DNA of 64,000 bases from Lytechinus pictus (taxonomy: Eukaryota). Under the pieces are notes generated by a model. It had not been told where the DNA came from and searched no databases. It saw nothing but the letters and a program-made list of their open reading frames with translations. The stretch spans positions 30,816,001 through 30,880,000 of the forward strand of contig NC_087251.1 in NCBI RefSeq assembly GCF_037042905.1, read 5' to 3'. The position numbers were made by a program, and so were the translations under genes. The stretch's first letter is position 1, and every line of letters begins with the position of its first letter. Positions 1-64,000 of this stretch are shown here, piece by piece.

Positions 1-241
1 AATCTTTTGACTAGAGAAACTACCTGATGATTACTTTTCAGTGTATAGAAGCATACTACATGTACATGGGTTTAATAGTTAGAACGATGGTAAGCCAGGC
101 TTGTACATAATGCTGCAAAAAATTATGCTTTCTTTGATTGCTTTGACTTTGATTCAAGAAACCATATATCATGCTGGCTCAATAACATGTTAATATGTTA
201 GTCCTATTGCATCTATGTCCAAGAAATCTTGCTTTCTTTAC

Positions 242-283
242 CTTCTTGATAACAGGTGATTCTTGCTTAATATTACTCTTCAT
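242..283 (-). CDS. PELI: Candidate 42-nt Pellino exon (MKSNIKQESPVIKK)
   Basis: Clean acceptor tccatttccttttccAG and donor AAG|GTAAAG; 14 codons without a stop. Phase 0-0 is compatible with the preceding exon. No recognisable homology. Confidence 0.55.
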
Positions 284-514
284 CTGGAAAAGGAAATGGA
301 TTGGTGAATCATATTGAAAGACTGTGGACTATTCCCTGTCATAATTAGGTATTACATGCAAATCAATTAAAAGTTTTTTTGTTTTTTTTAATAATCACAT
401 TTCTCCATTCCATATGCGATTAAAATGCCATTCAATATTATACATGTATATATTATCTTCCTGACTCATGCAGTCCTCATTACTTGGTCATGAAAAATTC
501 CTCTTGATGTTATC

Positions 515-660
515 AACAATGATGACCATGATATTGATAACTGATGATTGTAATGATGATGATAATGATGAAGATGGTGATGGTAATGATTAATAATGGT
601 GATGATCATGGTGACAATAGTGACAGTGATAATTAAGATGATCAAGATGATAAAGATGAA
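515..660. repeat. Degenerate (GAT)n trinucleotide repeat
   Basis: Run of gat/aat/ggt triplets that contains stop codons. Confidence 0.8.
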
Positions 661-1570
661 ATACTAGTATATCACTTAGAAAAAGTTCTGTATGCAGTTC
701 TTTAGTTGTTGCCATGTCATTCAAAACTCTATGCACCTTTCATATTGTTGAGAACATCCCTGTCTATTCTAATTGTACAAAATCTGATGTTGGAAAATAT
801 GTTTGTTTCTTCATATATTTATTATATACATGTACATTAAAAGTATATTCCCGCATGACTGGAAAGACTCTACTTAAAAGTACAATATAAATCATACTCC
901 GTTCCTGTTTTATTTTACGTTCTGCTATGAAGAAGTTTTTTTTTAATCCATCTCGTTCCAGTTGATGATAACAATTTCGCTACCAATAAAACCCACTAAA
1001 TCACTGATGAAATCTTCACTGTTTACTGAAATTACTTGTGCTTTGAATAACAAAATGCATAATTTGCATAACCCCATTTTTGTTGCAAGGGTATTAAGAG
1101 CACCCAAGCTGTTAACATTGTTGGACGTCAAACATTAATCAGTATTCCCATTCTATTGGAATTACCATAAACCTAATTACTCCCTTATTAACATACATCA
1201 CCTCAAACCAAATCAATACCCTTAATTGTAATAATATCATGACCTACTGATCACAAAGGATACATAATGCACTAAAGGCCTACATGCTATTAAAATTGTT
1301 TAAATATATGGGTACAGAAATAAAATATTCATCAAAGTAGAATCACTTGCCTGGAATAAAGGGTGAAAGATATACATGAACATGTAACAAGTTCTATATT
1401 GTTTAAAACAGCATTCTGAAATGTTGGTCCATACTCCATGGAACAATATCTGGCCATTGATCTTTCTTTGATGGGCATCTTTCTTTCATTTTTTAGATAA
1501 TATATTTTCCATTTTGTGTTGGTGTTTCTTTTTTTACGGGGGGGGGGGGGAGGGGGGTATGTTAACGAAC

Positions 1571-1700
1571 CTCTCCTTGTTTTGAAGCGTTGATTTCATA
1601 CTGTTTGTCGGGTTTCACTCCATTAGCTGTATCTCTCTTAAAAAGCCCAAAGGTACTCCGCCTTCTACCTCGGTTCCCGGCTGGAAGAACTCCATTGTAT
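1571..1700 (-). CDS. PELI: Pellino exon (YNGVLPAGNRGRRRSTFGLFKRDTANGVKPDKQYEINASKQGE)
   Basis: Acceptor tgttttgattgactttgtAG and donor GAG|GTTCGT; 130 nt, phase 2-0. It closely resembles PELI1 YNGSLPNGDRGRRKSRFALFKRPKANGVKP and joins in frame to ...VVLG. Confidence 0.96.
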
Positions 1701-2919
1701 CTACAAAGTCAATCAAAACAGTCAGAATGGTATTCATAACATATATCAATAACAAACAAAACATGATTCTGTGTTTACTTAGAGTTACAATCACAATGTT
1801 TACTGATAAATGTTTACTCATAACAGAATTAGTATTTAACATGATATTCAAAATACAATGCCTATCAAATTAAAAATTACTCATATTTACAAATCACAAT
1901 TTCATTTTCACATTTCCTAATGTGAAAAATAATTATCATCACATATAACAAATATATTCACTCTCATATGATACTGCTGCTACTAATGATAATGATATAT
2001 TAATGATATACTTTTTGTTGTTGCAATTATTTTAATGTTTTATACTAACAATAGGACCCCATCGGAAATAAGCTTTTCAGCTTTCATGGGCTATCCTGTC
2101 AAATTCATTGTAGTCACCTGTTATATAATAATGATAATGTAATTCATAATAATAATAACAATATGATAATAATAATCACATGATTTTAACCAAGTCAATC
2201 ATATACTCAAGAATAGGCATAGGCCTACATACATGTACATGTACATGTACCGGTAAGGACATTTTTTAAAGTAGACAATAAAAATGAATTACATGCACCT
2301 ATGTATAAATGATGTGATTCCTGATAAAGCTTAACTTGCAACCAACCACAAGGTGTTTTGAAATTAATGCAACATACCTATTCTAAGAATGGCTACGACA
2401 GAGGTTAAGGATGTTCTAAAAAAATACAGGACATAACTATACATGATGAAAAACATTATTTGAAACATTTCCAAACACACTGCATATATTATTAATTAAG
2501 ATACATGTACTGTATGTAATTTCAACTTTTGAGTGATTAAAAAAGTATCAACAAAACCCACAAAGGAGTTTTGATTTCATCTGCAAAAGTACAGTTCTAG
2601 ATCTATCAAATTGTTGAGTATATTACATTCCATGATTTCATTAAAATCAGCAAAGCTGAGGCTCTGCATTTGTTTCTAATTCATTATGACTGTCAAGGAC
2701 CACAAAAGAAAACGTACAAATGTAGTAGCTTCACAGACGAAGGGGGAGGGGGGTCAAAAGCGAGTAGTTTTACAAGTACCTCACAATATGTGACAAATTT
2801 AGGGAAAAACAAGTTAGGGATTTTATTTTTAAGAAAAAAAATACAAAAAAACAAGATGATTCCCAAGAGCATGCATATACTATATATATCTATATATATA
2901 TATATATACAGTGTTTAGG

Positions 2920-5598
2920 CAAGTCTCGACATTAGCGGTGGCCCGGTGGCCCGGGGCCACCAGTAGGGACAGTGATTTTCCGCGATCGCGGAAAACGGAC
3001 GGAATTCACGGAAAGGGCCTTTTGAAACGGAAAATGGCATTTCAAACGGAAAATCACGGAAAACGTATTTTCCCTCAAAATACACAGAATAGCAACAGAA
3101 ATTACTCCAAAATCACAACAAAATGAGAATATTAAATGGCCAAAAAAAACCAGAAAACACGATCTCACTTCGCTACTATCATGACAATTCACACATCGTG
3201 ACTGCACTCGACATCAGCACACTCGATTGTACCCGTACCCCGCACCGTACCCAACCCGGCCGGCCGGGTTGGGCTTCACATGCACACATGTATCGTTCAA
3301 CTACATGTACACAGTTGTGTGTTGCTGCCCTCTACGTTTGAAGATGTAACAGCACGATATATCGTGGTCTTAAAATCCAAGATGGCGGATTGGGAAAAGA
3401 CGTTGACTGATGATAACGATGTCCAAAAACCCCCAAAATTATCGATGAAATATCATTTCACCGTGAAATAATGCTAATAATATGAAAGGTGAGGATGTAT
3501 GCATGCAAAATGGGTGTGTTAAAATATTTTATTCACCCGCATAGATCCGATTAGAACGGATTTTATTGTGTTGTTGGTACAGTAGCAGATACAAATTTTG
3601 ACCAGTGCGAGTGTGCATGTAAATGTGTAAACGGAATTGTCACTTTTCCGTGTGTACAAAGTCTATGGGGAAACGGAATTTCCGTTTTCTGACATGCTGA
3701 AACGGAATTTGAGATTTTCTGAAACGGAAAAGGCAATTTTTTGAAACAGAAAATCACTGTCCCTACACCAGAAATTCACTTCGGGCAACCATTATTGATA
3801 AAATGTTAAGTTTTGGTTGCCCGAATTGGGCAACCAATAATTTTCAAAGAAGCGCAATTTTTCTCCCGATTTTGCACGCATTTATCAACTTTCTACAGTT
3901 CAAATTGCAAGCCAGTTCGTCATGCGCCCTTTTTGTTGATCTACACACACACAAAGTTTGCATATTAGGCCTACAGCTATAGCATATAGTAGCTATTATC
4001 CAGCCAGCCGCGCCGGCCGGCTGGCGTGAGTTTGCATGAAGCCACTGCATACAGCTGTGCTCTAGATCTAGCTCAGCCTATTCAGACTCCGGGAGCTGCG
4101 ATAAAAAATGTTGCTGCTAAGAAATCTTCCACAGAACTTTGAAAATCTAAGTCAAAGTCACATTTTACACCAATGAAATGACATTCTACAGTCTATATTA
4201 CGAAAATTTGGTGTACCCTGATTATTTGCAAGCATTAAGAAGAGGAATTATGACCTCTCTTTTGAATACAAAAGACCGATTTCCAAATGAATTAATACAC
4301 ATAAAAACACATAGGCAAGTACATCACAGTCCCACATGTGCATTTGTATGTATGTTGATACTTGGTTTCTTTCGAAGCTGTGTCTTTTCTAGCCAAAAAT
4401 GAACAGACAGTTTCTTTCTTTCTTGTTTATAAATGACTTCTTACACCACTCTTGAGAAAGTAAATACTTTGGGAAGGCATTTCATTGATATGAAATGTGA
4501 ATTTTTCCAACATTTTGGCAAATTTAGGGAAGGACTTTTCTCACACTTTTTTTCCAGATATAACTTTTGCCGTTTTCTTTTTTTTTTTCCTTTTTTTTTA
4601 CAGTGGTTAAACCATTTATACCCCTTCCCATTGAATATGCCTGATTAAAAAATATGTTTCTACTGAAAATTAAATAATACAAACTAAAGGATATAAAAAT
4701 AGAAATGTGCCATTCCCAGAAGGTAAGTGAAAATTATTTGCTTGGCTTTTAATTATATTCCAGTCAGAATAGACTGTTGCCACAGCTGTTAAAAAATATT
4801 CGTAATGGCTTCTTAATTTTCCCCTTTTCCCCATGTTTATATTAATTTTGTTTTATTCATTTTTCTTTCATTTTTTTTTCTCTCTAATTTTTTTCTTCTT
4901 TTTTTTTCCCTGTTCTTTGTTTTTTCTTTCTTCCTTTTCTTTCTTTTGTTTTATTTCACTTATTTCTTTTATTATTTTTGTTTTCTTTTTGTAATATACT
5001 TTTTGAAAATTATTTTCATTTGTTTCCCCCTTTTATGCATTGTTAATTTTGCAGCATATTTTTCTGTGATTTTCTCCTGCTATAATATGCTGCAAAAGAG
5101 AAAACAGAAATAAACTGGATTTGGGGCCTGCATAATCTAGGTTTCAGGACTCAAAGAGGAAGAAATGAAAAACCATTGTTTTGTACATCTATCTGAGTTT
5201 GCTATGCACTATTTATTTACTTTACCATTATTATGAGTGTGTGTCTATACGGAGATAAAAAAAGTCCACACAACCTGCGAACAATAAAATTCATTTATTC
5301 TCTTTCAATCATTTTCTTTTTACAACGATAGAAACAATTTATATTTTACCACAAACCAATTAGCAAAGTAAAATAACAGCAAACAAGGTTTACATACAAG
5401 ATGATGAAGTGAAAGTAACTTTAGTGGTAGTGGCTGCAGAATTGATATTTCAGAAGTTTGTTTTATTAATTTTTCATGTTTTTTTAAATATTTTTTGGCG
5501 GGTCACCAAACTTTAATATCGGGCCACCAAAAAAAATTATTTGATGGTTTTGGTGGCCCGAACGGGCCACCACCAAAAAAAGTTAATGTGGAGCCTTG
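2920..5598. mobile_element. Non-autonomous DNA transposon (outer element of a nested pair), 7-bp TSD
   Basis: Imperfect 17-bp TIR CAAGTCTCGACATTAGC / GTTAATGTGGAGCCTTG. Subterminal GGTGGCCC/GGGCCACC repeats at both ends. Flanking direct repeat GTTTAGG (2913-2919, 5599-5605). Confidence 0.8.
2964..3765. mobile_element. hAT-like non-autonomous element nested in the previous element, 6-bp TSD
   Basis: Perfect 17-bp TIR TAGGGACAGTGATTTTC / GAAAATCACTGTCCCTA. TSD CACCAG on both sides. Many subterminal ACGGAA motifs. Confidence 0.88.
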
Positions 5599-7769
5599 GT
5601 TTAGGGTATCTTAAACATTAAACAAATAATTTGATAAGGGGCATGTTTTTACATTTACCCTTGTTTAAGGGATTAAATGTAAACAGTGTCATGCATTCAT
5701 TTCATTCCATTCATTTATTTTAGCAAAACTTGCTACATCAAATTTTCACTCCACAGCCAGGTTGCTAAGAGACAAGGAGTAAATCTTATGTAACAATGAG
5801 AAGTGTTAAAGAATGTGAGAGATTCTTTTGCTTTCATGAATGACTTGAGTTAATTTACATATGTGCAGGGAAGGTTCTTTTCAGTCAGGTTCAGTGAGCA
5901 TTTTTAACAAAATATATAGGCTTGGTGAAGCACACATGTTCAGGTCGAGAGCAACTATTTTAGCTGCCATCTACATTTCATATGATTTTCACCTGCATGA
6001 GTCCAGATTAAAGCAGAATTTATGCTGATATTTTTATGCCTGAATTTAAGAAGAGCTCTACCGGTGAGTAAAACAGTGGTTTCTTATAATTCTCTTATAA
6101 AAGCACAAAAAAGATAAGTATGTAAATAAGCTACTTTCAAAATGTAAAAAAAGAGAAAAGAAATAGGAGTACTTTCAGGAAACTTGTGGTTGCACTATAT
6201 ATGCACAGCAATAAAGTTGAACCCCCCCCCAAAAAAAAAAAAAAAAAAAATGCAGAGCAACACCCATAGGCCCCCACAACTGCACATTTGGCTTGGGAAA
6301 TGTACACCTCCTTGTCCTGTACAGTTCCCATGGTTATGCATATACAACATGCTAAAGAAGCATGACCACTACTGCTGAACCACATTCATATTACATGAAG
6401 TGTCAATGATAAACACATGCATCTGTCAGCATCCAAACCAACCACAGCATGGTGTTGTGATCTAGAATTCACACACAAGGTAGGGGATTTCCCAGAAATG
6501 GGAATGGGTACTTCACCTTCCAGGTTTCCTAGATGTTGGTTACACTTGGGAATTTCATGGATGGTGAAATAAATGATGCATCTTTCTTGGGAAAATGCTG
6601 TTCCTACGTTATAGCCCCTTCGCTATACTATTGATCAAGTAACTTTCCTTTTAATATCCTGTCTATATTCTATCAAATTCTGACAAGTATTCAATCAAAG
6701 ACATTTAAATTTTATTTACCGCAGTGACCATTCTAACCTCTTTCATTAATTCAGTGTCAGAAAATTTGAATTTTGTGATAAACAATAGTGGATATTACTG
6801 CACATTAGAATGCTTTCTTCAAAGACTTGAAATGTTTAATCCCATTTCATACTTGAAAAGATAAATATCAAATAAAAGCATTACCAACAAAATTACCAGT
6901 TTTATATAGATCACATCTCTCACACGTGTGTGGTTGGCCTACTAATTTTGGTTAGCCCATTCAAGGAGAAGCTCCTTGGCCCATTTTAATGAAAGGGGCT
7001 CTAAAATGTAGTGGACCTTGCTAAGCCCAGGAAATTGGGTGAGATGTTGCAGCGCTAAGAATCTTCTGAGCCCTGTCAATTTCCTGATGAATTAAAGCAA
7101 AATTTTGCCAGTGTGAACTGCATTAGGCCTACACCCAAAATTTTGAGGACTTAATATAAATCTCCCTTTGCTCCATGGTTTTTAGTGACCAGTCTAATCC
7201 TTGAGACCAATCTCATTTATGTAAATTTGAATCTAAACAACAGTACTTCTAAATCTCTATTAGTAGGCCTATTTGAATTCAAATCTTTAGGGTTTAACTC
7301 TAAATTCAACATTAGACTTGTCACTATACGACAGCTGATCTGGATTTAATTGTAAATCTATTAATTTAGTGTTTTGTGTACTATGTACATGTGGGCCTGC
7401 ATCAAAAAGAACCATTACATCAATGATGCAATATTTTTCTTTTGAACAAATACTGATTTTGAACAAGAAATAACCTTTGTTATAAAGATCTGTCATAGTT
7501 TGTCAATAATTCAATTTCAAATAAATTTAAAAACAAAATTGCTATGAAGAGACAAAATAGAGAAATTTGTGAATCTCATACGCGTATAGATGGTTAACAA
7601 ATGAAGAATTCAAAAAATATATATGTAAAATGTTTATGTAAAAAGGAAGTCAAGCCTTATGTTCTCATTTATCCTATGTGATTGAGACTTATTATTCATA
7701 AAAAGATACAGTAGGAACTTTATAATAAACATTTCAATGGAATTGCAATCATCATTTCTTCATAAAACT

Positions 7770-8435
7770 AGTACATCAATGATGTGATGCTCATCCGGCA
7801 TCTTGCAACAAAATTTAACACAATTTTAAATTTCAGCCCAGTTGACACTGTAGTGAATTATATTGGTGACATAAATTGAGGAAACAAAATTTAAATTGAT
7901 GAAGAAATGAGAGAAGTAATTTTTGTGATTTATGAAAAAAAATCTTAAAAATCAGCAGACTGGTAAATAATTTTTTAGTCAAAATTTCTAAATTCTGTGT
8001 AGAACCTTGGTAAAACTCATGTAGCTCTCAGATGGAACAAAAAAAAATCAAAATCGGTCAACAAATAAAGAAGAAGCATTTTATGTGAATTTTGAAAAAT
8101 ATGCATATATTAACATGAAACATTCTCCTACCAGAATTTCGAAATTCTGTGTAGAAATTTGGTGAACCTCATGAAGCTCTACCAGATGGAAGAAAAAAAA
8201 ATCAAATTGGTCAACAAATAAAGAAGAAGCATTTTTTTGTGAATTTCAATAAAAAGGGGAATAAATTAGCAAATTTAAATTTTAATGTTTCAAAATTTTG
8301 TGTAAAGTTTTGAATCCCCCAACTAAAAGCAAACAGAATTGAAATCGGACTTGAAATGACGAAGAAGAAGCACTTTGAAATTGAGTATGGATGACGGACG
8401 CCATGCCACGGCGTATTAAAGCTCATCCGGCCCTA
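7770..8435. repeat. Interspersed element with an internal tandem array of about 165 bp (two full units and one partial)
   Basis: The unit aaattctgtgtagaa...ggtcaacaaataaagaagaagcatttt recurs at about 7990, 8142 and partially 8292. GCTCATCCGGC occurs at both 7789 and 8421. Confidence 0.6.
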
Positions 8436-9820
8436 ATAAGAAGTTTTTTCACAAGCCCTTTGCAGAAAGTAACAATGCCTTACTGATATGAGATTTTAAA
8501 AAGATCTAGTCAATACAGACAAATAGATCTAAATTTCTTACCAGAAAAATAAACCAATAAATTGTGTACATTTCCTGTTAAAGGAAAATGTAGGCAGAGA
8601 TTGGAATAGTATGAACATTTCCTGTTCTAGTTTCCACTCCTGTTTTCGTGAGTTTTATTTGTTTTGGTCTACATAGCTGTTAATGGGATATACATTTAAA
8701 CTTTGATGACCAATTTCCCTGAGTAGAAACAAAATATTAATGAGCTGTAACTATGCATGCATACTCGAATTCAGCCTAAATCTGCATCAATCAAAAAGAG
8801 AGCAAATTACAGTCAATTTCTTTGATTTCCTTTCCAATCATTCATTTAAAAAACAAAACTTTTATTTATCAAAAAAATCCTTAAAACATCTGTTCATCAT
8901 TAAAATCAGTACTACAAACCTTTAATACCACTCCTAAAGAATAAAATTACATATCCAATCTACTTCAAACATTGCTAAAATATATTTAGGTTACAATGAT
9001 TACCAAATTTTCCCAAAATTTTTTTTTCATCATTAGCAATGCTTTTTCTCCTAATTTTGAGGCATGTAGATAGCACTCTCAAACGAACTAGAATAAATCT
9101 AGATCCTGAGTCAAATCAAATTCCTGTACATGCTCCCACGATTTAAATCCCAGACTCGTACCACGCTCACACATGAGCATGCTGGGCACATGCACTCTAA
9201 CAATCGAGCAATGGGAAAAATTCAGAATGGTATCCCTCGGTGTCTCACCAATCAAACCAATCCACACATGTTTAAGTGTCTTTGACATTTGCCGTTCTCC
9301 CGTTACCCCTCGAGTTGCCATTTGCAGGCAAAAACTAATTTACAGCTGCGACTATGCATTGACGAGGACTGTTAAGCGTTTACGGACACCCTCTGAATAA
9401 TGGATGTAGCAAAGCTGGAGTAGAGCGTGAAAAACGCTAGCACTCCAGCTGCCATTTTGAAGGGTACAAGATGTAAATAAGGATGCTGTGGCCCAGAGCA
9501 TTAGAATGTCTCTACAACTGCACATCGAAAACATATAATGTAATATACTCTCAGAAAATTTTCCCGGAAATGCAACAACATATTCATCATTATGTACAGA
9601 TCAACTGTTCAGATAAGTCCAATGATTTTCACATTCATTTTTATTTCAGAACGGATTTTTGTTTTTACACCAAACCATCTGTTAACAGATCTGTAGATCA
9701 TGTTTTTCTTTATAAATAAGAGGGCCTGTTGCATAAAATTCATTACCATAAATAACTCTGGAAAAAAATCAAACTACAAAGATTATATAAAATCAAGAGT
9801 TAAAGCTGAATGGAACATAC

Positions 9821-9949
9821 CCAAGTACTACTAGTTGTCCATATCTTGTGGCCAAATTCCCTGATGACCTCTGGCCATCGTCGTCATAGTGACATGTAGC
9901 TGATAAAATGTCTCCTTTCAAGTGGCCAAGTCCACAATTATCTGGATTT
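9821..9949 (-). CDS. PELI: Pellino exon (NPDNCGLGHLKGDILSATCHYDDDGQRSSGNLATRYGQLVVLG), start of the FHA region
   Basis: Acceptor ttctctttatctcttcttacAG and donor GG|GTATGT; 129 nt, phase 2-2. RYGQLVVLG matches the Pellino N-terminal motif KYGELIVLG. Confidence 0.92.
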
Positions 9950-10154
9950 CTGTAAGAAGAGATAAAGAGAATTGCCAGAATTATGATTAAAATTAACCCT
10001 GGAGATTTTGTTTTAAGTTGTCTTCAGACACTCATGAAGCCTTATGAATAGCAATTCATCCTGCAATTAATTTGAAAATAAATGACTGCCTATGAAAAGC
10101 AAAACAGTCTAATACTCATAGTCAGAGACATGTCTTGGACAAAATACAACTTAC

Positions 10155-10165
10155 CTCTTTTTCAT
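10155..10165 (-). CDS. PELI: Candidate alternative first coding exon of Pellino (ATG AAA AAG AG|GTAAGT, giving MKKR-NPDNC...)
   Basis: Perfect donor AG|GTAAGT 205 nt upstream of the 9949 acceptor. An ATG 11 nt before it gives exactly the required phase 2. Confidence 0.4.
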
Positions 10166-13139
10166 GCACAAGTGCAAAATAAATATATTAATGAAATAAA
10201 AATGGGCATGGCAAAAGCCTCAAGGCACAGTGAAAATGAGTGTGTTAATACACATTATCAATAAATGACCAATGTCAGTGTGGACAGAGAAGATGATAAT
10301 ATCTAAAGCTGATTAAGAAGAGGACCCAAAGGTTGACAAAAGCCCCTCTTAACATCAGTTGAACTAGTATATGATCTGCATATTAAAATGTAGTTAGAAT
10401 CATATACTCATGTAATTAGATATCATATATTTGGTGATTCTTATATGTTCCAAATCATATAATTCAAACCATCAACACTCACAAAATCTGAAATGTTTTC
10501 TAAAGTTTGGCTAAAGCTTGACTAATCAGGAAGACTGATGCATCCATGCATCTTGCTTTTAAAAATTATCACTATAACAACCCCTCCCTCTTCTACCTCT
10601 CTTGGTCTCTCTCCATCTCTGCCTCCTCCTCCTCCACTCTCTATGTCTCTCATTCTCTCTCTTCATCTTCTTGGCTTTTCCATTAATCGAGCCATACACC
10701 TGAATCCGTCTTTTTATCTTCCCAGACTTGACCCTATCACGTTCTTGTGACTTGAGCTTGGCTGCTGCATGATGTGCTCACATTAGACAGTGCACTTAGG
10801 GCCCACAAACAAATGAAAGATTATAATTTCTCCCTGATTGAATAATAGCTTCACCAGCACATCGCTGGCAATGCAATTAAGGTTTCAAACATGTGATGAG
10901 CTTCAGCTACTCTTTGAATTCCATTGCATTAATTTAGAGTATTGATGAACTGTCTACAAAGTGATTACCATTCACCTATGTAATGGCATATTGCCTTGCA
11001 TGCAGCCCACTTGCCAATAAGGAACTTAGCTAGCTGGTTTTGAACCATGCATACACTTCCTGAAATGTAATAAATGCTACAGAGTATAAGAGGATTCATT
11101 ACACATGGTAGCTCATATATTCATAAACAAACACGGTATGGATTCCAAAACTTGTTCTATTAGATGAAAACATACAAAGGGTTTGCCATCCTGGTAGAGG
11201 GGTGGATCAAAACCAGTGAAGAGAAAATAAATACTGTTCACTATTGTGGATAAATGTAACATATGCTGTATGCCACAATATTATTGTACTATAAAATGAG
11301 AGATACAAAATCTAATTTAAGCATCACATCCTGCAAGCAACACTAATATAAAGCAGAGAAATCAAGTCGATAACAGAACCTACAGCATCAATTATCAGAT
11401 CATATAATATAACAAAATATTTTTATTCATCAATGAAAATTTCATATTGAATTGGATCAGATGAGTACCCTTTCCTCTCCCTCCTCTTCCCCCTCTCTTT
11501 CTCTCTCACTTCCACCATCACACATGCAGTCACAGACAGATGCAGGTCTAGGAAAGGAGAGAGGGAGGGGGGCAAGTGGGACATGCTCCCCTTTTTGGAG
11601 GACTTTTTTTTGCTTGACAAAATTTTCATGCGAAATGCTCCTGATGACCTTTATTTTTTCCCTTATTGTGTTTTCTAAGTAAGGTGCCCCCACCCGGTTG
11701 GTAGATCCCGGATCTGCCCTTGACTTTGACCATGGACACCAACTGAAATGCAGGTACATGAACCCGGTGCTGGTATCACATTCTGAATATTCAGGAAATG
11801 TTGATAATCGCTTCCTGATTGGAATAACAGCTGTGACCAAACCATACATTCTGTATGATATCACAAACTGTAAGATGCCCATAAGATAACTGTTACAGTC
11901 TGTCAGAGATCAATTCCTATTGATTGACTTATGACCAATATAACCTGACAAAAAATAGATTTATCTAGTACCAGAAAATAAATAATCCTACATTTTTTTT
12001 AAAGGTAGGTAGATTTAGCCTACATGTAGGCATGAAAATAATAGTACAGTGTACACGTAGCGCCCCATCGTATGTGAGATTGTAAAATAGGCAACAGTGT
12101 AGAGAATGAATTCACTCCTGGCATGAACTCTGCGAGGCCAAGGACAACCATCAACTGTCAAATAGAAAGGTGTTGAAAGGTTGCTTGCAAAGTATAGACC
12201 TACTTTAGCTTGTACATTACAGAGTGGTCAATTCTAGACTAGAAAACAATAATTTCCTACTTCTCTCCTCCTTTAATTAAGGATGTACATGTAGTTTGTT
12301 TGTACCATAATTTAAGTTTTCTACATGTAGTATTAGACATATTTTTGCACAATCAATGTGATTTTATAAGAGCATCATTAATATTCTTAAAATTAATCAT
12401 GCAATAAAATTATTACAAATAGTGAATCAACATTGATGCTAATTTCACCCTGAATGGAAATTTGTGTTGTGCCAAAGATTAAGTTTACTAATCCAATCCA
12501 GATTCATCAATACCTTATGCTGGTTTAATGTTAACATTTAAAATTCAAATTTTCTTGATCTGGCATTTACGACATTATGTACATTTCAGAAAGAATGATG
12601 CTGGTATGCCGGAGGGTGTAGGATGTACACCAAGTAATTACTCTGTCATTGCATGATACTTATGCATGTCAGTCTGTATGTCATCGGATGAAGTATCAAC
12701 ATTGATTTCATGAGTGAAAAGATTTCACACCCAATACTAGTCTGATTTTAATGCCATGAACATGAAAATAAAACATGCATGGAATGCACTTGAGAATGCC
12801 GTTCGATTGATGAAATGTACACCGACATATTACATGTACGCATTCTGCGCAAGCAAAAATCAAAGCACGAAATAAAATTCATGCAAGTCTACTACATGTA
12901 CTGCAGGGGAACCATGTAGGCTACATGTAAGACAGTGATCAATCAAGGAGGGGGGGGGTGTTGGAAGGGGAGTCGGGAAGAGTTAACTTTGACTAAGAGT
13001 CACAAGATACAGAATGCCTACTCTCATTAATATGCGAAAGAGTGCATCCCCTGAGCATGGTCTGACCAATGCTGTGATGCGTTATGTAACTTAATAGAAT
13101 TTAAAGTTAAATTGACACTACTTGTGAAACAATGAAAAT

Positions 13140-14016
13140 AGGCGGTGCTGCACCATCCCGAGTTTGCTCAATCTCGAGATTTTAGCCCGATCAGCCCTCT
13201 TCGCGATTAATCTCGAGATTCAAGAAACCCCGTCTGCACCATCCCACGAAGGGCGATTCCTGCTCAAGCGAGGCAACAAGCCCGATATTACGAGCATGCG
13301 CACTTTCGGATCTTGGAGTTTCAACGGCCCGCGCTTTTGAATAACTTCCCGCGATATGTAAGCAATGTACTCCTTTCACTAGCACTTTCGCCGAATTCAA
13401 CCGGTGTTATGCAACAATCCTCTCAGCTCAGCGAGTGAAGAAGTGATGTATTCTTTGTTAAATATGATGGCGGAGTAGGAGGCAACGACTGAGAGAGAGA
13501 GAGGGAGAGAAGGAGGAAAGAAATGCTATTTGCTCACATTTTGCGAAGGAATAAGACAACACTGCTGTCAGTGTTGTTATTGAATATGACCATCGTCGAT
13601 GAGCGCCTCCCCCTTCGGTCTGGTCTCTCCCAAAATCCATTCACTGGTGGGACACCATCGTTGCTTATGAACGCTATTCGCATGTATAAAGTTGACTTTC
13701 GCACGTGTTTATGTTTTGACCAAGGCGGAAGTGGAACGCGAATTGCATTATGGACTGACGTCATGAATAAATTACCCCGAGTCCAATCTCGAGTGCGTCT
13801 GCACCGACGAATTAGCGGGATAATTCATAAAATAGCGCGCTATTTTGCAAATAAACCCGAGTTGACTTGGGATTGCAATCTCGAGATTAATCCTACGAAC
13901 TAGCGCGATAATTGCGTCTGCACCGCCAACTATCTCGAGATTTTTCAGATCGGGATAATTTGCCGGATCAGAAATAGCGCGCTAATTTGAAAACTCGGGA
14001 TGGTGCAGACGGCCCT
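13140..14016. mobile_element. PIF/Harbinger-like MITE, CpG-rich
   Basis: TIR core CTGCACCATCCCGAGTTT / AAACTCGGGATGGTGCAG. 3-bp flanking repeat AAT. Repeated subterminal palindrome AATCTCGAGATT and repeated CGTCTGCACC. Confidence 0.85.
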
Positions 14017-16637
14017 AATGAGATTGTCTCAGGTTGGCCAAAGATACAAATAGGGCATTATATGTACATGGATGTGACAAGCCGTTGGTGAACTTAAAAT
14101 AGGACTCCCAACAGGATATTCAATTTAGCAACCTTTCTAGGGGGAAAATGTCCAAGACAAATCTAAGTTTAAAATAGTTTACTGAGACAAATACATGTAT
14201 ATATACACACATATCACGCAGAGTACATTACATACATGTACAAAACTCTACATAGAATCTAGAAATTAATTAAATTATGCTTCACAAATTAGAGTCACTT
14301 GTGCAAAACCCTGCATCTGTTTGACTGCATACGTAAAAGGAAATGACTGATACACAAGGTAAAGGTATAAATAGCACACATGTACGTGTATGTAGTACAT
14401 TATTGAGATCTTGAATTTGAAAAGCTCACAAAACATATATGTATTTGTTTGATGATTGGATATCAATTGAAATATGGTTAGTGAAAACAAATTCATGTAC
14501 ATGTATGTCTTGCAGCCAGAAAAGCAATGGAAAACATGTGTAAAACAGAAATAGTTTTATGAAATTTATACAAATCAGTTATAATATTTCCTGAATACAC
14601 TGCATAACGAGAACAAAGCAGTTTCACCAGGATTCTGCTCATGGTTGGGGATTTTAAACTACTTGATTTTCAGTGGTTTCTCAGTCTCATTTACACCTTT
14701 GGTTAAATTTTACTGGTGCCCCACAATTTCCGAATTACATGTATACTGGATGAGACTAGATAAAATATGATAATCCTTTTCTTTCTTTTATTTTAATGAA
14801 AGGATTTTATACTAGAGATTTACTGTATTTCTTTTTAATATCATCCACTGAGTGATTGAAAATATAATATTCAATAACTATTATCATGCTAAGACATTTC
14901 CAGCATGGATTCATGTTTCTTGACTACCTTCTTGTAGTGCATGTCTGCCCCATTTCCAGAGTCCAGTATAAATCCACTCTATATCCAAAAACAAAAATAC
15001 AAAATGCTTAATCCACATAGTCCAAGTAAAAATGACTTCCAAAAGACCAATGATCCTCGATCCGTCTATGACATACATGTAGAAACATTACAAGCAAAAA
15101 GACATTCATATCCAGCTGCAGTTGCCCTCCACACTTGCAAGTCACGCAACCATAAATGAAGAGTTCCTTTGAATAAAAAAACATATCCTTCGTCCTTCTT
15201 GGCTCAATATCATGTGGATTGCACTGAGCAGTACGTTCCAATCAACTTGCCCATTAATTTACACAAAGACAATTTGGCACCCGATTCACTCAGATTAATT
15301 AATTCCTTTCACTCTTCAGAAACGTTTCTTCAACTCTCGGTAAACCCTCCCAAAATGGAATTCATCCAAGCAGAACTGTCGATTCAGTTCGAAGCCCTGA
15401 AGGAAGTCAAGGTCCGGGGAACATATTCAAGACTGAAATGCAAATGATATTGGTATTTATCCAATGTTCATTCAAAGTTGATTGTCCATGGTTGCACTGG
15501 AACTGCCTCCGTCTGCCTGAAACAGATGAACTGGTAAACAGCACGTGTTTTTGAGACACAGCAAAAGTACTTGCGACAAATTAGGACTGTCACACTTGGT
15601 TACAAAGGGGGAAAAGGCATGCGCCTGATGCACAACAGGGACTCTGCCATTGTGCTGATTACTAATAAAAGACAGGATTAAGAGAAGGGGCCCTCAAAAC
15701 ATACAGCTTCATCGTTTCATCATATTAGCCCCTGCAGCAGATAAAAATGGGAGGAGCTACATGTACATGTAATATATACAAACAAAAAATTTCATAAACA
15801 ATAACATAGTTTCTCCCCTCTCTTGTACCAAGTCATGTTCGGCAAAGAGAGAGAAAAAGATAAGTCAGGAAATGAAAGGGATTAAGAGTAGACTTGGTAT
15901 CATATATGATATCTGATCTAACATGGACAGTGTCAATTTCAAAGCTTTATCCTTGCACTTTGTCAAATGAACAAACTTTGATTTTTGCCTTATAATTCAA
16001 TGACAACTGAACTAAAGCTGTAATCTGATTTACAATCACTTTTTTTTTGGGGGGGGTGTAAAAAATATATAAATCTGTTTCTCAGACATCCATAAAGTAC
16101 ACTGCCAAAAACTATGCTCTCTCTATTTTATTTTAATGTATTATACATGCATATAATATATAACTAATTAGTACTCTTTAAATCTGGTTTAAAGAATATA
16201 GTGCTATATATTTATTGCATAAATCTTCCTTGTCAACACCATTAAAAAAAGTTTAAACGGGCATGAAGGAACTTTAAAATGAAAATTTGATACATAATAC
16301 TTTGTTTTCCTCAATTTAAAATAGCGTTTCTGAAATGGAGTATGAAGGAACTGAATATTAAAATCCGACACATTCTCTGGTATTTAGGTCAGAGTAAATA
16401 TTTAATGGATGGTTAATTGATGGCATCAAAATGGTGACGCAAACATGATCTTGTACACCGGATGCTGCATCAAGTTAATGTGTTGACTACACTGTGCTTT
16501 TGCCATATTTGAATGTGAACAAAATTTTGTAAGCTTGTTATGGTGTTGTTTTCGAAGAGAACAGAATCTGAGAGCTCATACTTGTTAATAACATTGTACA
16601 TGTACATTACTTCGCAGGATGACAAATTTCAGCTCTG

Positions 16638-16797
16638 GGGCCTGTTGCTTAAAAGTTAATATTATGTTAACTTTGTCATCCAATGGTAACTACCATGGCA
16701 ACAAAGCTCAACAGCCAATCAGAATCAAGGATTTCAGGGAAGTTACCATTGAATAACAAAGATACTATAATACTAATGTTTGAAATGCAATGGGCAC
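16638..16797. mobile_element. Palindromic Harbinger-like MITE (diverged)
   Basis: Termini GGGCCTGTTGC...GCAATGGGCAC flanked by CTG on both sides, with internal inverted symmetry. Related fragments at about 9722 and 22350-22540. Confidence 0.6.
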
Positions 16798-17438
16798 CTG
16801 ATATGGTAATATAATTTTGAACAAGAAACTACCCTAAAGAGGAGAAACGACTGTGTGGTTGTATCATTTTTAACAAACTAAGCTTGAAAAAAAAAATGAA
16901 CACAAAAAATAAGTCTACATGATTAAACATATATTCGTTTACGACTCCCACTTCAATAATTACCAAATTGAGAAACTGAATATCTGTCTACAAGAATCTC
17001 CTCTCATAACAACATTGGTTTCAAATATCATACTAGAATACTATGTTGTTGGAGAAAATTAATAAACACTACACACTGATCAAGAGGTTATTGCACTCCT
17101 TTGGCAATTTCATAAAGCTTTGATATGGCACCCTGCCTGATATTATATCAACTGTTTGCTCTGCGGTAATAATATATTTTCTTGCCATTCAATGTCATTT
17201 CCAGCAATATTAGCCAGACATTATGCTTGGAGACTATGATACTACTCATTAAAGTGTCATATCATCAGTTAAAGGACTCCATGTCTATAAGGTTTATGTA
17301 GGCCAATAATGTTTGTAGCTTGTAATGCCATGACATAGTATCCTTTGTATCAAAATCATGTTATGTTTTACAATCCTGTGGTAAAAAATGAAGAAATCCT
17401 AATTTCATGTGGTGAATACCACAGGCTATACATTCAGC

Positions 17439-17622
17439 CAGGGGTGTGAGTGGTCACAAATAAAAAGATCTGAAAAAAGCTGAAGAGTGTTGAAAAAGTC
17501 TGAAATAGAAAGAGCTCCCATACTTTTTGTACAGAGGAAGGCCAAAAATAAGCTGAAATTAAGCTGAAAATCAAAACAAAAAAATCTGAAATCAGATAAA
17601 AATCTGAACTCTCACACCCCTG
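17439..17622. mobile_element. hAT-type MITE (184 bp)
   Basis: TIR CAGGGGTGTGAG / CTCACACCCCTG and a perfect 8-bp TSD CATTCAGC. Confidence 0.92.
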
Positions 17623-17833
17623 CATTCAGCGTACCTACTATGTACATGTACATGTAGTTCAAGGTTTTTTTTAAAACAAAGCAAACCTTAAAATTCTACA
17701 AAATATTTCCATAATATTCTAGTGAATTTTTTTACTTCGTGGCTTGTTGTATTTATCAAATCACCTTGACATCTTGTTGAGGGTTGAGACTGTTAAGCTT
17801 CATGTAGCAAACAACACAACACAATTTTAGTTA

Positions 17834-18259
17834 CTGTATATTAAAGCTGTTATTTTAGCGTACAAAATTTTTGGCAAATCTCAAGGGTCCCGACATTTTC
17901 GCGGGTTGTTGAATTTGCGATCAGAAGATGTACCAAACACTTTCACAGCATTTCAGAAGCAAAAATAGTGCAAAACATGTGCAAAAATATGCTCCTCAAA
18001 AAACCCATGCTGACGGGTCTTTTGTACATAAATACTGTATATCCCTGTAAAAAACAGTTACAAAGTGTGAAAAAAGTGGCTTAAATATCAACTTTTTTGT
18101 GCCTTTAGATTTGAAAATTCATCATGTCACATTTTGATCTGTAAGATTAATCTTTTGAAGTTGTGTTTTGTTTTTGTGTGTTGTTAAATTTGCGGCCGAT
18201 CGGCAATTCAGCAAAATCCGCGAAAATAAAACCCCCACGAAAATAAACAGCTTATACAG
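17834..18259. mobile_element. TA-targeting (Tc1/mariner-type) MITE
   Basis: TA|CTGTATA..AAGCTGTTATTTT at the left end and AAAATAAACAGCTTATACAG|TA at the right end. Confidence 0.7.
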
Positions 18260-18944
18260 TACATTTTGGTCTCTAGCAGAAAAAAACATACTTATGAGAT
18301 ATTCTTTTGGACAAGAACATGTTGCTTCTCTACATGATTCACATGAAAATATTCTTTTATTCCTCCTGTACATGAAACGTGTAGAGACTAGAGAGGCAGG
18401 CTCAATATAATTTGACAACTCCATTTCAATGTATATCCAAACAGCACATGAAATGACCTAATAAACAAAGCTCCTTGTATTGATCGTTGTGACCAATGAC
18501 AAACAAATCAATGGGTTTTTTTTCAACAAGAACAATGAATTGACAAGTATTAGCAGACGCAGTATTGTCTATCCCATGCCCTAATTTCAATCTCCATGTT
18601 ACATTTTATAAAGTAGATAACCATGTTTCTCTTCAAGCTTTTAATCTGTGTACTGTATACATGTACATGTATGTATGCACAAGGGCAGTAAAATTGAAGA
18701 GTGCAGTCGTACAACAAATGTATACGTGCATATACAATACATGTATGCCTCCATTATCAGCATGCGTCAATACTAGCAGCAATACTACATTTCAACCTCA
18801 AGCCCTGATTATAAGCAAACATCCTCCATAAAAGGATTCAGACAAGATGCTAAATGAGATAAAATGAAGAAAAATGCCTATGTTTAGAGCACATTACAGT
18901 GATAGTGCATAACATACACGATTTCCCAACATGTATATGTAATA

Positions 18945-19065
18945 CAGAGCATCACATTTTGCACGCATCTATTGTGAACATAATCGGCATACATGCATAC
19001 ATGTATGTCAGGGCATCACATTTTGCACACACCTATTAAAAAGTGAATGTAATCGGCATACATGT
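18945..19065. repeat. Local tandem duplication of about 67 bp
   Basis: gcatcacatttt(t)gcacRcaYctatt...gtgaaYRtaatcggcatacatg occurs twice. Confidence 0.75.
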
Positions 19066-20933
19066 AATGCTATTCAGTTCTAATGGTACATCATATCTTT
19101 ATCATTGTATTAATTCTCTGTCATGACAAATTGAATTGTTGAGGGCCTAAAATCCTGAAAGAAAGGCTACCAGTATGGGTATTCCTGTGTAGATTACCAC
19201 ATGATAGGTCAAGCTTTCCAAGTAAATTGATTCCAATTACAATTCACCTAGGCGCCCAGTATGCCATCTGATCAAGCTGATTGGTATTAAAGCAATCGCG
19301 AGCCTTGATATCACTAGAAACATTACAATGCATTCCAGTCGATTGATAGGAGATATTTCATCATTTTGTGTCGATCATCTTATCTTTGAAGGAATTCAAC
19401 AGTTGGGTTATCGTTTTTGTTCAAGCAATTTGTTATGATATGATGACCATCCTTGTGTAGAATGTTAATGTACATTTTCCTGATGATTTTAATAGGTGTT
19501 CAATCATTTTAGTTTATTATCTCATTATTGTATTTTTACACATACATGAAAATTTATGTAATCACCTTATATACAACCCAAGATAAGAGAACACAAGTCA
19601 TATATGTATGTAACAGCAAGATTCTGTGTCAAAGAAGTTGCCTCTCAAATACAAACTGCCTATTAAATGTCATTCAGCTAATTAACATCCTCACTTTTTT
19701 TGTCAGATTGGATTTGGGGTAATGGACAAATAATCAAAGAATGCGATGTAAACAGTGTACATATAGGTCCACATTTAGGCCTACATGCCCAAATTCAATT
19801 ATATTGCAATGCGAAGGTTTTTTGTTATTGCAAAATATGATATGAAATTAAGAATCACAGACTTGTTTGCACCTTTTCATTTCCCTCATGCTTTGAATGA
19901 CATTATTCATTGCTTGTCATATTGTGGCTTCACAAGCATACCACATGAACAGTCTACATGTACACTGTATACCAGTACTACATGTACTGTATGTTGCAGC
20001 AATTGAACAGGATGATGATGAGACGGACAGGAGAAAGCAGGTGTTCAAAATCAGAGTTACAAAGAAAGATAAAGGGAAGAGGGAAGAGGGTTTTTTTACA
20101 AGTATTGCAGGCTTGCTAAAGAGATATAGAGATACACTGAGCTTGGGTTGCTAGGCGACATTGGCTTTATATCTTCTCGTGGATCAAATAACTGTATAAA
20201 TGGGAAAAAAGTCATGGGTTTATCTATATGTCATTACTACATGTATGCTTAACAAATGTTATAACTGTACATTACATAATGATAAACATACATTTTTACA
20301 ACCCCTTATCCAAGAAAAAAATATTGACAGGCAGCAAATATTATCATATTTTCACTGCTGTTGCTTATTTGTAGTGTAAACAATTCAATTTATTTGATCA
20401 TTTGGAGCCGACTAAACTCTCACCATTTAACTTTCTCTGTTTTCTCTGATAACAAATTTATACAATTGGAATTTTCTATCCATGTTGTCATCATTGTGTA
20501 TATATGCATGGTGATAATCACTGTATTGATGATAAGATCTATGATAACCCTCCCTACAAACCTATATTACATGCAATTCCTTCCCCCCTTAAATTACCTT
20601 ATACCTCCTTGCATGATACATGTGCGTTGGGCTTCACAATATACCCAATCCATCAAGGATCGGATGGGATGCCTTGGACTGAATTCGAGGTGATTTCTCT
20701 CTATCTTATCCTCCAAATTATAAATGATGAGAATATGAGGTGAAGGTCCTACAGCCATGTCCCCATGCATCAGTTGATATTGGCCGTGCCAGCTGTGTCC
20801 TTCATGTCACTCCAATCACTGCATCCTATCAACATTCTAAAGTCCCCTTGACATCACAATAGCAAGAAATACATTACAGATGTAATACTATCATTAAGAA
20901 AATATCAATTTCAATATGTTATACTTTTTCAAA

Positions 20934-21082
20934 CTGAGTGTGAGTGGCCGCAAATGAAAATAGCTAAAATTGCAGCGCTCCTATAATTTTGTATCTAAAA
21001 TAATGCAAGTACACCAAAAGCTGGAGGGGATTTTTTTTAATAGCTCAAAGCAGATAAAAACGCTGGACTCTCACACCCCTGC
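20934..21082. mobile_element. Diverged copy of the 17439-17622 hAT MITE family
   Basis: Left end GTGTGAGTGGCCGCAAAT, right end ACTCTCACACCCCTG, and similar internal agctRaaa repeats. TSD not preserved. Confidence 0.7.
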
Positions 21083-21630
21083 TAAAACAATTTAATTTTA
21101 ATTTTTCTTTGTTTGCCGATGTAATTAATCCATGCAGGATGCATGTACATGTATGTGATGATTGTTCTAATTTATCCTAAGGGTCTGATATCTAGTAATG
21201 TACATATGAACAGATTTCCCTTTTGCATAAAATTCTTTGATATTTTTTCAACCTTTTTAAAGTATGAAAGCACACATTATGTATTGTTTCTGTATGATAA
21301 AACAATTAGAACCAACACATCTAATGTGCTGAAAATAGTAGGCCTACTAAAAGTGGTCCCAATATTAAAACCAATATTATGACAATACAGGGACAACTCT
21401 TTACCGGCGGAAAGATATGAGTATCATTTTCAACATAAGGCTTTAAGCTACATTTGAATTTTAATATTTCTGACTGTCCATTTTTAGCCATTGACCATTC
21501 TTGCTCGTGCTCGGAAGTCAGTATTAATATCGGGAGCTTTACTACCAAACTCAATGATGTGAGAGATCTATACTGACAAACTAATCAAAATTTGTGTAAA
21601 AAATAAACTAATATTGCCCTTTTCACTTAA

Positions 21631-21899
21631 AAGGAAAGTTCACCCTGATGAAAAGTTGTTGTAAAAATAACTGAAAATATAATTAAAAATACTGGTGAAG
21701 GTTTGAGGAACATCCATTAGACCTTTCATTGACTTTTTACCATATATTTAGGAAAGCTGCTCTCATATGACATCACAAATAAAATAATTAAAATTCTAAT
21801 AACTTTTTTTATTCTTTGATGGATTTTTCTCCAACCTTCGGCAACATATTTTTTTCTGCTATTTTTACAATAAACTTTTAGTCAGGGTGAACTTCCCCT
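21631..21899. mobile_element. TTAA-targeting MITE (Kolobok-like, purine termini)
   Basis: TTAA|AAGGAAAGTTCACCCTGA ... TCAGGGTGAACTTCCCCT|TTAA, with extended imperfect inverted repeats. Confidence 0.85.
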
Positions 21900-24192
21900 T
21901 TAACGGAACAATAAAATACAAAATATAAAAAGAACAACAAATAAAGAAAGACACAAATTTCAAACAGCCCCACTTTGCATGCCTTTTATCGATGTTCATT
22001 TGACTAACAATCTTGTTTTGGTAGGACTGTATTTACACAGACAAGGTCTCCTCATGAATTATTCATGAACGGTTGAATGCCTTCTTTTCATACTTGACAA
22101 GACCAAGAGCCTGAAGTAGTCGAGAATGTAAAGAGGAAAACACAACAAAGACCTCACTCGATCTCTGGGGAGTCCTTACAGTAAATTGACAAGTTGGTTT
22201 CACTGACATAAAGTTCAACCACAAATGAGATTTCATATCTCTGGGTTATCATAACCAAACTCGCCTGTGGTCTTCCACATGTATGCATGGAATATGTTCA
22301 AACAAACATCATATACCGGTACATGTAGCAGATAATAGAAATGAAGATCAAGGGAGCATTTCACAAAGGTCACTTGTTGGATGTTTTATCCAACAATATC
22401 TGTTGAATCTGGCAGTTATCATAGTAACAGTCAGACACGTGTGATTATCAGCCAATCATTATCAAAGGAATTCATCAGATCTGATGTCTTAACAGACAAT
22501 GATGTTTCTATCCTAAACATCTGATGTTGATGAAATGCTGTCCAATTTTCATTTAATATTTATAAAAAGTGAAATGACACCGAATGTTCGCAAACATGAA
22601 CCATGTGTGAAATCAATAACATGTAAAAGTTTCACTGAGTACAATTTGTGAGTGAAATTTGAAATATGTTGGAGGCGCCAATCATATGTCACCCTCATTT
22701 ATTTCATGAAACCATTATGATGTCAAAACAGAAACCACATCAAGTAAATGTGAAGAGTCAGCAAATCTTTATAGGATGTGTTTCTACTGAGCACCCATCT
22801 GGGATAAAGCTGTGGGGCAGCAGTTGGCAAATAGCAAGCATGAATTTAACATTGAATGAATACTGTACATGTTGACCGAGATACAATTATATTTTATGCA
22901 AAATAAATGTTTGAACATGAAGGGGGTATTTTCCTTTCTAATGGGTACTTGCAAGGGTAACACACAAAGTAGATGCAATTTGTATGTATACATGTAAGTC
23001 TGTATCTGTAGGCCTAACCGTATGTACCACAAGAAATGCAAACCAAACAAAGGGAATTTCCTTGGCAGCATAATCAATAGTGGTCAACTGCATGCAGTTA
23101 TTGCAGTAATTTCACAATGGACATATTGCGTGCAGATCATGCAATCACTGTCTAATTAAAAAAATTCAGCATTACAATCCGACCGTTCTTGTCTTTTCAT
23201 GTAATTCAAAATGCTAGCCGAAGGTTAAGCGTACATACTTGGTTCATCCTTTCCTTGTTTACAGATTCATTTTGTCTCTATTTTAAAAACCCTCTGAACA
23301 TTTTTCATCTTGCATTTTGCAATTTGGCTCAGTTACTACCGGTAATGATCCCCATCTCAAAACATTGCAAACCATTTTCCTGAGTGGAAAAAGGCACAAA
23401 TTCTGTCCAGAAATGTCTTTTATAGAAAATTTCTTCGTTATTTACAAAGATAATCAAAACATTTGCATGTTTACACATTATACATATCTATATCAAAATG
23501 AAGATGAGAATGGATATCTGATTTTATATTCTTATTACTTCGACCTTTTCAACCTGCAAGGTCGGAAAACCAGCTGTGCAGTGGACTTGCAAATACCAAA
23601 AAGGCCGGAATACCGGCCTGAAGCCATGTGACTTGAAAACACGAGTTCTATATGTCAGGTGATCTCTTAAAATTGATGCTATCTTGAGGATATTCAGTTG
23701 ATACCTTGAGTTCATAATTTTGTCAACTAATGGCTTTGATTTGGAAGGTATTCAGCATAAAAAATTGCCAAAATTACAGCTCTACGGAGGAGGCTCATGT
23801 GATAATAAACGGCGAATCATCCACTATGGGCATGCTATGGCAAATTTAACTTCAGTCAAAGCAGTGATGATGTCTGTACAAGAAGCTAATCAACATCAGA
23901 TGGGTCGGGCCTGACACCAGCAGAGGCGTATGCTCAGTTAGCCGGGGCTCAAATCATAGGAATATGATATCATTTTTATTTCAAATGTATTATTACTTCA
24001 TTTTGCCAATATGCTTGATATGTGCAAATAATAATCCATAGTAACAATAATTCAAAGGGTTACCGGTAAGTATTGTGAGGATATGATGATTGCTATCAAA
24101 GTATGAAAAATCCCGCAATTTTTTTTACTATTGTACACCTCAACTGTAGATAGCTGATGCTAAAATGGCTGAAAAAAGGGGTGACACAACGT

Positions 24193-24401
24193 ATGCTCCT
24201 GCGACATTTGCTCCGGTCTTAATATCTCAGAGGCATATAAAGGTTAGAGTTTGGATTGTAATGGAGTTTTTGGTTCGGAATAGTGAAAAGATAAATATAA
24301 GGGTTTTATTTAGTTTTGGAGGTAAGATTTCATGTTTGGCGTAATGTCATGTGTAGATTTTCCATCAGAGCAATTGTCACCGGAGCAAATGTCATGGAAC
24401 C
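24193..24401. mobile_element. Small inverted-repeat element (MITE)
   Basis: Perfect 15-bp inverted repeat GACATTTGCTCCGGT (24203-24217) / ACCGGAGCAAATGTC (24379-24393). Confidence 0.65.
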
Positions 24402-27400
24402 TAATAAAGAGGTAGCTCCATCAGGATTCTTCTTCAAAACTGCATATTATTACACTTCGCTGGAGCCTCACAAAATAAATTTACATTTAATTTCTTCCGA
24501 ATGAAGAAGTTTCAAAGGGTGAATCATGCTAAGATTTGATAGGCCATCTTCCCTTCCCCTATTGAGACTGAACCGAGGGGTAAATTGATGCATAATGACA
24601 CCAGACATATCGTGATACACAACTGGAGGGGGTAGACAACCAGTGTTGGAGCCAAGCAGTATGTATGAGTCAACAACTGTAGCTTGCACACAACAGGTCT
24701 TTTCTCTCTTTTAAAGGGATGAGTCATGGCATCACAGACAGTTGATGAATATGCAATCAAGTCTATAAAGACCTGTGTGATTGACTCCACACTTCGGACT
24801 ATCAAGCAGCCTGATTGTTCCTTTGATTGCAATGTATTTTCTCTTATTTTTTTAGCAAACATATAAGAACAAAGCTTCAAGTTTCAACCCTTGATGGTAA
24901 CTTGAAATATATGAAATTTACAAATTTAAAAATATAAATACACATGTAGGCCCATTTATTTTCAATCATGATTCAGTCAAACACATGCCATGTCCTGAAG
25001 TAAAATCCAAATAAATATTTTTTTATTAATATCAATTCTATAATCGGTACTGTGTATCAATGTGGTAAAACAGCATGTTTTTCATGGGAGTTTTTTTTTA
25101 TGTTTGTTTTTGAAATAAATCTGCATGCATATGTACATGTATTTAAGGCAGAATTTATCAGTGACAAGAGAACCAATTCTTAAGAGCACTAAATGTAAGT
25201 AAAGTAGCCTAATCGGTATTCCAGTTCGACCATTTCTTCACTGAGATTAATTTCAGTGTGAATAATTATTTCTTAGGTTTTTTTGTTTGTTTAAAAAATG
25301 ATTATAATTAGCACATGGAGATCTAAAAAAAATTATCCATGATTAGAGATGAATGAAATTATAATATAAAGTCTCCCTCTCCGCAATCAAGCATACTGCA
25401 CTAGTTTCATGAAGACTTTGCTTCGACATGCACTCCCTTTTATTGTAGTAAACTTTAAAGTCAGCAAGATTTAATTTTCTCATGTCTGACACTTCTTCCA
25501 AATGCAATGCATCTTCATTAAATATCATCATGTCATTTATGATCTAACTCAAACTATAAAGCACCTTCATTATAGACTGTAAAGGGGTCCATAAAAACAG
25601 ATGTATCTTTGAAATATTTTCCTGGTCAGTCATGACCATTGTAACCTCTGGTACCTCATGCAATATTGAGGTCATCTTAGGTCATGTATTCGAAAGTGAT
25701 TCTTGAGTGCATGTAGGTATATGGATTAGATGAAAACCAGACCCAAGGCAATGAATGCATTACCACGCTGGTATTCTCCATGTACTTTCCTCAACTCTGC
25801 AGATTAACATCGTTGGTACTTAGTTACTGCTACATTGACTCTATGAATACAACACTGCATACAATTTTCTAACTATAAGTTACCACTATCAAACTATTGT
25901 ACATTTTTCCAAAGGCCTTTCTAGTTTCTAAAACATGTTTCTCCTTGGAGTTTGGCTGTGTTGATCATCTCATTTAACAGTTTGAAAAGCAACCTGGCTT
26001 AAGCCATGGTACAGTGTAATTACATCCAAGTCACCCTCGAAGCGCATACAGAAATTGAATGGTATGTGATATGCAACATGTACAAGAACTGAATATTATT
26101 CGTTCATTTATGATTATTATTACACTTTATCTAAAATTTCATTAGCTTTTTAAATGTCTGGCCTTTTTAATGCATTTTACTATTTTGTTTTACTGTCAAT
26201 CATCAATAGACCATTTTTAATTGAGTATTGTGCCATTCAAGTTCAACCTAGGAGGATGGGTCATATAACTAAGGCAAACACTTTTTTCTGGTTTGTGACT
26301 GATGACAGATGTACATGTACTTGACATGGGCGCACATAATTCTGAAATGGTTTGAAGTGACAAATACATTTCAAATAGTTTTTTATCATTTCATTTTTTT
26401 ATTGAACAAGAACATGATATTTGACCTTGAAATAAAACAATGCCACTGACGCTACATGTATGTCATATTACATGTATTTGTGATAAATTACATTTAACTC
26501 TAACAACAATCTTGCAGGCCTGGATTTATGCTTCTGAAATTATGATGAATATTTTCATTAAAGATTTTACCTTACATGACCTTTGACCTTAGCCAAGTAA
26601 CCTAAAGTTCTATTCACATAATTATAAATATTTAATTTAAACGAAATCATGTACAATTTTCATTGTGTAGAAATATATATATTTTTTTTAATTAAAAAAT
26701 TCTCTTGAAAGTTATTAATCTTATGTAGAGGAAGTTTGTAAAGGATTAAAAATGAACATCACTGATTCGGCAAATTTTGTGCTATGTAAGTTCAAGCCAA
26801 GTTCAAGCCAAATGGGCAGTTATTCTAGTTTCATGATTAGAGTACCAACACACACCATCATGAATTCCTCTGGCAGGCATAATGGTCTGTGTGTCGCATG
26901 AAGCTGCGACAAGCCATCCACACAGCCTGCCCAAAGACTCAGGTGTGGTGTCAGGCGAAAGCTATCATTTGTCATCTTTTTAGATAGTTAGTGACTTCCA
27001 TTTTTTCTAAAAATTTCAGGGATTGTTTTTTACTTAAGGAAGAGATACGACATACATGTACCTCTCATTCCCACCAGAGTCCAGAAGCAAATTTTCTACT
27101 TTCGACAAATTTAATTCCTTCCTCCCTTTTTCATATTGACACCACAGTACTATAAAGTGCATTGACCTAAAAATGCTAAAATGATCTTTGACCTTGAATT
27201 TGTGAACTGAAATTCATGCCAAATAATCAATGAGACTTGGCCACCTTTTTGTCAAAGTTAATACATGTAGTTTTAAAGGACTTTTGTCTTCAAGATATTG
27301 ACCTTGACGCTGCTGTCATCCTTAAAGCATTGCATACAATGTACTTGTACGTCTTCCCGCTGCTACAGTATGCATTTGTATGCAAGTGAGACGAAAACAC

Positions 27401-27924
27401 CTCTGATAACAGCATCTAGGTCAAACTCAATTATCCATTTTACACATTCCTGTTTACACACTAGTGACTAGAGTTTGAGCAAATAGCTGAAGTAAACAAG
27501 GAAAGGGACTCAAGTCATGTTGAGTCATACAGATACAGGATGGACAAGTACCCTCTAGGCAAGTAGCCATCATCAATAGGAAGTGGAGAATTGGATGATC
27601 TCTGGACATTTGTTCAAAGCAACTTAGCATGCATCCAGTCATAGCTTTAGACCTCTATAAGTATAAGTTTTCTTTTTAAATGATGAAAAAAAAATGTCTT
27701 GAGTCACATCTGAATTTTTCAAACAGAATTAACTTTGTATAATACAAAATCAACTCCAAGCCTACCAATGGTACAAAGATCAGGGTCGCATACCATAAAT
27801 GTTGATCAATACACTACCATGTATGATATCAACTCTTGCTGGAATGTCAACTTTCATTGGAAGAGCCATTCAGGAAGCATGATTTTCACTGTTGCCACGG
27901 TACATAGTCTACCTTCATTTTAAT

Positions 27925-28110
27925 AGTCTAATGCCATAACGTCCATCAACATTTCGTCTAACAACCATTCGTTCCAATAGCCATTTGGTCCAATCATCAC
28001 TTTCTCTAATCACCAGTTTGTCTATGATCATTTCATCTCTTTAGCAGTTGGTCTAATATCCATTTTCTTTTCATTCATTTTGCCTAATAAACACTTACAT
28101 GTAGTCCATA
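27925..28110. repeat. Degenerate tandem repeat of about 20 bp (caYtt.gtcYaa), probably a transposon subterminal array
   Basis: Successive units catttcgtctaa, catttggtccaa, cagtttggtcta, cagttggtctaa and cattttgcctaa. Confidence 0.6.
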
Positions 28111-28189
28111 TTATAGTGTTGTTGAGACAGAAAATATGGCATAAATCCAACTCATTGCTGATGAACTTTATTTGATATTACATGTATCT

Positions 28190-28370
28190 GGTGGGTGTTT
28201 CATAAAGCTGCTTGTAGGATAAGAGTGACTTTTAGAATGACTGGTGATCCTTTCTTGTGGTAAATGGTATAATAAATTGGCAATGGTTTAGTGTGTAAGA
28301 AAGGTTCACCAGTGACCAGTTGTTCTTAAAGTCCCTCTTAACTTAAGAACAGCTTTATGAAACCGCCCCC
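28190..28370. mobile_element. Palindromic Harbinger-like MITE
   Basis: Inverted termini TTTCATAAAGCTG ... CAGCTTTATGAAA, with further internal symmetry. Confidence 0.75.
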
Positions 28371-30222
28371 AAGACAACCAGATCTAGTTACGATTCTCTC
28401 AATGTAATTTTTGACCTGAGCTTGTGAATGGTTTGTAAGATCGACAATTCCACATAAGTCCAGCAGAAAGTGTCTTTGCATGACCAAGCCCATCTTGTTT
28501 ATTTACCAACTATTTTTCATTACGTGCAATGTATCGTAAATTTCAAATTCTTTTTCATTTTTAGCTCATCCAGCATGTATGGTCAGATGAGCTTATGATG
28601 TGGCATAATGTCCCTCGTTTATCCACGATTTCTGAATGTTTCTTCTTTCTTTGTAATTTCTATCAGAGTTCAATTCTGTTTTATATCATAGCACTCGGCT
28701 GGAAATTCAAACCTTCTCCACTGAATTTTGAAGTCTTCAAATATGAAATATATTTTATTTTGATTTTATTTCATTTTATTTCTGCATTCACATCAGTATC
28801 AGAATTTCAAAATATACAGTAATAGCCATAATATAAGCAGAGAAAATAAATAACAAGATGTATTATACATTTTACAAAATAATTTTTAAAGGAGTGCAGG
28901 AGACCGCCATCGTGAGCGTTTAGGCTTGATGATAAATCACAATGAATAATTACACTGAAAACTTTATGGCATTATGATCAACATGGTGGGTATTAAAAAT
29001 TTATGGCATTATGATCGAAACATGATGATGGGTATAAAATGAGGCATCCCAGATATGACATACATACTCTCTATTTCTTTGTGAAATAAAAAATATTTCA
29101 ATTTTTTTATTTTTACAAGATTTAATAATAATTCAATCAATATATTACAAGGCAATTCGAAAAGTTCACAGTGGAATGTTGTTTTTCATTTTAAGGTAAA
29201 AATGAAATATTTCATAATTTCATAATTCATATTTCACAATGAAATACAAAATTAGTCAGCAGATGATGCCATCAGTTCCCTCATTTAGGTCTACATACAT
29301 GTAATTTGAAGTGATCTACAATGTATAAAGGGTCTACTACATTTACATGTACATGGTAAGGGGTCCTAAAGCTACATGTATGCACCACTCACTGCACAAC
29401 AATTTCAATTTCTATAAATATTATGGAACTGTGACTAACAATTCCTATTCAATCATACATTTCCAACAGAGGCTGCAATAAATCACAAGATGTAGTGAAA
29501 AACTGCAACTGTTTGCTGTTTTGAAGTTATATTCAATTAAATTGTATATTTTCCTATAATAATATGAATAGATCTACAAGCAGATCTATCGTTTAGAAAA
29601 TAGGCACAATTTCTTTGCTTGATAGATCAAGTGTGTATGCCAACCTTGTTCATTGAATGAGTGGTGTATGCCCCCTTCTGGATTTGGCAGCTAAATCAAG
29701 AAGTGTTTTGGGGAAAGGAGGCAAGGATTTTTGTTTGAGTGTTTTGAGATATTTTCTTTGATAATGTGCTTTCAAATATTAATAAAAATTGTAAGACAAT
29801 CAGTTGAAATAATCAAATTCTCATAATTTTAATCATTTGTAAACAAAGTGCATCATACACATAATATCACTTATGAGTAGAGGTTTTACTTTAATAGGAA
29901 TAGTACAAGATGCAGGAAATGGCTTAACCAGATGCAGGCAACCCCTTTTCCCTTCTAGTACTAGAAGCAAAAAATAATAGGAGGGAATTCAATCAAAAGA
30001 ATTTAAAATAATAGATCTAGATCTAAATAGATCTGGGCTTTGGAACTCCTCTACTCGGCTCTAGATTACAATTTAATTAAAAATGACATCACCTGGCTTT
30101 TAGTTTACTTTTAGTTTTAGTCTTGTCCCCGCTCCCTCCCTTCTCCCCTATCAAAATATCACTTGCCATTGGCATTGGGTCTACAATGTTCTAAGACTAA
30201 GTTGAGCTGAACCTGCACTTAC

Positions 30223-30347
30223 ATATTTTCATGCCCTGTTCCCTTTTTCTGCTGATGTCCTACAGCTGGAGTCATTGCCAGATCACGTCGAAGCTCCACC
30301 GCTGCTCCCCCTGGGTCCATCCTGGAACTCCCCGCTGCCTGCAACAT
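30223..30347 (-). CDS. PELI: Pellino, probable first coding exon (MLQAAGSSRMDPGGAAVELRRDLAMTPAVGHQQKKGTGHEN, phase 2)
   Basis: ATG at 30347 follows an in-frame TAG 13 codons upstream. The frame is open to a consensus donor AT|GTAAGT (30222-30217). Phase 2 matches the acceptor of exon 9949-9821. It lies just inside a CpG-rich promoter-like region. The peptide itself is not recognisably conserved. Confidence 0.7.
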
Positions 30348-31060
30348 GCCTCTGTGTAATTTTTCTACTTTCACTTTGGTTTCCTAATGAATAACACTGT
30401 TGTGTTGCACTTGCACTGCAAAAAGCACTTGCCCTTGATCGGACTAAGTTTCAGTAGCGTTATTTGGTCTTTTTAACGCAAGTCTAATATTATTAATCTT
30501 ACGATTTAAAGTCTAAAGTAAAGAAATGAAAAATTCTGTCACTATTTTGTCAGCAAATTATTGCTGCGGTAATACAATCCGAAATTTATATACTGACTGA
30601 AGTGATATCCATTCATCTAATCCTGCACAATTGGCTGCTAGTCGTCCAAATTCTGGGTTAACTCAAAGAATGCAGCTGAGGAGCCTGAGCCCGAGTGAGA
30701 TGTGTTGAGCTGAGCTGAGCGACCATACCTCCGGAGTATATACGGTACGGTACGGTACCGTAGATGCCACCGCACGATAGCCCGCAGTTGGAGGCCGCTC
30801 TCGAGTCGAAGTTCGAAGAGATTCAGACTCGCATCAACTTCAAGTTCAATCCCTAAACACAAATGAGAATCGCATGTTCCGAACCCAAAACTCTGAGTAT
30901 AGATATCAGTCACACATTAATATACTATTCTTAGAACTGACGGAGTTTTCGGGAAAATATTGAGAATTTAATTCCTTGTCACAGTCTTTGTTGCCTTATC
31001 GATGTCGTATCTGCTGATCTGAGAGAACTTTTTATGAGGTTTAGCGCCCTCTAACGTTAA
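30348..31060 (-). promoter_or_regulatory. Putative Pellino 5'UTR/promoter with a CTCF-like core (TAGCGCCCTCTA, 31042-31053)
   Basis: Abrupt switch to CpG-rich sequence upstream of the first coding exon. The motif resembles the CTCF core AGRGGGCGC on the minus strand. The TSS was not determined. Confidence 0.5.
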
Positions 31061-32242
31061 TTTCGACTGTAAATTTCTAAATTCATTCATTCATTATTGT
31101 TCCCGATATATTCTTTTAGAAATATCGAAATTATGGTATTCACCGGTGTGTTTCTCTTCTCTCTATTTTTTTTTCAATTTCCCTTTGAACATTAAAAACG
31201 GAATCGGTAATTTCTACTTATCTATGCTTTGAATGTGAAATTTCAGGGCGGATTTTCCCTGAGAAGAATCTGGGGGTGGGGAGGGGCCGCGAGGGGGCCG
31301 GGGGGCGGATCAATCACTAAATCTAAGTTAACGTTCAGATGGACTTATTTTTGTCTTCTATTTTCTCTTAATAGTAATAAACAAAAAAAGGGTGTGCTGT
31401 TTCTATAATGTTGATTTCTTTGTTTTTTCAAACTTTTATCTCTACGCAATTTATAGGCGACATTACTGGGACCACGTCGTACAATGGAGGGGGGGGGAGC
31501 AGTCACTCTCCGGCCACCTGGCCTAGCAGCTACCCAACTTGTTGAACACCCTCAAATGGCACCCTACATGGCGTATCATACCAAATTTTGTGATCCAAAA
31601 TGGCGTAATACCTTGGAAAAAAAAACCCTCGTACGTGGCGCAAGCATTATTGACATCCATTAATTCTGATGTTCTAAGCAGTCTAAGTGGCATGATACAG
31701 TGAACATCGACTAAATATGATACCCTACTAGATACCCTACTAATGTCCTTTTAATAAGGGGCTCATGAAAAGTTGTCGCTTTTCTGGACACGGATGAGTA
31801 TCGTGCTCTTGTCGTGTGGAGTGTGAACCGAGTGTGACACCCCGAGGAGCGGATCAAGGCTTCATGGAAGGGGCGGATCCATGATTTCATGAAAGGGGGG
31901 GGGGCATTTTTTCTGCAGATATTTTTTTACAAGCAAAAAAGGGGAGCATCACTCCGCCTATGCGGCACCGAAAAGAATATTTCCATCCACGTTTCCCCGA
32001 TCATCCTCTAAAAGCGGATGTTTGTTTGTGTTTAGAGGGGGTTGTGGTAACTAGAGCTTAAAGTACCATCTTAACTGGAGTTTACAAAATGGATATAAGG
32101 TAAGCTAAGCCAACCTAAATAAATAATGCGAGCGCGAAGCGCAAGGCAAGCTCAACATTTTGGTTATTTCATGTATTCAGATCTAAAAATTGAACATTCT
32201 GAGCAATTTATGTAATCATGATAAAATGCATGTCTAACTTAA

Positions 32243-32842
32243 AGGACAAGTCCCCCCGAACAAAAGTTGATTGGAATAAAAGGAGAAAAATCAAACAAGC
32301 ATAAAGCACTGACAATTTCATCAAAATACAATTAGAAAGTTATGACATTTTTAAGTTTCACTTAATTTCACGAAACAGTTATATGCACATCCTGGTCGGT
32401 ATGCAAATGAGCAGACTGATGACGTCACCCACTCACTATTTCTTTTGTATTTTATTACATGAAATATTAAAAATTCTATTTTTCTCTTCATTGTCCTTTG
32501 AAACAAAGTTTTATTTTTCCCTAAACATATGGAATTACCATTATTTTAACAGTTTACGGTTTAAGTCGAGTTGGTTCTTATTGTCAAATCTGTAAAAATT
32601 GAAATATTGCATAGTACAGACAATAAAAAAACAAAAGAAATAGTGAGTGAGTGACATCATTGACTCTCTCATTTGCATATCACTGAGTTGTGCATATAAC
32701 TGTTTGGTGAAAAATAAGTGAAACTTATAAATGTCATAACTTTCTTATTTTACATCCGATTTTGACGAAATTTGCAGTGTTATGCTTGTTGGATTTTTCT
32801 CCTTTTATTTAAATCAACAATATTCTGTGGTGGACTTGTCCT
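32243..32842. mobile_element. TTAA-targeting foldback MITE (Kolobok-like), 600 bp
   Basis: TTAA|AGGACAAGTCC...GGACTTGTCCT|TTAA with long imperfect inverted arms. Same family as 44014-44553. Confidence 0.88.
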
Positions 32843-33890
32843 TTAAATATTTATGCCAGTGCGGAGCACGTGCTTAACTTTTTTGACTGACCTGAAAAGG
32901 GACCTCGATGTTTAGGAAAGGTAATACTACAGCAGTAACACAGTGTATAAAGCGCTATATAAATGTAACTATTATTATTAATGTTTGCAGTGACTCATGA
33001 AGAGGATACCATGATACATTTTTCATCAATCGAGTATAATGCAAGCGTGAGGGGAAAAATTACTTCTTTTTTTACATCAACTGCAATAGAAAAAAAAACG
33101 TATCTCGCATCTTTTGCCAAGTACGAGCTGATTTCTTTTTTTTTTCTGAAGATTTATACCTATATTAAAACGGAACATTCTATTAATTTTCATATAATTA
33201 TGAAAAAGATGGGTATATATTAAGGAATAAATTATGCCAACTCCCAGCGCGAGCTGATATATTTTGACATCCAATGTGTAAGCTTTTCAACATGTTTTTA
33301 ATAAAGAACAAGGCTGTGTATCTCAAAATGCGAGCACGAAGCGCGAGCTGATTTTCAGGGAGCTAGGCCCTTTTTAGTCCTTCAAACGGAGCATTCTAAT
33401 CAGCATTTTTATAATAGGATGGGTATCTAAACTATTAATGCGACAGCAAAAAATGGGAGAACATGCATATTATAGCGCGAGCTTATCTAATTTTTTTTCT
33501 TTCATATATTCGACACTTTCTCCCTTGTTTTATTCACATTTCTTCCTCCTAATTCCTTCTTATTATATTTCTTTCCCCTCCCCCCTTTTTTGTGCAGTCA
33601 ATATATGGGGCATGGTCACATAGGAAGCCCCCTAAGATTTTCACGGCCCCCTGGAAACTATAGGTTGTCATACCAGAGATTTGATACTGTCACCTTTATT
33701 TTGGAGCGAATTTTGTTTTTTCATTGCTTGTCAATTTTTTTTTCTCCAATATCATATTTATTTGGAAGTGAACTCTCTCCCCTTAAAACAAAAACAAGCA
33801 CCTCCTCTAAAAAAAAAAATCTGTAAGATTCATGGATACTGTATAGTTTTTATGCATTCCCCATAAAATGGGAAGGAGCGCAAATCGGGT

Positions 33891-34061
33891 GTGCGGTGTT
33901 TCATAAAAGTTGTCAGCGCTGACTAAATATTGTCAGAGCTGACAATTTCAGTGAAATCCTTGGTTTTGATTGGCTGAGAGGCACTAACCTCTGACTGTTA
34001 CCATGGTAACTGTTGGAAAAAGAAAAGTTGTCAGTGCTGACAACTTCATGAAACGGTCCCC
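33891..34061. mobile_element. Palindromic Harbinger-like MITE
   Basis: Inverted termini GTTTCATAAAAGTTGTCAGCGCTGAC / GTCAGTGCTGACAACTTCATGAAAC. Confidence 0.8.
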
Positions 34062-34289
34062 AGCTATATATATTTTTTTCAATTTCCCTTCACTTTTTTT
34101 GTTTTCTTAAATGCGTTTAAATTTACACCCCACTCTCATACCGCCTGCATGGGACATGTCCCTTGACCCCGTCAAAATCATCACTTGTGGGGGTTTGATC
34201 GGCATTCGTCATTGGTTTGGGGGGGTGATTGACACAAATTTTGTTCTCTGTCAAGGATCTTAATGGGCAGTCATGGCGTAATTGATTTT

Positions 34290-34304
<15 letters not shown>

Positions 34305-34376
<72 letters not shown>
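34305..34376. repeat. (TA)n microsatellite preceded by a poly-A run
   Basis: About 36 perfect TA units read directly. Confidence 0.98.
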
Positions 34377-34380
<4 letters not shown>

Positions 34381-34682
34381 TTCGAGTGAGCGAAGCGAGC
34401 GAGGAAATAGTGTGGCCTTTTGAATTAAAAAGTCTAATTTTAGGATTTACATGACATATGAATACATGAAGATGTGCCATTTTGAGGACTATTGTCAGTT
34501 TTCAGAGCCTAAGGCCTACAGTCTTTTAAATTTCAATTATCATTTTTGAATGTTCTCCATTTTTTTTACATCATAAACCAGGATCCTAATATAAATGCAG
34601 TGGCACTCAAAAGGGTTGAATGGGACACAGTGCACCTCATGTGCTTAGATGCGGGAGGGGTAAATTTTTAAAAGATGATTTA

Positions 34683-35000
34683 AATTGAATTGAGTTCATT
34701 TATTTTCCATTAAAAACATGCAAAATCAAGAATATTCAAACATTACAAAGCATAAAAATGAGACATTGTATACAAATGATGTATCATATACTTTAAACAT
34801 AAACATAAGTGCAAATACATCGTTTTACATATTAGGAAAATTGGATGCCCATGGAAGCAGTATGCTTGTAGGATTGGGTCCCGGATTGGGTCACCCAGAA
34901 AATATCAGTAAATGATAGAATACATAATACAGTTATATGGATTACAAATGGATAAAACTTCTATCAACGATAATGATATATTACATATTTATACAATATT
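34683..35000 (-). mobile_element. Probable LINE (CR1/L2-type) 3'UTR fragment
   Basis: On the minus strand, a short GC-richer stem-like segment is followed by an AT-rich tract, AATAAA and a short-repeat tail (gaactcaattcaatt). No ORF remnant recognised. Confidence 0.4.
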
Positions 35001-36169
35001 TATTACCCGACTGACCGCCCCACCCACCCACGCACCATGCACGTATGTTAGGAACAGTTATGTACTGTAGTTTGAATGAAGATAATAAAAAGGACCGGAG
35101 TTTCTAACATCTATTGGCAAAGAATGCCAAATGTCTGGACCTGCGTGTGGCGAATAGACTTATAGGTTGTGAATTGTGATTGGATTTGCTAAATGAAAAT
35201 TGAGTGAATTTCTTGTGATAAATAATGATAATGATAAGATATTTAAGATATTTAAAACATTTTGATGAACTTCTTTGATATACATAAGAAGTGTTAATTG
35301 TGTAATATATAAAGAGATTTATGTGTTATAAAAAGAGAAAATCCTGCTATTCAATATTCATTTTTTAAAAGTTGTTTAGATCTGTCAGAAACTAATCAGT
35401 GTGAATGATGATCAGATGATAGATCTCAGTATTTTGATTCAGTGGCAAAACTTAGATTACTGACTTTATTTTTATTGGATAACTTTAGATTAAAGAGTTA
35501 AAATGTTTCAAGTTTATCCACCGTCGTATATCAAGAAATTAATATGCATTTAAGATGGTATACTATGCAAACTTCGAATTCCTAATTGTGTAACTTTTGT
35601 AAGACTGAACCGCAAACTTTGATGTATTTATTTTGTTTATGCCATATTGTATTTAAATTTTGGTCAGATGTAAATAATTGGTTGAATTTTTACAATATAA
35701 GTTCCCACAAATGAACAAATATTGATATATGTTTTTTTTTCAAGCAAACAACATCTTCTTTCAAAATTAATACAATAATTTCATTTGCTAAATATTTCGA
35801 TGTTGCATCATTAAAAATGGAGGGCTTTTACCAATTTTGAACTAAACTGAGACTTGCTTTTGGTTATTTATGTTCAATTATTCATCTTTATTTTGCCGAT
35901 TTTTTAAAATTATTTGGATGTATCTTGATGTACACAATTATATTGATATTGTTATATAATTTTTGTTTTGTTGACGGAAGCGATATTAAAAAAAAAAAAA
36001 TAGCCTCGAATTTTTCATTCTCCATTCCTCTGTTTCTAATAATATCTAAAGGAATGGTTTCATTCAATATCAATTAAAGATTTTTTTCTTTCTTTTTTAG
36101 AAAACGAAATTTCATATTAATTATGGGGAAACTATTCTCTTTCGCCCAGATTTAACAAGGATAACATCG

Positions 36170-36525
36170 CTCGTTTTAGGCCATCGATCGTGATTTTTTT
36201 TTTTCGTTTTTGACACTCTGTTGGCATTCCGCGCCTACGCGTTAAAAGAACAAATTTTTCCGATTTTTTTTTCTCGTGAGTGCTGGCGGCATGGCAATAT
36301 CTAATGGCAGTGACAGTGACCCCCCCCCCGGCTATTTTTACAATATTTTTTTTTGTCAGGGTGAAATTCCCTTTTAAAAATTAAGCTAACGTGTTATTAG
36401 CGCTATATAGCTCGCGCTCGTGCGATGCCCCATGCATGCCACACGTAGAAGCAATATCCATGCGCTATATTGCCCCGGCGCGGCGCGCGCGCCCGCAGAT
36501 ATACGGTATTCGCTTACGTGGAAAG
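36170..36525 (+). promoter_or_regulatory. CpG-rich promoter/5'UTR of TANGO1
   Basis: GC/CpG-rich run (ccggcgcggcgcgcgcgccc) immediately upstream of ATG 36526, which sits in a strong aagATGg context. TTACGTGG at 36514-36521. Confidence 0.6.
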
Positions 36526-36640
36526 ATGGCTGCTTTCTGCCGTAAATTACGGCATATCCTCTTTTTCGTACTTTTAAACATAATTTGTGGTGGAGCAGAT
36601 TTGCCAGAAAAGGTCCTCTGTGCAGATTCAAAGTGCAAAG
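36526..36640 (+). CDS. MIA3: TANGO1/MIA3 exon 1: signal peptide plus start of the MOTH domain (MAAFCRKLRHILFFVLLNIICGGADLPEKVLCADSKCK)
   Basis: Basic n-region, hydrophobic h-region and small residues, followed by LCADxxC, the hallmark of MIA/OTOR/TANGO1. Donor AAG|GTGAGT, phase 1. Confidence 0.93.
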
Positions 36641-37030
36641 GTGAGTTTTGAAGCATTAGACCTACTATGTAACCAATGATCGTTTAGAAACTAACTAGGT
36701 TTTTTGTGCTAAACTTTAGCTAGACAAGCTGACCCGGCCGAGGCAATGCACATGCACCGGACCCACTGTAGCAGGCAGCAACCCGCGGCCGTCGCGCTGG
36801 CCTCGAAGGTTCTCGTCGGGTCGGATCCCCATTGGGGTTCACAATCTATTTTTCACGACTTCGGACTTGCCGTCTTAATCTTGTTATGAAACCTGATATG
36901 TTTGCATTGACTAGATTCTAGCGCACATGATTGGTGTCCGCACTTGACAGGTGAATGAACTTTCCTAGATTTCTTGTGTGGAGAAATCTTTGAAAACAGA
37001 CAGTTGTAACTTGTTCTTTGTTGCAGTCTT

Positions 37031-37351
37031 GGGCCCGTATTCTGAAGTCGGGTTTAACTTAAACTCGGGTTTAAAGTTGTGGTTCAAGTATGGACAGCCA
37101 ATTGTTGCATAATCACTAACAGTAGAGATATCATACTTTCAACTCATTCGGCTCTCAAATCATTCATAATTGTGTAGGAAGTATAAATAGATGATTGTCT
37201 TCACCATCGAAGAATCAGGAAAGAGCAGAGTAAACATAAGAAACATACAACTTAATATTCTAATAAAAATTTTGATACTCTTGGCTTCCCATACTTAGAC
37301 CACAACTTTAAACCTGAGTTTAAGTTAAACCCGACTTCAGAATTCGGGCCC
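37031..37351. mobile_element. Harbinger-like MITE with TIRs of about 53 bp, in TANGO1 intron 1
   Basis: GGGCCCGTATTCTGAAGTCGGGTTTAACTTAAACTCGGGTTTAAAGTTGTGGT and its near-perfect reverse complement ending at 37351. Flanks are CTT and CTG. Confidence 0.9.
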
Positions 37352-37528
37352 CTGTAAGGCTGTAACTTGTCTTACTCTTACTCTTAGGCTGTAAAATGGG
37401 ACAATCCCAATTTTCTGACCAGCGCCTACTGATGTTCAGTAACGTTAACGTTAGATTTAACGTTAGAACTAAGTTAGAGCCAGAGCTAAGGCCGAGGCGC
37501 TCGGTCAATGTGGCCTATAACTATGGGA

Positions 37529-37662
37529 CGGGCTGCGGAACGGTTTTCAAAGTGGGGGGCTGACCATGCAAAAAATCACAATCCTATGGTCATTTTTACG
37601 TTTATATACACGGTTTGGGAAAAAAGGGGGGGGGGGCTGAAGCCCCCCCGCTTCCGCGGCCC
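37529..37662. mobile_element. Short hAT-type MITE
   Basis: Termini GGGCTGCGGAA / TTCCGCGGCCC with flanks ctatggga / ctgtggga, an 8-bp repeat with one mismatch. Confidence 0.6.
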
Positions 37663-38631
37663 CTGTGGGAGACACTCCAATATGGGGACAAATCTCCCAT
37701 TACTGGATACTCAGACCTTCCTTTTTGAAGAGCGCGATCGTGCTGGCGCTCCTACCGCGCTCCCACTCATTCAATGAACAAGGTTATGATATAACCTTGT
37801 TCTCAGTTACATCTCTATGTGTGGCAAAATAAGGTTGACAAAGTTTGGATTATTTTCTCTTTTTCTTTTGGAAAAATGCTTGACTTTTGTACACTGTCGG
37901 TGTCAGTTTCCACTACAGCTTTTCATTACATAACTTAGTAATAAATAAATAAATAAGTAAATTTGATTCTTTAAATCATTTTTTCTTTATTAAAAATAGA
38001 GCTTGAAAAATGAAAATTTTCTTGCCATATTACTTTCCACCAATAGAGGGCATACACAAAAAAATATGCCCCAAATTCAAGTTTTTGAGCGCTCTGGTCA
38101 ATACAAAAATTATTTTAAACTACTAATGAAAATTGAATTGCAACTGTATGGAAAGTAATAATTTTGATCACAAAAGTGATATTTTAATGATTTTTTAAAG
38201 TGTGTGCTCAATTCAGCATTGGCATACCATAGTCCAGTCAGATGGCAGGTCCCAAGAAAGTGGCTTCTTTCATCCAAGTGATATTCATGACTTGAGATGT
38301 TTTGCATATTTAATGAGCTTGATGCGGACCAAAACACCTCTTTTCATTCGGTCATTGCTGCTCTAATTGTGCATCGAATTTCATTAATTTGGTATCATTG
38401 TAAAGAAGAAGAATCATTCTTTCAGGTCATGTGTTTGAATTTATTCATAGATTTTGTCATATAGGTTAAAATTTTGATCTAAAATATGCTACAAAATAAT
38501 TATTTTCACCTGACAAAAGCTGCTATTTTCACACTTCATTTTTGTTTGACCCCTAATGATTTTTAGATCATGATAAAACTGAATATGTATGCCTTAAAAT
38601 GGTTTAGGTTTCAAAATAAGAATTGGTTTAA

Positions 38632-38917
38632 TCGGGTCAAGATCACACTTTTCATTGGCCAAGTACATAAAGCAGCTTGAAAACAAGAATACTGCACTCT
38701 GATTGGTCAAAGAGACCACACACTGGCAAATCCCAACGGTTCCAGTGCCTGGGTTCATGGGAAGGTCACACTTCCCATGTGGTAATCTTCTCAAATACCC
38801 CGCGCCTGTTGTTCTGTGAACCTTATCCAGCCAATCAGAACTCTGGATTTTATGCAAGTACAAAATTTCAGAAATCTCGTCTTGCACCTTGGTGGGAAAA
38901 GTGTGATCTTGACCCGA
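38632..38917. mobile_element. MITE with perfect 22-bp TIRs and TTAA flanks, apparently inserted in an older repeat
   Basis: TTAA|TCGGGTCAAGATCACACTTTTC ... GAAAAGTGTGATCTTGACCCGA|TTAA. Confidence 0.88.
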
Positions 38918-40715
38918 TTAAAAGGTGCTGCATATCAAGAGTGGCATTGTGAAAAAGTACAGAAGTTCAGCTTTATGGTGATATAGATATCATTGAGGCT
39001 CAAAATAAAAAGATTTGCAAAAGAAAACAGAGGAAGAAAATTCAGTTTTGAGGCACATTTTCAGGCCAGAAATTTACTTAATATTGTATACAAAATAAAT
39101 GACCAATATGAAAGAGTAACATTTACTCTATCTGATGGTGCAATAATATTTAATTTAACTTGAGGTTGAAACAGGTAAATTCATAGAGAAAGAAAATCTC
39201 ACGAATCACGAGATTTTGCAAGAAGGAGGATTCAGCCACGAGATGATTTGGATGAATCTGGCCTTTTTGCTCATTAGCATAGAGACCTGCGGTCTGACTA
39301 GTCCTACTCTGATTTTATTTTAAACTTGGTAAATATTGTAGTCCCATATGTAGATTTTCATGGCAACACCATGGAAGTCTACATGTGGGACTACAATATT
39401 TACCGAGTGTAAATTCAGCCCCCTGCGAACTTCGTTTGACATGGTGCATTGTGCGTTTAAAAGTCAGTGCATACGAGAGCCGCTGAATTTTGCTGTGCAA
39501 CACACTTGTGTAATCGAGAAGTTGCTGAGACCATTCACTCCCACATTTTATTCGTACTAATGAAGGCAACCCACTAGCTAACCTCTAACCCACTCATACG
39601 TATTGCGAGGTTAGTATTAGTATACTATAAACCTCGCACCATGAACCGCGTTTGGCAGTGGATTTCTAACTAGTGGGTCGCGCGTGCTAGGATCTTACTT
39701 CTGGTGTCCACAACACACGACTTCTGTGGCTTGATTTTTCTGTGCGCAGCGGCATGTAATGAACCCTTGGGTGCTCTAACCTAGAGAACAAGTGTACCTC
39801 AAAACACCACCTAAATTTTTTTTAAAATGGGAATCATGCACCCACCTAATTCTGTCGATGTTTATCTTCACACTCTGTATAACATTGTTGTAAAAGGAAG
39901 AGCTTGACCCTGAAAAAAACCATAAAAATACATCGCCGTCCGTTCTCTCCCATTTAAAATTGCATACAAAATAGTGAACCGGTACTTATGGGCACATTGG
40001 CAAAGTCTAATTGAAGTTAGCGATCAAAAGATCTGCCTGTGACAGCTCACCCGTTCGCAAGATTTTAGTCACTAACTTTAGTCGATATCAAAAGTTCTTG
40101 GATTCGCTGTAATTGAATTTTTTTTTAATTAGTAATTATTCTATAGTTGTTTTCAAAGTCAGCACTGCTGCTATATTGAATCGCGTAATGCAGCCGAGAC
40201 TGCCAGAGGCACTCCACATGTTTTTCTTGCCATAGAACCTAAGAAAAAAGTACAGGTTCACTCTGACGCTTGGCGGCGCGAAGCGACGCACAGCGGCCTC
40301 GGTGCGAAGCGCGGTAGCTATCGAAAATATCAATATCGACGAGCTTAGATTGCTGCTAAATGCACCACATTTTATGTCTATTTAATGCTTCTCCGGCCAC
40401 ACAGCCGTAAGGGTTGCGCGAATTGCGATTGAAGCAGAAAGGCAATTACTGATAACTTAGAAACGTCAAAGGCAATGATTTGAAGTCAATCTCATTTTAT
40501 ACTTACAGTTTATAGATTATTTACATCGATAAATTAACTCCATACTTTCCAATGTTCAGATCGATATTGCTACATCCTCAGAAAGTGTGATTAATTTTGT
40601 GAATGCGTGTTGTTTCTTATGTCAATGACCGACTGCATCTACGGACCGCATGCGTAGCCCTTTGAGCTTGCGCTGCGTCACGCCCTTAGTAAATCTAAAG
40701 ATTGTTCCGACTTTA

Positions 40716-40874
40716 TACCTCGGTCACATTTGTTCTACGGCGGCCGTACGGCGAGTCGAAAACAGCCGTTTTAACATTTTTTGTACCAGCTGAATATAGG
40801 TGGTTTACTGGTTTGAATAAAAATGAATAAAATTGCTGTTTTCGACTCGCCGTAGAACAAATGTGACCGAGGTA
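40716..40874. mobile_element. PIF/Harbinger (Tourist-like) MITE
   Basis: TTA|TACCTCGGTCACATTTGTTCTACGGCG ... CGCCGTAGAACAAATGTGACCGAGGTA|TTA. Confidence 0.9.
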
Positions 40875-40916
40875 TTATTTGGAAGCCTCGGGTTTTCTTT
40901 CGAGGCTTCCAAATAA

Positions 40917-42770
40917 TGGGCATCGGTATTCATGAGACGGGGTCCCCAACTTATATAATTTGCATGGTTTTTTGTTTGGTTTATTCGATACTCACTGAAA
41001 CTATAACTCTCATAAGACTTCTGTTGATGTTTTTTATACTAATAATTTCCAATCGAGATTCTTTTATCACTGTCAATTATTGCTGTGTTCATTTGTATTG
41101 TTTGTTACTCACCTATAAAATAATAAATGTGCTGTGCTCATCACGAGCGTGAGAAATATTTTTAGTCATTCATAATACTCTAATATTACGAATTTGTTGT
41201 TCTTAACTGCGATTTAAAATGTTTTGAAAGTATAGGTTAATTGACAGGAAATGAGATTTCTATTTTTACATAATACATTATGTAGGCCTACAAATACAGC
41301 GTGTGTGAAAGAGAGGAAGAGGGGTGGGGTTGTAGGATGGTCGAAGGGAGAGAGCGATAGGGGAGGGGTCGTGGCGTGGACAATGACAAGGGGATGTTGA
41401 GATCGTGTGTGGGATTGGTGAAGAAGTCAATATTCGAAGCGAATACATTTTTATAGACGTGTCTATACTTCTACCGATGATGACGGCCGAATAATCTTTC
41501 TTTACATGTATATTTTGGTGAATTAAAAAAATATTTTCTTGCACCATGAGTGGGATGATCGAGGTACGTGATTCAATAAATTGCATCACAATATCACTAT
41601 AGGTGTAGTTTGAAAATCACGAACAGTTTATTAAAAATGAATAAAAGAGAAAGATCTTCTTAATTTTATAGCCCCCATCCAGCGTAAACACCATGAAGAG
41701 TTTTTGAGGTCACAAAATCAGCTGATTCGCACTCAAACAACAGGTTAAGAGGTCACACACGTGCATGGGACACATTCCAAGGGCGGGAATTCGGGGAAAC
41801 CCGTTTTCAAGCACAATGATTGGCTCAACCCAGAAAGTGAATACTAATTAGATCACGTGCCATCGGCTTTGGGGCGTCTCGTTCACATTCCAACTCATTT
41901 CATAAATATCATCCACTCGCAGTATAATTAGGCTTACGACGTTGTCAAGATATAACTCATATATTAAAAGCACAATTCCGATATAAAACATAAAGACATA
42001 AGTGAACTTGAGAAAATTCATCCCACGATATTCAAATTATACTAGCAACTCATTGTGGGCGTGAAAAAACGATATACATATCCGATATCCTCTAAAACGT
42101 TCACACATATCAACTTTAATAATTCGTACTTGAAACGAATATCTGTGAATGAATTGCCAATTCCACTTTGTTGAATGTGTACTTCTATCAAAAGCTATTG
42201 AATCACGTACCCCTCCCGACCCAAGGTGGATTTTCCAATCGCCATAAAGATTATGCAGCCACAATCACAGTAGACACATCCATAAATAAATATCAATTTC
42301 ATTCGCTACGAACAATCCCCTCCCCACAAAGTCACAAACATCCCATCATTTTCATCTACATTGCCCACGGCCACCCCCCATTATTCTCTTTTTCTCCTTT
42401 ACACAAATTAATTTCAAATGATATTTCATTTTAAATCGTAGTTAAGCAATTGTACAACAAATTCATAAAGCATTCACTGTGATGACTAAAAACATTTCTC
42501 AGGCCCGTGACAGGTGCGCTCATTATTTAATTGGCAGGCAAAGAGTAATAAAGAACAATACAAATGAAAATACACTGTAGGCCTACGTATAACTCACATT
42601 AAAAAATGAGTCGTAATGATAAAAAATGTGAATAATATTAATAAAATTATTAATTATGAAAATAACAGATTCAATGAATATATGAAAATAAATCAAAATA
42701 AATTAGTTTTGGATCCCATCTAATTTTGGAAGACTATCGGATCCCCGGATCAAGGATTTTGATGCCATGT
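40917..42770. mobile_element. Old foldback element with diverged inverted arms of about 600-650 bp
   Basis: Colinear inverted matches: gagaaatatttttagtcat (~41151) vs atgactaaaaacatttctc (~42482); cttaactgcgatttaaaatg (~41202) vs cattttaaatcgtagttaag (~42427); attcgaagcgaat (~41432) vs attcgctacgaa (~42301); ggtacgtgattcaata (~41563) vs tattgaatcacgtacc (~42196). Confidence 0.75.
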
Positions 42771-43745
42771 GTGATTTGTATTATGAATGTGACTGTTGCG
42801 AGCGCAAGTGCAGTGGCACAAAACTTGGTAGACACGCCGTCGCAAAATTAATCAACAGTTTCAAAAGATCGATGTAGAGATCAAGACTTTGGAAATAATG
42901 GAGTAAAATCGGAATTTAAATGTGAATAAATCATTTTGATGTAAGTAAATGAGTTGGACATTATATCAATCCATTCCATTGGCTTTGTCATTATTAACGT
43001 GATCTTTGAATAGTTTTCTCAATTCGCTCTACGGCAGTGTCATCAGAAATGCATTCAATTAATTCATGTAGATGTAGCTATAAAGGCTGGGGCCTAGGAT
43101 GAGATGAAACTATATTTCGATCGAATTTTGATAGTAATTTTGACACACTTTATTTTTGACAAAATAAGTGACAATATCAACTGAAATTCGTAATAATCTA
43201 AATTACATTGCCCAAGCCAGTAACCCACGATACCCCTCTCCTCTCACTTGTTTTGAGCGTATTTACTACCATTTTAAAGACGTAAATAATGTGAGCAATG
43301 CGATACGCAAATGCGAGGTAAACATCTTCGAGCTTCCCACAAAAGAAATTGGGCCTCGAGTCGAGGTCGTATCGTATATAGCGCACTAGTAGTAGTGAGT
43401 CAAAGAAATCCCGGGAAGAAATCGTGGACGAAATAATCGACAAGTTTATTTTAGGATCTGAAAAGCAGATTGTTTTTTATTATATTATTCAGTTTTTGTG
43501 TAGATCTAGGCCTGCTTTACAGTTGTCGGCCACGGTTGTCGGGGAAGTTCACGGTTGGCGGATTTGCCCTGAAAATTTTCAGGGTTGGCGGCGCCCGCCA
43601 ACCGTGACGCGTGGCAGCGAGAACGTTGCTCGCAGTATTGTCTGGCCATTCATTGATGACATTATATTCCTGGAGACTTCCATGTACCATGATTATCATA
43701 TATGAAAATAAATGAAAATCATATTTTGCTTCATTTTTCTTTCAG

Positions 43746-43876
43746 CTCCTATATCTAAAGTACAGACGGTGTTCAGTTATAATGCTCCAGACCCCCACTA
43801 CTTGTCTTTTAAGCAGTTTGAAGTTATTCAGGTATTTGCCAAGGATGCGGACAAATCTGGCTTTTGGACAGGAGAG
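43746..43876 (+). CDS. MIA3: TANGO1/MIA3 exon 2: SH3-like core (APISKVQTVFSYNAPDPHYLSFKQFEVIQVFAKDADKSGFWTGE)
   Basis: Acceptor tttttctttcAG and donor GAG|GTAAGG; phase 1-0. The pattern PIS...YxAPD..LSF....I.VF.K....FW.G is that of the MIA family. Confidence 0.94.
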
Positions 43877-44013
43877 GTAAGGTTTTCATATTAATTTCAG
43901 ACTACATTATTAACAGTTTATTTTGTAGAATGCATAAATGCTCATAAAACCAAATGTTACAATAATTATACATTATATTGAAGTGGAATAATAAATTTAG
44001 AAAATTTACTTAA

Positions 44014-44553
44014 AGGACAAGTCCACCCCAACAAAAAGTTGATGTGAATAAAAAGAGAAAAATCCAAATCGTCTAAATAGGATGTAAAATAAGAAAGTTA
44101 CGACATTTAAATTTTTTGCCTAATTTCACTAAACATCACTCACTACTAGTATTTCTTTTGTATTTTTTATACATGTATGAAATATGAAATGTTCTAATTT
44201 TCTCCTCATTGTCAAGTGAAACAACAATTCCTCCCTGAACATGTGGAATTAGCATTTTTTTAATACTATATGGTTCAGTCAAGTTGGTCCTTAATGTAAA
44301 ATGTGTAAAAAAATGAAATATTGTAGAATTCAAACAATAAAAAAAACGAAAGAAATAGTGAGTGAAGGACATCATCGACTGTCTAATTTGCATGTCTTTT
44401 TAATTGTGCATATCACTGTTATGTGAAAAATAAACGAAACTTTAAAATGACTTTCTTATTTTACATCCGATTTCGATGAAATTTTCAGTGTTATTCTCAT
44501 TTGATTTTTCTCTATTTATTCAAATCAACATTTTTCTGGGGTGGACTTGACCT
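44014..44553. mobile_element. Second copy of the Kolobok-like MITE family, in TANGO1 intron 2; decayed related fragments follow to about 44880 and occur at about 29030-29290
   Basis: TTAA|AGGACAAGTCCACCCCA...TGGGGTGGACTTGACCT, then TTTAA. Extensive identity to 32243-32842. Confidence 0.88.
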
Positions 44554-44915
44554 TTTAAATGATTCTTACGACTTCAGGGAAAAGTGAAAATAAAGACTAA
44601 TTATTTTACAACAGTAATATGTTAAACACATGCAGTATGAAAATGAGGGAACTGATGACATCACACATTCACTATTTATTTTTTATTTTATTCATGAAAT
44701 ATGAAATAGGAGATATATTTCCCTCTTTATAATATTTTTAAATATTTTTTTTTTTTAATGGTTTGATTCCTCTGTTAACACATAGAATATCCATTGCTAT
44801 AAACCTGTTGTGAATCAATCAAGAACTTCTTTATTGTCAAATATTTATATAGTCTATATTTCATATAATGAAATACAATTGAATAGTATGTTTGTTTGTA
44901 TTTTTCTTGTTATAG

Positions 44916-45014
44916 CTGCTTATGAAACCTGGGAATATTGGTCTCTTCAACAAAGATCATGTGAAAGAGTTAGTTGTATTCAACAAAAGTCCTGCCCAAC
45001 ATGTTGACATTGTG
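44916..45014 (+). CDS. MIA3: TANGO1/MIA3 exon 3: end of the SH3-like domain (LLMKPGNIGLFNKDHVKELVVFNKSPAQHVDIV)
   Basis: Acceptor tttttcttgttatAG and donor GTG|GTACGT; 99 nt, phase 0-0. GLFNKDHVKE corresponds to the family GYFPxxxVxE motif. Confidence 0.9.
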
Positions 45015-45499
45015 GTACGTAAACTGATTTCTGTGCATTGACATACTTGTCAAACTCTGATTTGGAGACAGTTTATTTGCATTTAAACTTGTATATAAAC
45101 CTGTGGAACGGCACATTGTCAGATGAAAATGAAACTGGGGGGGGGGGGGGGGTCAATTAGAATTAAAAAGAGTGGAAAGAGAAGCAATTTATTTGTTCCA
45201 TCAAATTTACTCAATTTTTCTATGACAATCCTCAAATATGCATTATCAAAACGAATCCTGTGAAATCGAAATCTGTTGCGTAATTTGGATTGATTTAGAA
45301 GATTTGGGAATTCTGTAAGACAGCAGAAATTTGTGAATTTTCATTAGAAGACGAAACAATTGTCAAACAAACTTGACATTGAATAATTACTTTGGAAAGC
45401 TAGTGTTGGCGGGCCATGTACATGTGCAGTTTTTCACATTTCTGAATTTTGATTGCCCTGTAGATGTAATGTATGTCTTACTTAGGTGTCAATTTCAAC

Positions 45500-46013
45500 A
45501 TCCCTTTTGTTCCTCCCATATTCACAAAATATTTTAAATTGACTGAAAATGTCCATTCATATTCAACAAGACAAGCTAGTGATTTAGATTAACCTTTATT
45601 ACACTATGAATCTTCTAGAAAATCTGTAGAATCTGCTGGAGTTACGTTATGGAACAAAATACCTAAAGAAATAAAAAGATGCCCATCTCTTGCCTCATTC
45701 AAAAACAAGTTTAAAAATACATTATTGATACCTGTAAAGATTAAAATATGAGGAAATTGCCTTATCACCCACCCACATATTTAGATATATACAGTATATT
45801 CTCTCTTTTATGATTAATATGATTATATTATGGTTTTGGGAGCCAAGCCTTAGTTCAGGCAATTGTCCTGTGCTGGCTCGCCCATATTCTCATATTCTCT
45901 CTTGTAAATGTATTTAATTTTTTGTATCCTTAATTGTATACCGTGCATTCTTTCTATTTGAATTGTATGTTTTTAATGAGAATTTGAAATAAAATCAATG
46001 AAATGAAATGAAA
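45500..46013 (+). mobile_element. 5'-truncated LINE (CR1/L2/Crack-type) 3' end: ORF2 C-terminus, 3'UTR and tail
   Basis: Translates as PPIFTKYFKLTENVHSYSTRQASDLD*PLLHYESSRKSVESAGVTLWNKIPKEIKRCPSLASFKNKFKNTLL, which has the HxYxTR...GxxLWNxLP...SLxxFK pattern and one stop. Ends with AATAAA and a (TGAAA)n tail. Confidence 0.85.
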
Positions 46014-46540
46014 GGTCAATCATATCAATATGATTATTTATCCTTGTAAAAACACTTTAGAAATATGCCACAATCATCTTCAACCATTTTGAAATTTATA
46101 TTTTATGCTCTTTTGTCTCTGTTTCATGCCCTGGTGCTTTAAAAATGAGTTTGACTTGTATCTTTCAAAAGATAAGATAATCATGATATTGATAATGATT
46201 ATGATGATAATAATGATAATATTTATAATAATAATAAAGTTCAAGCCACACAGTTGATGTAAATCAGCATTAATAGAAAGCAATGAACTTATCAAACATA
46301 TATACCCAATCCAAAGATAGATATTAAGGTTGAAAATAATGAATGAATAAAGTAGCGGGTTGAGTAACGAATGTTTAAAAAATATTTTTGGAAATAATTA
46401 ATTGCCTATTAAAGGGAAGGATGTTGATTTAAATAAAAAATATCAACAAATTATTGTACAAAATTTTATCATTCAATAAGTTACTTATATATATTGTTGT
46501 GTTGTTATCCTTTGATTTTTTCCCCTCTATTTGCATAAAG

Positions 46541-48776
46541 GATGTCTTTGACAATAGAGGGATACCACATGGGTTAGGAGATAAAACACCCTCTGAACCT
46601 ACGGCAGAGGAAACAGAACATCTTGAAATAAAAGAAGATAATGGAACAGATGAAGGGCAGTACCTGAGTGGCCAGGAGCAGGGACAGGAGCATAGTGGGG
46701 GAGAACAGGACCTGAGCCATGATAATCCAGACCAGACCAAGGAGCAGAATGGATTGGTACCGGATAGGGACCATGATACAGCACAGCAGGGACAGGAGCA
46801 GAGTGAGGGAGAAAAGGTCCAAGAGCAGTTAGAATCGGAACAGATCCAGGGACAGGAACAGAGCAGAGAAGCCCAGGACCAAGTAGAGGATCAGGACCAC
46901 AATGAATCAGAACAGGAAAAACAACAAAGCAGGGAAGAGCAGGACCAGGGGGAGACTGGAAATCTGGACCAGGACCACATTGAACAAGAACGGGAACAGG
47001 ACCAGGAGATGAATGCACCAGGTAGGTTTAAATTTGTGGCAGATCAACAACAAAGCAAGGAGGAACCTGAATTAGTGAGAAATCATATCAAAGTTGGTGA
47101 TGGACCAAATAATGAAATTGGTGATGGTTTGTCTAATGATAACTTTCATAGAAGTGGAAGAAATGGAATCAAATTTGAACAAAATGCCAAAGTGCTGATT
47201 GATGAAAAATCAGTGGATAATTTTCAAAATGAAAGAAGAGATATTGAAAATAGAGAAAATAATCTAAGAATGGTTGTGCAAAGTGAATCATTGATCATAG
47301 GACATGAGGAGATAAATGGGAATGGACTTGATGTGAATAAAGCAATTCAAGGAACTGTGTCTCAACAGGATAATCTGGATATAAATAAATCAGATGCAAA
47401 ACCTAACTTACAAGCAGATATTTTCCCCACCCAAAGTGATGATTATTCTCAATATCAGTTTGAAAAAGCAAGTTTCGCTAATGACAAACATCAAGATTTA
47501 TCTTTGAAGGAATCAGATATTGTTAATGTACATCTATCAAAAGAAAGCGTTGATTTTACGGAACTTAGACCCAATCCAAAGATAGATATTAAGCTTGAAA
47601 ATACTGAATTATTTAAAAGAGATAAGGATACACCATCTGAAACATACATTCCTCATGATACAGGCAACATAGGGAATGAACAAGAAGAAATTGAAGTTTA
47701 TGACAATTATGGCAAGGAGAAAGAAGATGATGGCGTGGTGTTTTTCCATCGGGAATATGATGAAGAAGAGGAGGAGGATTTTCTTGATGAAATCCTAGAG
47801 GCTAGGGGCATCGAAGACAAACGTATCGAGGAAGAAAAGAACAAACCCAAAAAAAGAAATGCAAAGGTTGCTTCCCATGGAGAGGACTTGGATAAGGGCG
47901 ACTTAGAGGAAGTTGAGAAAAGCCACTACGACGGTCCTGTCAAGAACGAACCTGATGAAGAAAGGATGAGTGTCATCCACAAAGTTCAGCAACTGATTTT
48001 CGATACTCAGAAGCAGGAGAGAGTCATCAAGGAACTGACTGAGAAGGATCCCCCAGGAGGTCCCGAGAGGGGTGATATTATGGGTGTGGAAGAAGCAGCT
48101 TATTATCAGGAAATGGAGAGGGCTATGGAAGAAGAAGAAGAACAAACAGATTTGGACAATGTTGTATTTGAGAGTAGAAGGGAGCAGATGAAGGACCGTA
48201 AAGTAGCTGAAGCCATGGTTGAAGAAACACAAGAAGAAATAATGGTCTCAGATGATGAGGATGAAGAAGAATTCGATAAGGAAGAAATTGAAGAAAAAGA
48301 TTATGATGATAATAAGGAGGAGGATGAAGAAGAAGAAGAGGAGGAGGAGGAAGAAGAGGATGGGCTAAATATACAAGATGGAGAAAATGAAGAGACGAGT
48401 CAAGATAAGAAGAATGAAGATTTAGAATATACCAATATAATAGATCAAACCATCCTACCTGATGAAACCTTGACATTTAATGATAAGGATGACATTGGAA
48501 ATGAGGAATTTATTCAGGAAGGACTTGAGAGTGAAGGTTTGGATGACGGAGATGAAGGGGTATTAGGTTTAGTGGAAAATGATGAAATTGAAGAATGGAT
48601 AATTCATATGGATCAGAATATAAGAGAAGAATTGGACTACCAGAGGGAATTTGATGAAAATTCTAGGGAAGGAAGAGAGATGGAGGCCGTCCAACCATCT
48701 AGGACTCTTGACCCCGAAGGAGATGTGGAACACATTGACAGTGACACTGCTTTTCAGGAGAATATAATGGTCTTCG
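46541..48776 (+). CDS. MIA3: TANGO1/MIA3 exon 4: acidic low-complexity lumenal region, with an alternative internal donor after 47021
   Basis: Lies within the 805-aa ORF. Polypyrimidine tract and AG end at 46540 in phase 0. Donors CAG|GTAGGT (after 47021) and TCG|GTAAGT (after 48776) are both phase 1. E/D/Q-rich, as is typical of the TANGO1 lumenal region. Confidence 0.85.
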
Positions 48777-49942
48777 GTAAGTTGGATGGAAAAGTGCACA
48801 ATGCTGCCATAATATCAAACTGCATACAAGCTGCATGTGTCTCCTCACACTACTCCATTCATATTGCCTAACCTTGGACTTTCATAATCATCTCAACCCC
48901 ATTACACCAACTCAATTGCCAAACTAATACATGCATTATCAATTTAATTATCCGGTAAGTAATGTAAATATCTGTGAATTCTGGACAATATCCCTTTCAA
49001 CAATACATTGATTTATTGATGAAATACTTTGACTTTGCCTTTGTATTGATTTCAATGAGTGGGAAATCCATTTTTTTAACATAATACGTTCTGCTAGCAT
49101 AGAGTAAGTTGCAAAATAAAGTTTGTTTTATCTCAAATATTATACATTATGATGCAGTAGCATGCGCAGGGGGGGGGGTACAGGGGTTCAACCTCCCCTA
49201 AATTTGTTTTGGAACCTTTTTGTACGCAGGGAGGTGGTTACAGGGGTTCAACCCCCCCCTAAACATTTTTTGAAACCCTTTTTTCTTACTCGTCATTTTT
49301 TTGGTCTGAAACAACCTCCAATTTTTTATGAAAACCCCCTTTTTTGCTTGTCAACTTGTCATTCAGCTTGAACCCCCTCCCCTTCAAAAATCCTGCGTAC
49401 AGGGGGACTGTTATGTTGTGAATATACATGATATCAATTGCTATAGTGTTTTTGAATTGAAATATAATTTTTCCTTGTATTCTAAATAATGATTGATACA
49501 TCTGAATAAAATCATGAAAAGTCAACAGTTCACAATTTACAGAAATAAATGAAAACCCCCAAAAGCAATGTACATGTATACACATATATGTTCATTATTA
49601 ATTTAATTGTAAAAATATTATGTTTTACTTGTTGAATGTGCTTTGTGTGTACTGAACTAACCTACCGCAACTGTATGGATTGATGTCGATCATGTGTGCA
49701 TTTTGTTCTTTTGTTTTGTCCAAGTACAAGTAATTGATATTCATGCAATTTGCTTTTGATTGGTAAGATTTAAGTTTGCCTGTTATTTTATTGCTGCTAA
49801 TACTAATCTTTATTTATTGCTTTGTTTTGTTTCTTCTTATTTTGTCTTTCATGCTTGTCATTTTGTTTTGTGGATGTTCCTGTTTGTTTAATGTGTATGC
49901 TTCATCTTCATGTAAATATATACTGCATGCTGTTGCAAGTAG

Positions 49943-52900
49943 ATTTTGGAAAACAATTGGAATCAAGCAAATCAGAAAGTCAGAATGATGAAAATGAGGC
50001 AGAGGAAAATACTATAAATGTAGAAATAGACACTTCTAGCAATAACATAAATATTGAAAATATAGATAAATTTCAACAAGACGTAGACTGCCTTTGGTTC
50101 TATTCACTTCTAGTCCATCAAAGGAAATATCCTGTTTGCCCTATCAGCCACCAGATGATAGAGTTTATAGACACAGACAAATCAATAGAGTACATTTCTA
50201 GCCATGTGTTACGTGATAAACACGTCAATACGAAAGACATTGATAACTTTAGTGAATTGCTATACATTTTTGGCAAGTGTGATGCGTCATCGTTGAAATT
50301 TCAATCAGAGCACAGAGTATGCACAGCTGTGGAATATTTTATCAGAGCCTTTGAGAATGAGGAAAACCCTAATGTGAAGCAGAATCTGGAGCCTGGAAGA
50401 GAAGTCAATCACCCTTTTTGCATGGCCGACCAAAGTTTTGAGTACATGAATGTCATGCAGACAGTTGGTCTTTGCTTTGACAGTGATATTTCTGCGAAGA
50501 AGAGCGTAAACCCACAAACACAAACGAGACCAAAAGACATCAACAATGTTGACTGTATGAAAATAGATTATCAGGATATAATGCAGATATATCTATTTCA
50601 TTCTACGTGTTCTTATTATGGGAAGGATATTGATTCTGAACCATCATGTTTAGAGCCTGTTCAAATAAATAAAGTTTTTACTGAAGATTCAATTGACATT
50701 GATGACAAACAAAGAACAGAGAAAGATAATAAGCTCAAAGCATCTGAGGGAATCATCAAGGTGTCCCCAAATGCTGCTGCCAAAGTTGAGTTTTTGTCTC
50801 TCCTCTTAATGAGTTGGTATCCACATTTAGAAATCACTCCAGCGAATGGGGTTGAAGCAAAGAAGACACCACCAATTGACCACACAAAGACAGAGAAACA
50901 TCCACCTAGAAATGATACGTCCATGGAATTAGATGATCTAGCTGGAAAACCTGAAATTCCTGACAGTCAAACTGACCTTGGTGAGCCAAAAATAGGTAAG
51001 GAATATATGTGGCTGACTTGTCCCAACGAACAATTACTTGAACTTGAATTCTCAAAATTGTTTATGTGCACCATTGATGGAATGGAGAGCACTTCAACGG
51101 TATCTGAAGTGGTAAAAAACTTGGAGAAAGAAAGCAATCATGTTATACAAGATGAAGGATTGCTCTCAGATTCATCACAAATTGCCATTATGCAGAATAA
51201 TAATGGGACAACACCTTGGTCAACTCTGAGTGCCAACAAGTGTCAAGGTAGTGAATGTCCTGAAAATAAAGCTGAAAGAAGAAGCGTTTTTCATGACAAA
51301 CCAAGGATGTCCCAGACCCAAAGCCAGTACTGCAGCCGTCCAATGTACGTTGATCTCTTAGTTCCATCAGGAGGATTGTGTGAAGTTCAGCAAAAGACTT
51401 CAAAACAAGAAGTATTTTACAGAAGCACAGCTTTGTCTTGCAGCAAGCTCAAAAGATACAAAGATATCCTACTAGCTTACAACCAACCAAAGTTTTGCAT
51501 AATTCAGGACTTTTCAATTGCCCCAAAAGTTCCCACTGAGGCTATGTCTGTCAACACTTCAAGCAGACTGGATGGATATCATCATGAATTTGCTGATGCT
51601 TATATGAAAAAGTATTACTGTTTTGGTAGCCAGTCTATTTTACCACCAGAAGTGGATCATCATGAGGACAAATCTGGGTCTATCAATACCATCTTGGTCT
51701 CCAAGAAACTCACTTTACGATGGAATCAGAGCACCTGTAGCAAGATTGATGGATATTTTCATACACTTAATGATAATTTTAGAAAGGAAAAACAGTGTTT
51801 AATTGATGGTGATCAAGTGGATGTAAAATCAAAAGAAAAATCTCAAAAAGTGTGTTCAAAACATTCTCAATCCTGTTTGTATGTAGACTTGTTCATGAAA
51901 ATAATTTCCTTCTACAAGAGGATTTGTTTTATGACAGATGGCCATATGCTGATGCATCGTGAATTCGAAAGCATCTTAATTGAAGCAAACCTAGACTCAA
52001 AGCCCAGTATTAAGACATTCAAACAACCAAATGAAACAATCGAACACAAAATCCTCCATGGGCATGGATCATGCCGTTTAGACCTCTTTGAGGACATTGT
52101 AACATTTCGATCAAAGCAAAGATTTTCCAGGAATGGCATTATCAAGGAAATAGAGATGTGTCCCTTGAGAAAAATTACATTGATGGAAGAAGTTGGTGTT
52201 CCTTCAGAGGCAACTGATGAAAGTATCCTGCATTCTGAGAAACATGAACAGAATGTGCCTGTAGATCTTACAGGAAGTACTCCAGAGATTAGGTTTTCTT
52301 ACAGTCACAATGATTCTTGCTTCCAGGGATCCAAGCTGGATGATTACAAGGCACTCCTCAGTTTTATGTGTACTCCCCTTCAATTCCAATCAGGTCAAGA
52401 TAAACAGTTACCTGAAAAGGAAGGAAATTATTTTGTAGAGATTGAGACTATTCTCTGTCCCATCAACACTTGCTGTCCATTTTCCAAGGTGGATGGATAC
52501 AAGGCACTGTTCAACCTAATGTGTATACCTTTATACCTCAAATCAGCTGAAAATTCAAGTGAAGGAAAGATTTTAAAAGAGAGTGAGGTTCACCAAAGTT
52601 ATACCAATCCTTTGCTCCATTGCTCAAAGATAGATGAATACAAAACACTCTTCATCCTCATGACAGATACTCCTGTACAACTGCAATTGTCTTCAGATTC
52701 GCATTTCCCAACTAATCTAGGAATAAGTTTAGATGTGACTAGGTCTGCTCTCAGTTCAATCTCTTGTTGTCAGTGCCCTAAGATGGATGAATATAAGACA
52801 CTGTTTGAAATAAAGAAACACGCTCCTCCTGACTTCCAATTGACCCAAGCCACAGCATTCCCTCCAAAGGAAAGAAAGGATTTGATAGAACTGAAGGTTT

Positions 52901-55900
52901 CTCACAGTCTTCCCCTCCAATCGGATTCAGATGAACAGTTTCCAAATGACAAAGGAAAGGGTTTGGAAGAGATAGTAGTTTCTTACAGTCCAAGTAACTC
53001 TTACTGTCTGTGCTCAAAGATTGATGAATATAAGGCACTATTCACCCTTAAAACTTGTGTGCCTCTACACAGCCAGTCATCTTCAGATGAACAGCTCCCA
53101 ACTGACAGAGGAAAGGGTTTGGAAGAGATCGAGGTTTTTCACAGTCACAGAAACTCCTGCCGTCCGTACTCTAAGATGGATAAATATAAGGCACTGTTTG
53201 AAATTATGAAACATACTCCTCATGACTTCCAATCTACCCAATCCATAACTTTTCCTTTAAAGGAAGGAAAGGATTTGATAGAACTGAAGGTCTCTCGCAG
53301 TCCCATCAAACCTTGCCAATATTCAAAGGTGGATGGATATAAGGCACTGTTTAACCTTGCAGCTTGTGATCCTCTACCCCTCCAATGGGATTCAGATGAA
53401 CAGTTTCTAAATGACAAAGGAAAGGGTTTGGAAGAGATAGTGGTATCTAACAGTCCAACTAACTCTTACTGTCTGTCATCAAAGATGGATGAATATAAAG
53501 CAATGTTTAAACTTACAGTTTGTGATTCTCTTCACCTCCAACCAACTCCAGTTGCACAGTCCTCAACTGACAAAGGAAAGGGTTTCAAAGTGATTGGGGT
53601 TTTTCGAAGTCACAATGCCTCTTGTTGCCAGTGCTACAAATTAGATGAATACAAAACATTGTTCGACCATACAATTTGTTCTTCAGCCCACATTCAATCA
53701 GCTAAAGATTCTCAATATCTTACAATCAAAGGAAAGGGTTCGGAGGAGATTGAGGTTTCTCAAAGTTCCACCAAATCTTGCAGCCACCTATCTAAGATAG
53801 ATGAATATGAAGCAATGTTTTACCCTGCAACTTGTTCTTCAGTACCGCTCCAATTAGCTGAGGGCTCACAATATCTTAAAGTCAAAGAAAATGCATCAGA
53901 GGAGACTGAAGTTTCAGAGAGTCCCACCAAGTCTTGTCACCATTGTTCCAATATGGAAGAATACAAGGAACTGTTTCATCCTACAACTTGTTCTTCAGCA
54001 GACATGCAATTAGGTAAGGGCTTACAATATCTCACAATCAAAGGAAATGGTTCTGAGGAGATGGAGGTGTTTATAAGTTTCTATCAACTCTTGAATAACC
54101 ACTTTTGCCTCTGTAACCACTCTGGAAATCTAACCAAATGGACGTCTTCTTGTCAGACCGATCTATTCATGCTGCTTGTATTTTCTGTAAGTCATTGTAT
54201 TCCAGATGTGTTCCCATCAGATTTACAGCCTTGCTCAAAACTGGAAAGTACCCATGAACACTTCTCAAAGCAAAATAACCAATCAAAATCTAAAAGCTCG
54301 GAATATGAAATTTACCTTTACAAAGTGATTTTGAAAAAAGAAGATGTCTGTCTTCAAGTAGAGTTTCAGAACCATAGCTGTACTGCTCTTGACCTTTTGA
54401 ATCATGATGATTTACAAACAGAGAAAGGAAATGTACATTTTGAATATGAGATTTACAGACTCCTCATGGAATCTGAGAAATTGTGTTCTGTGAAACAATT
54501 TGATGATTCATGCTCATTGTTGGAAGGATTTGATAGAGTATCTAGAGAGGAAAGTCATGATCTATTGAGACCCGATGGAGGATATTATGATCTGCTCATC
54601 TATAGATCCGTCATGATGCAAGAAGATGTATGTCTTCCAGACAAGTGTTTTGACAAGCGTAGTACAGCTCTTTACTATGTGAAAACTAGTGATTCAAAAA
54701 GTATAAAGGAATTAGATAGGACCGATTATGAACTGTACAGATATTTTATGTCAGCTAAGAAATGGTGCATCGTGGAACAATTCATAGACTCTCAGTCATG
54801 CTCCGTCTTTGAAATTTTTGATGGACAGACTTCAGTGGTAAATTCTAGAGTACTGAAACCTTACGACCTTCTCATCTATAAAGCAATATTGAACCAAGAA
54901 AATGTATGTCTTGCAGTCAAGAATCCACATCAGTACTGCACAATTCTCGATGTCTTTGACATGTGTGATTCTCAGATTCCAGATGGCAGCAAATATGATC
55001 TCTATAGGAACCTGATGGTCGCCAGTCAGTTCTGCTTTATTGAGGAATCTATGACTGACATGTGTCCCTTAATTCAATATCTTGACATTAAATCTATTCC
55101 AGAAGTAGACATGATTTCGATCAAACCCACAACTCATGATGATATTGGTGGAATACTTTATTATCAATTAATGACAAACATTGATTGGTGCATCAAGGAT
55201 GAGAACTTTTTTACTGAAAGATACTGTCTGCCTGAAGATCATTTCTCAAATACTTCTGGAATGCAAGAAAGGGAGGCATTGATATTTAACAAGAGAGCAT
55301 CTGGATCACTGTTATTTCAGTTGTTGATGACTTGTAACGGGATGAGCTTCCAAGAAGACCATTCTACAGCAGGCTGTACTTGTGATATCGTCAGTTATTT
55401 CTGCTCAGGCAGCAAAGACGATGAGAAAAAAGATGTTCGGGAAACAGGCTTTCAACGGAGGCCATCTAATCTTGCACTGTACTTTAGCCTATTAACAGGA
55501 TCAAGATTTTGTCTCGCCGATGATGAAAAGCTGCATACATCTTCAAAGATAAGTCTAATCTTTGATCACTTCATTCAAGATAACAAAGAACCGAATCAGC
55601 CTGAATCTTGTGAGGATGGAACATACCATGGCATTCTGGACTTGTATAAAGATCTGATGATGGGCCAACAAATGTGCTTTGTAAATATAGATGAACATTC
55701 ATGTGTGGCAATACATCAGTTTGTAGGCAATGTAACAGAGACTGCTGCAAGTGGTGCATTCAAATCTTCCAGTGATCCTAAACAGTATGTTACATTCTGT
55801 GCTCTTGCACAAGGGTTCCCAATTTCATTCCCAAATGATAAACAATCGTTTTCGTACTGCACTTGGTTCGATTTCAACCTTTCATCCAATCTGGCTTCTG

Positions 55901-56359
55901 CATTGTCAGGAAAAAGTGCAACTCAAAATGACACAACTCTTGTCATCAGCAATTATGAAGAAATGATTATGTCTCCTTGGAAGTGCATGGTGTATGTTGA
56001 CAAAATGGCTAACTGCATGTGTCATGATGCCCATCCTCATGATAAATATCTTGAAAAAAAATCACAACTCAATGAGAAATCCTACAGTGCTTCTAAACCA
56101 AAGAGAAATAAAAAAAAGAGACAGCGACAGAGAAGTGACATTAAGTTTGAAAATAATTTGGTCAAATTGAAGTCCATGATTGACTCCTTCAGCCAGTGCA
56201 GACTGCTTCATGAATCTGACTACAGAAGTGTCTGCTTTTTCTTTAGTCATCGTGTGTCCCAAATCATGGAAAACTCTGTAGTGTATACTAGCCCTCTTAT
56301 TGACACCACTCGCAAGAGGAGGTCAGTTTATTCTCTTCAAGTTGATTATGTTTCAAGTG
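49943..56359 (+). CDS. MIA3: Giant Cys-rich repeat-coding exon (about 2139 aa), probably a cassette exon of TANGO1/MIA3
   Basis: Lies within the uninterrupted 2200-codon ORF. Tandem acceptor cAAG-TAG (49937-49942, both phase 1) and donor GTG|GTAAGT (phase 1). The length of 6417 nt is a multiple of 3, and the exon sits on the same strand between two phase-1 TANGO1 junctions. Coding status is near certain; inclusion in TANGO1 mRNA is inferred. Confidence 0.72.
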
Positions 56360-59132
56360 GTAAGTCACCAAACTTTCATTGCACCACTACATGTATGCTA
56401 GTAGAAAGGTTATTGTTTATTTAATAGATTAGGTATACATGTAGATATGATCACAAATATCCTTACGAGTGATTAAAGTTCTTGTAAATCTCTCACAAAT
56501 ATGTATGGATTCTGGAGTTTCAGGAATTTCATTAAGTCCTATGAAGTTTATATTGTCAATATTCATTTTAAAGAGTATCAGAAGAAAGTTAAGTCCATGT
56601 GTTCTGAGTTATTTTGCCATAGGTTCAAGATGATCATATAAATGTGCAGGTTATTACTCAATGAAATCTGAAGAATTTTGTCCCACTTTGACCTCTAAAT
56701 GGTAGTAGTGTATTCCCATAGTCTGAAAATTCTGTGTCAACAATTCCTTTTGTGAGGAATCTTTGGAGCATTTTGGCCTGGACAGAATAGGGGTTTTGTA
56801 AAATTTTTTAATTGTAATCTTTCATCTTACAACAACATTTATGTCTTTCAAGGTCGTTGAGGCATTGTCATTGTAAATCCTTATTCCAAAGTCATTTTTG
56901 GGGGACTCCAAGAACTTGAGGCATACTTATCATCATTGTAGGAATTTGGTGACCCATTTAGAATTTCTTCTGACCTTAGATATTTCTTAAAGCTTGAATA
57001 GTCTTACGATGTTCAAAAGACGTTAGTACACTGCCTTGTGATATTGTAAAGCCCATTTCACACTTGGTGGAGCAACTACGTACAACCGTTGTGATTGTGT
57101 GCAACATATATTGTGACCAAACGGTCGCAAGAGCGATTGTGAGAGCCCTTTACGGCATTCTTAAAATCTTGAAGTGCAATTTGAATTGACTGCAACTAAT
57201 GCAGATCTTTGATCTCAAGATTCGATCTCCCTAATAAAACTTCTTTAAAAAGCCAATCCAAAATTTTTATAACACATTGTTCACTCAGTATTTACAGCCA
57301 TTCGTAAGGGTATTTGTGATTGAGGAAAATGACATCCCAGACGTACATGTAGGATACCTTCATTTTCTCCTCTTCTTCCCACCCCTTTATTTTAGACAGA
57401 TCTAGTTGAATAGTTAAACATCTAGTTGAATAGAACACTTACATATCAAAGGTATCTTAATATATGCTCTGTTACAAAATGTAATTTACACTGATACATT
57501 GTGAACTATACATTAATAATAAAAAGTGAAAAGCAATATTACATTGGAAAAAAAAAATATCCATGCTCATATCAGACAGGAAGTCATAGTTAGAAACGTG
57601 AAGGAAGGAACTGCATGTAAATAAAAAACGTATCCATTTGCATCATATTACTACTACAGTATAATGTGGAAGTCTGCAATTAGTTAAATCCTCTTATCAG
57701 TTCATACATGTAGACTCGTTTTAAGACAACAAAAAAACTATTTCAGAGTGCTACTATTCATCAAAACTAGATCAGATCTATCCAGTAGTGATTGACCATC
57801 ACAAAGCAGCAGAAACGTTAATTAACTTTGATTAGTGATTTTGTAACTCTGCATCCATTTACATACAGATATTAATCACACATATTCTGCATATTTTAAC
57901 TATATTTCAAGCAAAAAAATTCAATTGGTATCTGATTTTCATTTTCATTTTTAAAGAACATTGATAAATGATGTGTGTTATAAAGAATCAATTAAAACTC
58001 TTTCTTGATCATTTTTAATTTGAAATTGAAGATATTAAATCTAGCATTCAGCTAATAAGCATAACACTAATGGTCAGCTTTGCAATGAATAAAGGTCATT
58101 GCTTAGCCCATAATCTATTTATCCAATGGGTCATCATATATGTGGGACTAACCAAGGTTTAATGAGGGTAATTCAATGTACATATTCTCATGGAAGGAGG
58201 AATGTCAAGTGGATCGATCTTTCATTGCAAAAGCCTGTTAATAACTTTCTGGCCACATGATAGCCAAGGAAAATATGTACAATGTAATCTGAGCCCTCGT
58301 GCTTGCATTACACGTCTTTAACAAGTAGATTATTAAGGTTGAAACGATCATTTGAACTTTAATGAATCTTTCAATAAAGAATTTAATCCTAGTTTCTCTA
58401 TGAATATGAAATTCAGATACCTTAAAAAAATGATTCGGAAAGTAGAAAACCCAGTCACATTTACTTTAGGTTTTATTGATTTACAGTGATATTCAACTTC
58501 ATACTGTCTTAAAAATCTTAAAAATACACTTTAATCACTATGACTTACTTAAATACATGGCATGATACAATGTGAACCTGCTACAAATGTAGATAACAGA
58601 TCTCCCTTTTCATCATTGATATACAGTAGACTAAACTTCTAAAAATTTGTTACAAAAGCATGCCTTAATTGCTCATGTGTATGTGATTGAAAGGGCGATA
58701 TGCATGGCTGTTATGTCTATATGTTCCTTATTGATGTACTTACGTATGCAAATAGCATGGTCTTAATTTAATGTTCTTGTTTAATGTATAAGAGTATGGG
58801 CAACATGAGGCAAAGTAATTGATTCCTATCAGCTTAGTGTGTGCATGAGTGATACATATATTCAAGCTGGTGATATTTCTAACAAAAATTTAAAAACGTT
58901 TCTTCAAAAAGGGTACCTCTCAAAATACCCCTCAGAGGCATGTGGATACTAAATTGAATGTTTGATGGTTGCTATATTTGTATGTTGCAGCTGCATCTGT
59001 ATTTAGACTTGATTGCTGGCATGACACATACTGAGAGAATGCAGTCTTCAACAAAGAATGAAACTGGGGATAAGGACTTTAACAAGGGGAATAATAATAT
59101 GACAGAACATAATTATAGAATAGAGGTAACCG

Positions 59133-59350
59133 GGGGCCTGTTACACAAAGCTTAGCAATGATCGTAGAGCATTTTTCTATGATTGATTCCATTGAGTACA
59201 ATGTACAATCAATCATGAAAATCAAGCATACGATCAATCGCTAACCTTTGTGTTACGGGACCCAGGACCCCCATATCACAAAGCTTAGCAATTGATCGCA
59301 TCGATTATTGTGTATGATCAATCATAAAAATCAGCACAATCAAATCAATC
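59133..59350. mobile_element. Palindromic Harbinger-like MITE (59133-59262) followed by a partial second copy
   Basis: GGGGCCTGTTACACAAAGCTTAGCAATGATCGTA ... TACGATCAATCGCTAACCTTTGTGTTACGGGACC. CACAAAGCTTAGCAAT is repeated at about 59277. Confidence 0.75.
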
Positions 59351-60163
59351 ATGTTTATGTTTTGAGGGTCCAGTTTTGAAAATTGGTAATGAATAATGAA
59401 ATTACAAAGTTAAGAATGGTTGGAAGAGTCCTCGTTTACTGTTAATGGCAAGTCTTAAATTTATTGTCAGTCACAGGGTTCGACTTCATACATGTAGGTT
59501 GCCCGTGGGCATTTGGCTCCCCAAATCCTTGTCAAGTTGTGACATGCTCCTTAAAAATGTTTGAATAAGCTCATCTGACCCCTTAAGTTTTTCTTGCAAA
59601 TTATATGATAAAGTTGAATACACATTGTGAAATATAGTTTAATTTCAAGCAATATGTGTGTGAAGTGTGTGTAAAACATATTGAAACATTTTTCTTATGC
59701 AAAAATTTGCTATTTTTTTAAACAACATATCTAGTCCAAGGCATGCCATAGACAGTATATTGAGACCTCAAAGATTCATAGCTCTTATTTTGTAACCAAT
59801 TAATATTGAACTTGCAATTAATTTTATGTATTCTCTTCTCTTATCTAATTGATAGTGAATTTTCCCCAGGGTGTCGCTCTCCTTTATCTTAATAGCATGG
59901 AATATAGATACTTGTATGCTGTAATGTGATAGAGTGCAGGAAATATATAATCCAAGCATGTGTGTAGCACAATGTATATTATAATAAAATGCCAGGCTTA
60001 GAATGAGCTCATTTGACTTTTAGAATTGCTTTAATATTTAGGGAATGATATATGAATATTAATGAAATTGGAAGTGCATGAAAAAAGATGTATTTTACTC
60101 TCCTACATGTACTGCGACTTCGCCTGGGACTGCTGCTATTTATACTTTCTTTAAGTATTCTAA

Positions 60164-60164
<1 letters not shown>

Positions 60165-60245
<81 letters not shown>

Positions 60246-60300
60246 TTACTACTACTACTTCTACTTCTACTACTTCTACTACTTATACTGCTTCTACTAC
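60165..60300. repeat. (CTA)n microsatellite
   Basis: Long perfect CTA run that decays at its 3' end. Confidence 0.98.
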
Positions 60301-60653
60301 TTATTAATCTAATATCTATCTACCAGGTCTTCATCTACTGCAAGAAATAATATTACAGCTTATAAGTGATCTGAAAATAAATTATTTTTAAATTATTTAA
60401 TAGTAAAGAAATATGATAATTTTTCAATTACATGTTATTCAAACATATAAGTATATTTTCACTATGTCGTCTTTGTCATGCATGCAATCATTAATCCATT
60501 CCAACATACAAATCATTCATATATATGTACATGTACATTGTTATTTAACCACATTCATTGTACTTGTAAAATTGTATTTGTCTCCAGAAAAGTAAGTTGG
60601 ATCATATTTTATCAATATTTATCAAAATTATAACATACTTAAGTGTACATGTA

Positions 60654-61261
60654 CAGTTGAGGCCGAAAGTTTACATACACCCATGGAATTTAGTGAAATT
60701 TGTTTGTTTGCCAAACATCGTAAAATTTACTATATCTTCAGAAATATAAATACTACTATGATGAATTTGATGTCAAATGAAAGAGTATATAAAGCTCTTT
60801 TAGGTGGAATTTTTTTGAGAAAAAAAATATATATTTGTGCCAAATGTATTCTTTTGTTTGTTATTATATTTTCAAACATTGTTTCATAGAACTATATAAA
60901 TGTTAAATTTATGGTTTATATTCCTTTTCTATCATGATATGTCACCACTGAATAAAAAGTTTCATCTGAAATGTTTGTGTTGAGAAGTAACTAGCACAAA
61001 TATTAAATTTTTTGGTCAAGTTTTTATTTTTGATTTGACTAAAATATGAAAAAAAAATTGGGGAAAAATGATACTTAAATATTTTTCAGCTCCTGATGAC
61101 AAAGCAATGTGATGAAGGGGCATGACATACTCATCTGTTTGATATCAAATTTGTCATGATAGCACAAATATTTTATAAGATACAGTGAATTCTATGTTGC
61201 TTCGCAAGTGTCAACTTTTCTTTGAATTACCTGGGTGTATGTAAACTTCTGGCCTCAACTG
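60654..61261. mobile_element. Tc1-like non-autonomous element (608 bp)
   Basis: TA|CAGTTGAGGCCGAAAGTTTACATACACCCA ... TGGGTGTATGTAAACTTCTGGCCTCAACTG|TA: 30-bp TIR and TA TSD. Confidence 0.93.
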
Positions 61262-61666
61262 TATTGTTACACTATGCTTGATCTGTATTATTAATCAAAT
61301 TGTACAAATGATATGGTTTTAATTTATTACTAAATTATATTTCCTAATTTTCCATTATTTATTTCCATAGTTATTTATGGGATTGACATGTCTTACAAAT
61401 TGAATAACTGCCTCTTGTAGAAAGTATTTATGAAGTCAGGAGAATCAAAATTGTATTATTGATTTGCTTAATAGGAAAAGTTTTATACATTGTAATTAAG
61501 AATGAAATATTAAATTCAACTATGATCAATTCTTTTCATGGATATATTTAGAGTTTGATACATAATAGAATAATGATCAGTGTAGTAAAGTTTAAATGAA
61601 TTTTTATTGTGATTTTTTATAGAAATTAGAACATTTTGTTGTATTTTGTTTTCTTTTCTTAATCAG

Positions 61667-63009
61667 ATGAAGGAAAAGAACCAGAGGGTACAGGAAACTC
61701 AGAGGAACATGTAGATGACGATGACACACAGAAAGAAAATGAAGAAGAAATAGAAGAAAAAACACAGGACTCCGAAACAAGCCAAAAGAATGAAGAGGAA
61801 GATGTGATTGGGGAAGCTGTGGAAACGGATGAAGTGGAGGATAGTGAAAGGAAGCATGATATTGAGGAAGACATTGTGAAGCAAAATGATGAGATTCAGC
61901 CAGATTCTATTCAGCCAAGCCCGTCATTTGAAGTAATAGATGGCACCACTATCTATTTGAATGATTTAGAACCTACACCTTTGCCTGGAGAACCTGCTAG
62001 CGAGAAATACAATACATTTAACATCCATTCTAGCGACATTGTAGATGTGCCCAAAAAAGAAGATAGTGATGAAAGCGATGTTGGTCCTCCATCTAGTTTT
62101 TCTTTCAAAAGTGAGGATGAGATTGATCCTGAAGCTTACAGGAACATCCTGAACAAACTCCATGCCAACCCTGAACTCCGGGACAAAGAAGGTGCCATTC
62201 AGCAGGAGATGCTGAAGATCCTCCGTGACCCTGAACTGAAGAAGAACTTACTTATCAAGGCCCATGAACCTAAAAGGGACATCTTGTCACCTTTCAGATC
62301 GCAACATCCAGCACCTGGGGATGCTGTGCACATGGATCAGGCACAGGGTCACGTGGACGATAATGTTGATCTACAGAAACTGGATGCCATGCAAGATGAA
62401 TCTGTGCCACTTGACGATTCAGATACAGCTATACCCCCATTAGCTACGGGACCTAATGTTGTAAAAGGAAGACCAAGTAGCCCTCTTGATAAAGATGAGG
62501 AAGATATCAATTTTGTAGATCCATTAGCTCTCTTACAGGAAGACACAGAAGAACCTCCTCTGTCCATTAATGAAAAGATTGATATCGCAGAAGAGATCCT
62601 GAAAACCAAGGACTTCTCAAGTGAAAACCTTCAACCACCGGTGCCGCCTGACGATCCCTATGACCCTGTCAAGCTTGCAGCCAAATTGAACACGGTCAAA
62701 GGCTCAAATCCTGCTGTCTTTGGGGATCCGGCCCAAGAGGTTTTTAACGATGATCCAGCTCTGTCGGCTCTCGAGGACCAGAACGATCCAGTGGAGCAGG
62801 AGAGCCAAGAACCGTCATTGAATCATTCCCATGTCACAATGCCCTCAGACACAGAACAGGTAGAAGATAAAGTAGAAACCATTGATGATGAAGAAGTTCC
62901 TTCTCCACACTTAGATTCCCATCTACCACCTGGCGTGGATACCAGACCGAATGTTGAGGAACTGGCTGACAGCAGCTATGGGGAGCCTGGATTACGCACC
63001 AGCACACGG
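61667..63009 (+). CDS. MIA3: TANGO1/MIA3 next lumenal exon (DEGKEPEGTGNSEE...GLRTSTR), acidic and Pro-rich
   Basis: Strong acceptor ttttgttttcttttcttaatcAG in phase 1. The frame is open for 1343 nt and includes the 432-aa ORF. Donor CGG|GTGAGT, phase 0. Confidence 0.85.
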
Positions 63010-63103
63010 GTGAGTTTATTGAAATATCTCAGATGGGATTGGCCTATACCTGTTTCAAAGATCACGCCTCTTCATAATTACATGGGAACAGAGGTTTTTT
63101 AGC

Positions 63104-63314
63104 TGGGCAATTTCATGAAATAATCAACTGTTATGTATGACCAACCCTCATTTTAGTCTATTCTTACTTCACTTTGCAAATGCTCAAGCCAGGATAATTT
63201 TAGAGTATTATTACAAATGTTCATGTGAATTTAGAAAACAGAGCCAGTCCAAATTATAAAGGTTCTGCATATAGTGGGTTGGACATATGTACATATACAT
63301 TATGGAATTGCCCA
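63104..63314. mobile_element. Small Harbinger-like MITE
   Basis: Inverted termini TGGGCAATTTCAT ... ATGGAATTGCCCA. Confidence 0.6.
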
Positions 63315-64000
63315 ACATAGTTTTTTTTTATTCATGTGTAATATGTATGTTCACTTTATGCTTTAAAATCATATATGTTACCCAGCAGCTATTCTCAGGT
63401 TTACTCTGGTTACTTTCCATAATATGTTCTTAATATTTAGATCCAGTTGATGTTTTCATTCTGCTATATTGGTGTATATATTTGGGAGCAGGGTTTCTCA
63501 GTAGCTGTCTCATTTTTCATATGTATTCATTTTATGATTTTAAATAATACTCAATGCATTATGTTACAAATTTTTACAAATTTCACGCAAATTGTCTTTT
63601 ATCATTCTTAAAATCTACAACTGTAATTTTTCTTCCAACTTTTCAACATGCTAGAATCAATTAACACTTCATATAACCCATATCGCTGAATTTTCACTTT
63701 TTATAGATATGTAAGTGTAATTTGGACACTACTTAAGTAAAATTAGAAAGGAAAATAAAAAACATGTTTCAATTTTTAACATATGTTCATGAATATCCTC
63801 TAGACTGCATAGCAAACTAGAGATAAATTAATATTCTTTAATTTGATCACCATAAGAAAAATAAATCATTCATGCATAAATAGATATGGGTTTATGGTTT
63901 ACCCTTTCATTCCTCCTGTGATTCATGGAAAGGGTTCAAATGTTCCTCTGTAATTCATTATTATTCCATCTTCCCATGAAATTGACAATCTGGGGCACTT

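Follow-up and report, generated by a model that had tools for sequence, protein, structure and literature searches.

A 6.4-kb cysteine-rich exon of Lytechinus pictus TANGO1, possibly used mostly as a composite last exon with a soluble product

A 6.4-kb frame in Lytechinus pictus is a genuine, translated and fast-evolving coding exon of TANGO1, which is central to organising the export of bulky cargo from the ER, and on balance we favour the reading that it is a composite alternative exon which is used mostly as a last exon, giving a soluble protein of 2435 amino acids. The frame was noticed in a preliminary description of the 64,000-nt stretch of DNA analysed here (the window, in whose coordinates all positions are given; the features named below all lie on the + strand), where it was taken for a skippable cassette lengthening the lumenal arm of a membrane-anchored TANGO1.

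Open reading frame analysis of the window gave 2205 codons without a stop (49807..56424, +) on the TANGO1 strand, in agreement with the ~2200 first described, and the remaining two + frames of the same stretch contain 124 and 221 stops. When the window was shuffled 100 times, its longest open frame reached at most 207 codons (mean 132), and the composition-based probability of 2205 stop-free codons occurring by chance is ~10^-67.5. The giant exon itself occupies 49943..56359 (6417 nt, divisible by 3, with 2139 whole codons), between an acceptor (...ttgcaagtag/ATTTTG) that is preceded by just 45 codons of open, pyrimidine-rich frame and a donor (CAAGTG/gtaagt) that lies 21 codons before the stop. 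It is frame-symmetric as claimed: both ends are in phase 1, all four junctions around it are phase-compatible, and translation stays open through both cassette joins (47021>49943...56359>61667; 48776>49943). The early estimate of about 87 cysteines proved exact (87 in 2139 codons, 4.1%), and the neighbouring exons have none.

The giant exon is already present in automatic gene models, being contained in those of L. pictus LOC129264571 (XP_063958541/2 and XP_054758443/4/5) under the name 'uncharacterized protein', with XP_063958542 matching it at 100% identity and full query coverage. Literature searches covering titles and abstracts found no published description of it, and the repeat family that it encodes has no name.

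When the 812-Mb genome was searched at the DNA and the protein level, only the exon's own locus and its internal repeats were returned, and a distant relative (P0017) used as a query matched the giant ORF alone. A transposon or viral ORF was considered and rejected on this single-copy state, with no mobile-element or viral family found by Pfam. Two L. pictus haplotypes, 98% identical in its amino-acid sequence, both keep the frame open. Relatives of the ORF were found in ENA contigs at 43% (P0011) and 27% (P0018) identity, so the exon is older than the species, and the proposal that it is lineage-specific has to be qualified accordingly. In the P0011 alignment (55.1% identity over 602 columns) 19 of the 26 aligned L. 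pictus cysteines are kept, and in that of P0018, an ORF of 3716 amino acids (26.1% identity over 632 columns), 22 of 30. All three share one order of motifs. It is because relatives this distant keep ~73% of its cysteines that we take the giant frame to be translated. Protein searches surfaced no named homologue from another urchin, and none was present among 500 candidate longer proteins (3860-5000 aa).

At the level of single residues, constraint on the exon is weak: run X2 differs from the window at 24 scored positions, 19 of them amino-acid-changing and 5 not, giving a pN/pS of ~0.95 when computed with a 4:1 ratio of sites. Such a ratio would also be expected if the frame were an untranslated relic, lying in a long 3'UTR or a retained intron and open through recent origin or chance, or the ORF of a mobile element, and the lack of an AlphaFold2 fold (below) and of any family match points the same way. 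Against this stand the chance figure of ~10^-67 and the frame's being open in both haplotypes, together with the retention of 22 of 30 cysteines in a relative of 27% identity, and the single copy rules out a dispersed element, so that we regard a relic as very improbable. The giant exon instead clearly exemplifies a very long frame that is kept open even as residues drift and repeats expand differently between lineages.

The host gene is TANGO1, as judged from sequence matches, with the exons of the window 79-100% identical to the L. variegatus 'transport and Golgi organization protein 1 homolog' (P0008) and those within 36526-45014 at 90-100%. Exon 1 (36526..36640) carries the start codon and signal peptide (MAAFCRKLRHILFFVLLNIICGG...), matched by tblastn to P0008 residues 1-39 at 89.7% identity, and exon 2 (43746..43876), which also matches P0008, encodes the first part of an SH3/MOTH-like domain; both were delimited by GT/AG sites and open frame. 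The domain ends in exon 3 (44916..45014), which was delimited likewise and is 100% identical to P0008 residues 85-115. Residues 44-100 of P0008 pass the Pfam SH3_2 model (25.4 bits, cutoff 21.8), and its N-terminus matches the MIA structure 1i1j (E 2.6e-4). By eye, P0006 and P0008 have a membrane segment, coiled coils and a C-terminal proline-rich region, encoded beyond the window, for which Pfam gave no specific family at cutoff. The one annotated L. variegatus isoform examined (isoform X4) is without the giant exon, which does not imply absence from that genome. A Pfam scan of 12 further ORFs in the window gave no matches.

Exon 4 is acidic and falls into two parts. Splice joints and site context place the end of the proximal part (46541..47021) at an internal phase-1 donor, CACCAG/gtaggt, which feeds four splices (joints 47018/9 to 47661, 49941, 61664 and 62913); the long-form remainder (47022..48776) is Cys-free in translation and ends at the donor TCTTCG/gtaagt, as seen in the joint 48775>61666. 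Part of that remainder (47022-47663) is itself removable by splicing (joint 47018>47661). The translation of 46433-48871 holds three cysteines, all outside the exon limits 46541-48776. The next constitutive lumenal exon (61667..63018), again acidic, with no cysteine in 450 aa, was defined by a P0008 match and by joints into 61664/61666, and accepts the canonical splices as well as the predicted cassette splice.

Four runs were mapped (X2, X3, X6 and X7; X1, X4, X5 and X8-X10 fall outside this set). X6 and X7 are stranded RNA, and X2 and X3 were taken as RNA-derived solely from the GT..AG splice joints in their contigs, none of the listed runs that contain the giant exon being recorded as RNA. 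Joints that skip the giant exon (47018>61664 and 48775>61666) were present in three of the four runs, bearing out the description of it as skippable. Depth over the giant exon was 13-35 in X2 and ~0 in X6 and X7, both of which cover the flanking exons; its use varies between samples. A splice into the giant exon from the lumenal part of TANGO1, as had been predicted, was found in X2: the joint 47019>49941 has GT..AG ends and runs in frame from exon 4. It occurs in one contig of this one run (record 3, 3059 nt, spanning 49941-52973 at depth 13.3), and the short side of the contig has 26 nt at or before 47019. The coding sequence spliced from exon 1 (ATG 36526) through to 56424 is open for 2435 aa.

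The same runs bear on whether the giant exon belongs to a nested or semi-independent gene, which would start in the intron upstream of 49943, or use a retained intron, and be translated from an internal ATG (49891, 50422 or 54169), so that its product would have neither the signal peptide nor the SH3 domain of TANGO1, and only position would tie it to that gene. An X3 contig (48747-51824) links exon 4 to the giant exon with the intron between them unspliced, at a depth of 6.4, equal to that of the exon, and in this form the giant ORF is not readable from the TANGO1 start, since the TANGO1 frame stops at 48869-48871. Depth in X2 also climbs across the exon (from 13 at its 5' end to 27-35 at its 3' end), the five NCBI models with the exon all begin at internal ATGs, and the relatives P0011 and P0018 were called as stand-alone ORFs, though the caller ignores introns. 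We nevertheless think a separate gene unlikely, as X2 has the in-frame splice from exon 4 and a depth of only ~3 in the upstream intron compared to 13 in the exon, and the frame opens just ahead of the acceptor in pyrimidine-rich sequence. The candidate starts would moreover give a protein without a signal peptide, yet cysteines are its best-conserved residues, which would be unusual in the cytosol. Neither the L. pictus ORF nor P0018 has an N-terminal signal peptide of its own, and the conserved cysteines thus fit delivery by upstream exons.

The 3' end of the exon decides between a terminal exon and the cassette first proposed, in which both ends would be spliced and ~2140 Cys-rich residues inserted into the lumenal arm of a full-length membrane TANGO1 at ER exit sites. 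The cassette accounts for the phase-1 ends, the open joins and the consensus GTAAGT donor, and the 5' junction to exon 4 seen in X2 suits it equally. NCBI models P0004, P0006 and P0009, from two annotation releases, make the join (...VDYVSS/DEGKEPEG) and continue into the transmembrane, coiled-coil and proline-rich parts. At the equivalent of the donor site P0011 and P0018 have the residues G-K-S and G-E-W, whose codons, judging from the protein, would be compatible with a conserved GT[AG]AGT donor. The joint 56359>61667 was found in none of the four runs, including X2 with its exon depth of 13-35 (contigs can drop rare variants), and the depth of 13-16 in the next exon in X2 is already explained by the two skipping joints, 47018>61664 at depth 12 and 48775>61666 at 25.9. 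Contigs instead cross the donor unspliced (X2 record 6, 55934-57110; X3 record 14, 53412-57121) and continue for 1.5 kb beyond it, reading through a short tail (GKSPNFHCTTTCMLVERLLFI) and the stop codon (56360..56424). The NCBI models, for their part, include the same exon but assume the joint 56359>61667 and lack the 47021>49943 junction; they begin at an ATG in frame upstream of the acceptor, without the signal peptide and SH3 exons, and as written would therefore describe an incomplete lumenal 'mega-TANGO1'. A cassette within a membrane-anchored form was thus not borne out in these runs, and we hold it to be rather unlikely.

Downstream of the stop, a putative 3'UTR of the terminal-exon form (56425..57912) is delimited by depth in X2, which in non-repeat bins is 17.8 and 10.5 up to 57883 and then 0.69 and 0, and by contig ends at 57547 (X3) and 57912 (X2). 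AATAAA occurs at 57233, 57518 and 57620, the latter two just ahead of the contig ends. Both contig ends abut genomic A-runs and so could be assembly breaks or priming artefacts, and no poly(A)-tailed reads of the giant-exon transcript were seen in the runs examined. Contigs that read through the donor, and a depth that is lost after ~57,912, point to a terminal exon, and the transcript is presumably polyadenylated there.

For the composite last exon that we favour, the sequence of events would be as follows. Exon 4 would be spliced in frame from its internal donor (47021) to 49943 in some samples, and the GTAAGT donor at 56359 would mostly go unused, so that translation would continue for 21 codons to the stop (56422-56424) and the transcript would end ~1.1-1.5 kb past it. 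The predicted product of 2435 aa would comprise the TANGO1 signal peptide, the cargo-binding SH3/MOTH-like domain, ~160 acidic residues and a tail of 2160 aa made of cysteine/helix repeats, and would lack the transmembrane helix, coiled coil and proline-rich Sec23-binding region. The signal peptide is the most hydrophobic 19-residue window of this isoform; after it the conceptual product has no hydrophobic window above 1.53, the Kyte-Doolittle maximum of the giant part, which is not of transmembrane grade. Having no membrane or COPII-binding half, it would be soluble and located in the ER lumen or secretory pathway, and would not be an organiser of ER exit sites. Its lumenal or secreted location, and disulfide bonding of the tail cysteines, are what the composition of the product would predict, and the tail, attached to the collagen-binding domain, may serve for multivalent binding or as a matrix-like component.

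More tentatively, and with a good deal of doubt, echinoid TANGO1 might be a dual-output gene with a secreted/membrane switch in one giant composite exon, use of GTAAGT giving a longer lumenal arm and its non-use the 2435-aa soluble protein, with TANGO1's own collagen-binding head and ~40 fast-evolving cysteine/helix modules. The soluble form could then serve in a secreted matrix or coat, as a bulky component that brings along an export-receptor domain of its own, or act in the lumen as a decoy that tunes TANGO1's choice of cargo. The composite exon of immunoglobulin mu works by such a competition, its 5' splice site being set against a nearby poly(A) site so that the spliced transcript gives the membrane form and the polyadenylated one a soluble form with a short unique tail. 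The logic of the switch would be alike in unrelated genes, but in the urchin the read-through arm is seen in reads and the spliced arm in predicted models only.

Soluble proteins with a TANGO1-like head are familiar from vertebrates, where MIA and otoraplin are ~100-130 aa long. These are small, vertebrate-specific paralogous genes, whereas in the urchin the soluble form would be one isoform of its gene, at 20 times their size, and would have the 'intermediate' SH3-like domain of invertebrates. As set out in PMC10119292, MIA and otoraplin are secreted soluble MOTH-domain proteins with the SH3-derived cargo-binding fold found in the lumenal head of TANGO1, and soluble MOTH proteins and TALI belong to the vertebrate set, invertebrates having TANGO1 only. 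At the vertebrate MIA2 / cTAGE5 / TALI locus, according to Santos et al. 2016 (PMC4862334), the lumenal SH3-bearing part is expressed both alone (MIA2) and fused (TALI), by transcript processing. This is a precedent within the family, a TANGO1-family locus giving a signal peptide and SH3-like part with or without the membrane/cytosolic half (PMC4862334). In the urchin the choice appears to be made within one composite exon of a single invertebrate TANGO1 gene, and the predicted soluble form adds a Cys-rich repeat tail of 2160 aa that has no counterpart in MIA2. The vertebrate isoforms TANGO1-long and TANGO1-short are also described as setting the lumenal cargo-binding part against the cytosolic machinery, TANGO1-short being without the lumenal part; on this description the urchin terminal-exon form would be its mirror image, with the lumenal part only. 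If the composite last exon is correct, the split between a soluble head and a membrane organiser can arise through RNA processing inside one gene, and a new repeat family lies on the lumenal side of the ER-export pathway. L. pictus is a laboratory urchin amenable to breeding and editing, which makes tagging and knock-outs of single junctions realistic.

The tail is made up of ~35-40 units of ~50 aa, each pairing a short amphipathic helix with conserved cysteines that follow or bracket it, with linkers that have no predicted fold, and it grows via tandem duplication. Consistent with the preliminary description, no described domain was recognised in it: Pfam returned no family for P0001 or P0011 and three sub-cutoff matches for P0018, phmmer against PDB sequences gave no matches to the giant part at E<=1, and the ESM Atlas had no usable match for it. 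AlphaFold2 gave a mean pLDDT of 25.8 for the C-terminal 803 aa (from an 8-row alignment) and of 43.2 for two K-type units, in which there was one helix per unit at low confidence; both models are too poor for fold comparison. The number of N-glycosylation sequons (19, compared to 14.9 +/- 3.5 in shuffles) is uninformative.

K-type units form an array of 11 full and one half tandem 52-aa units (52303..54072), recognised by a TRF period of 156 nt, HMM matches of 65-93 bits and alignments, with the consensus S..SC...SK.DEYKALF....C...Q......GKGLEEIEV. Y-type modules follow (54133..56286), with at least 10 diverged units found by regular expression, alignment and periodic Cys spacing, each with a helix motif (..LY..LM) and then C-x8-13-C; in their alignment C21 is invariant and C32 is present in at least 90% of units. 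A common origin of the two types was considered, as hhalign registers the helix and the next cysteine, and is unsupported at a probability of 2.9% (E 0.016). The repeats have expanded by lineage, with 11.5 K-type units in L. pictus and 3 in one relative, and at least 12 Y-type units in another. Two Y-like units lie near the N-terminus of the giant part (50218-50688), and towards its other end there is a conserved polybasic stretch, KPKRNKKKRQRQR (56095..56133), where a KPKRK... stretch is common to P0011 and P0018, with a second basic site, RKRR, within 56308-56325.

The host gene is identified by sequence as sea-urchin TANGO1 (G000:C7:30,816,001-30,880,000, forward strand; the genome assembly searched is 812 Mb). 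A tblastn search with P0008, the L. variegatus 'transport and Golgi organization protein 1 homolog isoform X4', whose N-terminus passes the SH3_2 cutoff of Pfam and matches the MIA structure 1i1j, placed exons at 36526-36640, 43746-43876, 44916-45014 and 46541-47021 (acidic exon 4 up to an internal donor) and the next lumenal exon after the giant exon at 61667-63018. The stop-free frame at 49807-56424 (+) runs for 2205 codons, a length that base composition would allow with a probability of about 10^-67.5; the longest open frame in 100 shuffles of the window was at most 207 codons, and the other two forward frames carry 124 and 221 stops across the same stretch. The giant exon itself (49943-56359, 6417 nt) has 87 Cys in 2139 codons and closes with the donor CAAGTG/gtaagt, 21 codons upstream of the stop, and conceptual splicing by the joins 47021->49943, 48776->49943 and 56359->61667 keeps the frame open. 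The preliminary description of frame, length, Cys count, phases and Cys-free neighbours was thus accurate in every particular, both flanking lumenal exons having 0 Cys.

Whole-genome DNA and protein searches with the giant exon matched its own locus and its internal repeats only, and a mobile element was rejected as there were no dispersed copies of the exon in the genome. Searches against Pfam, PDB sequences and the ESM Atlas gave no match, and the exon belongs to a new family. Its sequence is already present in NCBI automatic models, XP_063958542 ('uncharacterized protein LOC129264571 isoform X2 [Lytechinus pictus]') being 100% identical to the giant frame, but no description of the exon was found in titles and abstracts of the literature on TANGO1 in sea urchin or on MIA3 alternative polyadenylation, SH3 or secreted isoforms.

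Four sequencing runs were aligned to window positions 45200-63300. X2 and X3 consist of Logan contigs whose library kind is unrecorded; their GT..AG splice joints are the reason for treating them as RNA-derived. X6 and X7 consist of raw reads from stranded RNA, about 6% of which were sampled. The canonical joints 47018>61664 and 48775>61666, which bypass the giant exon, were present in X2, X3 and X7, and the exon is therefore normally skipped, as had been proposed. Tissue-specific use had also been suggested, and this stands to the extent that the exon varies between samples: its depth was 13-35 in X2 (next exon 13-16) and about 0 in X6 and X7 while flanking exons were covered 1-7x. The first 26 nt of a 3059-nt X2 contig come from exon 4 and are joined to 49941, which is the predicted entry junction 47021->49943, and an X3 contig is unspliced from 48747 across the intron to 51824 (a retained intron).

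The other predicted junction, 56359->61667, would make the exon a cassette inserted into the lumenal arm. It is the join contained in the NCBI (predicted) models, its donor is a perfect consensus, and the residues of relatives at the equivalent place (G-K-S, G-E-W) appear compatible with a conserved donor, but the joint was found in none of the four runs and contigs read through the donor instead (X2 55934-57110 and 57093-57912; X3 53412-57121 and 57092-57547). Depth was 10-18 up to 57,883 and in the next non-repeat bins 0.69 and 0 (X2) and 0.24 and 0.16 (X3). AATAAA occurs at 57233, 57518 and 57620; no poly(A) tail was seen in the four runs, where contig ends adjoin genomic A-runs. The NCBI models containing the giant exon have no SH3 exon and start at in-frame ATGs (49891; 50422 and 54169 in an older release, which also uses an additional internal donor after 54013), the kind of start that gene prediction would pick on a transcript retaining the intron, such as that in X3.

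The simplest account of the data is that the giant exon is a composite alternative exon, which would be reached by splicing from exon 4's internal donor (47021) and would serve as the last exon in the samples examined. The conceptual product, whose frame stays open between the ATG at 36526 and the stop at 56424, would be 2435 aa, comprising a signal peptide, an SH3/MOTH-like domain, about 160 acidic residues and a 2160-aa tail with 89 Cys, and would lack a membrane anchor and any cytosolic machinery; there is no transmembrane-grade segment in the giant part. The conserved Cys, and the lack of a signal peptide of its own in the L. pictus ORF or in P0018 (a 3716-aa ORF related to the exon), fit upstream exons delivering the tail to an oxidising lumen. 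The available evidence therefore upholds a real, skippable, sample-variable TANGO1 exon of a new family, and points to a soluble giant isoform rather than the membrane-anchored "mega-TANGO1" first envisaged. Given the consensus donor and the donor-compatible residues in relatives, the cassette is kept as a live alternative and a dual output is proposed in which both forms may coexist, much as immunoglobulin mu chains switch between secreted and membrane forms.

Invertebrates are described as having TANGO1 only, with a lumenal domain intermediate between SH3 and MOTH that binds collagen IV directly (PMC10119292), while at the vertebrate MIA2/cTAGE5/TALI locus an SH3-bearing lumenal part and a membrane/cytosolic part are expressed separately and fused (PMC4862334). 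Urchin TANGO1 resembles this logic but within a single gene, and adds a module family without described relatives.

Beyond the L. pictus models, a word-indexed protein search found three ENA proteins; P0011 (863 aa) has 43% overall identity to the giant exon. A HMMER search with the last 803 residues gave 6 proteins at E<=0.001, among them P0017 (27% identity), into whose cluster P0018 falls, and P0017 searched reciprocally against the L. pictus genome matched the giant ORF only. Read from the sequences, P0018 and the L. pictus exon have six landmarks in common order: an N-terminal ..CLW....C motif, an A.EFLSLL..SW.PH motif, 'C.K.DGYK.LF' units, 'EIY..LMT...C........C' units, a KPKRK polybasic stretch and a C-terminal '..N..[VM][YF]TNP' motif. 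Cys are the most conserved residues (22/30 aligned Cys kept in P0018 at 26.1% overall identity, and 19/26 in P0011 at 55.1%). In the giant exon, 1.8-2.2% of residues differ in the older NCBI models, which come from another haplotype or assembly; the figure is 2.4% for the next lumenal exon and 0.8% for the coiled-coil and proline-rich part. Between X2 and the window the exon has 24 scored differences (19 non-synonymous, 5 synonymous), a pN/pS of about 0.95 assuming a 4:1 site ratio, with 71 more over the whole stretch outside the score. Frame and cysteines are kept while most residues drift, as would be expected if the protein belongs to the secretory pathway, is rich in repeats and largely lacks structure.

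The K-type array, made of 11 full and one half tandem 52-aa units, spans residues 788-1377 of the giant part (52303-54072). The final third, together with two sites close to the N-terminus, holds at least 12 Y-type units, in which a helix motif precedes C-x8-13-C; K-type and Y-type units can be aligned in register, but the alignment lends no statistical support to kinship. P0018 has 12 Y-type matches of at least 50 bits and an N-terminal array of its own, and different unit types have expanded in different lineages. The closer relative exists in two versions, P0011 (contig of 15,993 nt), a continuous ORF with 3 K-type units, and P0012-P0016 (one ENA contig, 12,251 nt), five ORF pieces with apparent frameshifts and more K-type units (in P0012 and P0013), representing either copy-number polymorphism plus sequencing errors or a decaying allele. 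AlphaFold2 predicted no fold with confidence (mean pLDDT was 25.8 over the last 803 aa and 43.2 over two K units); its low-confidence models place one helix at every SK.DEYKALF motif. With 306 D+E against 233 K+R, the giant part is acidic overall; close to its end lie a conserved polybasic stretch and an RKRR site. An internal phase-1 donor, TTAG/gtaagg, lies at 54013, where the K-type array ends. Older NCBI models use it to leave out the exon's entire second half; X2, X3, X6 and X7 listed no joint that starts there.

Exon 4 (to 48776) contains a frame-keeping 642-nt intron at 47022-47663 (joint 47018>47661 in X2, X3 and X6), and a second in-frame splice joins 47021 to an acceptor at 62915 inside the next exon (47019>62913; X3 and X7), so that the disordered lumenal linker of urchin TANGO1 is quite variable in length. 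The intron between giant and next exon holds an (ACT)n microsatellite (60164-60301, 46 triplets, 90-93% match) and shows extreme summed contig depth at 59092-59695 (about 7,800-7,900) and of 280-1,280 further on, also at 60300-61507; in all four runs this high-depth region has many loose ends, inverted joints and reads continuing into unlike sequence, and 59092-59695 and 60300-61507 are probably a dispersed, transcribed repeat. Outside the window, the TANGO1 3' exons (second coiled coil and proline-rich region) are present twice on the same chromosome, about 49 kb apart (G000:C7:30,935,217-30,943,996 and 30,886,265-30,894,473; 87-98% protein identity), and the 524-aa NCBI 'TANGO1 homolog' models (P0007) differ slightly from the main gene; the doubling represents a partial tandem duplicate, similar to a short cTAGE5-like gene, or else a duplication in the assembly.

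What the first reader, a model, noticed from the sequence alone, without database searches (positions are those of the whole stretch)
52312..54070. Repeat family A: eleven ~51-52-aa units with core C-x(0-3)-SK[IVML]D[EG]YK[AT]LF-x(3-4)-C
Seen: cores at about 52330, 52483, 52624, 52777, 53014, 53170, 53323, 53479, 53635, 53791 and 53947, mostly spaced 153-156 nt. Each is followed by PL.LQ..SD.Q....KGKG.EEIEV..S...S. More diverged copies lie upstream (CSKLKRYKDILL, SRLDGYHHEF, CSKIDGYFHTL). Inference: a Cys-clamped amphipathic helix displayed on flexible spacers, like beads on a string giving multivalent binding. I do not recognise it as a named repeat.
Basis: partly seen in the sequence, partly recalled or inferred. 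Interest (0 to 1): 0.78.

Follow-up and report, generated by a model that had tools for sequence, protein, structure and literature searches.

The report
Cysteine repeats in giant TANGO1 exon
The repeats are real protein-coding units inside a huge, rarely used optional exon of a sea urchin's TANGO1 gene (the ER export factor for bulky cargo), which would add about 2,100 cysteine-rich residues of an undescribed repeat type to the cargo-facing arm of the protein.

Summary
The eleven cores are at the stated positions. They lie in a 6,420-nt, phase 1-1, stop-free exon (49940-56359) of the Lytechinus pictus TANGO1/MIA3 gene. It sits between two acidic, cysteine-free lumenal exons and holds 87 Cys. 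The 10-residue core is under purifying selection (pN/pS 0.30 against 0.83 elsewhere in the unit). A homologous, separately homogenised array exists in unnamed public records. A looser aromatic-xx-aliphatic...Cys motif recurs about every 50 residues over most of the exon. No Pfam, PDB or Atlas family matches. The RNA laid here mostly skips the exon (0.1-2.4% of the next exon's depth), and no junction into it was seen. A distant branch point with a 163-nt AG-free zone favours a regulated cassette exon over RefSeq's model, which starts inside it. Best reading: an optional lumenal tether carrying short Cys-flanked helices for multivalent binding. The helix is plausible. The Cys clamp and binding are unshown (AlphaFold pLDDT 27; 3 of 11 units lack the second Cys). 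The scan noted this exon before in the same genome, not on other DNA.

The parts
36526..36640 (+). TANGO1 exon 1 coding part: signal peptide and the first Cys pair of the MOTH/SH3-like domain
   Evidence: matches the N-terminus of L. variegatus TANGO1 P0005; best 11-residue hydropathy 3.06 in P0005
43746..43876 (+). exon 2, SH3-like (MOTH) domain
   Evidence: spliced to exon 3 in all 4 runs laid; orthologue P0005 hits Pfam SH3_2 and PDB MIA
44916..45014 (+). exon 3, end of the SH3-like domain
   Evidence: joints 43876/44916 and 45014/46541
46541..48776 (+). exon 4, acidic, Cys-free lumenal linker with two donors (47021 and 48776), both phase 1
   Evidence: 745 aa, 0 Cys, 227 D/E; joint 47021 to 61667 in X19 and X1
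49775..49939 (+). 3' splice region of the giant exon: 163-nt AG-free zone, twin CTAAT branch-point candidates at 49797 and 49803, a 75% pyrimidine tract, then tandem acceptors before 49940 and 49943
   Evidence: 5th longest of about 3,450 AG-to-AG gaps on the + strand; the other four acceptors have 27-68 nt; predicted, no read crosses it
49940..56359 (+). giant exon 5: 6,420 nt, phase 1-1, about 2,140 aa, 87 Cys, no transmembrane segment
   Evidence: translated in RefSeq models P0001/P0003 and joined there to exon 6; low sense-strand coverage
51736..51768 (+). diverged upstream core copy (weaker look-alikes at 51439 and 51562)
52312..54084 (+). repeat array A: 11 units plus one half unit; the unit is about 52 aa with a conserved 10-aa core flanked by Cys
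54013..54019 (+). internal donor (last exonic base 54013, phase 1) just after the 11th core, used by older RefSeq models P0002/P0007
54166..55990 (+). older, diverged continuation of the array: 12 aromatic-xx-aliphatic...Cys motif hits, mostly 45-55 aa apart or twice that
   Evidence: 57% identical to P0009 over 543 columns, Cys 70% kept
56095..56133 (+). polybasic cluster, also present in P0009
56311..56322 (+). R-K-R-R furin-type site, the only R-x-[KR]-R in exons 4-6; P0009 has its R-x-[KR]-R in the polybasic cluster instead
61667..63009 (+). exon 6, acidic Cys-free lumenal segment; transmembrane, coiled-coil and proline-rich parts lie beyond the window

Best explanation
The repeats are the youngest, best-preserved part of an old tandem array of about 50-aa units that fills a giant, frame-preserving, usually skipped cassette exon of sea-urchin TANGO1. 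When the exon is included, probably in a specialised secretory cell type or stage, about 2,140 residues are inserted into the ER-lumenal arm, between the signal peptide/MOTH domain and the membrane anchor, giving a protein of roughly 4,300 aa. Each unit gives a short capped helix flanked by cysteines on a loosely constrained linker. In the oxidising lumen the cysteines form local loops or cross-links, and some 25 such beads act as a multivalent, low-affinity surface that gathers or holds a bulky secretory cargo or other TANGO1 arms at ER exit sites. A basic site at the exon's end could let a furin-type protease release the arm. SHOWN: host gene, exon geometry, skipping as the main splice form in the runs laid, protein-level constraint on the core, conservation in another lineage. 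INFERRED: splicing of exon 4 into this exon and so the lumenal topology (about 0.7), the helix, the disulfides, binding, tissue specificity and cleavage.
For: Host gene: RefSeq names in the cluster, SH3_2 at 25.4 bits over a 21.8 cut-off, MIA structure hit E 2.6e-4, one strong TM segment and a 27-28% Pro tail. Exon: 6,420 nt, both ends phase 1, canonical donor. P0009 aligns up to the same point and also reads G-K-S there, as a conserved donor would give. Cassette, not first exon: AG-free zone with branch-point motifs and pyrimidine tract, the layout Gooding et al. link to alternatively spliced exons (PMC1431707, abstract section); CpG o/e 0.17 at the exon start against 1.15 at exon 1; the RefSeq start has only a weak hydrophobic stretch (1.35 against 3.06). 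Constraint: core pN/pS 0.30 against 0.83 for the rest, at equal pS; column permutation fraction 0.00035; in 600 neutral simulations the best-window ratio never fell below 0.60, observed 0.42. Cross-lineage identity: core 70%, spacer 39%. Lumen: 3 of 4 N-glycosylation sequons in the aligned part are kept in P0009 with a changed middle residue. Transcription: the few exon reads are all on the sense strand, and 6 of 9 exon bins have X1 contigs while two repeat-free intron bins have none.
Against: No read or contig joint into or out of the exon among the 15 joints displayed (139 more were not shown). Exon depth is 0.1-2.4% of exon 6, about 4 reads in three libraries. RefSeq starts its models inside the frame (49891, 50422, 54169). 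No other annotated genome gave a protein with this exon, and the only L. variegatus TANGO1 seen lacks it. On one unnamed 12,251-nt contig the homologue is called as four fragments. AlphaFold2 pLDDT 27 and 28. 3 of 11 units lack the downstream Cys. Sequon numbers are small (19 against 14.1 expected, P 0.10; non-sequon Asn kept 6 of 19). No binding partner is identified.
Confidence: 0.45

Rival explanations
1. Same lumenal cassette exon, but the units are structural rather than binding sites. The arm is a disulfide-cross-linking spacer or scaffold that lengthens TANGO1, or it is cut off at the basic sites and leaves with the cargo as a matrix-like component.
For: 87 Cys in an otherwise Cys-free arm; 1-4 Cys per unit head, often an odd number; copy number varies from 3 in P0009 to at least 6 in P0008 and 11 here; R-x-[KR]-R near the exon end in both lineages. 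Furin cleavage of the fly Tango1 lumenal part is reported in PMC7829582 (passage, citing Zhang 2014).
Against: The most conserved residues are the Lys, Asp, Tyr, Lys and Phe of the core, not the cysteines (invariant Y12; K8, D10, K13, F16 at 90% or more). The furin-type site is at different places in the two lineages.
Confidence: 0.22
2. RefSeq's model is right: the exon is an alternative first exon, giving a TANGO1S-like isoform without signal peptide or MOTH domain. The array is then probably cytosolic, the Cys are acylated or bind metal, and the acidic-Tyr-x-x-Leu cores act as short linear motifs (LIR-like or tyrosine-based; resemblance recalled, not tested).
For: All five RefSeq models with the exon start inside the frame; an in-frame ATG lies at 49891; no exon 4 to exon 5 joint was seen; mammals have a signal-peptide-less TANGO1S (PMC5007089, passages); a polybasic cluster lies at 56095-56133.
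Against: The DNA upstream looks like an intron end with a distant branch point and is CpG-depleted. The three RefSeq starts differ between models, as 5'-truncated models would. Both exon ends are phase 1. Shared sequons.
Confidence: 0.18
3. A once-functional or never-functional exon that is now near-silent: the frame and repeats are kept by recent duplication and gene conversion, and it is seen only as splicing noise.
For: Very low inclusion; spacer pN/pS 0.83 lies within the neutral range of 0.79-0.91; fragmented homologue on one contig; absent from other annotated urchin proteins found here.
Against: 2,139 codons without a stop in 37-40% GC DNA, against 104-220 stops in the other frames. P0009 keeps 863 codons open at about 57% identity in its C-terminal part. 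A second L. pictus haplotype keeps 1,215 and 730 codons open at 97-98% identity. Core constraint.
Confidence: 0.1
4. Transposon-derived or non-coding minisatellite that happens to be open.
For: Unit length of 153-156 nt and tandem arrangement. The whole genome could not be searched.
Against: No copy elsewhere in the window (nhmmer best outside the array E 0.61); all unit lengths are multiples of 3; second codon positions are kept at 0.93 against 0.59 for third positions in the core; no Pfam domain in the frame; homologues are co-linear with the rest of the exon.
Confidence: 0.03

Closest known systems
TANGO1/MIA3 (MIA/cTAGE family), invertebrate type
   Same: The host gene has the signal peptide, SH3-like/MOTH domain with the first disulfide only, long acidic lumenal arm, TM segment, coiled-coil-like region and Pro-rich tail (PMC10119292 and PMC7829582, passages).
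   Different: None of the papers read describes an optional giant Cys-rich lumenal exon or any repeat module in the lumenal arm (searches). The isoforms described there are TANGO1L and the shorter TANGO1S.
RefSeq LOC129264571, 'uncharacterized protein' isoforms X1/X2 (XP_063958541/2; older XP_054758443-5)
   Same: The same locus; the models translate the array and join the exon to exon 6.
   Different: They start inside the giant frame, lack exons 1-4, carry no domain annotation, and do not flag the repeat.
C-terminal helix of vertebrate TANGO1 (residues 137-148), which binds its own MOTH domain (PMC10119292, section read)
   Same: A short helix near Cys in the lumenal arm, binding weakly (KD about 320 uM); a model of how a bead might work.
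   Different: One copy, reported as vertebrate-specific. No sequence comparison was made, and the complex prediction gave no verdict.
Giant alternatively used exons such as that of ankyrin-G (PMC12202978, passage); tissue-specific splicing of COPII machinery such as SEC31A exon 24c (PMC12265942, passages)
   Same: One optional exon converts a general protein into a specialised form; splicing tunes large-cargo export.
   Different: An analogy only: those inserts are cytosolic, and no homology was found or tested.

Membership tests
TANGO1/MIA3 (host gene) | N-terminal signal peptide | tested here: met
   Exon 1 translation; hydropathy 3.06 in the near-identical P0005 start. Hydropathy only, no signal-peptide predictor.
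TANGO1/MIA3 (host gene) | lumenal SH3-like/MOTH domain; first disulfide present, second absent in invertebrates | tested here: met
   On orthologue P0005: SH3_2 above cut-off, MIA 1I1J E 2.6e-4, Cys 32 and 37 and no further Cys until 911. Window exon 2 alone gave no PDB hit.
TANGO1/MIA3 (host gene) | transmembrane segment, coiled coils and proline-rich tail | tested here: met
   From RefSeq proteins, beyond the window: TM hydropathy 2.2-2.3 and 27-28% Pro in the last 300 aa; coiled coil shown only by weak helical-family hits below cut-off.
TANGO1/MIA3 (host gene) | localisation at ER exit sites, COPII binding | not testable with these tools
   needs cell work
cassette exon with distant branch point | long AG exclusion zone with branch point and pyrimidine tract at its 5' end | tested here: met
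cassette exon with distant branch point | both skipping and inclusion junctions observed | tested here: inconclusive
The 3' junction appears only in RefSeq models.
any named Pfam repeat or solved fold | profile or structure match | tested here: not met
   Pfam: 0 families for the 2,205-aa frame, sub-threshold only for the array; PDB sequences best E 1.1; Atlas best 0.75 and none; Foldseek on a pLDDT-28 model uninformative.
TE-derived minisatellite | no protein-level constraint | tested here: not met
TE-derived minisatellite | dispersed copies in the genome | tested here: inconclusive
   none in the window; genome not held
   Both present in 8 of 11 units here and in all 11 cores listed for P0008-P0010; no usable 3D model.
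LIR / tyrosine-based short linear motifs | cytosolic location and partner binding | not tested
   resemblance recalled from memory only

The most novel reading that the evidence does not exclude
One regulated exon turns sea-urchin TANGO1 into a roughly 4,300-aa form whose lumenal arm carries about 25 disulfide-looped helical beads of an undescribed repeat family. This would be a splice-switchable, multivalent cargo net (or a sheddable scaffold) at ER exit sites, expanding by lineage-specific concerted evolution, and a second cargo-recognition principle in TANGO1 beside the MOTH domain, in animals that lack HSP47.
Probability: 0.3. Interest if true: 0.75.

Novelty: new variant of a known kind. 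Interest (0 to 1): 0.5.

Why it matters
The role of TANGO1's lumenal part is called elusive or less understood in PMC7829582 and PMC10932740 (passages), and how invertebrates select bulky cargo without HSP47 is posed as open in PMC10119292. A conserved, optional 2,100-residue lumenal module with a selected repeat core gives a concrete handle: find the tissue that includes it, then pull down its partner. It also suggests the RefSeq model is 5'-truncated. The limits are real: the module is so far confined to a few urchin-like sequences, barely expressed in the samples tested, and without structure or ligand.

Tried and rejected
Own genome not held, so no genome-wide repeat search was possible. 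The run search listed no holder on record as RNA. X14 and X15 (kind not on record) hold 0.82 of the words of 46540-56360, close to the 0.88 expected for exon 4 plus exon 5. I laid 4 of the 20 listed runs, and about 6 in 100 reads of each raw run were read. AlphaFold2 on three A units (pLDDT 27) and on the C-terminal 736 aa (pLDDT 28) gave no usable model, so the Foldseek run on the latter is meaningless. The complex prediction of the MOTH domain (P0005 24-120) with one unit head gave no verdict (score 0.03, no alignment used) and counts neither for nor against. ESM Atlas: nothing usable. JGI metagenome scan with P0009: 24 pattern matches, none confirmed. Rfam on 43000-64000: none. Pfam on 11 other short ORFs: none. 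Protein self-BLAST printed no off-diagonal hit and was not used. Findings look-ups by sequence, words and relatives found no look-alike on other DNA. Rejected: a stand-alone intronless gene (splice signals and RefSeq joins tie it to exon 6), and a signal anchor from the hydrophobic codons 49816-49872 (no in-frame ATG before them; they are the pyrimidine tract). The generic motif pattern was written after seeing the sequence, so its shuffle test overstates significance. No supplements were read; isoform tables there could bear on the novelty claim.
Full report
Observation. Eight of ten spacings are 153-156 nt, one is 141, and one is 237 with a spacer-only half unit. The units are 50-82% identical in DNA; units 4 and 6 (82%), 5 and 8 (76%) and 9-11 (68-72%) show block duplications. 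The written consensus fits only 3 of 11 units strictly. An upstream Cys is present in 11 of 11 and a downstream Cys in 8 of 11. Of the three upstream look-alikes, only the one at 51736 beats shuffles.

Context. The window is eukaryotic. The array matches RefSeq LOC129264571 of Lytechinus pictus at 100%, and its cluster contains proteins named TANGO1 homolog. In the window I find exon 1 with a signal peptide (36526-36640), two exons of the SH3-like domain (43746-43876, 44916-45014), an acidic exon 4 (46541-48776, second donor at 47021), the giant frame, and acidic exon 6 (61667-63009). The L. variegatus orthologue P0005 hits Pfam SH3_2 above cut-off and the MIA structure. It has no Cys from residue 38 to 910, as expected for the invertebrate MOTH intermediate described in PMC10119292 (passages and one section read). 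TM segment and proline-rich tail are in the RefSeq proteins, beyond the window.

The giant exon. Acceptors before 49940 and 49943 and a GTAAGT donor after 56359 define 6,420 (or 6,417) nt with both ends in phase 1, so the exon can be skipped or included without a frameshift. It encodes 87 Cys in 2,139 aa, while exons 4 and 6 have none, and it has no transmembrane segment (best hydropathy inside the exon 1.53). The acceptor is weak at close range (52% pyrimidine against 76-86% for the other four). It ends a 163-nt AG-free zone that begins with two CTAAT motifs and a 75% pyrimidine tract, the fifth longest such gap of about 3,450 on this strand. Gooding et al. (PMC1431707, abstract section) link this layout to alternatively spliced exons. 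RefSeq instead starts its models inside the frame, at 49891, 50422 or 54169, and joins them to exon 6 from 56359 or from an internal donor at 54013. The region around the exon start is CpG-depleted (0.17 against 1.15 at exon 1) and the RefSeq N-terminus is only weakly hydrophobic. I read those models as 5'-truncated; this is inference.

Expression. I laid 4 of 20 listed runs: three stranded raw RNA runs, about 6 in 100 reads each, and one contig set guessed to be RNA. Exons 2-3 and 3-4 are joined in all four runs, and 47021 is joined straight to 61667 in two. One X1 contig ends 30 letters past the long exon-4 donor while the exon-6 contig begins at 61666. This fits direct skipping from that donor too, but the letters were not shown. 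No joint into or out of the giant exon is among the 15 displayed; 139 were not shown. Depth on the exon is 2.4, 0.1 and 0.9% of exon 6 in the raw runs (about 4 reads in all, all sense) and 2.2% in X1, where 6 of 9 exon bins have contigs and two repeat-free intron bins have none. So skipping is the rule in these samples, and inclusion is suggested only weakly.

Selection. Among the 11 units, synonymous divergence is the same in core and rest (pS 0.52, 0.51), but pN/pS is 0.30 in the 10-codon core and 0.83 elsewhere. Shifted frames give 0.79 and 3.7 for the same columns; the antisense frame that shares third positions gives 0.45. Clustering of conserved columns has a permutation fraction of 0.00035. 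In 600 neutral star-tree simulations, mean pN/pS was 0.79-0.91 and the best 10-codon window never fell below 0.60 of the overall pN, against 0.42 observed. The spacers are thus close to neutral and the core is constrained. The star tree is a simplification.

Relatives. Two word-based searches with the exon found only L. pictus models (2 of 5,686 and 2 of 2,423 candidates). The unit profile found three unnamed ENA proteins among 7,013 candidates, and HMMER over 1.84 billion representatives found 6 proteins: one L. pictus model and five ENA records. P0009 is co-linear with the exon from before the array to the donor, has 3 cores, and is 57% identical over 543 columns of the C-terminal part. It keeps Cys at 70% and reads G-K-S at the point of the donor. 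P0008 and P0010 carry at least 6 and 2 further cores; units within P0008 are 78% alike against 38% within L. pictus, and the ten orthologous units form one side of a branch (support 84/83), which points to separate homogenisation. Across lineages the core is 70% identical and the spacer 39%. P0008, P0010, P0011 and P0012 come from contigs of one length (12,251 nt) and look like frameshifted pieces of one frame, either sequencing error or decay. That these records come from other sea urchins is my inference from homology. Three of four N-glycosylation sequons in the aligned part are shared with a changed middle residue, against 6 of 19 other Asn kept; overall sequon excess is slight (P 0.10 here, 0.047 in P0009).

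The wider array. A looser motif (aromatic-x-x-aliphatic-aliphatic, Cys 2-6 residues on) occurs 25 times in the exon, against a shuffle mean of 2.4 and a maximum of 8 in 2,000; 16 hits lie outside the array. The pattern was chosen after inspection. Downstream of array A the hits keep 45-55 aa spacing or twice that. Array A is therefore most likely the youngest expansion in one old tandem array.

Structure. The cores have Ser at the N-cap in 9 of 11 and Asp/Glu three residues on in 11 of 11, and averaged hydrophobicity peaks at 110-120 degrees. Reading these as helix-capping signals rests on my own knowledge. Amphipathicity does not beat shuffles unit by unit. AlphaFold2 gave pLDDT 27 and 28, which with such shallow alignments says little. 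No Pfam, PDB or Atlas family matches.

Mechanism. The best-supported reading (0.45) is an optional lumenal tether with Cys-flanked helical beads that bind a partner multivalently. Rivals are a structural or sheddable disulfide scaffold (0.22), an alternative first exon giving a cytosolic, TANGO1S-like form (0.18; PMC5007089, passages), a decaying exon (0.10), and a TE-derived minisatellite (0.03). The first two share the lumenal topology, about 0.7 together. A furin-type site at 56311 recalls the furin cleavage of fly Tango1 cited in PMC7829582 (passage; the primary paper was not read), but its position is not conserved in P0009.

Novelty. Searches of the paper library for TANGO1 with sea urchin, Lytechinus, invertebrate splicing, cassette exon or giant exon terms listed no paper on such an exon (listings only; subscription papers and supplements not seen). 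The sequence is in RefSeq as an uncharacterised protein. An earlier first-stage note on the same genome (e1-7881345) reached the same exon reading; I had stated mine before seeing it, and it is not independent support. Verdict: a real, selected, undescribed repeat module in an optional giant exon of a known gene; a new variant of a known kind; interest 0.5.

Noticed in passing
window 49098-49103: A 6-nt candidate microexon with a good pyrimidine tract and a GTAAGT donor; in phase 1 it would read Ala-stop, so it may be a poison exon. No read support seen.
   Followed up: partly
window 49725-49762: A 38-nt (or 32-nt) candidate exon behind a second AG-free zone of 157 nt (49566-49722) with CTAAC at 49657; the 38-nt form has an in-frame stop in phase 1.
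   Followed up: partly
window 56360-61666 and 49924: GCATG occurs 14 times in the intron after the giant exon against 6.9 expected (P 0.011, one test chosen after inspection), and TGCATG lies just before its acceptor. This hints at Rbfox-type control (motif recalled).
   Followed up: partly
window 46541-48776: Exon 4 has two phase-1 donors, so the acidic lumenal linker varies by 585 aa on its own; the long form's share differs strongly between runs.
   Followed up: partly
window 56360-56424: The frame runs on 21 codons past the donor, and P0009 shows some similarity there too. Read-through would give a soluble form without the membrane anchor. No RNA support.
   Followed up: no
P0001 vs P0003, after exon 6 (beyond the window): RefSeq isoforms differ by four residues at this junction, in both annotations; probably a tandem acceptor.
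   Followed up: no
P0004: A 524-aa L. pictus protein nearly identical to the TANGO1 cytosolic tail has four accessions of its own, which suggests partial duplicates of the 3' part of the gene.
   Followed up: no
window 42600-43700: CpG-undepleted patch (o/e 1.2-1.3) inside intron 1, like the exon-1 region; possibly a promoter, an enhancer or a young insertion.
   Followed up: no
window 44010-44700, 58623-59920, 60576-61260, 49165-49281: Intronic high-copy repeats (very high read depth with loose ends) and a short two-copy 57-nt element.
   Followed up: no

What the first reader, a model, noticed from the sequence alone, without database searches (positions are those of the whole stretch)
54295..56035. 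Repeat family B: about 10-12 diverged ~48-aa units [YL]-x-[LI]-Y-x2-[LIVF]-[ML]-x5-C-h-x(7-10)-C-x2-h-[DE]-x-[FL], alternating as a dimer
Seen: type 1 units (YLYKVILKKEDVCL, LIYRSVMMQEDVCL, LIYKAILNQENVCL) alternate with type 2 units (YEIYRLLMESEKLC, YELYRYFMSAKKWC, YDLYRNLMVASQFC). More diverged units follow (ILYYQLMTNIDWC, ALYFSLLTGSRFC, DLYKDLMMGQQMC, SNYEEMIMSPWKC). The protein pattern persists although the DNA is much more diverged than in family A. Inference: an older array under selection for Tyr/Cys spacing, possibly sharing an ancestral Y-x-x-L...C helix with family A and with the C-x(15-19)-C loops in the first third of the exon.
Basis: partly seen in the sequence, partly recalled or inferred. 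Interest (0 to 1): 0.72.

Follow-up and report, generated by a model that had tools for sequence, protein, structure and literature searches.

The report
Cysteine-repeat tail on soluble TANGO1
These are real tyrosine/cysteine protein repeats, conserved in a related sequence, inside a 6.4-kb optional exon of a sea urchin's TANGO1 gene (the ER export factor for bulky cargo such as collagen); the exon is likely used as a last exon, which would give an unanchored 278-kDa form of the protein with an undescribed repeat tail.

Summary
The repeats are real: self-alignment scores 236 against 38.6±5.8 in shuffles (0 of 100). Nine units are individually significant and the first six alternate as a ~94-aa dimer. 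In one related protein (55% identical over B), 18 of 19 motif Tyr/Cys are kept (neutral expectation ~10.5); other residues drift almost neutrally. Kinship with family A or the exon's first third was not shown.

The array lies in a 6.4-kb alternative exon (49943 on) of Lytechinus pictus TANGO1/MIA3. Most spliced reads skip it. In one study's contigs it is spliced in (2 of 4 runs) and read through the 56359 donor past its own stop (3 of 4 runs); no joint out of it was listed. The likely product is a 2435-aa protein: signal peptide, MIA/MOTH domain, repeats, no membrane anchor. RefSeq, and this scan's earlier notes on the same DNA, model an internal cassette instead. No note was found on other DNA.

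No Pfam, ESM Atlas or fold match; AlphaFold models were unusable. Function is inferred: disulfide-closed modules on a collagen-binding head. Verdict: new variant of a known kind.

The parts
36526..36640 (+). TANGO1 exon 1: start codon, hydrophobic signal-peptide-like stretch, start of MIA/MOTH domain (Cys-x4-Cys)
   Evidence: sequence; spliced N-terminal 276 aa 94% identical to L. variegatus TANGO1 P0009
43746..43876 (+). TANGO1 exon 2, MIA/MOTH (SH3-like) domain
   Evidence: its 3' end appears as the loose end joined to exon 3 in X2, X4, X5; P0009 hits Pfam SH3_2 and human MIA 1i1j
44916..45014 (+). TANGO1 exon 3, end of MOTH domain
   Evidence: joint 45014>46541 in 8 of 8 runs laid
46541..48776 (+). 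acidic lumenal exon 4, with internal donor at 47021 and an in-frame internal intron 47022-47663
   Evidence: joints; frames
49943..56424 (+). giant Cys-rich alternative exon, coding part through its own stop (56422-56424); donor-like sites at 50995, 54013, 56359, all phase 1
   Evidence: ORF; joint 47021>49943 in X2 and X4, contigs unbroken across 56359 in X2, X3, X4; donors
52255..54030 (+). repeat family A, eleven ~52-aa units (context, not this finding)
   Evidence: scores 19-30 vs even units, 10-12 vs odd units; not significant by profile
54295..55110 (+). family B units 1-6: three type1+type2 dimers, period ~94 aa
55150..56035 (+). family B distal units: 7, 9, 10 significant; 8 and the last degenerate
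56036..56421 (+). C-terminal tail: Lys/Arg patch, one R-x-[KR]-R site, no hydrophobic anchor, no KDEL
   Evidence: 61% identical to P0012 over 107 aa
56425..57912 (+). likely 3' UTR of the terminal-exon form; AATAAA at 57233, 57518, 57620
   Evidence: contigs X2 55934-57110 and 57093-57912, X3 53412-57121, X4 55653-56983; signals; end not mapped
61667..63009 (+). next acidic lumenal exon of membrane-anchored TANGO1, with second in-frame acceptor at 62915
   Evidence: joints 47021>61667, 48776>61667, 47021>62915; RefSeq proteins continue to TM, coiled coil and Pro-rich tail

Best explanation
Family B is a selected array of ~45-50-aa Tyr/Cys units in a giant alternative exon of sea urchin TANGO1, and the exon is likely used mainly as a last exon, which would give a soluble 2435-aa protein made of the signal peptide, the MIA/MOTH cargo-binding domain and about 2,160 Cys-rich residues with no membrane anchor. 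SHOWN: the repeats, their dimeric start, conservation of motif Tyr/Cys and of the open frame in a relative, skipping of the exon in spliced reads, contigs that splice into it and contigs that run through its donor past the stop. INFERRED: polyadenylation about 0.8-1.5 kb past the stop (the IgM-type membrane/secreted switch); entry into the ER; each unit as a short Tyr-Leu-Met helix followed by a 9-12-residue loop closed by a disulfide, with unpaired Cys free for links between units or chains; units behave as interchangeable beads, since their number differs between species while the residues between motif positions drift. MOST LIKELY JOB (inferred, about 0.3 on its own): a condition- or tissue-restricted, disulfide-stiffened multivalent tail that carries the collagen-binding MOTH head away from ER exit sites, into the ER lumen or the extracellular matrix.
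For: Repeat statistics. Motif conservation 18 of 19; Cys+Tyr+Trp 36 of 49 vs 28±3.3 neutral, P about 0.01. Frame stays open and collinear over 587 aligned residues and 9 gaps, where neutral drift would give 14-16 stops (0 of 300 simulations stop-free, two models). Coding-type base bias: G 0.28 at codon position 1 vs 0.16-0.17 in the intron. Pooled dN/dS between B dimers 0.42, near saturation. Host gene: P0005 matches P0001 at 100% and is named L. pictus LOC129264571, clustered with proteins named TANGO1 homolog. Splicing: GT-AG in-frame joint 47021>49943 in 2 of 4 runs; single contigs cross 56359 with over 400 letters on each side in 3 of 4 runs; the joint table of that call, which hides no rows, has no joint leaving the exon. 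P0012 also runs on to its own stop a similar distance past the aligned donor position. No hydrophobic window above 1.53 outside the N-terminal one. Unit number varies: P0012 has two dimers, lacks one whole 44-aa unit and has 3 A units against 11. MOTH binding to collagen IV in Drosophila: PMC10119292, passages.
Against: RefSeq proteins join the exon at 56359 (XP_063958541/2, XP_054758445) or 54013 (XP_054758443/4) to the membrane part, and all three strong donor-like sites in the exon are in the phase that allows this. The four runs that hold the exon are contigs of one study, of unrecorded kind (I take them as RNA because they hold exon-exon joints); contigs drop rare joints; the joint into the exon has only 25-26 letters on its short side, under the tool's 31-letter bar; no poly(A) site was mapped, and A-runs at 57548 (10), 57731 and 57913 could prime unspliced RNA; X3 holds the upstream intron unspliced. 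In raw reads X6-X8 (6% of each run) exon bins have depth 0-0.38 against 1.5-7.4 in the two bins of the next exon. Listed allele differences in the exon are 5 synonymous to 19 non-synonymous, as neutral sites would give (P 0.36-0.61; 25 rows hidden). Cys alone or Tyr alone over the whole region are not significantly conserved (P 0.10-0.16). Cys pairs are not always kept together (unit 3, unit 9, P0012 unit 6). A second related contig has the region in frameshift-like pieces. Core helices show no hydrophobic moment above shuffles (P 0.54). No usable structure (pLDDT 48 and 35). No protein evidence.
Confidence: 0.55

Rival explanations
1. The working form is an internal cassette: the exon is spliced at 56359 (or 54013, 50995) to the next exon and lengthens the lumenal arm of membrane-anchored TANGO1 by up to 2139 residues, so the repeats act as an extra cargo-binding or spacer region at ER exit sites; read-through contigs are unspliced precursors.
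For: Exon 49943-56359 is 6417 nt, phase 1-1, and the joined form is open; five RefSeq proteins are modelled this way (their read support not seen); three donor-like sites all in phase 1; P0012 keeps Gly-Lys-Ser at the aligned donor; earlier scan notes e1-7881345 and e1-9254878 read it so (unchecked).
Against: No joint out of the exon among listed rows in 8 runs (complete; one search hides 16 rows); unbroken contigs across 56359 in 3 of 4 runs while other, equally short joint contigs from 47021 and 48776 were kept. The RefSeq models start inside the upstream intron or the exon and lack the signal peptide and MOTH domain, so they are not trustworthy as wholes.
Confidence: 0.27
2. The exon once coded under selection but is now a rarely used, decaying exon in this lineage; the repeats are a relic and little or no protein is made.
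For: Neutral-like 5:19 synonymous to non-synonymous differences; 16 of 730 residues differ between two L. pictus assemblies in B plus tail against 2 of 411 in the coiled coil; window units more diverged than the relatives'; near-absent in X6-X8 and X1; frameshift-like pieces on a second related contig; no exon-bearing L. variegatus protein came up.
Against: 2,160 codons without a stop; no indel listed inside the exon in 4 runs; none of the 16 inter-assembly changes hits a core Tyr or Cys of B; the ordinary acidic lumenal exons are at least as variable (21 of 608; 4:11); long single contigs cover the exon in X2 and X3.
Confidence: 0.12
3. The Cys serve metal binding (metallothionein-like), or the array is a domesticated piece of a mobile element or of a known Cys-rich family.
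For: 31 Cys in 632 residues, some as Cys-Cys or Cys-x-Cys; lineage-restricted insertion inside an old gene.
Against: Only 4.8% Cys; a signal peptide points to an oxidising compartment (established knowledge); no Pfam family for the ORF or P0012 and only sub-threshold hits for the dimers; no second copy in the window; no Rfam match.
Confidence: 0.05

Closest known systems
TANGO1/MIA3, invertebrate type (Drosophila Tango1)
   Same: Host gene: signal peptide, SH3-like MOTH domain with only the first Cys pair, long acidic lumenal region, and in the full-length RefSeq proteins TM, coiled coil and Pro-rich tail.
   Different: A 2,160-residue Cys-rich exon with two repeat arrays; a likely form with no TM or cytosolic part. 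Vertebrate TANGO1S is the opposite cut (loses the lumenal part; PMC5379956 passage). My searches found no paper on Lytechinus TANGO1 and none on such an isoform (listings only).
MIA2 versus TALI (MIA2/cTAGE5), and the extracellular MOTH proteins MIA and otoraplin
   Same: One locus giving a MOTH-bearing product that can be secreted and a membrane-anchored TANGO1-like product (PMC4862334 and PMC4319175 passages); MIA and otoraplin are extracellular MOTH domains (PMC10119292 passage).
   Different: Those are vertebrate paralogues with small secreted forms (43-70 kDa for MIA2); here the TANGO1 gene of an invertebrate gains a dedicated giant last exon with new repeats.
Intronic polyadenylation membrane/secreted switch (IgM heavy chain; skipped and composite terminal exons)
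   Same: An intronic exon or read-through donor ends the transcript before the TM exons; AAUAAA downstream (PMC5928244 passages).
   Different: Skipped terminal exons are described there as small; this one adds 2,160 codons, most of the protein. Cleavage site not mapped here.
Small disulfide-rich tandem modules of secreted proteins (LDL-A, EGF, TIL and the like; recalled, no call)
   Same: 40-50-residue units strung in tandem with fixed Cys, variable copy number.
   Different: Two Cys per unit rather than six or more, a Tyr-Leu-Met helix core, no Pfam match.

Membership tests
TANGO1/MIA3 gene | N-terminal signal peptide | tested here: met
   most hydrophobic 19-mer of the isoform is residues 8-26; hydropathy only, no SignalP
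TANGO1/MIA3 gene | SH3-like MIA/MOTH domain after the signal peptide | tested here: met
   P0009 (94% identical to the window's N-terminus): Pfam SH3_2 E 1.1e-5, MIA 1i1j E 2.6e-4
TANGO1/MIA3 gene | invertebrate MOTH: first Cys pair present, second absent | tested here: met
   only Cys32 and Cys37 in residues 25-130; criterion from PMC10119292 passages
TANGO1/MIA3 gene | TM region, coiled coils, Pro-rich tail downstream | tested here: met
   beyond the window; present in P0005, P0007, P0009, which share the window's exon 61667-63009
TANGO1 exit-site receptor (the terminal-exon isoform itself) | membrane anchor and cytosolic COPII-binding part | tested here: not met
   stop at 56422-56424, no TM-like stretch
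TANGO1/MIA3 | collagen binding, ER exit site location | not testable with these tools
   bench work
intronic-polyadenylation terminal exon | upstream donor joined to an intronic acceptor | tested here: met
   47021>49943 in X2 and X4, short side 25-26 letters, one study
intronic-polyadenylation terminal exon | downstream donor not used, in-frame stop, AAUAAA downstream | tested here: met
   contigs cross 56359 in 3 of 4 runs; stop and three AATAAA
intronic-polyadenylation terminal exon | mapped cleavage site with non-templated poly(A) | tested here: inconclusive
   contigs cannot show ends; genomic A-runs nearby
known Cys-rich repeat families in Pfam | profile match | tested here: not met
   0 families for the ORF and P0012; two sub-threshold unrelated hits for the dimers
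one superfamily with repeat family A | significant profile-profile similarity | tested here: inconclusive
   probability 0.9%, 9 of 150 shuffles as high; no B-profile hit in A
disulfide-bonded folded module | confident fold and paired Cys | tested here: inconclusive
   pLDDT 48 and 35 with 4-row alignments; no Foldseek hit at E 0.001

The most novel reading that the evidence does not exclude
Sea urchins switch TANGO1 by alternative 3'-end choice from an ER exit-site receptor into a giant soluble protein in which the collagen-binding MOTH head is followed by new disulfide (possibly also dityrosine) cross-linking repeats: an invertebrate counterpart, evolved separately, of secreted MIA/otoraplin/MIA2, acting as a collagen escort in animals that lack HSP47 or as a matrix scaffold.
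Probability: 0.15. Interest if true: 0.82.

Novelty: new variant of a known kind. Interest (0 to 1): 0.52.

Why it matters
How TANGO1 recognises varied bulky cargo, and how invertebrates handle collagen without HSP47, is stated as open in PMC10119292 (passages). A natural isoform that keeps the cargo-binding head, drops the membrane anchor and adds an undescribed repeat tail would be a new kind of TANGO1 product, in Lytechinus pictus, a laboratory model (own knowledge), and can be tested with one RT-PCR, one 3' RACE and an exon-specific knockout. If only the cassette form works, it is still a lumenal arm more than doubled by splicing. It also corrects an annotation: the RefSeq models that hold the exon lack the gene's own N-terminus.

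Tried and rejected
No whole genome was held, so copy number in the genome is untested. Pfam: nothing for the three large ORFs. Protein search among longer proteins, B region: none of 439 candidates (weak). JGI metagenome scan: 11 pattern matches, none confirmed. ESM Atlas: no usable hit for window dimers or P0012 250-640; this shows neither absence nor novelty. Run search: no RNA holder listed; no evidence either way. In one search the bins 58242-58852 and 59464-60074 have no cover in 4 of 4 runs and contig depth rises along the exon in X2; the tool says such holes and depths cannot rank parts of a gene, so I did not count them. Cover at 56450-57320 may include reads from a repeat (22-nt inverted arms; both-strand reads), so only contigs anchored in the exon were counted. 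AlphaFold twice: low confidence; both put a helix on each Tyr core and a short strand at the first Cys, which I treat as a hint only. A-versus-B homology and B units in the first third: not shown. Amphipathic core helix: not shown. Furin release: one R-x-[KR]-R site near the end, but P0012 has no Arg at the first position; dropped. My first exon coordinates were off by one or two bases and were corrected; the 47665 and 62916 acceptors tried there were one base off and were corrected. One of three B-dimer pairs is saturated, so dN/dS 0.42 is rough. Literature searches cover open-access full text only; supplements were not read, and tissue expression tables there could bear on where the exon is used.
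Full report
OBSERVATION. The finding lies in the last third of a 2205-codon open frame, window 49807-56424 +. Self-alignment of the region scores 236 against 38.6±5.8 for shuffles (0 of 100), with best offsets at 94 and 186 residues; the distal half alone scores 55 against 30.7±4.7 (0 of 100). A profile of units 1-6 gives 9 significant units of 13 candidates tested; those at 54166, 55315, 55780 and 55954 fail. The odd/even split of units 1-6 is the best of 10 possible partitions, and the four matching units of a relative sort to the expected type. B dimers are 53-57% identical in DNA, adjacent A units 57-73%.

HOST GENE. Small exons at 36526-36640, 43746-43876 and 44916-45014 encode a signal-peptide-like stretch and an SH3-like domain. 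The exon's protein matches RefSeq Lytechinus pictus LOC129264571 at 100%; that cluster holds proteins named TANGO1 homolog. The L. variegatus protein P0009 is 94% identical over the window's first 276 residues, hits Pfam SH3_2 and human MIA, and skips the giant exon. The domain has the first Cys pair only, as described for invertebrate TANGO1 (PMC10119292, passages).

HOW THE EXON IS USED. Eight runs were laid. In three raw-read RNA runs (6% of each read) and one contig run, joints go from 47021 or 48776 straight to 61667, and depth on the giant exon is 0-0.38 in the raw reads against 1.5-7.4 on the next exon; 16 joint rows were hidden. In four contig runs of one other study, which hold exon-exon joints and so are taken as RNA, the skipping joints are in 4 of 4 runs, a GT-AG in-frame joint 47021>49943 enters the exon in 2 of 4 (short side 25-26 letters), single contigs cross the donor at 56359 into the downstream sequence in 3 of 4, and no joint leaves the exon. 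Read that way, the transcript encodes 2435 residues, 278 kDa, ending at the stop at 56422-56424, with no TM-like stretch and no KDEL, followed by AATAAA at 57233, 57518 and 57620. Against this: RefSeq joins the exon at 56359 or 54013 to the membrane part, three donor-like sites in the exon are all in the fitting phase, A-runs lie near the contig ends, one run keeps the upstream intron, and contigs drop rare joints. Both uses may exist; the terminal one is what these data show. The RefSeq models begin inside the intron or the exon and lack the gene's N-terminus. Earlier scan notes on this DNA read it as a cassette; I tested that only as far as these runs allow.

RELATIVES AND SELECTION. Three word-based searches and one exhaustive search found, besides L. 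pictus proteins, only five unnamed ENA proteins on two contigs. P0012 (863 aa) is one open frame covering family A, family B and the tail, and ends at its own stop a similar distance past the aligned donor position. Its genomic context could not be seen, so orthology is inferred. It is 55% identical over 463 aligned B residues. At that distance neutral drift would leave 14-16 stops. Motif positions are held: Tyr 7 of 7, first Cys 6 of 7, second Cys 5 of 5, together 18 of 19 against about 10.5 expected (1 and 0 of 3000 simulations) and against 14 of 26 other Cys/Tyr (P=0.003); the two hydrophobic core positions stay hydrophobic in 7 of 7 units. Outside the motif constraint is weak: Cys or Tyr alone P 0.10-0.16, Ile/Val less conserved than neutral, listed allele differences 5 synonymous to 19 non-synonymous, 16 of 730 residues differing between two L. 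pictus assemblies against 2 of 411 in the coiled coil and 21 of 608 in the acidic lumenal part. Unit number varies: P0012 has two dimers, lacks a 44-residue unit, and has 3 A units; P0013 has at least 6. The other contig's proteins are 82-95% identical to P0012 over part of their length and then diverge, as frameshifts would cause; sequencing error and true decay cannot be told apart.

Selection on Tyr/Cys spacing holds, on one relative. 'Older' is weak: window A units average 38% identity and B dimers 35-37%, while the relatives' units are more alike. Common origin with family A was not shown (probability 0.9%; 9 of 150 shuffles as high), nor B units in the first third.

MECHANISM. Shown: a translated-type, selected repeat array in an optional exon that is skipped in most transcripts and entered and read through in some. 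Inferred: intronic polyadenylation gives a soluble isoform, as for IgM (PMC5928244, passages); the units are helix-plus-loop modules closed by a disulfide in the ER. Two AlphaFold runs were too poor to use (pLDDT 48, 35), although both placed a helix on each Tyr core and a strand at the first Cys; Foldseek found nothing. Fixed Cys/Tyr, drifting linkers and variable copy number fit a beaded spacer or multivalent, cross-linkable tail better than an enzyme or a single precise binding site. Since the Drosophila MOTH domain binds collagen IV directly (PMC10119292, passage), the simplest job is to carry a collagen-binding head off the exit site, as lumenal escort or decoy, or into the matrix. That step is untested.

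COMPARISON AND NOVELTY. The gene is a TANGO1 member; the terminal-exon product fails the membrane-anchor test and works, if at all, like MIA2, MIA or otoraplin, MOTH proteins found outside the cell (PMC4862334, PMC4319175, PMC10119292, passages). The repeat has no Pfam, ESM Atlas or fold match. A search for Lytechinus with TANGO1 gave 0 papers; broader searches listed none on such an exon (listings only, open-access library). Look-ups of this scan's notes by sequence, words and relatives found nothing on other DNA.

VERDICT. Real, selected, undescribed repeats in a giant alternative exon of an ordinary known gene; new variant of a known kind; interest 0.52. The splice reading rests on contigs of one study and the function on inference.

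Noticed in passing
window 46541-48776 and 61667-63009: The acidic lumenal region has several in-frame splice choices (donor 47021, internal intron 47022-47663, acceptor 62915), so its length can vary by about 1,000 residues even without the giant exon.
   Followed up: partly
window 48777-49942: Run X3 holds this intron unspliced in one 3077-nt contig; RefSeq X1/X2 start inside it and lack signal peptide and MOTH domain, probably an annotation artefact. Read-through of exon 4 would stop at 48869-48871.
   Followed up: partly
window 50995, 54013, 56359: Three strong donor-like sites inside the giant exon, all phase 1, roughly within the first third, after family A and after family B; an older RefSeq model uses 54013.
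   Followed up: partly
window 56080-56135: A Lys/Arg-rich patch in the tail is kept in P0012 and P0004; unexplained in a lumenal or secreted protein, could bind polyanions.
   Followed up: no
P0008 (XP_063958545.1): A 524-aa protein nearly identical to the TANGO1 coiled-coil and Pro-rich part, listed with the same longest contig length as LOC129264571: partial duplicate or assembly copy.
   Followed up: no
window 60642-61273; 56450-57320; 59130-59270; 60164-60301: MITE-like element with 57-nt inverted arms, another with 22-nt arms inside the likely 3' UTR, a very high-copy short repeat, and an (ACT)n microsatellite.
   Followed up: no
P0002, P0003, P0004, P0013 (one 12,251-bp ENA contig length): Related exon in four pieces with frameshift-like ends; error or decay not resolved.
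   Followed up: partly
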